A DNA stretch of 64,000 nt. Origin: Stylophora pistillata. Lineage: Eukaryota. Under the pieces are notes generated by a model, which was not told the origin of the DNA, searched no databases, and saw only the letters and a program-made list of their open reading frames with translations. Location: NCBI RefSeq assembly GCF_002571385.2, contig NW_019218147.1:3494-67493 (forward strand), in the 5' to 3' direction. The position numbers and the translations under genes were made by a program. Positions 1 to 64,000 of this stretch are shown in pieces. How positions within the stretch are numbered: position 1 is the stretch's first letter; each line of letters starts with the position of its first letter.

Positions 1-364
1 TGGTGAATGAGGCAAGATATTTTTTGATCGAAGATTATATTTCCTTAATCCACAATCTCATTTACCCAAAACTAAGTGGGTCGTATTTCGTTTGGTGCAT
101 GAAGAATGTTTAGCACAACTTTGTGATGAAAAGGTGATCATCCTCACTTTGTTTTGCAGCAGGGTCTCTTATGACTTAGGAATTGAATTGTAAGTCTTCG
201 TTTTACTTCATCTCTAGTTTTCTTTGTTTCATAGATTAACTTGTCGCCCACATGAAAAGCTGGAAGAGGAACTCTCTGTCGATCATTTTCACGATTTGAT
301 CACGTGCGGCTGTTTTCTCTCCTTGAACATAGTGTTGAATGCTGGATGGAATCCTGTTCGGTGA
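1..364 (+). CDS. Possible terminal exons of a gene entering from the left (BTB/KCTD-like end, tentative)
   Basis: Frame VNEARYFLIEDYISLIHNLIYPKL resembles the last BTB helix (EAxY/FxI). Acceptor-like ttttgcag (~158), donor gtaagt (~190) and acceptor tttcatag (~234) are present, but the splice phase is not unambiguous. Confidence 0.22.
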
Positions 365-984
365 CAAGCAAGTTCTCTCGACGACGAAGGAAAGCTTACC
401 CCCTAACATGCAAATTAGAAATCGGCCTTTCTTTGTCGTCCGGCCGAAAGATGGGCTCTTCCTTTTTATTACAACTTTTTTTAACATTCTTCAACTCGTC
501 TCCCGAAGAAACATTTAGACACAACTGCAATGGACTGTAATAGATATTTAATAATACTCAGCTAGCAATATTCAGTGACAATATGGACGTTAACAGGACG
601 CAGTATGACTTGGTTCTCTACTGACAGCCGTTAATGTGTGATCTTTCATACCAGCTGTCAAACGTTATTCAATATAAACATCGCTTGTAAAGTTTTTTCT
701 ATCACCGCTTTCCCCTCATCGAGTCATTAGGTTCAGAGCGTACCTCTCGGTAGACATGAATAAGATGGTGCCTGCTTTAAGTTTAGAGGAGAACTAACCC
801 GAAGAACTTCTTCAAATTTGAACTAAGAATAACAGTTGGAATGTAAACAACTATGTCACATCCCGTATTTAAGTATGGTCATAGCTTTTGGTTAAGGGAA
901 CACAAAATTTAAACAATAAATAAAGCAAACTTTCTTATTAGGGTTTGAAATTTGTCTGAAGAGCGAAATCTATAGTAACGTAGA

Positions 985-3590
985 AATTTTTTAAAGATAG
1001 CTCCATTTACATTAATTTACAGTACAAGCATGACACGACGAAGAATTTTTTTCGATTACATACAATAAACATACAGTTTTCGAGGATATTATGTAAACTG
1101 CGTTTGAAAAGATCTTAAAGTTGTTAAGTTATTGACTGATTGGAAAGCTTGATAAGGAAGGCACTGTCAATCACTTTCTGGTGATCACGTGCAAATAAGT
1201 AGACTGTTTTCGTTCCTAAGAAATAATTCCTTTATCTAGCTCGTTCCTTTCGACTTCGTAAGCCTAGTCATTCTTTTCAGTGCAAAACAAGTTTTTCTAG
1301 TGACCAATAAAAGCATATCATTCGCCTAGTACATAAATATATCGGTCTTTCATTGTCTTGAGCCTTTCCTACTTACTAAAACTTCGTGAAAGTCCATAAA
1401 ATTTTCTCCAACCCATTTACTGAGTAACGAGAGGCTTCTGAATAAGCCCCAGGCTGGAATAATCTATTGATGATGACCATCTAATCGAAAAATAATTTTG
1501 AATTGCAATATTAACAATGTCGATGAAGCTCGGATTATATTTTTGTTAAAAGGCTGATAGTTTCGAAAGAAACTGTTTGGGGCTGCGTTATATTTTTGTT
1601 AGCTTTATTGTTTGATCATTCGTACGTGCAGTTGTCAAATGTTATTTAATATCAGGAGACATCTGTTGCTGGGCTATTACTAGACTCGTTTAATTTCTTG
1701 TCATTTCTTTAATAATAATAATACTGACGACAATTATGGCAGATCTTTCGAAAATTGTTCTATTTGCCGATCATATTCTATATTTAGAAACGTTTATCGA
1801 TTGTGTTAGCTCGAGTTAAAGCTCCCGCTCCCAACTCTTCTTTTCTCAGTTAAAGGATTTTCGAGTGTAGACTGCCGACTTTCTCGAATTTTTGGGCAGC
1901 TTATCAAACATGTTTGATATGTAAGAAATTGATAAGCTGTGTTTACCTTCAGTAGAATGTAGGGAGCCACCGCAAGAGCTGCTGGCTGAAGAAAAAAGTG
2001 ATCTTTCGGTAGCGAAAAATGTCGTCAAACGTGACTGCAACGATGAATAGAACACACTCTATGTCGAGCTGCTTCAACCCCATAGCGAGACGAATTAGTG
2101 AAAGCTTCGCCTACTCTCTGCTATTTGTTGTGTCGCTGGCTGCAAATACCTTTATTGGAATTATTGTGTATAGGACGAAAGCTCTGCGAACACCAATAAA
2201 CATTTTGATTGTAAACATGGCCATCTCCGAACTATTGCATCCTATTTTCATGTTTACGCGAACGTTAGTAGAATTAAACATGGACAACTACTGGCTGATC
2301 AGCGGTCACCTTGGGCAAGCCTTGTGTAAGCTCAGTCACTTTGCTACAGATGTCTCCACTGCTGTGTCCATTCAGAGCTTGCTGCTGATAGCAGTGAATC
2401 GATTTGTAGCCGTGGTATTTCCCCACTGTTACCCACTGATCAGTTCAAAACGGTGCCGATTCTTTATTCTCGTTATTTGGATCTTCGCCATGGCTGTCCA
2501 TTGCCCATACTTGATTGCCTTCAGAGTTGTCGAGTACTCAAAAGGGCTGTTTTGTCAGTGGCAGTGGAAAGAGGCATTTGGAGAGTCCATATCGCTACAA
2601 ACCTACATCTCAGTGATGGAATTGATCGTTGTTTTCTGCTATGTCCCTTTGGTTGTGATTATTATACTTTATTTTGCTATTGCCTTAAAAACCAAATCGC
2701 AGAAGGTTCCAGGCGAGCAATCAGCTGCCGTAAGAGTACAGTGTTTAAGGAGAGAGAGAGAAATGTTCTGAAGTTTTCCGCTGCCATCGTGTTAGGTTTT
2801 GCTGTATGCTGGCTGCCACTCAGTATCATCATCGCCTTATACTTCTTTTCATCCGACAGAAAAATGATATCATCTTGCGGTTTCCAATACATCCACCTTA
2901 TTAGCTTCTTTCTGGCCTACTCATACTGCACTGTAAACCCTTGCATCTGTTTTATCTTTAGCGGCAATTTTCGCCAAGGTCTTAAGAATCTTCTCAGCTG
3001 CTCTTCTACTGATTAATCAAGCTGCTCAGTCACACTCTTCGCCTCAACCTTTTGCATTCAAGGAATAAAGTTTGGTTTCCCATGCCGACAATTAGTTTCC
3101 TCCATTCCACAACTTCTGCCCAATTGACTGGCTTGGTCAACCGGCTTTGTAAACTCTTGCATTTATATAATTTACAGAAGATTGTAGTCAAGCTCTTAGA
3201 AATATCCTATATGACTATTTAAGAGGAGCCTCGCTTTATTGAATCTGAAACTGATTTTAAATTAATCAGCCCATAAATTGAAGCGATTTTTTAGCTGTAT
3301 ATGTAAAACTGTCTAAGATACGTTACATTCAGCTGATTCCCGAAACTTGTGAACAATTTTAATTTGAGACATTACTTAACATCTTTTTAATAGTTTACCA
3401 TATACCAATAGGTATTATACGTCCTTGTACTAAAAGGAACTTTATTCAACGGTTCTAACCGTTGTTTGAACTTCAGCTCTGGGATTATTATTTTTGTGTG
3501 TATTACAGTTATGAACGTTTTAAGACTCTACTTAAAAATGAGAAAACATAAAATATACATGAAATCTAATCTTTAAGGTAAAAACAATGT
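985..3590 (+). repeat. Segmental duplication block, paralogous to ~11510-14750
   Basis: Collinear matches, e.g. aaagatagctccatttac (985/11515), ggaaggcactgtcaatca (1157/11659) and GPCR 3' end ctcagctgctcttctac (2993/13394). Confidence 0.9.
2019..3016 (+). pseudogene. Rhodopsin-class (neuropeptide-receptor-like) GPCR with one frameshift in a (GA)n run
   Basis: TM1-TM5 lie in ORF 2019..2771 (NMAISE, NRF in place of DRF). TM6-TM7 (FAVCWLP, NPCICF) lie in the overlapping frame ending at 3016. There is an extra GA at 2750-2762 relative to the RRERNVLK motif seen in paralogs. Confidence 0.85.
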
Positions 3591-4800
3591 GGAAAACTAT
3601 GAAGACTAGTAATGCACACACTTGAGATTATTTGTTATCATTGTTATTCCTTTCTATATGGAAAATAAAACATCTGAATGAAATAAGAGTAAAGGAGAGA
3701 ATATATCACCTCTCTTTCCGAAGTCTGACGAAAAATAGTTCATTTGGAAACCTTTAGCATGATATTTCTTTGCAACGAGAATAAATGTCGCAGAGCCCAT
3801 CAAATCAATAAATTTCAACTAGTACTTATCGCAAAAACGAAATAATAGTGACCATTATGAGCCTATCGTCCCCTTGGAGTGACAAACCGTTGAGAAGCAG
3901 AGGGCTGCCAGCCGAGGAGGCCTGTCACTAAATACATATGACTGCAAACTGTGTGCAGGCTCAGAACTTTTCTGACTGTCCTAACTTCTTTAAGACTCAA
4001 AGGGAACAAAGCCTAAAAACATCCGTGCATTTCACTACGCATGTGGACACAAGGACAGATTTCAAGGTACACATTACACGAACATTTATTTAAAAAACAT
4101 GCAAGCAAGTAAACAAAGAAGGGCACATCATCGTCGTCGGCCCTGATCTGTCGATTTCTCACCATTTCCTTTTGATTCAGATCATACCATGGTGATGCCT
4201 TTTACGTTCAACCTGACGGTGAAAATTTTGGCCATTTTACGGCGAACGGTTATCTTCCTTCCTCTGTGATTAAAAGGAAAATTTCTTCAGTTAAATTTTT
4301 TACGACTAACGGCCAAAATCCATCAATTTTTACGCTTGAAAGCTAAATTTTTGGCCGTTTTATGACTAACGGCTAACCTCAAGAATACCCTCACGCAGAT
4401 TGATTATTGATTATCTAATATGAATGAATGCGATCTATGATGCGGAAAAATTTAATGTGATTTGGAATCCATTGTCAGTGGAGAGCTGCAATTCTTTCCT
4501 GATCGATCATGTTGATGTAATGAAGTTACTTTCATTATCAAGAGTCTTGCGAGCTAACTTCAGTCCTTACCAGGCCTTTTGAATTTTACACGCTCGGTTG
4601 TCGTCCCCTTCCTTCGTCGTCCTTATACACTAATAGACACTACATACACTTTATACCGAATATACACTTTGTACAAGGGACATGTGTCTAAAGTGTAGAA
4701 ATATACAGCAATATACACTATGTATATAAGAACGATCCTTCGCAGTAAAGCACTATTTAAGCAATAGTGGAAATCAGACCTGAAAAAAAAAAAAAAAAAA

Positions 4801-5253
4801 NNNNNNNNNNNNNNNNNNNNNNNNNNNNNNNNNNNNNNNNNNNNNNNNNNNNNNNNNNNNNNNNNNNNNNNNNNNNNNNNNNNNNNNNNNNNNNNNNNNN
4901 NNNNNNNNNNNNNNNNNNNNNNNNNNNNNNNNNNNNNNNNNNNNNNNNNNNNNNNNNNNNNNNNNNNNNNNNNNNNNNNNNNNNNNNNNNNNNNNNNNNN
5001 NNNNNNNNNNNNNNNNNNNNNNNNNNNNNNNNNNNNNNNNNNNNNNNNNNNNNNNNNNNNNNNNNNNNNNNNNNNNNNNNNNNNNNNNNNNNNNNNNNNN
5101 NNNNNNNNNNNNNNNNNNNNNNNNNNNNNNNNNNNNNNNNNNNNNNNNNNNNNNNNNNNNNNNNNNNNNNNNNNNNNNNNNNNNNNNNNNNNNNNNNNNN
5201 NNNNNNNNNNNNNNNNNNNNNNNNNNNNNNNNNNNNNNNNNNNNNNNNNNNNN
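4801..5253. other. Assembly gap (N run); other gaps at 8337-9145, 18539-18622, 32273-32289
   Basis: Runs of n. Confidence 0.99.
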
Positions 5254-5264
5254 CCGTTACCAGT

Positions 5265-7675
5265 TTTAGTAACATCCCTTATTTCGTCCAACATAGTTGA
5301 GAAATCAGTTAATAAGAAAACAGAGATTATGCTTACTTCACAGTTTATCCACTATAATTCAGACTAAGATTTCCCACGAGATTACACTGAAACCTCATGG
5401 CCCATGATTGACGTTTCACACCGGAAATGAAAATTGAACCCAGTAAAGATATTATAATAACTAGATTCAATCACTTAATGACCAGCCGTGAGGTAATGAT
5501 ATCAGTATTACTTTGTTCAATTTATAGTGGTATTTGAACCGGGTAGAGTACAATTTGGTCCGAAATCTTACGCGCGAAAAAAAAATAGAAGTACGGATTT
5601 CAGACCGAAAGAGTTCGCATCTTTTTTGTTCTGTCGCACTGTTCCGCGGCATTTTGTAATAACAACGCATTTTATGATAACCTACGCAGATGGTCGCGGC
5701 ATTTTTTAATAACTAACATAATTTGTAATAGGCACTGCAGCTTTTTCTAAAAAGGCGGGTATGTATTTTTGTAAAACCTTTTACAAAATAGGCCGTCGTT
5801 ACAATTGCGCAGGACACGCATTGACTTTGTATGTCAGTAAGAATTAAAATCGTTTGCATTTTGTTTTAACATTGTAAAGAAATAACCCGTCGCATTTGCA
5901 ACAACGCTTACCGCACTTCGTAAGTAAACCCAATGATAGCTTTATCAATGTGACAGCTTTATTATTACCAAGTGCGACACGCGTTATTAAAACTGAATGC
6001 GAAAAATAATATGAAGTGCGACATTTATCACATTATGGGACAGGTATTTCAAAAGCCGCCGATCATTTCAAAGTGCGACAAACAATTTCCGCGTTTGCGG
6101 ATCAAGGAAAAAAAATGTCCTGCATACTCTGTCTTTCATTGAAGTTCATCGGAAATCAAGTCATATGCTTCAGAAACTCGCTCTTTTATAATTGTACGTA
6201 AATTTTCTATATGCCTCTGGTCGGAATAAAAAGAAAGCCAATAATTAATGATCAATGATAACAAAAAATGCCGATGTCGACTTAAATTATTCGTTTCCAT
6301 AAAGTAAACGTTTTCAATTCAAAGTTCATAATCATGTTTAGATAAGGAGAGATAAAACTTGACCGCTTCTTTTTAAAAGCTTCAGGTGGTTCGTAAGTTT
6401 TCATTAAGTACAATGGAGGGCGACTCAAATTTATTTGCCCTTCACCGCTTCGGCAGTGTCAGAATCAAATAGGGGAAAAACTGAGAAAAGAAAAGGCTCA
6501 GATTTTGTAAAATCAAGTCATCTGTGTCAGAAATTCACTCTCTTGTAATTGTATGAAAATTTGCCTCTGATGGCAAACGACATCGAAAAAAAACCAAAAG
6601 AATGATAAAAAAAAAGAGTGCCGATGATGACTTAATGTAAACATTTTTAAATTAGAAGTTCAATAATATGTTCAAATAAAGGGAGTTTTTAGAATGCGCA
6701 GTTGGCTTGTTAGCTCAATTGGTAGAGCGCTGCACTAGTATCGCAGAGGTCAGAGGTCCGAATCCCGTACAGGCCTGATTTTTTTCAGGTCTGTTTTTCG
6801 CTATTGCTTAAATAGCGCTATCTACTGCGAGGATCGTGCATCATATGTGAATTACTTAAGTTCATCATGCTACTTCATTATTGCATCTCATATGTTTGCC
6901 AATCTTGATGACCTTATACTTTGCATAAACCAGTCTTCTTATTCTATTTAGAAAGGTGTTGTTCGTCTTGTCGCGAGCGTGGGACAGAGAAAAACTCTGA
7001 AACTCGAGAAAAACGGATTTCGCGTTCTTACTACCACTGAGCCACAGAGAACTCTGTGGTGATAAAGGCCGTCACTCGATTCACCTTTTACACGCATCAT
7101 GCAGACTGTCAAGATGAGCGATGTAAAAGACGTCAATCACGCTGACAGCATCCCAGCTAGAATCAAGACAGAGGAAACAGGATGATAAATCCTTAATCAG
7201 AGGGAGCGCGGATCACAGTGTAACGGGTATGCTTACATGAAGGGTGAGCTCTCATGCACTGACAGACGAAAAAGTCCAAAAAGAACGGAAGTCTTCAGTT
7301 TGGAAGTTAAAGGAAAGCGCTATTGAGTTGAAAAACTCGGAACAAGTACTGAATTTGTCGTCTCCTTGCTTTGCAACAGGAGTAGCCACCGGTTCAAGCG
7401 TTTGGCCAGGCGAGCCATCAAAATGGGTCGAGCTCAAAAGATTTTGGATCAACTGCAAAACTTCCTTGAAAAATAGTTTACGGAAAATGACAAGCCAGAA
7501 CGTTTGGTTCGACTTGCGCTTCGTTAGTTTTCTTCTTTGTTTCTTTAAGAGATAAAATTTGAAAATTTGTTTTCAGCTGTGTAACGGGACTAAAAGCAGC
7601 ACTTTATAAGACGAGATCGAGTTGTCCTTCAAATTGTCTTCCTGAGAAGTTTACCAATAGGTGTACTCGATACAG
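5265..7675 (+). repeat. Deleted duplicate of 17345-18830 + 21838-22157 + 24658-25171
   Basis: Three collinear blocks match the downstream copy. The junctions at ~6690-6848 (SINE) and ~7135 skip ~3 kb and ~2.5 kb respectively. Confidence 0.88.
6704..6848 (+). mobile_element. tRNA-derived SINE (tRNA-Thr(AGT)-like head 6704-6776)
   Basis: GGCTTGT...ACAGGCC acceptor-like stem, A-box TAGCTCAATTGGTAGAGC, anticodon loop CT-AGT-AT and degenerate B-box GGTCCGAATCC. The T stem is mispaired and a non-tRNA body follows. Confidence 0.7.
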
Positions 7676-7896
7676 GATATCATCTTCACCTGGATTATTG
7701 TTAAAGACTAAACAAAATGAAGGAAGAAACACATCAATCACTACATCAAAGATATGGCAGATGCATTAGTTCAAAATAACTAGATCCTGAAGGCTCAATC
7801 GTCAACTTTCTCTCGTGATGAAAAATTCACACAACAGCAGATGAAAATGAAGCTACGTTTTCTGCCTTTAAAAGCACACACAACCCACAATTCCTC

Positions 7897-7998
7897 AATT
7901 CGCTCCGACGAAGGGCTAACGCTCGAAACGTCAGCTTTTGTAATCGTTACGGTGGCCAATTTACCATTTCAACTTTGTTGATATATCCAAATTATTAA
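7897..7998 (+). mobile_element. Short Penelope-like repeat (family 1) with minimal type-I hammerhead motif at 7902-7935
   Basis: GCT-CCGACGA-A-GGGC(TAAC)GCTC-GAAAC-GTC-AGC. Related copies at 9631-9735, 13440-13535, 42388-42490, 43235-43410 and 56683-56912. Confidence 0.7.
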
Positions 7999-9372
7999 GT
8001 AATAATTTGTCCACAAAGGATAAGAGTAGAATGGGTCTGACCTTCATTAACATTTTGTCTGCAAAACTGGAGCTTTAGTAGGTAAAGTTGCTTTGATAAA
8101 GCTGTTTTGTTGTCAGCTCCTTTTCCTCTTTCATGAAAACCCCTGGGGTGTATCATTTGTCTATTAGTAGCATGGTGGTCTTCACAAGGGTCTAATAGTA
8201 TGTTTGATAAACAGGTTGGGGTGGAATATATTGATTTGAATTTTTCTCATTCTTGGATTGATTGTTCAAAACCAATTTATACCTGTAGCTAATCCTGGCT
8301 TTGTTTCCTTCAGCTCTGTCTTAAACAGAGATGATANNNNNNNNNNNNNNNNNNNNNNNNNNNNNNNNNNNNNNNNNNNNNNNNNNNNNNNNNNNNNNNN
8401 NNNNNNNNNNNNNNNNNNNNNNNNNNNNNNNNNNNNNNNNNNNNNNNNNNNNNNNNNNNNNNNNNNNNNNNNNNNNNNNNNNNNNNNNNNNNNNNNNNNN
8501 NNNNNNNNNNNNNNNNNNNNNNNNNNNNNNNNNNNNNNNNNNNNNNNNNNNNNNNNNNNNNNNNNNNNNNNNNNNNNNNNNNNNNNNNNNNNNNNNNNNN
8601 NNNNNNNNNNNNNNNNNNNNNNNNNNNNNNNNNNNNNNNNNNNNNNNNNNNNNNNNNNNNNNNNNNNNNNNNNNNNNNNNNNNNNNNNNNNNNNNNNNNN
8701 NNNNNNNNNNNNNNNNNNNNNNNNNNNNNNNNNNNNNNNNNNNNNNNNNNNNNNNNNNNNNNNNNNNNNNNNNNNNNNNNNNNNNNNNNNNNNNNNNNNN
8801 NNNNNNNNNNNNNNNNNNNNNNNNNNNNNNNNNNNNNNNNNNNNNNNNNNNNNNNNNNNNNNNNNNNNNNNNNNNNNNNNNNNNNNNNNNNNNNNNNNNN
8901 NNNNNNNNNNNNNNNNNNNNNNNNNNNNNNNNNNNNNNNNNNNNNNNNNNNNNNNNNNNNNNNNNNNNNNNNNNNNNNNNNNNNNNNNNNNNNNNNNNNN
9001 NNNNNNNNNNNNNNNNNNNNNNNNNNNNNNNNNNNNNNNNNNNNNNNNNNNNNNNNNNNNNNNNNNNNNNNNNNNNNNNNNNNNNNNNNNNNNNNNNNNN
9101 NNNNNNNNNNNNNNNNNNNNNNNNNNNNNNNNNNNNNNNNNNNNNTGCTTTTTTTTTTCACTGATACTGTAGTTTGACACACACACGCGCACACACACAC
9201 ACGCGCACACACATTTATGTCTTAGTATGCTTTAGCCTTGCGACTACATATCAATAGACTGGCCTGCATAGACCATAGCTTTCAACAGTCGTCTCCGCCA
9301 GCCAGGCCAATTACGACAATCATCAAGTAATGAAGAAGTGAAATATACAAATTTAAAATAGACGAAGGTTAT

Positions 9373-9735
9373 TTCCTGAGAAGTTTACCAATAGGTGTAC
9401 TCGATACAGGATATCATCTTCACCTGGATTATTGTTAAAGACTAAACAAAATGAAGGAAGAAACACATCAATCCCTACATCAAAGATATGGCAGATGCAT
9501 TAGTTCAAAATAACTAGATCCTGAAGGCTCAATCGTCAACTTTCTCTCGTGATGAAAAATTCACACAACAGCAGATGAAAATGAAGCTACGTTTTCTGCC
9601 TTTAAAAGCACACACAACCCACAATTCCTCAATTCGCTCCGACGAAGGGCTAACGCTCGAAACGTCAGCTTTTGTAATCGTTACGGTGGCCAATTTACCA
9701 TTTCAACTCTGTTGATATATCCAAATTATTAAGTA
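9373..9735 (+). repeat. Near-identical direct copy of 7639-8001, including the hammerhead motif at 9636-9669
   Basis: I see only two substitutions over ~360 bp. The two copies flank the 8337-9145 gap. Confidence 0.9.
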
Positions 9736-10116
9736 AAGTAGAAATACCTAAAAAAATGATGTGTGACAACAAACCAGAATAAAGGCCTAGAATGATTGGT
9801 TTCGAATGATATATTCAAATTTCAGTCACTTTCGCAGTGAGCGGTAATACAAATAGAGCTGCCTGTGACTTCCACGAGAGCAGCGCTTTAATTCTCTGAT
9901 TAGTTGTCTCGATACAAACTTTACTTCAAGCTCAACGCTAATTACTTTCGATACAAACTTTTCATTCCTCGCTCGTTCGACTCGAAAAGCACGTGTTCAA
10001 GACTATTTTCGGACTGCAATCAATGCTAAGTAAATATTAATAGCGTCACACCCTTATTACGTAATCATGTTCTCGACAGCTTGGCTTCAGCGTTCACTAA
10101 AGAACGCGTCTACGAA

Positions 10117-10560
10117 ATGGCGATAAACTTAAGCGTAAAAGTGAATGGAACCCAGCCGTCAGTGCATTAATCCCACAGCAGACAGGATTGGGTACACAAT
10201 TGCTTGCTGCCTTTTATTTATTGTTCCTCTGTTTGGAAATTCCTTTATTGGAATAATTGTTTACATGACGAAAACTATGCGGAAACCCATAATTTATCTA
10301 ATTTTTAACATGGCAGCGTCAGACCTCCTGCTGCCGATATTCTGTATGTCGATATAATTGGCCAATCAGCGGCCACCTTGGCGAAGCTTTGTGTAAACTT
10401 TTTCCTTTTTCGGCCGATCTCTCAGCTGCCTTGTCAATTCAGAGCCTGCTAGTGATAGCAGTGGATCGATTTGTAGCTGTGGTATTTCCCCTTCGTTCCC
10501 ACTCATCAGTTCAAAATTGTGACCCTTCCTCGTCCTCGCTACTTGGATCATCGCCATAAT
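10117..10560 (+). pseudogene. Truncated GPCR pseudogene, duplicate of the 15124 gene
   Basis: Aligns with 15124-15592, and the upstream region 9735-9885 aligns with 14917-15085. It has frameshifts, a deletion after TM2, a TGT>TGA change near 10520, and lacks the 3' half. Confidence 0.88.
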
Positions 10561-12035
10561 TTTTACCTGCTCGTTGAAAATGTTTTTCACAAATGCAGCT
10601 CAGTATTGACCGTAAGGGGAAGAAATTTTAGAAAATTACATTTTATTCAGCTGGCTCTTGTGTCTTCACAAAAAAGCAAGAATATAAATACGTCATTGAA
10701 CTGCACACTGAATCTGGCCATACAGGAACAAGTCTGGTGGAATAGATCTATTAATGTGCGCAAATTAACCATTACGTTAAATTATCGGGTAAAGATTGGT
10801 CTATCAAAGCAGGTGTGTCAATTTACTGGGTAGACCATTAATTTGCATGCATTTGTAAATGTTCTCCTTCTATGACGAATATTTACTGCACGCCGACTAT
10901 AGGTGGTCATAATGAAGATGTTTCAAAAACAAATGTCAGTGGCATTATCTTTAAGCGCATTTTATAGGTGAATGTTTGCCAAAGCAGTTAGCTTCATTTC
11001 GTGCATGCAGTGTCTGAAGTGGCTTCCAATCAGCGGATGCCTTTCTTTGCTTTTACTCCAACTTGCTCAAAACACCCACTCTTTGAAAAGTATTTCACGA
11101 AGAAGACGGCAGCCGTCAAAGGGCTTAAAATATCACTGTCAACTGTCAAAAAGGAAAAGTTTTGACCGTCAACTATAGGGGCTCATCGCCGCTAAAATCC
11201 TGTTTCAAATTCTGTTATGTAGAACCTGTGCAGATTATAAATTCTTTGCTTAAAACACTGGAACAGCAATTGAACAAACGGAATAGAATTTTGGAAGACG
11301 GAAATTAAGCTACACAAGCAGAACGAAATTTAAGACGTCACAAAGACAGGCATACCAAAAATTGGAGCATCAGAATATGAATTGATGCTGTTTCAGTTTT
11401 ATGTTCTGTTGAACAACGGACCGAGTGAAACCATTAAAACAAATAAATGAAACAAACTTTTTGATAAACTTTTGAAATTTTTCAAAAGAGCGGAGTCTAC
11501 AGTTGAAGTTTTAAAAGATAGCTCCATTTACAAGCATGACACGACCAGGGTCTTTTTACCACTTACAATTAAACATACAGTTAATAGAGGATACTATGTT
11601 ATGCGTTTGAAAAGTTCTCAAATTTGTTAACTCATTTATTTAGGAGGAGGCTTGAAAAGGAAGGCACTGTCAATCATGTACAGGTGATCACGTGCAAATG
11701 AGCAGACTGTTCCTAAGAAATACTAACTCAGTTTATCTGGCTTTTCCTTTTCGATTTCGAAAGCCTAGTAATTATATTCAGTGCAAAACAAGTTTTTCTG
11801 GAGACCAATAAAAGCATACCATTCGTCTCGCACATAACAAGATCCATCTTTTATTGTCCTAAGGCTTTAATTTCCTTTAACAAAAATTTCGTTAAAATCC
11901 ATCAAATTTTCTTTAAAACTCCAATCCGTCTACTGAGCAACGAGGCTTCTGAGTAAGTTCCAGGCTAGATTAAACTATCGATGACAGTCTGATTGAAAAA
12001 TAATTTTGAATTGCAATGTCACTGAAGCACGGATT

Positions 12036-12405
12036 AACCAATGGTAAACACCACGGCGTGCACCATGTTGAGTTATGGGTGCACGCGGGAGGTTGCTAAG
12101 CACGAAAGAAACGTAACAGTCGTGCGAGGCGATAGAGCGACTCTAGCTTCTTGAGTACTTAGTAAACCTTCTAAGTGCATCCATAACTCAATAGTGTACT
12201 CTGTCCATTTGTCTTATAACATATCATTGATACATTGTAGCAAAAGAGTTTTCTTTTATTTAACAAATCTTAAGTGACCAGAAAAAACAAGCGCGCGTGA
12301 AAAACTAGTCTTTACATTTGCTCACGTCGACAGCGTACACCCACGGGCAAACGGTGGACGCTGAATTGACCAATCAGAGCGCGCGCTTTCCTTTGGTTGT
12401 TATAA
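12036..12405. mobile_element. Non-autonomous repeat insertion with internal hairpin
   Basis: Absent from the paralogous site near 1535. Inverted segments ttgagttatgggtgcac ... gtgcatccataactcaa. Confidence 0.65.
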
Positions 12406-12734
12406 TCATATTTTTGCTAGCTTAATGCGTGATCATTCGTACCAGCAGTTGTCAACTCTCATTCAATATCATTAAACATCTGTAGCTGGGCTCAGTTTCT
12501 AGACTCGTTTTCTTGTCATTTCCTTAATAATAATAATGATGACAATTCTAGGAGATCTTTCGAAAATTATCCCTTTTGCCGACCATATTTTATATCAGAA
12601 ACGTTTATTGATTATGTTAGTTCGGATGAAAGCTACTTCCAACTCTTCTTTTCTCAGTTACAGAATCATCTCGGATGTTGACTCTCGATTTTCTCGAATT
12701 TCTGCATGGGCATGCTTATTAATTAAACATGCAA

Positions 12735-13417
12735 GTATGTTGGTGGCAGTGGAAAGAGACATTTGGGGAGTCCATATCGGTACAAACCTACGTGATGGGT
12801 TTAATCTTTATTTTGTGCCATGTCCCTTTAGTTCCGATTGCCACACTTTATTTTGCTATTGCCTTAAAAATTAAATCGCAGAAGATTCCAGGCGAGCAAT
12901 CAGCTACCGTAAGAGTACAGCATTTGAAGACAGAGGCAAATGTTCTGAAGATGTCAGTTGCCATCGTGTTAGGTTTTGCTATATGCTGGCTGCCACACAG
13001 TATCATCATCTCCTTAATCTCCTTTTCATCCGACAGAAAAACTATGTCATCTTGCGGTTTCCAATACACCTACCTTAGGGGCCGACCATTTAACTTTTGA
13101 GGGGAGGGGGTGGGTGATTTCTGGTCATCAAGAATTTTTTTTTCTAGCAATCTGCTGTGCAGGATATTTTTTCCGTTCTAAATGCTCATTTTTTCTGTTA
13201 CATTTGGGCTGCATGCCATTTTTTTCTTCCAATAAGCGCTTGCAGGAAATTTTTTTTCAAAATCACCCACCCCCCTCAAGAGTTAAATAGTCAGCCCCTT
13301 ATTACCTTCTTTCTGGCTTGCTCATACTGCACTGTAAACCTTTGCATTTGTTTTACCTTAAGCGGTAATTTTCGTCAAGTTCTTAAGAATCTTCTCAGCT
13401 GCTCTTCTACAGATTAA
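12735..13417 (+). pseudogene. 5'-deleted GPCR pseudogene (ECL2-TM7), duplicate of the 2019 gene, split by a MITE
   Basis: WQWKETFGESISVQTY...FAICWLP...SSCGFQY, then the MITE, then FFLACSYCTVNLCICF...SCSSTD*. The equivalent of ~1915-2550 is deleted. Confidence 0.9.
13078..13298. mobile_element. MITE, PIF/Harbinger-like
   Basis: TIRs ggggccgaccatttaac...gttaaatagtcagcccc, 3-bp TTA TSD (13075-77 / 13299-301), and an empty site in the paralog at ~2898. Confidence 0.88.
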
Positions 13418-13439
13418 TCAGCAAGCATCAAGGAATAAA

Positions 13440-13535
13440 ATAATTTGAGTATATCAACAAAGTTGAAATGGTAAATTGGCCACCGTTGCGATTATAAAAG
13501 CTGACGTTTCGAGCGTTAGCCCTTCGTCGGAGCGA
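13440..13535 (-). mobile_element. Family-1 Penelope-like insertion with hammerhead motif (13500-13533) and 10-bp TSD
   Basis: TSD aaggaataaa at 13430-13439 and 13536-13545. Empty site at 3060-3069. Confidence 0.82.
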
Positions 13536-13791
13536 AAGGAATAAAGTTTGCCATGCCGACAGCTAGTTTCCCACTTTTAACAACTGCCTAAGTGACTGGC
13601 TTGGTCAAACGGTATTGTAAACTCTTGCGTTTAGGAGTCTCTTGGATTTAAGAGTCTCGTTAATGGAACGTTAGCTCTGTGAGATCTCTTCTGCCAAATT
13701 GTTTTTGGCGAAGCTTTTAAATAAATAAATAAATAAATGAATTTATATGATTCACAGATGATTACAGTCAAGCTCTTAGATATATCTTATA

Positions 13792-14338
13792 TGTTATGGA
13801 GACTGCCCGTATTGTCTACAAAATGCTGTGTCACATAATTACTAAATATAGAGATGAGGAAGTTTCTGGAACGCTTAGACATGCTGACTCATTCAGAACT
13901 TTTAATGGAACATTTTAGAACCCTTAATTAGTCAGCATATTTTGTTATGATGCAATAGTGATGTAATGATACTAAAAATAGTTGTATTACAGATCCTTGA
14001 AATATTCTAGAACGTTTTGAGAGGAGCTAGTGTTGTTACAGAGCCGGATAAAGATCGTTGCAATTCTATACTGTTACTAGAATCGTCAGCCGTGTGGAAG
14101 CCGGGCTACGTTGGGAAAAGTATTGTGGACATCGATAAGGTACAAGGATCTCTGAAGAGAGCTGTGAGTCGTGCAGTAGCGCACTGAGATTATAGTTTTA
14201 TAAGGGGCTCTAAGATAAGAGGATAGTTATTGTATTGGTTATTGGTATCGCTCCGTAGTAAGGTTACTACGTCATTGAATAAAGTAGTTAAGTTGGTACG
14301 AGTTGTATCTTTCTGGCGGTTGAGAAAATACCATAACA
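13792..14338 (+). mobile_element. Solo LTR (Ty3/Gypsy-like)
   Basis: TG...CA ends with an 8-bp inverted repeat tgttatgg/ccataaca, 4-bp TATA TSD, AATAAA at ~14278, and an empty site in the paralog at ~3208. Confidence 0.85.
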
Positions 14339-15123
14339 TATATCACTGTTTTAGAGCAGCCTCGTTTTATTGTATCTAAAATTTTTAAATTAGCACTCGA
14401 TGATGGTCAGCCAATAAATTTAAGGGATTTTTAGCTGTATATCCAAAACTGACTAAGACACGTAACGTTCAGTTGATTTCCGAAACTCGTGAATAATATT
14501 AATTTGAGACAATACTTTACATCTTATACTCATATACTGATAGGTATTACACGTCCTTATACCAAAAGAAACTTAGCTCAACGGTTCTAACCGTTGTTTG
14601 AACTCTAGCTCTAGGATCTATATTTTTGTGCCTATTACAGTCATGTAAATAAAGATAGAGTTTCTGATTAATATGTAATGAAATGAGAAAGTATAATACA
14701 CATGAAATCATAGTTAGTATGATGAAATCTAACCTTTAAGGTGAATACTACAAAAAATGGTTTGAAGCTGGTTACGTGTATATGTTCGACATTATATGTT
14801 ATCACGGTTATTCCTTTCCGCGTGCATCCATAACTCGATATACGCACCCTAAGCATGAACAAATTCTTAATCGGTACATTTTACCTAGTTGAGTATTCAA
14901 ATTTGCGTCACTTCTAAGTAAAGTAGAAAGACTTAAAACATGATATGTGACAACAAACCCAAATAAAGGCCTAGAGTAATTGGTTTCGGTATGTTTTACT
15001 TAAATGAGATATTCAAATTTCCTTCGCTTTCACAGTAAGTGGCCGCACTACGAATAGGGCTGCCTGAGACTTCCATAAGAGCAACGCTTGGCTTCAGCGG
15101 TCACTGAAGACCGCTTCTACGAA

Positions 15124-16128
15124 ATGGCAATGAACTTGAGCGTAACTGTGAATGGAACCCGGCCGTCAAACTGCTTTAATCCTACAGCAGAAAGAATTGG
15201 GCACACAATTGCTTATTGCCTTTTATTTTTTATTTCACTGGTTGGAAATTCCTTTATTGGAATAATTGTTTACAAGACAAAAGCTTTGCGAAAACCCATA
15301 AACTATCTTATTGTGAACATGGCTGTATCAGACCTCCTGTTGCCGATTATCTTGTTCCCGAAAACTGTAACAGAGATGCATGTCGATAATTGGTTAATCA
15401 GTGGCCATCTTGGCGAAGCTTTGTGTAAGCTTGTTCCTTTTATGTCCGATCTCTCTGTTGCCGTGTCAATTCAGAGCTTGGTACTGATAGCAATGGATCG
15501 ATTTGTAGCTGTGGTATTTCCCCTTCGTTCCCCACTCATCAGCTCAAAATTGTGTCCCTTCTTCATCGTCGCTACTTGGATCATCGCCATAGCTATAGTC
15601 ACCCCGTATCTGCTCGCGTTCAAACTTGTCGAATTTTCTCATCTGGAGTACAAGTGTGTGCGGCAATGGATGCGTGTATCTGACGATCCCTCGTCGGTGA
15701 AAAAATACTTTATGGCACTTTTTATCGTATTTTTTTACATCCCCTTCGTTCTGATGTTTATTCTTTACCTTGTGATTCTTTTGAAACTGAAGTTCCAAAC
15801 AAGTCCAGGCGAGCATTCAATGAACGCTCAAATTCAGCGTTCGAGAAGAAAGAGAAATGCGCTCAAACTGTCCGTTGCTATTGTTTTAGGGTTCGCTGTC
15901 TGCTGGTTTCCGTTCAGTATTTATACTTTAGCAATTTTTGCGGTTAAAAATAATTCTACAATACCCTGTGGAATCCTGTTATTAGGGCAATTTTGTCTGT
16001 TACTGAGCCGAACAAACAGCGCTATGAACCCCTGTATCTGTTTTATATTAAGTACAAATTATCGTCGAGGTCTTAAGAATCTCTTCAGTAACTCTTATGT
16101 TGCCAGGGCTAACAGAGATGCCATGTAA
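15124..16128 (+). CDS. Intact single-exon rhodopsin-class GPCR (neuropeptide-receptor-like orphan)
   Basis: ATG at 15124. GN (TM1), NMAVSD (TM2), DRF, FAVCWFP and NPCICF are all present, with N-terminal N-glycosylation sequons and an uninterrupted 7TM frame. Confidence 0.93.
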   Translation: MAMNLSVTVNGTRPSNCFNPTAERIGHTIAYCLLFFISLVGNSFIGIIVYKTKALRKPINYLIVNMAVSDLLLPIILFPKTVTEMHVDNWLISGHLGEALCKLVPFMSDLSVAVSIQSLVLIAMDRFVAVVFPLRSPLISSKLCPFFIVATWIIAIAIVTPYLLAFKLVEFSHLEYKCVRQWMRVSDDPSSVKKYFMALFIVFFYIPFVLMFILYLVILLKLKFQTSPGEHSMNAQIQRSRRKRNALKLSVAIVLGFAVCWFPFSIYTLAIFAVKNNSTIPCGILLLGQFCLLLSRTNSAMNPCICFILSTNYRRGLKNLFSNSYVARANRDAM

Positions 16129-16154
16129 CATGGTGGCAGGTGTTCTAGAATATA

Positions 16155-16405
16155 ATTAACAATTATTCCACGAGCGCGGGTTGGATATGAAATGATAGAT
16201 AGCCAACGAGGCGCTTAGCACCGCGTTGGCTATAGTCATCTCACATCCAACAAGCGCGAGTGGAATAATTGTTTAATTAAAAACGTTAAATTAAAATATT
16301 AATTTTTATTAAATTTTTTAGCTCCCTTTTAATTTTAAGCTGACTCGTACGCTTACCATAGTTGTAGATTATGGTATATTGGCTCATATAGGCATAATGG
16401 CTAAT

Positions 16406-16458
<53 letters not shown>

Positions 16459-16460
16459 TA
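16155..16460. repeat. Dispersed repeat with ~115-bp hairpin (MITE-like)
   Basis: aacaattattccac...gtggaataattgtt long imperfect inverted repeat. A similar architecture occurs at 36800-37115. Confidence 0.6.
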
Positions 16461-18199
16461 AGTATTATTTGTAAAACTGAATTGAAACCAAACGAAATAA
16501 ATCATTGAGAACAAGTAAAGAACATCTACAGGGATTTAGAAACGAATCTGTAGCCGTAAAGACAATTATTCTTGGGTGTGGACCGTTGATATGCATCAAG
16601 GAATCCTGTCAGTTGGACACAACGATGAAAATAACATATTAATCAAGCTGTAGCTGACAAAATCTAACAGTCGTCTGTATTAGAAAGGGCTTTAATTCTG
16701 TCGAATATGGGATATCATTTTTGTCTGGATTATTGTTAAAGACTAAACAAAACGCGGGAAGAAACTTATCAATTACTTTACCAGAGATACGACTATGGCA
16801 GACTATTTACCAGATCCCGAAGGTTCAATCATCAACTTTCTTTTTTGATAATATATTTACACCGCATCGTATGTTGCTTCCCTCTGTTATACAATGAAAA
16901 GAAATCTTTCATTTGGCCTCGTTTGATCAAACAGTTACTCATGCTAGTTAAAAAAACAGTTGAAAATACTTCTATGGAATTTACAAGTGTGCGTCATCCT
17001 GACGTCATTTCTCTTAAATGTATCTTGGGGGTGGAAAAACTATCTGAAAGAGGAAAGCTACTGATTAAATAATTCTGTTTAAATGAGGTTTGCACGGATG
17101 TTGCTCTTTTTTTTTTTCTTTTTTTTTTGATCAGTAACATTTAATAAAATCAAGATCTCAAGCCTCCTCCCTTTCACTGTCTTCACGAATTTGACCTGTT
17201 AGAGGCTTACAGTTAAGCAAAGACGCACGAGGAGGTGGGCGCACAAAAGATGGCAAGCAGCAGTTTCCCCAGAGTGTCAACAAAGTTTCAAATTCTACCG
17301 TATAATTGAAGTGAGGGAAAGGGCTACAAATGTTCCGTGACTCACTTACTTCGTCCAAGATAGTTGATAAATCAGTTAACGAGTAAAAAACAGATAATGC
17401 TTACTTCATACTTTACCCACTATAATTCAGGTTAAGATTTCCCACAAGATTACGCTGAAACATCATGGCCCATGATTGACGTTTTACACTGAAAAAGAAA
17501 ATTGAATTTGATTCAATCACTTAATGACCAGCCCCGAGGTAATGATATCATTATTACTTTGTTCAATTTATAATGGTATTTGAACCAGCTGGAGTGCAAT
17601 TTAGTCTGAAATCTTACGCGCCAAAAAAAAAAACAAAAAAAAAAAACAAAAAAAATCAGAAGTACGGATTTCAGACCGAAAGTTTTCACTCTGTCGCACT
17701 TTGTAATACCTGTCGCCCTGTTCCGCGTCATTTTGTAATAACGAAGTATTTTATGATAACCTACGCAAATGGTCGCGGCATTTTTTAATCACTAACATAT
17801 TTTGTAATAGGCACTGCAGCATCTGTCTAAAAAGGCGAGCTACCTACTTTTGTAAAACCTTTCACAAAATGGGTCGTCGTTACAATTCCGAAGGACACGC
17901 ATTGACTTTGTATGTCAGTAAGAGAAAAATCGTTTGCATTTTGTTTTAACACTGTAATGAAATAACCCGTCGCACTTCCAACAACGCTTACCGCACTTTG
18001 TAAGTAAACCCAATAGTAGCTTTACCAATGTGACAGCTTTATGATTACCAAGTACGACACGCGTTATTAAAAAGTGCGAGAAATATTATGAAGTGCAACA
18101 TTTATCACATTATGGGACAGGTATTACAAAAGCCGCCGATCATTCCAAAGTGCGACAAACAATTTCCGCGTTTGCGGATCACGCAAAAAATGCATCCTC

Positions 18200-19440
18200 T
18201 GTCTTTTATTGAAGATCCTCGGAAATCAAGTCATATGCTTCAGAAACTCGCTCTTTTATAATTGTATGAAAATTTTCTTTATGCTCTGGCCGGAAAAAAA
18301 GAAAGCCAATAATTAATGATCAATGATAACAATTAATGTCGATGTCGACTTAAATTATTCGTTTCCATAAAGTAAACGTTTTCAATTCAAAGTTCATAAT
18401 CATGTTTAGATAAGGAGAGAAAACTTGACCGCTTTTTTTTAAAAGCTTCAGTTGGTACGTACGTTTTCATTAAGTACAATGGAGGGCGACTCAAATTTAT
18501 TTGCCCTTCACCGCTTCGGCTGTATCAGAATCAAATATNNNNNNNNNNNNNNNNNNNNNNNNNNNNNNNNNNNNNNNNNNNNNNNNNNNNNNNNNNNNNN
18601 NNNNNNNNNNNNNNNNNNNNNNGGGGGCAACTGAAAAGATAAAAGGGTCAGATTTTGTGAAATCAAGTCATCTGTGTCAGAAATTCTCTCTCTTGTAATT
18701 GTATGAAAATTTGCCTCTGATGGCAAACGGCATGGAAAAAAAAGAATGATAAAAGAAGAGTGCCGATAATGACTTAAAGTAAACATTTTTAAATCGGAAG
18801 TTCAATAATATGTTCAAATAAAGGGAGTTTAATCTTACTCGCTTCGTATTACAGGCTCCAAGTGGTGTCCTGGTTTCAGTTTCAAAGTTTAATTGAGGTT
18901 TACTTAAAATTTCTCCTCCTTTCACCCTTTGACTCTGTCAGAATCATGGACATGGCTGGAAAAATGCCTGAAACGTCAGAATTCGTGAAGTCAACTCAGA
19001 TGATTCCGAAACTCGCTCAATTGTCCTTATATGGAAATTGTCCCTCTAATGGAAAAAAGAGATTCAGAAGACAGCCGATGTTGACTTAAATTATGTCTCC
19101 GTCTTTTAAAGTAAACGTTTTTAAACTCAAAGGTCGTCATCAAGTTAAAAAAAAAAAAAGACGAAACTCAATCGCTTGTTATTACAGGCTTCAGGTGACA
19201 CCCATTACCGGGTTTCTCATGTAACATAGAGGCAATAGAACTGAAAAAGAACGATAAAAAGAAAGCTGATATTGAATCCAACTATTTATTTCCTTTTTTT
19301 AATTTTCAAGAACAGATTCTAAATTCAAAGCTCGATAATCTGTTCAAGTATAGAGAATTGAACATGACCACCTTATTACAGGTTTCACGTGGCCGTCGGC
19401 GTGTTTTCATCTTTAAAGGCCGACTAAAAATTTCGCTTCC
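18200..19440 (+). repeat. Old degenerate tandem repeat (~300-430 bp units, 3-4 copies)
   Basis: Recurring motifs aaatcaagtcat..cagaaa.tc.ctc, gccgat..gacttaaa, aaagtaaac.tttt, and caggct.ca.gtgg at 18223, 18660, 18988 and ~19260. Confidence 0.6.
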
Positions 19441-19500
19441 CTCCGATTTTTAAAATTGGTCAGTCACGGTAGTTTACTTGATGCACATATGTATCTGAGA

Positions 19501-20544
19501 CTAATTTGTTTCACTTGCCCCTCGACGCTGGAAAACAACACTTTCTGCAGTATTGACTTGATTATTGAAGAAAGGGGAGCCTTGCGTTAGATTCTTGAAA
19601 CCTTGACGGTAATTTCCACTAAAAATCAAACATATGCAAGGGTTTATAGCACAGTTTGATTGAGCCAAAAGAAAGGCAATAACGGTGAAGTATTCGAAAC
19701 CTCAGAATGCGTTTTCGGATCTGAAATGCTTCGGTAGTAACCAGTGGATCGTATAAGGAAACCAGCACGCTGCAAACCCCAATACAATAGCAACAGACGT
19801 CTTAAACACATTTCGCTCCCTTTTCCCGCGTTGTTGCTCAATGTTGGTTGATCGTTCGCCTGGTTTCTTCTGGAACTTGAGCCTAAAACAAATAACTGTG
19901 TAAAGTATGGCAATCAAAACGAATGGAACATAAAATGAAACGGTAAAAACTGCTTGGTTATACTTTTCTACCGATGAGCTGACGCCAAAAGTATCACTCC
20001 AATTTCGCTCGCACACTAAACCGTCTGGATACTCAACAAGTTTCATTGTGAAGAGATATGGAGACGAAACGGCCATTGCGACAATCCAAGTTGCGAGGAT
20101 GAAGAAGGGGCACAGCCCTGGACTAATCAGTGGGGATCGGAGCGGAAATAGCACAGCCACAAATCGGTCCACTGCCATTAGAACTAAGCTTTCAGCAGAC
20201 ACAGAAACAGAAACATGGGGCAAGAACATTACAAGCTTACACAAGGCCAAACCAACAGGACCGCTGATCAGCCAAGGTTCAACAGTGAATAACGATGCCA
20301 CAATCGGCGGTATAAGAAAAATCGGCAAAAGAATATCAGATATGGCCATATTGACGATGAAAAAGTTGATGGATTTTCTTAGAGTTTTGGTCTTGTAAAA
20401 AATAATTCCAATCAATAAATTTGCAATCACTGAAACTACAGAAATCAAGCTGTAAATAACAGTGAATCCGATTCTTCTCACTGTAGGATTGAAGCAAAAT
20501 GTTGGCTGCGTACCATTTGTCGTTGTGTTAAATTTTTCCGACAT
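19501..20544 (-). pseudogene. GPCR with full 7TM frame interrupted by a single in-frame TGA (19702-19704)
   Basis: A 280-aa ORF runs to TGA, then the same frame continues GFEYFTVIAFLLAQSNCAINPCICLIFSGNYRQG...ETN* to 19501. Confidence 0.85.
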
Positions 20545-21739
20545 CCCTGGAGATCAAAGTATAACTCCAAAGCAAAGTATTTGTTAACCGTAATGGCACT
20601 CTTTCTATGTCGGAGCGAAGTGTTCGATGAATCCTACGCCCTGAATTCACAAAACATGAATAAAAGCAATTTTATAATTAAAGAAAAAAACAAACGTGAG
20701 TGTGTGGTTCTCCACAGTCGTATTTAAAACTGCACTTGTGTTATCGGCGGAGAACTGACGAAAGCGTATGACTTGAGGTCCCAGGTGATAACACCTTTAC
20801 CGAAACGTCAAAGAATCTTCCCGCCATGCATTACGTTTGATGCTGCTTTCTCTGTCTAAACCAATTTGATTTAGATGCGTGCTTCGGATAAATCGTCATG
20901 TGTGGTACATGTTTTATGTGAGTAGAATGACACAAGTTTTCCTCATCTTCATGGAATGTAGTTTATTTCTTGCTTAGTCATACTCAATACTAAAGGAATT
21001 TTACACAAAATATATTAAGTTTAAAGTTAATTTGTCTTGGGTTTTGTTATCCATTGACACAAATCAATTACCAAATTAATCATTTATAATCATGATTCCG
21101 CTGAGAGGAGACAGAAAGAAATTATGGCATTTCAATAAATAATCCTTTTATATTCTTTTAAACAAAATTGGGAATTTTCGTAACGAATGGTGTCGTACTC
21201 GGAACTCTCACGTCAGTTAAAATAATTTAGCGCGACTAAAATAGTTTTAAATTTTAGTTGAAATAAATTATTTACCTATATCAGAACGAGCTTCTCTTCT
21301 TCACCTCGTGTCATTTAAATTTGGGAAAAGTGGGAATGTTTCAATCAAGGTGAATAATGCCCAGGGCCACGTTATTCAAAACCAGATCAAGACTTTTCCT
21401 GAGTCGACTACATACAACTCATTGACATGGTAGAATGGTTGCCATGGAAGTTTAACCTTGCGTGCGCTGTGATTGGTCGGGAGATTACACCATAATTTGC
21501 ATCATCTTGATGCTAGCAAAAAGTAGAGTAGAGGCTTCCATCTTAAGGGAATTATTACCTCAACTTCGCCACAAACTTTGAGTTAAATCTCCTGATTGTT
21601 TCATTTCTAAAGCGGATTATTAATTATGGGAAATTAAAGATAACGTTGGTTGAGAGTGCTTTCGTGCATACGAAAAATTTTTCGATTCTCAGCGAGTAAG
21701 TGTAGTAAGGAGTACGTCAGTCCACTTCGTCCACTTCGC

Positions 21740-24024
21740 CTACATATTATGTTCCTGCAGAAGACAAAAAATTCAATAAAAAAATGTGTATTACAAGAGC
21801 TAGGTCATTTGTTTGTCCATTTTCAAAGTTAGCCTGAATTACTTAAGTTCGTCGTGCTCCCTCCATCCACAACCATCCTTAACATCCTTACTTTATTATT
21901 GCATCTCTTATATTTTCGAATCTTGATGACCTTATAGTTTGCATAAACCAGTCTTCTTATTCTATTTAGAAAGGTGTTGTTCGTCTTGTCACGAGCGTGG
22001 GACAGTGAAAAAAAATCTGAAACTCGAGAAAAACCAATTTCGCGCTCTTCTGCTCTGCCACTGAGCCACGGAGAACTTTGTGATAAAGGCCGTCACTAGG
22101 ATCACCTTTTACACGCATCATGCAAACTGTCAAGATCAGCGATGTAAAAAGCGTCATTTAGGTAAGCAAACAAATAAAAGAATGACTTACATACTTTCCA
22201 AACGTAGCTCCCTTACACAACCTCAGTAACTACCCAACATCTTCTTCCCCCTATTCATAGCCACTGTAACAATACTCCTCCAAGGCCTTACCATTACTGA
22301 AGGATAAAGATTCTTTTGCAGCTCCACGCCAAACTGGGCCTCCCACGGTTCCTTGATCACTTTGACCAAGGAGGAAAGGGTGGGGAATGTTTCTGTCTTC
22401 AAAATCCACTGACTCTCGCCGTTCCCCACGGGGGCGTCCTGTACAATAACAGTAAAGCGACCATATAACACTCCCATTTTAATTGACTTACATTGGTTAG
22501 CCTGCAGTAAATGGTTTGAACCCGGGGGTAACATGTGAAGGTGTAGTCTGATCGTCCGGGTGAGTGTAGTCCTGAGAAGGACTGTTGTCGGTGGTAGTGA
22601 CTGACGTTTCGACAACTACCACCCTTCTCAGGACTACACTCACCCGGACGATCAGACTACACCTTCACACTGTGGCTTTATGTACACAAAAACAGCTTTA
22701 TGCACAGGTTGTCGAAACGTCAGTCACTACCACCGACAACAGTCCTTCTCAGGACTACACTCACCCGGACGATCAGACTACACCTTCACATTGGTTAGCC
22801 TGTTGAATACCGCATCACTTATAGTAATAATAGTAAAGCTCAACATGACCGCAATCGTTAACTTCCTCATTGTCCTTACAATCCCTGACCATATAACACT
22901 CCCAATTTAATTGACTTACATTGGTTAGCCTGTTGAATACCACATTACTTATAGTAATAATATTAAAGCTCAACATGACCACAATCATTAACTTCCTCAT
23001 TGTCCTTACAATCCCTGACCATATAACACTCCCACTTTAATTGACTTACATTGGTTAGCCTGTTGAATACCACATTACTTATAGTAATAATAGTAAAGCT
23101 CAACATCACCACAATCATTAACTTCCTCATTGTCCTTACAATCCCTGACCATATAACACTACCATTTTAATTGACTTACATTGGTTAGCCTGTTGAATAC
23201 CGCATTACTTATAAAATCTTATTGTTAGTATAAAAGGCTATCAGTGGAATTTAACCAAGTTATACATCCAATTTGCTCAGCTTTTGTACCAGCTCCTACT
23301 CTTTGCATTCTTGTTCAAATAAGTTACTTCAAGTCCCGAGATCTAAGCTTAAGTCTTGTGGTGATCGAAGATTTTCTATTGCAGGACGTAAATTATGGAA
23401 CAGCAGATATGTATCTTTAAGAAATGCCGATTTCTTGAATTATTTCCAAAAACACTTAAAGACATATTTAATTCGCCAAGCCTTTTTCGATTTGTAAATA
23501 TATTTCTATTTAATTTCCATGCTTACATATGTAGTTGTTAGATTTTTCAGGTTTTTAATACATTTTGTGATATTGTTAAGCGCCTAGAGCAATTAGTGAT
23601 ATAGAAATAAAGTTTATTATATTATTATTATTATTATTAATTTTATTATCATTGTTTTATCAAATATCATTATTGTTTTATCAAATATCATTATTGTTTT
23701 ATCAAATATCATTATTGTTTTATCAAATATCAATGTTGTTAACTGTTATAATTGCAGTTACTATTATTATCATTATTGTTAGTCATCGCCATTATTATAA
23801 CTGTTAACATAATTATTATTATTATTATTAGAACTTTTAATGCTCTTCACATTCTTCTCATTACTATTATTATTTTCATTTTCATCTTCTCCCTTAAAGC
23901 TCAAGAAGTAAACGTAAACGAAGCGTGTTTTTTCTTAAATCTTTTAGCAGACATTTTAATGTATTTTTTGATATATAAGGTTTTTATCATAATTTTTGTC
24001 AATATTTTGGTGATTTTATTATTA

Positions 24025-24079
<55 letters not shown>

Positions 24080-37500: not shown

Positions 37501-40500
37501 TGATAAAGCTGCTATGCAGTTAAAAGAAACATCAAGAACTCGTAACTTGGAGAATGCCTGGAGACCTACAGAGAAAAGTACCAAACAAAAAACTGTAAGT
37601 AACAAGGTTGATCATAAGAAAACACTACATGTACAAAATAAAAGCTTGCGGCAACATGTGACTCAGTGCAAATGGATAACAAATTTGTGTTTGTCTGAAG
37701 GTTCAGTTAGTGCGTTGTCATGTAAATACACTCAAAAGTCTCTCATTAGCCATTGGGTAACTGCATCAGCATAAGATTTCCAAGTCAAGGCTTTGTAAGG
37801 CTTTGTGTTCAGCTGAAGCTGTTCAGTCTTCATGTGATAACCCAAAGTCATAAAACAATTGCCAAAAATACAAGTTAACTCACACCTTTCAAATTCTGCA
37901 AGTTGTTATTTTTTAATAAAAGTGTGGTCATGTTCTTGAAGATCAATGTTCTGCCTTGAGCTGGTGGCACAGGAATGCATTCTAACTGGTTAAATCCCAA
38001 GTTCAAGTGTTGGATGTCAGACAAATACTGCAACAAAAAACATCTGGACAAATTAATAAAAAAAAAGACTTTCATAAAAAATGTGAAAAATGATCAAATT
38101 TCATTACAATCACTTATTAATAAAATAATATCCATCCAAAAAAGAAAGGAAAGAAAGAAAAATAGATGAAATTTGCATTTACTTCTTACCTCCCAATTAA
38201 CCAAGGACTCATCATCTTCAGTGATATTAATACTGTTGTGGCTAAGATTTAGGACTTCAGCTGCTGGCAATAGTTTCTATTAACAATGAAATGGAAAGGG
38301 TCAACTTTGGAAATACTTTCTCTTTCTTCAGTAATATCTGTTACAGTTATTGTAGTAACAATTCTAATATTGCCGTTTACATGTATCTTTTTAAAGGTGC
38401 AAAGTTATGCAAATACATTTGAAATAACCTGACTCCCTCATCAAAAATAAATCAAGAATTCTAAATTTCAAAAAAAATAAATAAATAAAGTGATTCACAA
38501 TCAGAAGCTCTATTTGAGTAAAGGGCAGTTAAATGCTTCATCCAGGTGTAACTAGATGGTACGATTCATTTTGCAAACCAGGATAGGTAGATCATTGGAT
38601 TAATTTTCTCTCACAAAAACTGCTACTACAGCTGGATTAATACTATGTACAGTATTTGAAAATTAATCTTGATTTTAAAGTAATTTAACACAAATTCAAC
38701 TGAAAAGAAATGTACAAACCACAGAATCATCAACTTGCACAATGCCATTGTAACTCAAATCCACATTTTTCAGTTGAGGCCAAGCTGATGGGGCAGTGGA
38801 GAGATCTCCACCACAGCGATCAAACACTTCCTGGTATAGAAATAATTATTACTAAGTTGTATGATCCTTTAGTCTCTGATTGAGAGAATATGAAGCTTTA
38901 CAAGAGAGGAGTGGCCAGGATGCTATCCAGATCTCTTGATCTGTATTCTTGACTTGTGCAAATGCCAAAATGACTTTCCATTAACATATAATACTCAATA
39001 AAAAGTGCATACTTACATTAAGTGAGATAAGTGACCTTTTACATGCAAGTGTCTTGAGTTGGGGTCTTAAACTTTGAATTCCTGTGATGAATCCTACTGG
39101 AACTTTCTTGATCTGTTGAAATAGAATAAGCTGCCTCTGTTGTGGATTCATGAGACACAGCCTCATGAATCCACAACATTTTCACCCACTGTGATGATGA
39201 AAATTGTTGTCCATGGGGTACAAACCATGCTAAACCTTTGTCAACTTATTAATGATACTACAATAGCCAAATTGCCCTTAGTTCACACAAGTACATGTAT
39301 GAGAACTGATGTTAAATAACAGGTTTATTACCTCTAGCACTTGCAATGCTCGGAAACAAGAAACGTTGATAAGTCCATCAAAATGGGAACATGCTCCTGG
39401 TACAAGCTACAAGAAAATACAGAAGAGTTATCACCATTTAGAGACTGTTCAGTCACTTATAGCTTTGATAAGCTACTACAGATAGAGAAAGCTTCCTTGA
39501 ATGTGGTCGGGAATGTAGATTAAATTAATAATAAGAATCAAAATGTTTACACATGCAATGAAAACTTAATGTATTCAAACTCATATTACCCGTAGAGAAG
39601 GTGTCCTTCTAAGAAAGTCATGAAGGAATGTAATAGCTTTCCTGTCTTTGTTATCAACAATTTGCTGGTGATTGAAGACATTTCCCTGCTCGTGTATACC
39701 TTGTTGATCTGACATGAGAAAATTATAACTTGAAATTGAACAATTACATGAACCATAAATTGTTTTCTTGATACTGTGGGTCACGATCCTCAAAAATTTC
39801 TTTTAGTGTCGATCCTCAATTCTCGATCCTGGATACTCGATACTGGAGCCTCTATCCTCAATCCTCATTTCTTGATAGTTTCAAGTATCAAGGATCAAGT
39901 ATCAAGTCGAGACTGTCAACTTACTTTTAAGGGGTACTGTAAGACAGCATTAAAATAACCATCATAGAGAGTTATAGTAAAGGTAAATAAAAGGTAAAAC
40001 CCTAAACAGAAAAAGATACAGTAGATGGCTTCTTTAGGCTAGCAGTTAAGCTTTGTATACAAGTAAATTTGGGCTGAATTTGATTAGGATCATCACAACA
40101 AATGCACATACAAGTTGTAAGATCAGATGGTCAAGACAAACAATTAGCTTAGGGGACATCCTCTAGCAGTTTCACAATCAAAATTTTCCTCTTTACCTGA
40201 TATGCTTTCAAAGCACTGATTTAGGAATGCAAGTGATGTGGCTGTTAAGCACAACTGACTCTCTTGCCTTAATATAGGATCTCCTGGAAAAGCAAAGAAA
40301 TGTTAAATTTCCTTTAGTTAGGCCTGGCAGAATAATATTTAAAGATAAGATTTAGCTCACCTTTAATCTTTTGTACAAGCAAAGCACGAATGAAAGAGAG
40401 GCACCCCACCCCCATTGGGAAAATATTTCAACATAGGGAAAACATGCATGACTACAAAATAGTTTTTATTGCTCAAGTGAACAGTGACTCCAACACTTTC

Positions 40501-41260
40501 TGAATAACATCACAATTTTTTAAGAGTCCTTTGTCTCAGCCTACTATGTAACATCTCACTAAAAGTTTATTCCAGGAAAACAAGGAACAACATTCTAGAC
40601 ATTAATTTTGTCCTAACAGTATTGGAGTTACTTTGATTGTTATTTTCTATTCCCCAGATGTTTGCGTTTCATCGAAATTATTTACTACTAAAGGGAATAT
40701 TTCATCTTGTTGTGACTTAACAAGCAATGCACTAACTGCTCAAAGCCTTAAGGAAATATATTTTACTAACTCAATCAAGTTTAAATTTCAGCAGATCGAT
40801 AAGTGAAAGCTAACACCCAAACATGGGAAAATAAATTACTTTCAACCGTCTAAGAATTCTTTCTTTCTTTACTTTAACCAGTGGTAAGGAAAATGAAGAT
40901 CTAACCCTTCAAAAAAAGTTTTAGAGTCTTAAGAGGAAACGGTATCACAGCTGGTGTCAGAACTAACATCATCACATGACCACCATCCTCAAATGATCGT
41001 AATTTGTTCATAAACGACGTGCAATACCAATTTATTCCTTCATGAGGAAGATGCACGCCTCCTGTATCTCAAAATAACGAACTTTCTACTCAAAGAGCAA
41101 GAAAATAAGGTTTTAAAGAAAAAACATTCATTGAACTATGATGTACGTGAGTGATGCACGCAATTTAAGTGATAACAAACCACAATGTTGAAAACGCACC
41201 GTGTAACTGAAGAAGAACCGAAAGCTTGTCCAGAAGATCATTTCCTCTGTGGTATGACAT
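21740..41260 (-). CDS. STK11IP: Serine/threonine kinase 11-interacting protein-like (N-terminal domain, LRRs, Cys ribbon, PH-like, DEP, PH-like); ~30 exons
   Basis: Exon 1 41260-41200 MSYHRGNDLLDKLSVLLQLHG; 40283-40197; LRR exons 39.4-37.2 kb (RCGGDLS..WPQL, LNLGFNQL, LNLQGNPV); CLKCS..CPDCGS at ~31.6 kb; DHKLKLYFEVSLF at ~30.1 kb; DEP exons 26373-25850; 25397-25289; 24689-24523; 24243-24193; 22438-22292 (IKEPWEAQFGVEL); last exon 21754-21740 (EHNM*). The GT-AG phases I checked (5' exons and 28.9-21.7 kb) are consistent; some central exon limits are approximate. Confidence 0.85.
21966..22157 (-). mobile_element. Degenerate SINE-like repeat (duplicated at 6948-7135)
   Basis: Remnant of a tRNA-like segment (ccactgagccac, the reverse of an A-box) within an intron. 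Present in both duplicated blocks. Confidence 0.5.
22505..22787. mobile_element. Penelope-like repeat (family 2): inverted plus tandem partial copies, 15-bp TSD, 3' half of a hammerhead motif
   Basis: Unit gttgtcGAAACGTCagtcactaccaccgacaacagtccttctcaggactacactcacccggacgatcagac occurs reversed (22533-22616), partial (22617-22669) and forward (22708-22790). TSD acattggttagcctg at 22490-22504 / 22788-22802. Confidence 0.75.
22788..23213 (+). repeat. Tandem repeat, 130-bp unit x ~3.3 (plus leading partial unit at 22459-22504)
   Basis: ttggttagcc recurs at 22791, 22921, 23051 and 23181. Confidence 0.95.
23285..23640 (+). mobile_element. 3' fragment of CR1/L2-clade LINE
   Basis: LQVPRSKLKSCGDRRFSIAGRKLWNS...FQKHLKTYL matches the typical C-terminus of CR1/L2 ORF2. 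It is followed by AATAAA and an (ATT)n tail. Confidence 0.78.
23640..24095. repeat. Simple repeats: 21-bp unit x4 (tcattattgttttatcaaata) and (ATT)n; another (ATT)n at 28520-28588
   Basis: Directly visible. Confidence 0.9.
26630..26945 (+). repeat. Degenerate ~28-bp minisatellite (aagcgcgggaaa...tgtaaccagcgac)
   Basis: About 10 diverged units in an intron. Confidence 0.8.
29393..30016. mobile_element. Fold-back non-autonomous DNA transposon (Kolobok-like) with THAP N-terminal fragment
   Basis: ~285-bp inverted arms agtgcacctaaaccca... / ...tgggtttaggtgcact with flanks TTAA / TTAG. ATG at 29658 gives MPTKCVVGGCSNVRNLQEGIALHRF. Confidence 0.8.
36800..37115. repeat. Dispersed repeat with ~140-bp hairpin
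   Basis: tattaaccaagc...ggcccttggtcttttttgtacggacc / ggtccgtacaaaaaagaccaagggcc...gcttggttaata. Confidence 0.7.
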
Positions 41261-41476
41261 TGTGATAGGGTGCTTAAAGAGTCATTTTACGCAATTTTAT
41301 ACTTTCACAAATGTCAAAATTAGTCCCATGATGTCGCCTTGTCTGGAGTTTTTCTTTGGTTGAAATCGAGGCTGAAGTCACGCGCTTTCCTCGGTAATGT
41401 TATGGTCACACTGTAAGTCCGTTTATACAACGTAGTGAATGTCTATAGCTTTCACACGACAAGTCAGCAAGAGAAG
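41261..41476. promoter_or_regulatory. Putative bidirectional promoter STK11IP-like / RSU1
   Basis: Divergent start codons only 216 bp apart. Confidence 0.65.
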
Positions 41477-42439
41477 ATGTCGAAGTCAGTGAAGAAACTT
41501 GTCGAGGAGACAAAAGACCAAGGTTATACAGAGCTAGATCTCTGTGACAGGAGCTTGTCTACGATTGCAGACATTCCAGGATTGAGTAAGTATTCTGGAA
41601 GGTCTTCGAAACAGACATTTGTTCATCAACAATGTCGTTTGATGATCGTCCTCGGGTTTTTTTGTTTTTAGCTGTGCTTTCGCTGACTTTGATTTCCGAT
41701 TTCCGATTAATCGATAATTTATCCCTCATTTTCTTATTTTACAGCGCAGTTGAGGCATTTGGTACGCCTTACTTTGAGTCATAACAGAATAACAGGTGAT
41801 TTTATTTTAGATCAATGAAAATCTTATCACAGGATATCTTTACTTCTCTGTCTAAAAGGGTGGGAAGTTGTGGAAATTCTGGGCATTCCTTTGCAGGGTT
41901 AGGGCTACTTGTACGTCCTGTTTCAGATGTTACTTTTCCGATACCTCGTAAAGAATTGGAGATTATAGTCATTTAAAGGGAAATACTTTGGGCAGTGGTT
42001 CGTCAACTTTAGTTCTCCAGTTAGGCCTAAAATTGTTGAGCTGTAGTCTGTAAATTCGGGGTAAAGATCGTATGAGGGTTTTGACGATTACTTGAAATGG
42101 GTGTATAATTATTTGTACGATGTGCATTTATTCATCATGGAGAAAACTTTTTGGTGTCACTGTTTCAAGAAATAACTAATTCACTTTATGTAATTAAATT
42201 AAAGATTGTTTTATATGGGTATACCCGGTATGTTAATGCTTATTAAGTACATTTTAGTCTATGTACTTTAAATATAAATTCTTGAAAATCGTACGTGTCT
42301 CTTCTTATTTAATTAGCTCTCCCTGAATCGATTGGTTCACTTGAAAACCTGGAGTTCTTGAATGTGTTTAATAATCACATTGAGGTATGTGACCAATTTG
42401 CAATTTCAGCTTAGTTGATATAACCAAATTACCTTGATA

Positions 42440-42476
<37 letters not shown>

Positions 42477-43364
42477 TTCACCCTTTATTTGAAGATAATT
42501 TAGTTCATCAATGGTGTTGATAATGTAACATGGCCATTGTACAGAGTTTCTAAGCTGTTATAAATGCCTAGTTTTTTATTGGTTTGATTACAGTTTGGGG
42601 AAAAATGTGCAAAACAGAAAATGCATTAGAAAAGCCTTCAAATTTTCCTGTGCATCTTTTACAGGAGCTGCCAATGTCACTAGGTTCCTTAAAGAAACTA
42701 AGACACTTCAATGCAGCGTGAGTATTTTGGATTACAATGTCTATTGACTAACTGATTGGAAGGGCTGACAGAAACACGATGGCCTCATCATCATGATGTA
42801 TAGACTTTTCTGTGCTCAACTCATGTCATGACCTTTAGTAAGGTCTATGTGTCCATCAACTGTAGCATAGCTCATTAAAATATCTGATGTAAGGAAAGAG
42901 GGGACAGCCCTGCTTGAGTATAACACTTGCAAAAAGATAGTTATAAAGTAACTTGCTATAAATTCAAGTGTGCATGTCTGTGATTCATGAGAACTTTGCA
43001 AAGCTGACCACCTGTTCTATAACTTTTGCCAAATTGCAATGTTTTAGGGCATGCTGTGGAACAATTTAAACAGTGAAAATACATAATATTTACTTTGGCA
43101 ACAGCCATCTTTTTCACTCAGTAACCATCCTGGATCAGCCCTTGACAAGGAACTGATTTTACTTGTCACATGATACTAAATCCCTCTTCTTTGCAGGGTT
43201 AGTTACTTGAACACAGGTTTTGCATAACTTAAGATAATTTAATTTGGTTATATCAACTAAGTTGAAATTGTAAATTGGCCACCGTAACGAGTTAAGCTTT
43301 TTAACTCATTATAGTGGCCAATTTACAATTTCAGCTTAGTTAATATAACCAAATTACCTTGTTA

Positions 43365-43401
<37 letters not shown>

Positions 43402-45159
43402 TTCACCCTTTATTTTTAGATAATCTAGTTCATCAATGGTGTTGATAATGTAACTTGACCATTGTACAGAGTTTCTAAGCTGATGTTTTGAGCTGATGGA
43501 GGGCTAGCACTTCATTTGTTAGCTTTAGAAAACTCCCTGCAGTGACTAGTTTACAATATCAAGTCAGCTGATAAAACCAATTATTTTTAAACTACCCCCC
43601 CCTCAGTCCAGCACCACAGTTTCTTTAGAAAATTACCCCCCTTGTTCACTTACCATAACTTAGTTGACAATTGCATTTTTCAGGGTGAATCGACTACGTT
43701 CTCTGCCCAGGGGCTTAGGAACAGCATCTGGATTGGAAATCTTGGATTTGACATATAATAACCTTAATGAGAAGTCATTGCCAGGAAACTTCTCTGTTAT
43801 GAGTAAGTTATACAATAAGTAGCAGTTAATTACCACATCAGAAAGCAGAAGATCAGTGGTAAAAAAGCCTCCAGCAAACTAGTCTGGTTTCCTTCAATTA
43901 CATGAACTTCCCCTTAACACAGCACCATTTTCAAATTTGAGGTTGAAGAGAATTGATAGATCGAATCTTTCACACCTTCATTCTCATTTACTTTTAACAT
44001 TAATGTGGGTTGCTAGTGCCATGCAGCAAAACAACCAATGGATTTTAAGGTACTAATAATCTAATAAAAGTACTGGTATGCTTGATTTACAGAACAGCTA
44101 CGAGGCCTCTACCTCGGAGACAATGACTTTGAAACATTACCGCCAGAAATAGGAGAGCTCAGAAACCTTCAAGTGGTAACTTCCTAAAATAAGATTATAT
44201 CTGTATGTAACGGGTTACAGAAATTATCTCAAATTTCTGTATTTGAAGTGTGTTTCCCCAAAGCCTATTATTAGCTTGCTATATACAGTGAAAGGTGTAA
44301 AGTAATTGACTAAGAACTCAAAGTATTTTCCAATTAAATTTTCAAACTAAAATGCAGATTTACTTTATTGTTACAGCTTGTGTTAAGAGACAATGATCTG
44401 TTTGAACTACCAAAAGAGCTGGGAAATTTGAGTAGACTGAAGGAACTTCATCTTCAGAACAACAGACTCACTGCTCTTCCTCCAGAACTAGGTACAGTGT
44501 ACATATACAGTGCTCAACATTCTAAAGTCACCCCCTTCCTTTCAAAACAAAACAAAATAATAGAAAAAATAAGTTGCACACAGATGGACCATAAGGGGCA
44601 GTTAAAATTTTGACAAACAGACAGCACCCAGCATTTGGTGAAGTGCAAAATGTTCATCAGTAAAGTGAATATCAAGGGAGATATCTACATCATCTCCTTC
44701 CCTTTGACCCCTGCAGTAAAATTAGAGATTCTAGTGATTAGGGTTTGGAATGAAATTCACCACTCTGGTAATCACAATACACAATATTATGCAACATTTA
44801 CTCCAAAGTATTAAGTTTTCTCCTGAAATGATTGACTTTGAAGGTGAACTAGACATGGCCAACCCACGACATGTATTCAAACCAGAAGGCAATTCGTGGA
44901 TACAGCAGCTTGAGGATCAAATTGTTCTGGGACCATCACATGTGTTTGAGTACATCAAGACTGATGGATACAAGAGGTTTGTTGCAGAAGACAAATCTTA
45001 ACCACAAATCATCTTCCTTTACTGCCCCTCTTCTTCCAATGAATTTTCTTCATTCTTTTCCCTGCATTTAGTTTGTACGAGCGTCATGTTACTTCTGGCA
45101 ATGCTCCACCACCAAAGAGGGAGAAGGAGAAGACACTGAAGCGAAGCAGAAGAAAGTGA
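41477..45159 (+). CDS. RSU1: Ras suppressor protein 1 (LRR protein), 9 exons
   Basis: MSKSVKKLVEETKDQ..ELDLCDR; LTLSHNRI; LEFLNVFNNHIEELP; LEILDLTYNNLNEKSLPGNF; LYLGDNDFETLPPEIG; LRDNDL..LQNNRLTALPPELG; LGPSHVFEYIK. Exons approx. 41477-41585, 41744-41794, 42317-42385, 42665-42717, 43684-43802, 44092-44175, 44377-44491, 44844-44976, 45071-45159. AATAAA at ~45424. Confidence 0.93.
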
Positions 45160-45894
45160 TTTCCCCAGTCAGAAAGCTATGATAACACAGCACCATTTTC
45201 AAATTTGAGGTTGAAGAGAATGCTGCTGTTTGTCTTGATTAAGTTTAACAGTGTGTATGTCTCAGATTACACCTCAAAGAATTTATTTTGACTGCAAGGA
45301 ATACCCAGGGAACATTTACAGTGAACATATGTAAGAGATTTTGTAAAAATACATGTTTGTACAAGGAAAAAAAGTACCTTGCTTGCATTGATTAAAAGTT
45401 TTCTATTTTTCTACAATTTTGTAAATAAAAATAATGCTCAGAAATAGGAGAAAATGTCTCAATACCTGCATTTTTCAAACCATAGATACAGACCTGAGCC
45501 ATATACAAACAACCTTCTACAATTGATGTACACAGAACCTTAATTATGATATTAAATTTTTTCTATCAAAACAGTAAATTTTAAGCTTCATGGTTTCTTA
45601 AATGAACTAATGGTAGTTAATGTAAAACAGTGTTAATTTTACTTAATTTGTTGATCTGGTATTTCTACATCTTTACAAGTATGAATGAATGTTCTTAACT
45701 TCAATTGACTCTTACCAAAAGTGACCTACAGTTTTAATTAAACCATAGAGATAAAATTTAATCCCAAAAAACCATTAGGATTTCTCCTAAGTGGATAAAA
45801 ATCAGAGAAAACATGAAAGAATCAAAGTACAGAATCCCTTTTTCTGATAAAGCTTGTACTGTACATGTAGAATCACTACACGGTTGTTTTCAAT

Positions 45895-48367
45895 TCAGAG
45901 GGCGTCTGGGTTTGTATGTCGCAGCTTTGTGGAAGTTCTCCCTGATAATCTGGTCTCTTGGCTGATTCTGCTTTTCCATGTAGCTCTTTTCCAATAATAA
46001 CAAGCTCATCTGCTGAAGTGACAGGAAAGTTGTTTGCCACATGGTAAATCCCTGTTGCTAGAAGAGCACCAAATATTGGGCCAAACCAGTAAACCTGAAG
46101 GAACAGACAAAAAAACTTGATTATTTACCAAACACAATTCATGAACACTACAACTGACAATGCCATGCAGAAAAGTTGCCCAATTCCAACTAACCACAAG
46201 TAAAATGGTTAGTCATTTCCATACCAAAACTACTTCAAGCATTAATTTCAGAAGTGTACAAGCCTTTTGGTGAACAGTGCTATGATATGTTCTGGGTAGA
46301 CTTGCACCGAACTTCACAACCCAACTACCACTGCATGTCCAGACACAATTTTTCAATACTATTAACCCAGGGTTAGAGTAAGTAGGGCTTTTAACATTTC
46401 ATGAACATCATATAATTATCTTCACTCCTGATTTTGCCACAGCCTTAACACAACAATTGTCTCTGCAAATATCTACTTTAAATCTAACAAATTAAATGTA
46501 GGTGCATGCACTTATAGCCATTATTCCTTCACTCTTGAATCATAAAAGAATGATCACCAACTAAAGAAGCTCTTGATTGTTAACCAATTTCTCCTTGCCA
46601 GTACCTAGGGAAGTTTATATAACAATATGAAGAATATTCATAATCTTGTTTGGATGTAAAACCTCAATACCCACCCAGTGGTCAGTCCATTGGTGTTCCA
46701 CCAAAGCAGGGCCAAAGACACGTGCAGGGTTTATTCCACATCCAGTAATTGGATACTTAAGTCAACATGTGGAAAATCATAATAAGCAACTGCTAGAACA
46801 CATGCAAACATGAACGGGTTGTGTTAAATAAATCTCAGACTATGCGATGATCCTTCTTCATCACTGAATTACAAATTTTGTGCCCGATCTTTGCTTAGAA
46901 AAGACAAAATTCCACATAAATTTACCTGTGTATTAATTATATAGAGGAAAGTGAAAATGATGTTGCTTGACCAAGCTGAAAATTCTTTTGTTGTAAGTGA
47001 TATGAGTAACACAACCCTACTTTCTTCTTTTCTAAAGAGAGAAATTAGTGGATCAATATCGTGGTCTTACAAATGAAAATTTCAGTCATAAATATCTCTA
47101 AATGGCAAAAGTTTGCTTGAACTCAGACCATTGATTATTACCACAATGGAGTGTTTCGATTACCGCAAAGAGATGACAAGCAGCAACAACCTGACCAAAC
47201 ACCACAGAAGCGGCACGATCAACTATTGTGTGGCCTTTTTCTGTACACATCAACACAGTTAACATTACAGCAACTGTCAGAAGTAACTCCACTCCAAACC
47301 CTGCCCAAGGAGATACTGACTGAATCTTTCCTCTAAGGTGAACAGAGCTCTCCTCAGGAATGATGACGTACAGGAGACCTGCACCAGAAACAGCTGCAAT
47401 CAAAAGGGTACAATGGATGTTCTCAAAGAAGAAACTTAAGCAATTCTTCATCACAAATTGACAAGTCATAAAGATTGAATTGTAAAAATAAGACCGAGAA
47501 GCACTATTCTGGAAGAAAAAGGCCTCTGATTTCTTAAAACAGTTTGCGCTCAAAAAGCGCAAAGCAGTTACTGTTCAGACCTTTTTGGGGGGCATTTTTG
47601 TCTTCGGGATGCCATGGCTATCTTATACCTTGCATCTGTACTATTGGTGTTCGAGAAATTCCGGCAGATCAAAGTTTAAATATTGCTGCTACTAAAATTA
47701 CCATAAAAGAGGGTTTTGAACCAGCTTAATCAATCTAAAACAATTTTTAACTGTCATTAGTAATCTCCTGTATTATTTTAGCGCAAACAGGAAATTTTCC
47801 AAACTGGCAGAGATAATAGCGAGGTCTAGATACGAATTAACGCCTACAACCGTGGCAAGGTAAGGTTTTCGGAGCCGAAAGTTTCGGCACAAATTCAAAC
47901 CGAGAGAGCCACAAGCTAGTCACTTAGAGATGAAAAAATAGGATACTTTCATTTTCTTTCTGAATTTGTACATTTATCCAAACGGCCTAAGACTTGATCA
48001 GAAAGAAAACCACTCATACCAAACTAAAGTTGGCAGTGGTTTCCATGCGAGTAAAAAATAATAATTTCTTACCGCCAATGAGCTGTGCCCATACAAAGCA
48101 TAAAGCCCTCTTTGGTGATATACTTCTGTTTGCCGCTAAAGCAATGGTGATTGCAGGATTGAAGAACCCACCGCCAAAATAAGTCGAAATGTTCGCCAAA
48201 AAAGCACTCGTAAAACCAAAGCACAAAGATATGCTTAAAACGTTTGGTCCTGTTTCTTGCCCCAGCCAGCTTATGGTTGAACCACAACCGATGAAAACGA
48301 AAAAGAAAGAGCAGACACCCTCCACAACAGATAAAAGGAAAACAGTCACGAACTCGTGACAGTTCAT
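45895..48367 (-). CDS. Classical (water-type) aquaporin, 4 exons
   Basis: FFFVFIGCGS; first motif FNPAIT (~48160); exon ~47394-47163 (GVELLLT..CHLFA); YPITGCGINPARVFGPA..DHW (~46756-46676); VYWFGPIFGALLA...DAL* (46093-45895). The ar/R filter appears to be F-H-C-R. The start codon is tentative. Confidence 0.9.
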
Positions 48368-49364
48368 GGTTACTGAAAAATCCAAGAAACAATGCAGAAT
48401 GCTTTTAATTTGAGTATCCGTTGCTGCGCGCGAAATTTACCACTGTTATACTACTCACAGAAGAAGTTGCAAAAACTTCCCCCACCCCCCCCCCACCCCT
48501 TCACTGCCTCCCACAAAAAAAATGCGCAGTTGACTACGCCCAAATTTTCACATTTTTATGCCTTTATAAAAAATAATCCTGGAAACTGAAAATTAGGTAA
48601 TTCGTCGCACATCTGAGAAGGCACAGAAAAATTTTACTTCGTGTCACGTTTAAAGGCCCGAACTAATGCAAGGTTTTACTAAAACTGTTTATGTCGCAGT
48701 GGAGATTAAAATGTTTTCGCTATTTTGTCGCTTGATTTGCGTCGCAAAGAATAAGTGGAATGTTATTCAAAGAATATGAGACACCTTTGGTCAGAGGCCA
48801 TATATAAAAAATGTAATTATGAAATGCGGAAAAATTACCATAAGAGATTTACTGAAGGTTAAATATAGAAAGTAGTTCCGATTATATGGGAACAGGTAAT
48901 ATAGTGTCCAGATCCTGACAAAACCTTGAAATAGCCTTTTTAGGCGTTATACCCATAATATATATATTGTACCCGTAATTATATCTATGGCATGAACTGA
49001 TCGAAGCGGTAATCATAAAAAGTAAAAAAATAACTTCAAGCAGACACCTGATTTATAAAAAAATGCCTTTTGCATGTTTTTGTCATAAATATACGTGATT
49101 CACTAATTCTTTTTAGTCGTCGGAAAAGGGGTGCCCAAAATTTGACCGGAAACGAAGACGTCTAATTTTATAAGTTGACTACTTGTTTTCATCACGTTTC
49201 GAAGTTTCCCGCCCACTTTGCCGGGTCACTACTATAATAGATCAGTATCTGTGATTGGCTAAGGGATTTTCTCGGCCAACCATAACCCTCGATAGAAAAT
49301 ACAAAGCAAATCTTATTCCTAAAAGCTTCGCATCTTCCCTAATTTTTGTTTTCTTTCGACAAGT

Positions 49365-52300
49365 ATGGCCGAGCAGGAGAGCTTGGAGTATGGCAAAGGG
49401 GATTTTGTCCTTTTGGACGAGATCACTAAAGATGCCTTCATGGGCAACCTCAAACTACGTTTTCATAAAGAGCGAATTTACACGTACATTGGAGAAGTGC
49501 TTGTGTCAGTAAACCCGTACAAGACTTTGAGTATCTTTGGAAACGATAAAATTCAAGAATACAAGATGCGAGAACTATACGAGAGACCACCGCATATTTT
49601 TGCCTTGGCAGATGCAGCTTACCGAACGATGAAAAGGCGGTCAGAAGACACTTGTATCGTAATTTCTGGTGAGTTTGTTGCGCTATGTAACGCTATAGTG
49701 CATCGAGGTCGAGTTAGCGATATGGGACTCATAAATTTATGCAGATTTGAAACCTAGTAACTTCCGAATAAACTGAAAACATATGTATCGAAGCGCTTTC
49801 GGAACGAGAGGTGGAGTTTTTTCAACTGAAAATTTAATTGAATGGAATTTGAAAGCCTCTTACTTGTGTCGTAGCTAAGAATAATAAATTCTAAATATTT
49901 TGTTGTGTTCTTAATGACGTCTGGGAGCCTTTAGCATACATTATACCTCAACATAGTAATGTTTTGTTAATTTTCGTAGGGCTGTAAAACGCCAATGGTT
50001 GATTTATTTCAGGCTTGATCTTTGCAAAGAATTTATTGTAAAATAAAAGTTAGCAATTTTCCCACATAGGGAAAAAGAAAAGTTACATTGAAACTGTTTA
50101 AATTCTTCGGTTTCTGAATTTTTTAGATCTAATCTGGCTGACGGCATTTGAAGACATTTTGTAAATTCTTTTATGTGGGATTCTTTAGGTATTTAATAGA
50201 TATACAAAGGCCTTGCTGATCTAAAATTTAAGCGAGAAAGTTCCTGGGTTCTCTATCTTTGTGAGCTTTTCAATGTTGGTTCCTAAATGAAATAGCAAAA
50301 TAATTAAATAAATAAAATTTTGAGCTGTCATTTCTCAAGATAACTTTTGTTAACTGTTTCATTGTCAACAATCTTTGACATGTCATCTCTTTTCAAAACA
50401 ATTACAGTTGAAAGGACTAGCAAAAACTAACGATAAAACCCGACGTTTCGGTGTCATCATGACGCCATTGTCAAGGAGAAATAAAAAATGAAGTTTGTGG
50501 CAAGGTGTAACACTAAATTAGCATAAATAGGTTACGAGCTAATTAAACAAATACTTTTGCGCCAATTGAATCGCTTTGCAATGGCGTCATGATGACACCA
50601 AAACGTCGGTTTTTATCGTTAGTTTTTGCTAGTCTTTGCATTTCTAAATCTTTATTGATAAGAATTACAGTTGAGGTCACCAAAAACATTTTGATGTGGC
50701 TCTGTCAAAATAAATTGATCCTGAAATAATCAAACAGGAATAGTAGTACTTTTCCCATATTCCCCTTTTTTCACACTCTCTTCTTCACAAGTCATTGCTG
50801 ATTTAATGAGGCACACACTAATCTTCCATAAACAGAAGTTAATTATGCTGAAACTAATTTAAGAATCTGAGGAAAGAAATCATCTTTTTTAAGAAAGATT
50901 TCACATGAGATCAGCAATTTCTATTTGTCTCTGTCGGAAGAAATGAATCCTAATTTAAATCGATAAATTTTTTTTTCTACTTTCTAGTCTCCTTTCTTTA
51001 TTAATATAAACCAATCAATCAATCCAAGTTCCTACATTAGTCATTCTCATTCGGGTGAATAACAATATGTTTGAAGACCTCTACTAACTATGATTCAAGG
51101 TAATCAAATCACTATTAATACTCCTTTTCTTTGAGGAAAAGATGAATATTAAATATTTTAAAAAGAATCGGACTATAACCCCAAGGGGTTTTTCAGGACC
51201 AGTATAAGTAAACTACTGAAGATATATCCTCTAAATAAATTCTTAGTGGCTTTAATTAATTAAGCAATTATTAAACTGGCAGGAGCCATTGACCTAACCT
51301 GGCTCTTTGTCAACACTTCAACTCCCATGAATGACCAAGACAGAACTTTTTCTTACAATTTCATTACACAATATCAAAGCAAATTAATAATGAGTATCAC
51401 CACTGAGTATCAAATTCTCCAAACTGACATCATAAGAAGTATGTGACTGACAGCAAAGAGAATTACTAATGAGATCTCGAGTACAAAAGGTTAGAGATAT
51501 GACCCAGGGTTAAAGCATGGGACCACCAAGTCAAGATTCAGAAAGTGACTGGATAGAGGGCATGCATCTAAATCACCAGATTAATTAAATCCAGTACCAT
51601 AATATCATTTGGGGGGGTTTGGATAGATTGTATTACTCTCTGCACAAGTAGTCAGGAATTATGATAATAAATTTTATAACACATTTGATACTACTGATTT
51701 TCATATTAATTTTTCTAACAGGTGAAAGTGGTGCAGGGAAAACAGAGGCTTCTAAAATTATCATGAAGTATATTGCTGCCGTCACTAATGTGTCAAAACA
51801 GTCTGAGGTGGAAAAGTAAGCAATTTTCTGATTTATCATTTGCAGCGCATTTTGATTAGGTCACCAAGGAGATCAGTTTTTTTTTATTAGCATGAAGAGC
51901 TCAATCAAACTTTTAGTTGTTTGTGAAAATTACATGTTCATGCACATAAGTTGAATTAGCTGGCAGACTGAACAGGCAGAAAAATAGCTAACCACTAATT
52001 TGTTACTCTAACATCATAGCCATAGTGTGTTTTTTTAGGCAACAGAGATTGGGGAAATCTTTGTCTACAATCCAGAATGTTTTTCATGGCTAAATTTTGA
52101 TAGTCTGAGCTATTTTTTGTGCAGAGGTGCTGGTGGGCTTCTCACAAAGGGGAGGTGAGGTCTGTCTATTAGGTGTCCGGTCTGTCCAGACACCTAATAC
52201 ACCTCTCCAGTTAGCTAACTCCCCCAGGCGAGCAAAGCAGGCAGTCTTAACTCTCAAAAGCTTCTCAAGAAACCTGTGAGATGCTTGTGAAGCAGCACCA

Positions 52301-55300
52301 GGGAGTAGAATATTCTTCACTTGTAACATGCTACTCTTTTGCTAGCTATCACATTTCTGTATGAAAACCCTGTTGTCATGCATATGAGGCATGTATTGAC
52401 AGAGTGATATGATAACCACAAATTGTATTGTTTATCTCAACAGGGTCAAGAACATTCTCTTAAAGTCCAATGCTATTTTAGAGAGTTTTGGCAATGCTCG
52501 AACAAACAGAAATGATAATTCCAGTAGATTTGGAAAATACATGGACATTGACTTTGACTTCAAGGGAGATCCTGTTGGAGGACACATTTTTAATTACCTT
52601 TTAGAAAAGGTTTGAAGATGTTCACATTTTAATCATTATTAACGGAAACATTTAGTTGACAATACTTTAATTTATGGTATTTTTTATCTGTGTCAAACAT
52701 TTGTTAGACAGAAATTCTTCTTTAAAATTAAAGAATGTATGGTTCCAGAAAATTATCATTTCTGCTCTTTGAAATTTAATTGAATCAGAGTTGGGTTTGG
52801 GTATGGAAAATTTCATAGAGGGTATTAAACTGAAATTTGCATGGTGTATTCAACCCTAGAAAACCTTTGCGTGATATGTTTTTTGTGAAAAGGCTCATGA
52901 GGAGGGTTTAAAAGGAGACACTCATCACAAACACTGCTTGGAATTGATATCTGGGTGTTTTTATTCCCTGAAGCCTGAATTCAATTTTACTCAAGACTTT
53001 CAAATTCCTGTTTGTCTTTCTTTTTCAGTCTAGAGTTGTTAAACAACAAGAGGGAGAGAGAAACTTCCATTCATTCTATCAGGTTTGTAAAAGTGAAAGC
53101 CATTGTTTGCTGATTCTATGTATATCTTTTTTACAGAAGATCCTTCTGAATTTACAGCCTACAAGATAAGCTACAGTTGTAGGTTGTTAGTGATTGTGTA
53201 ATTTGAGCTATTTCTTTTATGAGAGATGAATTAGCTAGACAATCAGCAGACTCCCATGGAGTCTTGGTCCACAACATCTTGACACAGGATTGTAGACAGT
53301 TTTTCATTCAAGGTTGAGGCATTTACATGCTGGTTTTTGTGAATACTTGATTAATATCAACTTTTTTTTCAGTTCACCAGCTATCATTAATGGTAGCAAT
53401 TTGCTTTTTACTAGTTACTCAATGGAGCACCTCCTGAGACCCTAAAGGAATTGTATCTAGAAGAGAAAGCTGAAGTTTATCACTTTGCCAATCAAGGAGG
53501 ATGCACACAGGTCTTAAAGAGAATTTTTTACTTGTATATACTTAGCTTGAGCCTATTGTATCTGTCACATTACATTATTATTAGTCTAGTTGGTTAAAAT
53601 GCTTGACTTGTGACCCAGAGCTCTTGCTTTAAAAAAGTACAGGCTCTGGTTGTTTGAAGGGTGAATAAGGCTAATGATTATCCACTAGATCAATCAGCGA
53701 CTATCTGTTGGATAGTGGGGTATGGTTAGGTAGCACTTATCCCCTGGATGATGATGATTCATCTACTGGATAGCATCATCTGCTCTTTGAATAACTGTGC
53801 CCCGGTGTACAAGTAATAAATTATATGCTTGTAATTTACCAGGTTGTTTGCTTTACCAGCCAGTCAGGATTTTTCATGAAATTGAGTAATGATTATTATG
53901 TCTGCTCAGTACATGTATTTTATTATTTTGTTCCATTTCAGTTTCAGTCTTACAAGTTTTTAATGCTCTTACAGGTCAAGGCAATTAATGACACAATGGA
54001 TTACAAAGTTAATGGTGAAGCTATGACATCTGTGGGCTTCTCTGCAGAAGAAAAGACTACAATATGGAAAATTGTTGCAGCAATTCTTCATTTAGTGAGT
54101 TCCTGTTTTAAATAGATATAGTGTGGTAGGAAATGACAGAATTAAAAAAAGGCTCACCCTATCTGTTTTTCTTTCTGCAGGGAAACTTAGAGTTTGTTGA
54201 TGATGATAAAGAACAAGCATCCATTAAGAATGATGAAAAACTCAACATCATTGCATTTCTCTTGGGAACTGAGCCAAGGCAAGTGGAAAAGGCCTTGTGT
54301 TACCGTGTGGTTGCAGCCAGATCTGAAGTGGTGGACAAAGGACACCATGCGAAGGATGCATCTCACGGGCGTGATGCACTTGCTAAGGTATAATGTACAT
54401 GTATTGCAGGCTTATTTTTGTTGGAACTGTTGTGTAAGTTAATCTATAGAGAAGGTAACTTTCTATGTTGTACTGAATCCAAGAAATACCACTGACAGAA
54501 TCTATATCCATGCATAAGTAGTCATTTTATTTAGGCCCTATTACCTGTATTTGAGGCCGAGGCTGGGCTGGTCCAGTGGTGGTTCATGAAGCCATTGTCA
54601 TTAATTGCCTTGAGACACCTTAAGTTTGCTCATTTTTGTATTGGTGGATGTTGTTCTTTTTCTTTCAGGCCATGTACGATCGCCTATTCTCGTGGATTGT
54701 AGGACGGATTAATGATGTGATTGAACTGCGGGATCAAGTGGCTCACGGAAAGTGTACAGTGATTGGAGTGCTTGACATCTATGGCTTTGAGATCTTTGAC
54801 AACAACAGCTTTGAACAGCTCTGCATCAACTACTGCAATGAGAAACTTCAACAGTTGTTTATTGAGCTTGTGTTGAAACAAGAACAAGAGGAATATCAGA
54901 GAGAAGGAATCCAGTGGGAGGAGGTATGTAGTTGTCGTGCTCAGAAAATGCCATATCAATTATTTATCAACGGAGAAAAAAGTCTACATAATAATGCAAG
55001 AAAGTTAGGTTGCCTGGATTCTATTGTACAGTCGTAGATTGAATACTTCAAAAACAAGACCATCTGAGACCTGACTTAGCAAAACCAATGTTATGTCAAT
55101 TATTGATAGACAGAGAAAAAATCTACGTATAATGATGTGAGAGTGTTGAGTTGCTTGGATTTTATTAATACAATTGCAGATTGAATACTTCAACAACAAG
55201 ATCATCTGTGACCTGATTGAGCAAAACCACAAAGGCATTTTGTCAATCATGGATGAGGGATGCAGGAACATTGGTAAAGTATCTGATGAGGTATGTGCTC

Positions 55301-56686
55301 TATTTCCGAAATAGAATGAGAGAACGATATTGTTTGGTCAGGCTGTAATGAACGTTAGACAATAGAGGATCTTATCAAGAAATCAAGAGAAAATAAGTAA
55401 AAGCAAGCAAGGTCTTCAAAGTCACTGTTCAGGGGATTGTGCAAAACTTAAAGAGAGTACCCAGGACTCGAAACTAACTTTTCAACTTACTAGCCAAGTG
55501 GCTATAGTGATAACCTTAGATGTTACGACAATTGCAGTTTGTTTACTAACCAAACTGGCAAGTGGAAATCAAAAACCACCAGCCAAAACTGCGTTTCTAT
55601 TAGTCTATAGCTAGTTGGCTACCGTTAGTGTCGAGCCCTAGTACCCTTATAGAAGAGGTACCATTGATTAGGCTGAGATGTAATCAACTCCTAGAGCTTC
55701 CACTGTCTTCCAAAAATGATAAGTAATTTTTTTAGTAAATTATACTCAGGATATCTAAGAGTGGTCCTAATTCCTGTTGTTCCTTTTCTTAAAGATGTTG
55801 TTGCAAACCATGGACCAAAAGTTGGGAAAACACAACCACTACAGAAGCAGGCTGGTGAGATGACATTAGAAGGAAATAAGCTGTGGGTTGGAATGAATTG
55901 AAAATAGGCTCTATTTTCAAATGCTCCCCGCACCTTGCAACACCTCCTAATTGAGGACGAAAACTTTTTTTCTGAAATTCTGAGTTGAATTATTTGGAAT
56001 TGGATTGTGGGTAAGTGGACAAAACTTACCGGCACACCCATACACAGAAGTTTTTTTTAGACATAGCATATATCTATTTCCTAGACACCTCACCATTATC
56101 TACAATCCAGGTTGCACCATGTGAATCACTGCTTGGTCCAGCACTAAAATAACAATATTTAAAAGAGGTGGACACAGGGCACCTTCTAGCATTTTCTCAT
56201 TTGCTTTTGTTGAGACCTGCCTGTTTTCAACCTATTTTATTCCAGACCGACCCCACAGACAAATCAATGGAATTTCACAAGGATTTCTGCATCAAACATT
56301 ATGCAGGAGATGTAATGTAAGTCAGGGCTAAACGTAGGCGTATTAAAAGATGATCAAAAGATTGATAACTTATTTGTAAACAGAAGCTCATCTTCTGTTT
56401 TGTTTTTGATAGCCTCTCCAATCCTTTCTCTCCTTAGATTCAGATATCGATTCTCCTCACTGTCTGCCATTTGTTCTTACAACTGAGTTTGACTATGTGA
56501 ATGTGGTGTTGTAAAAAAAGTCGTTTTTCTGCTTCACATGATATTGATAGGGGAAGGATGAATTCCTTGTTAGTCTCTCCTGTAGCATGTTCCAAAGCGT
56601 GCAGTTAGTAAACGGAGCGAAATATTCAACGGTGCGATAATAGCGGCAGAGCGAAAACGCGACTCGTCCCAAACCTATAATGGGGA

Positions 56687-56720
<34 letters not shown>

Positions 56721-57627
56721 CGGTAACAAGGTAATTTAGTTTTATCAAATAAGTTGAATGTAAACTGGCCACCGTAAAGAGTTTAACAGCTGACGTTTCG
56801 AACCTTAGCCCTTCGTCAGAACGAATGACGAAGGGCTAACGCTCAAAAGGTCAGCTTTTGAGCTCTCTGTGGTAGCTAATTTAAAACACCAACTTAGTTG
56901 ATAAAACCAAATCGACCCAAACCTCCCTGGTTTATTACTCCTCCTCTATTACCGCGCTGTTCATTATACTAACTGAGCGCCTGGGGCAGACTAACACCCA
57001 TGGGAGTGAAAGGCTGTATACACCATCGTTCATTTTCCACGGAGAAGTATTAAAACAAGAAAATCGGGGGGAAGTTGATTTAAATACCTGTGCGAATTAT
57101 TTGATGAAGAGATCTTCCTTTATTGATTGGTCATTCTGCTTTTTTTTTTCCCCTTTTTTTTCATTTACAGATACTCAGTTGTAGGATTCTTGGACAAAAA
57201 CAAGGATAATTTGTATCAAGACTTCAAACGACTCCTATTCAACAGGTATATGTATTGGTTTATTAAAATTTGTCCCACGCCTCTTAGTTTTGCAGTTTAG
57301 TAGCTTTTTGCAGCGCATTCAAATAATTGTCAAGAGGAGAAATGTAACTCGTTCATAGTGGTGTTTTTTTTTTTTTCCTGTGGGCGAAGTGAGCGAGAAA
57401 GGTGTGAGTTCTATCATTGCTTTCGCGCTCCGGCTTACAATATTCGTACGCAAAGATTATTCGACTGTCCTAAACAACTTTACTTTTCACAGTGATTGTC
57501 TGCTAGGATTTTGATTGGAATGACCAACTCGGAAATAATCAACGTTGCTGTGTGTTTTACCTTTTTGAACAGCTCGCACAAAATTCTCCAAGATATGTGG
57601 CCAGAAGGAAAAGAAGACATTACAAAG
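49365..57627 (+). CDS. MYO1D: Unconventional myosin I (myosin-ID-like), first 13 exons; continues beyond
   Basis: [18 protein letters not shown] start; GESGAGKT P-loop; [10 protein letters not shown]; LDIYGFE; HYAGDV. Exons 49365-49668, 51722-51815, 52444-52609, 53029-53082, 53415-53510, 53975-54094, 54181-54387, 54669-54923, 55180-55290, 55795-55854, 56246-56316, 57171-57245, 57573-57627. Confidence 0.92.
50412..50662. mobile_element. Penelope-like insertion (family 3): inverted arms, 12-bp TSD, hammerhead variant at 50439-50477 (-)
   Basis: TSD aattacagttga at 50400-50411 / 50663-50674. Arms 50415-50470 and 50579-50634 are inverted. The minus strand reads TCC-TTGACAA-T-GGCGTCA(TGA)TGACACC-GAAAC-GTC-GGG. 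Confidence 0.8.
54948..55088 (+). repeat. Degenerate tandem duplicate of myosin intron end + start of exon 9 (pseudo-exon)
   Basis: gtag|attgaatacttcaaaaacaagaccatctga versus gcag|attgaatacttcaacaacaagatcatctgt at 55180. Confidence 0.8.
55462..55640. mobile_element. Small MITE-like element
   Basis: Imperfect TIRs caggactcgaaactaac / gttagtgtcgagcccta. The TSD is not clean. Confidence 0.5.
56683..56912 (-). mobile_element. Family-1 Penelope-like element in inverted arrangement; canonical-core hammerhead at 56789-56822 (-)
   Basis: Minus strand GTT-CTGACGA-A-GGGC(TAAG)GTTC-GAAAC-GTC-AGC, abutting a degenerate plus-strand copy at 56826-56912. Confidence 0.78.
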
Positions 57628-57937
57628 GTATGGTAGCCAGCTGTCGCCTTTTACTCAGTTTACGACAGTGAAACCTTTTTGAAACGTGCTGTTTGATGAA
57701 TTAGGGGTCATTAAGGGTTATCTGGCTAAATGCTAAAAACAACCAATCTCTCTAGGAGACGACAAGTTACTTTTATCGCGAACACGGACCAGTTTTTGAT
57801 CCAATCAGGAGTGATGTTAGTATTACAGCTACAATATTGAAAACCAACTTCACTAGTGTTTTCTTCCGCAAGTTCAAGCACTTGCACCAGATTAAGTGCA
57901 GTCCAGGATTAAGCATAATCATTTATTTAATATAAGA

Positions 57938-58004
57938 GAAAAATCGAGTTTCCAGATGGGATTTGAACCCACGACCCTCCGTGATCTAGTCGGATGCTCT
58001 AACC
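57938..58004 (-). mobile_element. tRNA-derived SINE head fragment
   Basis: Reverse complement ggttagagcatccgactagatcacggagggtcgtgggttcaaatcccatctg contains A/B-box-like motifs and is 5' truncated. Confidence 0.55.
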
Positions 58005-58587
58005 GTATTTCCTTCATTACCGTACTTCGTGATAAGTATGTGCTACAGTGATAATTACATGTTCACAGCTCGTTAAATCTCCAATCTCGTCCTTTTTCGG
58101 AAGTCTTCGTGATACCTCGGAGAATTTCCGAACTCTGTTAGGGTAAGGGCGGACTTGTCGTCGATTTGAATTGACATCGTGAAGCGAAATCTCCAGTCGA
58201 TGAAAGCTGCTATCGACTTGCATTGTGGTATAAAACATTTAACCGAACAGATTCACACTAATGTTCTATTACCAGCTAATTTCAGTGAAATTTGCACGGC
58301 ACTCTTGACTCGTAAAAACTGAAAAGATTGGTAAATCGAAAGAACGATGCAGAGAATGTTTTCGATTGAGTATTGTAAAATCAGATTGTAAGCAGAAAGT
58401 GAACACAAGCCAGCTACCTAAAACGCAGGTAAAGGCGCGCGGCCAAGTCGTGATTGGGTGTAGTTTTGCACCTGATTGGTTGAGAGAGTGGCACAAGTTT
58501 TCTTTCGGACCAATCATAGAGCAAAATTAAGCAAAACCGCTGTCGGTGTGTCTTGGTCTGTCAACACGGAGGGACTGTAATGTAGCT

Positions 58588-59595
58588 TTACTGACCTTGA
58601 GGTCTGCGAGGCAAACAACAGCTGAAGAGATTCTTTAGCCATTGTCGATAATGTGCGCAAAAAATAAAACAGATCCAAGGATTTATAGCGCCGTATGCGA
58701 GAACCAGTAAGAAAGCAATGAACGCAAAAAATTTGAAGCCGCAAGACGATATCATGGTCCTGTTCGATGAAAACAAGAGTAGCGACCAGTAGATACTGAA
58801 AGGAATCCAGCATATCAAAAACACTAACACGATTGCAACAGACATTTTTAGAACGTTTCGCTCCCTTGCTGAACGTTCTCTTGCACTGAATGACTGCTCA
58901 CCTGGAATCTTTTGCGACTTGAGCCGTAAAATGATGATAATGTAAAGAATGGTAATCAAAATAAATGGGAAATAAAAGAATACAATATATAGACCAAGTC
59001 TGTAGTTTTTGATGGATAGCAACCTTTCAAAGGTTTCGTTTAATTCCAACGCACACGCCAACCTTCTTGGATCATGTTGAACAAGTTTTCGTTGAAATAA
59101 GTCTGGAGTCTGGAGGATCATTGCGACGATCCAGGTGCTAGGAATAAAGAATCGGCACATCTTTAAACTAATCAGCGGGGAACGGAGAGGGAATACCACA
59201 GCTCCAAATCTATCTACTGCTATCAGAACTAGACTCTGTGTAGACACATAGATGGAAACACTCGAGAAGAAGGGAACCAGCTTGCACAAAGCCCCTCCAA
59301 GACCGCAACTGATTAACCAGTTGTCGAAATACAACCTCGTTGAAATCCCTGGAAATACCATGATGGAATAAACCAGATCGGACACGGCCATGTTTACAAT
59401 GAAGAAGTTGTTCGGTTTTCTTATGGTTTTCTTCTAGAAGACAGTTATGAAAATGAAGATATTACCAACAAACGAAGCAAGAAAGAACAGACAATAGACA
59501 ATGGGGAGACTGACTCTCCCCTCTGTAGAATGGGAGCAGCTCGATGGTTGTGTGCCTTTCATGGAGGTAAAGTTTGCAAAAATTACCTTTACCAT
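58588..59595 (-). pseudogene. GPCR with a single in-frame TAG (59434-59436) after TM1; antisense in presumed myosin intron
   Basis: MVKVIFANFTS...VGNIFIFITVF*KKTIRKPNNFFIVN then the 267-aa ORF (DRF, CWIP, NPWIC) in the same frame. Confidence 0.85.
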
Positions 59596-60150
59596 GTATC
59601 TTGGCTGTCTTGTTCAAGAACTTTACCTTCAATTCTTAAGTCTCGTGGAGCGGGAATGCTCTTCAATCTTAATTACTTTCGCTGTCCGAAAAAAATATTA
59701 CCCATTTCTTGAGGACAGGCGTCGCCGGACTATCGTGGTGGGCGATTACTTTATAGAATAACCAAACCTTCATTTGCCGTCATTTCTTTAGAGTGAAGAC
59801 GATGTTAAATTTTCTGGTGAAAACAGTGCTTGGATGGACTTCGTTTGAAGCTTTTTCAAATTGATATTTGTTATCGTCATTCGACAGTAGACACTTTAAA
59901 TGTAACATTGATGTCAATATGCCAACGCAAAAAGATGGATTTCTTTTAGTTTCTTAATGAAGGCTGACCGCTCTTAAGTGAAAAGGTTTGTTTGTTCAGT
60001 GGGCTCGAGGCTTTTTTCCTTCTGGGGTCATGAAACAGATAGAGAGAAGAAACAGTAAAAAGATCAGGGTCACTTTTCATTTTTCTTCCTAGTATCAAAT
60101 GATAATTGTAACGATGGTGATTTGGTCAGCTTTCCTCAGCGTACATATAA

Positions 60151-60381
60151 AAGATGTTATTTGTGTTTTAATCTGCCTTTGTTGCAGGTATGGTCTAAAA
60201 CTTTATTCAACAAAGATTCGCTGGATAAAAAAATGTCAAAGTACATATAATAATCGCAAATTCTTCAGAGATTTTGAGGCTTAAGAACTGGAAGATGATA
60301 TTTGTGTTTTAATCTGCCTTTATTGCAGGTATGATCTAAAACTTTATTCAACAAAGATTCGCCGGATAAAAATGTCAAAGT
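60151..60381 (+). repeat. Direct duplication of ~90 bp (60151-60242 / 60292-60381)
   Basis: aagatg.tatttgtgttttaatctgccttt.ttgcaggtatg.tctaaaactttattcaacaaagattcgc occurs twice. Confidence 0.88.
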
Positions 60382-61489
60382 TAACGGAAGCTCTAACATT
60401 TACCATTCAGGTGCATGAGCAGATTGGTTTTCAGGACGTCCTAAAATTTTAAGTTTGTTGCCATTGTTGGACCAAGTGTTAAGCTGTCATTTTGTGAAAC
60501 AAATAGCAAATTGTTACTATTAACTTTTTTAAAGTTTCAGGCCTGTGTACTTTCATTTTAAATGATCACTTTCGATGCGACCGCGAAATTTTCATATCAA
60601 TCGCCTTTCTTATGTAAAAGTCTGCAAGAAATACAGATTTCTGTAGGTGCTTTTTTTTTTTTTCACTTAAACTGCTGATTTAATTTATCAATCTCCAACA
60701 AATATGAAAAAGGCAACAACTTCATCTACGTAAAAGTCGGGGATCACTTCTGTAAATCAAATTAATTAAATAATATCCTATAAAGGGGTTTATTAGAATG
60801 ATGTCTTGGTTACAAAAAAAGATAAGCGATATCCTTCATCAAGGAATATTCAATAAGCCTAAAGTATTCACTGCTAACAGATATGAAGATCCAAGATATC
60901 AAATGAAATGTGGATGCGGAATAAAGTTATCGAAAATTGTATATTTCGGTAGAGGTAATTACCTTGTGAACAAACGCAATCAACAAATCATAACCCGATG
61001 AATTGCGCGGACGCTAAGACTGATAAAGCGTAAGTTCGATATGGTGTAATCTGAATGAGTCTATTAAGAGAGTTGCTTGCAACATTTTGAGCGAGAGTCA
61101 GTACTAAAAACGGTGAAAAAATCTAAAGGTTTAAATCAGTGTTATAAGTAATTGTGCCTAAATTTGTTACAAAATGCTTCAGGCTTGGTTTTTACAATCG
61201 AAACGTTTTCGAACATCTAACCATCAAATGCTTAGCTCTTTTGATACACAAATACTCGATCATGGTCACCAGAGAATCCATGCCTTGAAAGATTTGCCTT
61301 ACTTAATTTTAGGAACGCTGAGTGACCATCCAACTGACCCACTAGTCTTGTCAGATGACGTTTCACGGGTTCGATAACTGTTAGTCATCTGCCCGATTTA
61401 TGTCAGGTGATGAATTTGCGAAGCACTATCAAATCTGAAACTCTGTCTGTACATGAAAATGAACCGCTGAATTTTACGGTGTGACTTGG

Positions 61490-62579
61490 TTTGTTCTAGG
61501 GTTGGTAGAGAAGCAGTTGAGGAGTTTCTTAAGTCCTTAACGGTAATTTCCACTAAAAATGAAACAAATGCAAGGATTTATTGAAGAATATGACTGTGAT
61601 AGTAGAAAGGCGACGGCAGTGAAGTATTGGAAGCCACAAGACGATATCATCTTGCTCCCTGATGAAAGTAATATTAGGAACCAGTACACAGCGAAAGGCA
61701 GCCAGCATACCCCAAATGTCAACACGATGGCAATGGACATTTTGAGAACATTTCGCTCCATTCTTATTCGTTGTTCACCTGCGTTGAGCGATTGCCGCCT
61801 ACCTAGAAATTTCTGGGACTTGAGTTTTAGAAGAATGCCGGGAAAAATAAAGTGTGATAATCAAAACTAAAGAAACATAAAAAAAAAAGCGCTTATAATT
61901 GCCAGAGTGTAGTATTTCAAGGATGAGGGCACTCCAGAGGCGTCTTTCCACTGCCGCACACGCATTAACCTCCCTGAAGTCTGGCCAAGTTTGTAGATGA
62001 ACAGCTCCGGGCAACGCACGGTCATAGCGATGACCCAGTGGTGAAAATGACGTACGGGCATAGCTTTGGACTGATTAGTGGGGAGCGGAGAGGAAATACC
62101 ACAGCTCCAAAACGATCCACTGCTATCAGAGCAAGGCTTTGAACAGATACAGTCTCGGAAACCTGAGCAAAATAGAGAGGCGTCTTGCACAAGGCCTGAC
62201 CAAGACGGCCACTGATTGGCCTGGAGTCGCCACCAAACAAAGTTATTACAATAAAATAGAGAGGCGTATTGCACAAGGCCTGACCAAGACGGCCACTGAT
62301 TGGCCAGGAGTCGCCACCAAACAAAGTTATTACAATAAACGGTACCAGGAAAAGTTGAAGCAGTAGATCAGACATCGCCATGTTTACGACGAACAAGTTG
62401 ACGGGTCGTCTCGTGTTTCTCGTCTTGTAGACAACTATTCCGATGAAAACATTTCCGGCAATGGAAAGTAGAAATGTTAGGCTGTATAAGCAAGGATAAA
62501 ATATTTTTCTGGAAGTTGGCTTAAGATCAAAGCAGCTCGATGCCTTCGTGAAATTCAGCAATGCGATGAAGTTTTCCAT
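61490..62579 (-). pseudogene. Decayed GPCR pseudogene with internal 84-bp tandem duplication
   Basis: TM1-3 in ORF 62022..62579, with FIVITLFGGDS(W/R)PISGRLGQALC(N/K)TPLY twice. Frameshifts near 62040 and 61880, and a premature stop at 61537. Confidence 0.9.
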
Positions 62580-64000
62580 AGTTGCTTAACAGTGTAAGAT
62601 CTGTTTCACGGTATTCATTCTATTCTATTTTTCACGTTTAATGAAAATATTAGAAAATCACCTTATATATTTGGTGATGGAAATTACACAGGAAAATTTA
62701 TTTTTGTCCATTATCTCTCCCTACGAAATGAATTATTGTTCTTGGCAAGCGCTCATACTTTCTTCAAACGACCACCTCAAAGCTTTACAGTTTGAAAATT
62801 AAATTTTGGTTTGACCAATGCTACTGTAAAAAGTGAAGTTTTAATTAGATGTTCTCCAAAAGTAGGCCAGCAGATTAGAATGCTGTGCAAACAGCTTGCT
62901 GACCAAAACCTTTTAAGGCGATGTAAGTTTTCTTATTTATTGCTGACTGAATCTCGTTGTTCAGTAAAAATCTGTTGGAAGATAATTACGTAACTGATGG
63001 GATTTCCTGAGATAGAATCTTCGGATGACAATACGCACTCATTGCTTTACAAAAGCTACATTTTGGATAATGAAATAAATCTTATAGCCAAATTGAAAAT
63101 TGAAAGATTAGCACAAGTTTGAAATTGAACTTGTACTTTGGAAAGTGAGGTTTGTTCAATGTACTTTTTCAGTTTTGGTTGTAGAATTAAAAGGTGGTTG
63201 TCTTCTGCCAGCTACAAGTAGTATTATATCTGTTTAGTTTTAATAGAAATGTAAAATCTCCTATGTCCAGTGAACAAATCCTGGTACGTTCTGCGTGAGC
63301 TTGAGTTCAGCGTGATTTTTCCTCGCTGGGTAGATTTCATTCTAATACTTTTGTTAGGAAAATGTTTTTTACTAAAAGTAGATTGATTAACCAGTTTCCA
63401 GAGAATGAGTTAAGGGGAAAAAAACATCGAAAAATTCTGTATTTGAACAATAATTTGTATAAGGAGTGGTGAATTTCAAAAGCAAACATAATAAGTTCAA
63501 ATCAGTTTCTTTCTTCTAAACGAGTCCATGCTCTTGTTAGCATTCCGTATCCAGACCGACAGATGAAATTTGTTGAATGAAGAAGCACACAGTTATTTGC
63601 AAACAACCCTCTATTGGTGTGTGACTTGAACGTCCACTTCCTAAGCAGAGATCGTGAAGAGCTTGGCGATATTTCATCATCGCCGTGAATATAACATTGA
63701 AAGTTTAGAAGCCTTCTATGAGCGGGACACGAGATAGCTAAATGAATCAAGACAAAGGATGCCACGAGACGGTAAAGTGCTGTCCGAGGAGGCTTGGAAA
63801 GAAACTAGTGGGTGTCAAAGGTTGGCCAGCGTATTTAGAATTTCTGTACAATAACAGGGGACAAATTCAGTACGTTTCGCTTCCTTTTCGCACATTACTC
63901 ACATAAGTTGACCTGTTACTCGTTTGGAATCCTCGGGGACGTGAGTTTTGATGGAGTTGTTGGTCGCTCGGATTTGTACAGAGCGATTTCTGCACGCAAG

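Follow-up and report, generated by a model that had tools for sequence, protein, structure and literature searches.

Hammerhead motifs with a variant core in Stylophora pistillata as likely end fragments of a Neptune-type Penelope-like retrotransposon

In a 64,000-nt stretch of the Stylophora pistillata genome, referred to here as the window, three hammerhead motifs with C instead of U at core position 4 (C4) are, judged from their sequence, pseudo-LTR end pieces of a Neptune-type Penelope-like retrotransposon rather than stand-alone 96-nt elements. We consider it likely that they are end fragments of an element in which C4 dominates, and that the 96-nt piece was copied from an uncut transcript by internal initiation and run-off upstream of the hammerhead. 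The features concerned, in window positions, are:

13440..13535, minus strand: 96-nt fragment assigned to the end of a Neptune-type Penelope-like element, from 5-6 nt upstream of core C3 to the first fixed 3' site (+90)
13500..13533, minus strand: hammerhead motif of the minimal type I form, its core position 4 (13529) being C and its cut predicted between 13503 and 13502
13430..13439, plus strand: left target-site duplication AAGGAATAAA
13536..13545, plus strand: right target-site duplication AAGGAATAAA
3060..3069, plus strand: empty site with a single AAGGAATAAA in the 3' flank of a paralogous GPCR
12723..13418, plus strand: 3' part of a GPCR paralogue upstream of the insertion, its frame broken upstream and interrupted at about 13075-13297 by an inverted-repeat element
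7843..7996, plus strand: 5'-truncated end fragment with a 16-nt inverted piece (7843-7858) and a direct part from 7859 that holds a TTTAAA box, the hammerhead (7902-7935, C4 at 7906) and a 3' end at +90
9577..9730, plus strand: duplicated form of the 7843 fragment with its hammerhead at 9636-9669, lying in a 364-bp duplication that spans an assembly gap
56671..56912: back-to-back pair of the sister U4 subfamily, the minus arm with a CTGA core and tail, the plus arm beginning within the core; its canonical CTGA copy, the fourth in the window, lies at about 56732-56826 (minus)
43240..43417: also a back-to-back pair, belonging to the same superfamily and with its truncation below the hammerhead; a partial duplicate lies at 42389

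The three motifs described in a first-pass annotation of this DNA, at 7902-7935 (+), 9636-9669 (+) and 13500-13533 (-), were confirmed, each reading GCT-CCGACGA-A-GGGC-TAAC-GCTC-GAAACGTC-AGC with one G-U pair in stem II. The features defining minimal type I hammerheads (Cervera and de la Pena, 2014, PMC4209133) are all present, namely stems I and II, an extra base between 9 and 10.1, G10.1-C11.1 and a palindromic 15.2-16.2. The fold proposed earlier can be drawn, but it lies above the predicted minimum-energy fold (-5.6 vs -9.8 kcal/mol), and an Rfam scan returned no hammerhead model among its six matches.

The 10-bp target-site duplication and the empty site reported for the 13440-13535 copy were both recovered, the paralogue flanks around the empty site being 80-91% identical. 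Since that site lies in a paralogue, the insertion is dated only to after the paralogue split; within that limit, the earlier claim of recent mobility is supported as retrotransposition with target duplication. A cassette of about 96 nt describes this copy, whereas the 7902 and 9636 copies run 5' to 7859 and carry the inverted 7843-7858 piece. For the latter no second empty site was found, the right flank aligning to about 14915 and the left flank remaining unaligned. As previously noted, these two copies are duplicates; the segments 7639-8002 and 9373-9736 have 2 mismatches in 364 bases and lie on either side of an 809-N gap, and with such near-identity beside a gap they may be a single copy assembled twice. 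With both GPCR paralogues broken, the AATAAA duplicated near the GPCR stop is probably inconsequential and any effect on the poly(A) signal doubtful.

The motifs are assigned to the ends of an autonomous element because longer copies join them to a reverse transcriptase (RT) and GIY-YIG reading frame, in agreement with the link suggested earlier. In one locus (L078), a gap-free 510-aa frame matches RVT_1 (E 6.9e-7) and GIY-YIG (E 2.7e-4, slightly weaker than the Pfam curated cut-off) and is followed after about 100 nt by the CCGA motif; a 603-aa frame in a second (L077) gives RVT_1 at E 1e-6 and GIY-YIG at E 6.7e-4, again weaker than that cut-off. Shorter ORF pieces of L021 had no Pfam match, and a PDB sequence search with the element ORF returned none. 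Both longer frames contain a CARARCKTC (C-X4-C-XX-C) linker between RT and endonuclease, and a CX2-5CxxC linker in this position is described as a trait of Neptune and Nematis (PMC8557442). The probable placement in Neptune rests on this linker and on a hammerhead region identical to that of a Neptune element already published.

The order of parts is ORF stop, about 100 nt, ATTCG, hammerhead, end 1 (+90 from C3), end 2 (+150), about 80 nt and ATG. A pseudo-LTR tandem arrangement was seen as ORF end, hammerhead and ATG in L391 and L405, and as pseudo-LTR followed by ATG in L389. Other Penelope-like traits are also present, including pseudo-LTR partial tandems, 5' truncation, inverted 5' copies and two 3' ends with a tail. 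No complete ORF in one piece and no gap-free full element were recovered from the fragmented assembly. Forty ORF matches of 100% identity were rejected as a sign of youth, as many begin exactly at gap edges and so look like a collapsed repeat that the assembler had placed. A branch/pyrimidine/CAG stretch before the ATG region could act as a splice acceptor; no spliced join was seen in any of the 13 genomic matches to the sequence downstream of it. Contigs from RNA libraries contain the element stretch in 3/3 runs, position 4 being T in 7-10% of the depth; their presence could stem from read-through or from DNA, and we do not take it as expression.

The shared C at position 4 was proposed to be a subfamily trait, and genome-wide counts bear this out. 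Exact 33-mers numbered 3,238 for CCGA, 420 for CTGA (about 80 of them explained by CpG decay) and 78 for CCAA, against 0 for a reversed control, so that the motif is not due to chance. The subfamily that is largest and least diverged is fixed for U4C. C4 occurs in 51/54 C-anchored copies and 4/33 U-anchored ones, in 36/38 long copies, and is fixed in at least three sub-lineages (16, 13 and 11 copies), while U4, the canonical CUGANGA, is found in 29/33 copies of the sister subfamily; the split in the C/U tree is partly by construction, since the anchors lie inside the aligned region. By downstream anchor, 4,953 C and 549 U copies were counted, making C4 about nine times more numerous, and matches to a motif descriptor were 5,027 for CCGA and 3,983 for CTGA. 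The ORF shows dN/dS of 0.21-0.26 between C and U lineages in all three comparisons that aligned. Apart from position 4 every core position is consensus, and it is the dominant subfamily that departs from the invariant CUGANGA. Within the C/U family stem changes are scattered and mostly CpG decay; in other CTGA families the stems differ yet pair (stem I of at least 3 bp in 21/30 loci, stem II in 25/30), these being counts without a shuffle control in which many loci belong to the same family.

A close published relative is the Neptune element of A. digitifera (Cervera and de la Pena, 2014, PMC4209133), which is reported with the same 12 upstream bases, pseudo-LTR position, stems (GCU/AGC and GGGC/GCUC), UAAC loop, extra A, palindromic ACGU and GUC cut triplet, but with U at position 4 where the dominant Stylophora subfamily has C. 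Thus, the motif itself was already known with U4, and U4C as its majority state is new. No CCGA core turned up in searches of the text alignment in that paper's supplement, and the 16 Acropora millepora families in the supplement of PMC7229834 may include a C4 family. Within the motif this genome differs from A. digitifera at position 4 only while the downstream sequence has diverged, which suggests selection on the motif and counts against our preferred explanation. The same core change is known from a viroid, in which it shows reduced activity in vitro and is tolerated, or active enough, in vivo (Ambros and Flores, 1998, as cited in PMC3088659). There, however, it is a rare variant of a full hammerhead with tertiary contacts, whereas in Stylophora it is the majority state of a minimal motif.

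The ends of genomic copies bear on how the fragments arose. Among C arms, 46/85 begin at -7..+7, none at -56..-8 and 1/85 at the cut site (+28); among U arms, 52/92 begin at -7..+7 and 1/92 at the cut site. With a U reference, cut-site starts were 3/93, at palindromic inverted junctions. The 5' ends therefore cluster from just before the hammerhead into its 5' half, 31 nt below a TATA-like box, and 5' ends defined by cleavage were rejected in the absence of a peak at the cut site. Counted from the A of ATTCG, -31 is occupied by TTTAAA in 58/61 C copies and by TATAAA in 2/9 CTGA copies; as one ancestral arrangement these are not independent counts. The 3' ends of C arms lie near +150 (48/85) or +90 (35/85), and the same end boundaries recur as loose ends in contigs of 4/4 public runs. 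A cap-derived extra G was seen at the 5' end of a few copies, was not recurrent and was dropped.

Under the reading we favour, ATTCG (-7) would be a putative RNA polymerase II start. The endonuclease would nick AT-rich DNA and RT would prime at one of two sites, +90 or +150, in either of the transcript's pseudo-LTR copies, the 5' copy yielding inserts of about 96 or 157 nt and the 3' copy longer, randomly truncated ones; head-to-head joining of two cDNAs would give inverted pairs. If RT initiates inside an uncleaved transcript and copies it up to and off the 5' end, cleavage is probably dispensable for the spread of the element. In vitro, initiation at two internal sites, extension of both strands and a lack of effect of hammerhead mutants on insertion have been reported (PMC11167929), and Penelope has an internal pseudo-LTR promoter (PMC2377424). 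A literature search found nothing joining internal initiation with solo pLTRs. The Anolis Poseidon element PAc (Frangieh et al., 2024, PMC11167929) likewise has two fixed 3' ends past the hammerhead, AT-rich targets and an uncleaved RNA template. However, its ORF begins inside the hammerhead and its tail is 30-40 nt, whereas in Stylophora the ATG lies about 230 nt past the core behind the possible splice acceptor and the tail is about 60 nt; the text consulted on PAc does not mention run-off copies peaking at a predicted start.

Whether and why minimal Penelope-like hammerheads cut in vivo is discussed in the literature (PMC4209133; PMC11167929). We infer that U4C lowers cleavage and is tolerated because template-making needs none. 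More tentatively, and with rather less confidence than doubt, the C4 lineage may have reached about 5,000 copies with a crippled core, more than half of its insertions being uncut run-offs and the hammerhead being retained chiefly as a promoter-proximal structure or one that binds RT, so that U4 and C4 form a one-base natural experiment. It seems unlikely that the C4 hammerhead of this element instead still cleaves in vivo, protein-assisted or as a dimer, with U4C tolerated or favoured for weakening an inactive hairpin between the core and CGUCAG. The predicted folds agree with such weakening, the U4 form giving a 6-bp trap at -12.3 kcal/mol and the C4 form -9.8 with stem I formed, and a double hammerhead in a 315-nt tandem costs 16.3 (C4) vs 19.4 (U4) kcal/mol. 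The otherwise consensus core, the viroid precedent and the Anolis hammerhead, which is reported to cleave only together with its protein (PMC11167929), point the same way. Against this stand the scarcity of cut-site starts in both subfamilies, a secondary-structure model in which the active dimer (-9.5) is much less stable than a pair of misfolded monomers (-19.6), and the poor cleavage of even canonical minimal hammerheads (PMC4209133). Cleaved RNA could also exist and be a poor template or serve another role.

The 5' peak could itself be concentrated by microhomology, as 30/46 peak arms lie at inverted junctions and TTCG-type microhomology is frequent among them. That it marks microhomology-guided joining or RT release at a hairpin rather than a transcript start, the identification being otherwise unchanged, nevertheless appears improbable. 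Inverted partners accompany 52/85 C arms, TTCG or similar is common to recurrent junctions, and self-priming at palindromes has been proposed for rotifer elements (PMC3846280). Yet the upstream limit is sharp at -7, 5/8 non-inverted copies with a target duplication of at least 10 nt also start at -7..+3, and a stall at the hairpin should leave ends on its 3' side (+30).

The self-propagating, non-autonomous retrozyme or SINE family of about 100 nt suggested by the first-pass annotation is largely refuted and very improbable: despite numerous near-identical short copies with target duplications, a 315-nt tandem derivative and the reported origin of retrozymes from Penelope pseudo-LTRs (bioRxiv 10.64898/2026.07.22.740005), the short copies share diagnostic bases with ORF-bearing ones, lack upstream TATA/CCAAT-like motifs and end a length continuum from about 40 nt to kilobases, and the window copies are not tandem.

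If the copies came from uncut RNA, the element would be able to spread without self-cutting. The end map amounts to a genomic test of internal initiation, with a precise start site as its prediction. Sister subfamilies one core base apart in an otherwise identical 34-nt motif lend themselves to side-by-side assays of cleavage and transposition. Further, the most frequent hammerhead-like motif in this genome would escape descriptor scans that require CUGA.

Coral non-LTR retrozymes share the type I hammerhead and Penelope origin, but are described as 220-245-nt tandems with canonical, efficiently cleaving hammerheads (PMC7229834; bioRxiv 10.64898/2026.07.22.740005), whereas the window copies are dispersed, single or inverted, minimal and C4. 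The retrozyme-like 315-nt tandem lies elsewhere in the genome (G000:C459); it has the same deletion junction at two loci and fits the retrozyme size range of tandem 170-400-nt units, each with a hammerhead.

The first-pass annotation had described three minimal hammerheads in the window with a C4 core (CCGA, the canonical U4 core being CTGA), and re-reading of the sequence upheld both their places and their sequence.

Hammerhead motifs and copies in the window
7902-7935, forward strand: hammerhead, CCGA core
9636-9669, forward strand: hammerhead, CCGA core
13500-13533, reverse strand: hammerhead, CCGA core
56.7 kb: fourth hammerhead copy, canonical CTGA core
42-43 kb: two further pairs, truncated

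An Rfam scan of the window gave no hammerhead match. The target duplication and empty site reported for the 13440-13535 copy were also recovered, as AAGGAATAAA lies on both of its sides and occurs singly at 3060 in the flank of a paralogous GPCR gene. The copies at 7902 and 9636 are indeed duplicates of each other, falling within a 364-bp duplication (2 differences) that spans an assembly gap, and thus the window has at most two independent C4 copies. Both carry about 45 nt extra 5' of the motif, with a short inverted piece at the start. Another repeat family that carries a hammerhead (stem I GACT/AGTC), intact at three loci elsewhere in the genome (L106, L126 and L129), forms a back-to-back pair at 22533-22791, truncated within the hammerhead. 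An Rfam tRNA-like match (47.4 bits) lies inside a repeated region at 6704-6776.

As a genome query, the 96-nt piece gave at least 47 matches (40 of 144 candidates scored), and the flanks of 30 fetched loci shared common sequence both upstream and downstream. The upstream sequence leads into a reading frame with an RT thumb, a C-X4-C-XX-C linker and a GIY-YIG motif; a 510-aa gap-free frame matched RVT_1, and GIY-YIG just below the cut-off. With core base C3 numbered 0 and the predicted cut just before +28, the CCGA motif lies about 100 nt past the stop of this frame, and copies running beyond the tail (the stretch between fixed 3' ends at +90 and +150) have an ATG about 230 nt past the core. 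This layout is the pseudo-LTR of endonuclease-bearing Penelope-like elements, with a linker of the type described for the Neptune and Nematis clades (PMC8557442, in part). The proposed Penelope link is thereby supported, a U4 version being listed for a Neptune element: in the supplement of PMC4209133, that of Acropora digitifera has an identical motif and 12 identical upstream bases, but U4. No complete one-piece element was recovered, the assembly breaking inside long copies. The stretch is present in public runs from one organism and from coral metagenomes. About 60 nt beyond the tail, three loci (L389, L391 and L357) have a branch-point-like, pyrimidine-rich, CAG sequence 18 nt 5' of the ATG, which points to a putative intron acceptor in the 5' region of the element; none of 13 genomic copies was spliced. 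At L086 (G000:C1111, about 2400-4000), decayed reading frames lie upstream of a Penelope copy, and their translation may resemble a Polinton-type capsid gene.

Exact 33-mers in the genome numbered 3,238 with CCGA, 420 with CTGA and 78 with CCAA. CpG decay has CCAA as its mirror product, so about 80 CTGA copies are expected to be decayed C4 copies; C-subfamily downstream bases, scored by eye, occurred in 6 of 30 CTGA loci, which scales to 84. An open-spacer search gave 5,027 CCGA matches against 175 for the control, and 3,983 CTGA matches against 162; the former belong to this Penelope family in 98 of the first 100 listed, and the latter are spread over several families. When copies were assigned by the downstream anchor alone, C4 was found in 51 of 54 C-anchored copies and U4 in 29 of 33 U-anchored ones, supporting the earlier view of C4 as a subfamily trait. 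Pairwise divergence is lower among C copies (6.8%, n=28) than among U copies (12.6%, n=15), and C4 is common to three sub-lineages, so it was passed on through successive source elements. Between the C and U lineages, dN/dS of the ORF was 0.21-0.26 (3 of 5 loci aligned). Stem covariation was absent within the Penelope family, where changes are scattered decay. The element and motif are already known; what is new is that the dominant subfamily has a U4C core as its fixed state, together with the map of copy ends. No published C4 Penelope hammerhead was found in the part of the literature searched.

The annotated hammerhead can be drawn as an open form but is not the minimum-energy state (-5.6 versus -9.8 kcal/mol for C4 or -12.3 for U4), and a double hammerhead (-9.5) compares with two monomers at -19.6 (C4) or -24.6 (U4) kcal/mol, in models that leave out tertiary contacts and protein. 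In the lowest-energy predicted secondary structure the core is paired with CGUC(AG). U4C is predicted to weaken this inactive trap at the cost of a conserved core base, which leaves some room for a reading in which the C4 motif would be a working ribozyme; a viroid U4C variant is described as poor in vitro yet viable (PMC3088659, in part).

The ends of copies were mapped at the first 100 places listed for each anchor, all of them for C and 94 for U. A script found 101 C and 93 U arms, from which 16 and 1 ending at gaps were dropped. Among the 85 C arms, 5' starts fell at -7..+7 in 46, at -56..-8 in none, at -57 or further up in 28 and at +8..+48 in 11, including 1 at the cut site +28, in a design blind to truncations below about +49. 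Similarly, 52 of 92 U arms started at -7..+7 and 1 at +28 (U reference, 3/93 at +28). The C arms ended near +150 (48/85) or +90 (35/85), and 52 of the 85 had an inverted partner. Target duplications of 7-18 nt flanked 14 of 33 non-inverted arms, versus 8% in swapped flanks. The same three boundaries appear as loose ends in contigs from four public runs. Microhomology could bias ends at inverted junctions, which hold 30 of the 46 peak arms; however, 5 of 8 non-inverted copies with duplications of at least 10 nt start in the same zone.

Upstream of the A at -7, a TTTAAA box sits at a distance of 31 nt, the textbook position of a TATA element, and reads TATAAA in some U copies; CCAAT, which served as a filter in the count, is 57 nt away. 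Overlap with this predicted core promoter may be another reason for conservation of the motif. On the simplest reading, transcripts would start at ATTCG, and reverse transcription primed close to the 5' end, at +90 or +150, would run off to leave inserts of roughly 96 or 157 nt, the former being the kind seen in the window. Because run-off copies include the 5' half of the hammerhead, the RNAs that served as their templates had not been cut, in the C and U subfamilies alike; an effect of U4C on cleavage is one that we infer. For an Anolis element, internal priming of reverse transcription is reported at two sites 3' of the hammerhead, with both DNA strands extended and insertion equally efficient with a dead ribozyme (PMC11167929), and Drosophila Penelope is reported to have an internal pseudo-LTR promoter (PMC2377424).

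The 13440-13535 insertion does duplicate the AATAAA, as claimed, but an effect on the GPCR gene is improbable. The gene upstream is split into disconnected frames and has an inverted-repeat element within it; the paralogue at 3 kb is frameshifted. With both broken, the duplication is probably without effect. Some breaks may be assembly errors. The interrupting element (about 13075-13297, ~220 bp, with terminal inverted repeats) lies inside the GPCR coding sequence. The single-exon class A paralogues form a cluster (2013-3016, 10163-13418, 15079-16128 and 19589-20553), in which 15079-16128 is open, with broken copies at 2 kb and 10-13 kb.

The window copies had been taken for a non-autonomous family, a view that was not supported. 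A non-autonomous unit of 315 nt, different from them, sits elsewhere. It carries a C4 hammerhead in 5.3 tandem copies, 99% alike and ending at a gap (L383, G000:C459, about 99.3-101.0 kb). A 319-nt dimer related to it (L376, G000:C67, about 568.3-568.9 kb) has an identical deletion junction. The array is a candidate nascent retrozyme, and the derivative is consistent with the Penelope origin proposed for retrozymes (bioRxiv 10.64898/2026.07.22.740005, in part). At L394 (G000:C276, about 391.9-392.6 kb) the same pseudo-LTR, with its hammerhead deleted, forms a 245-nt tandem trimer.
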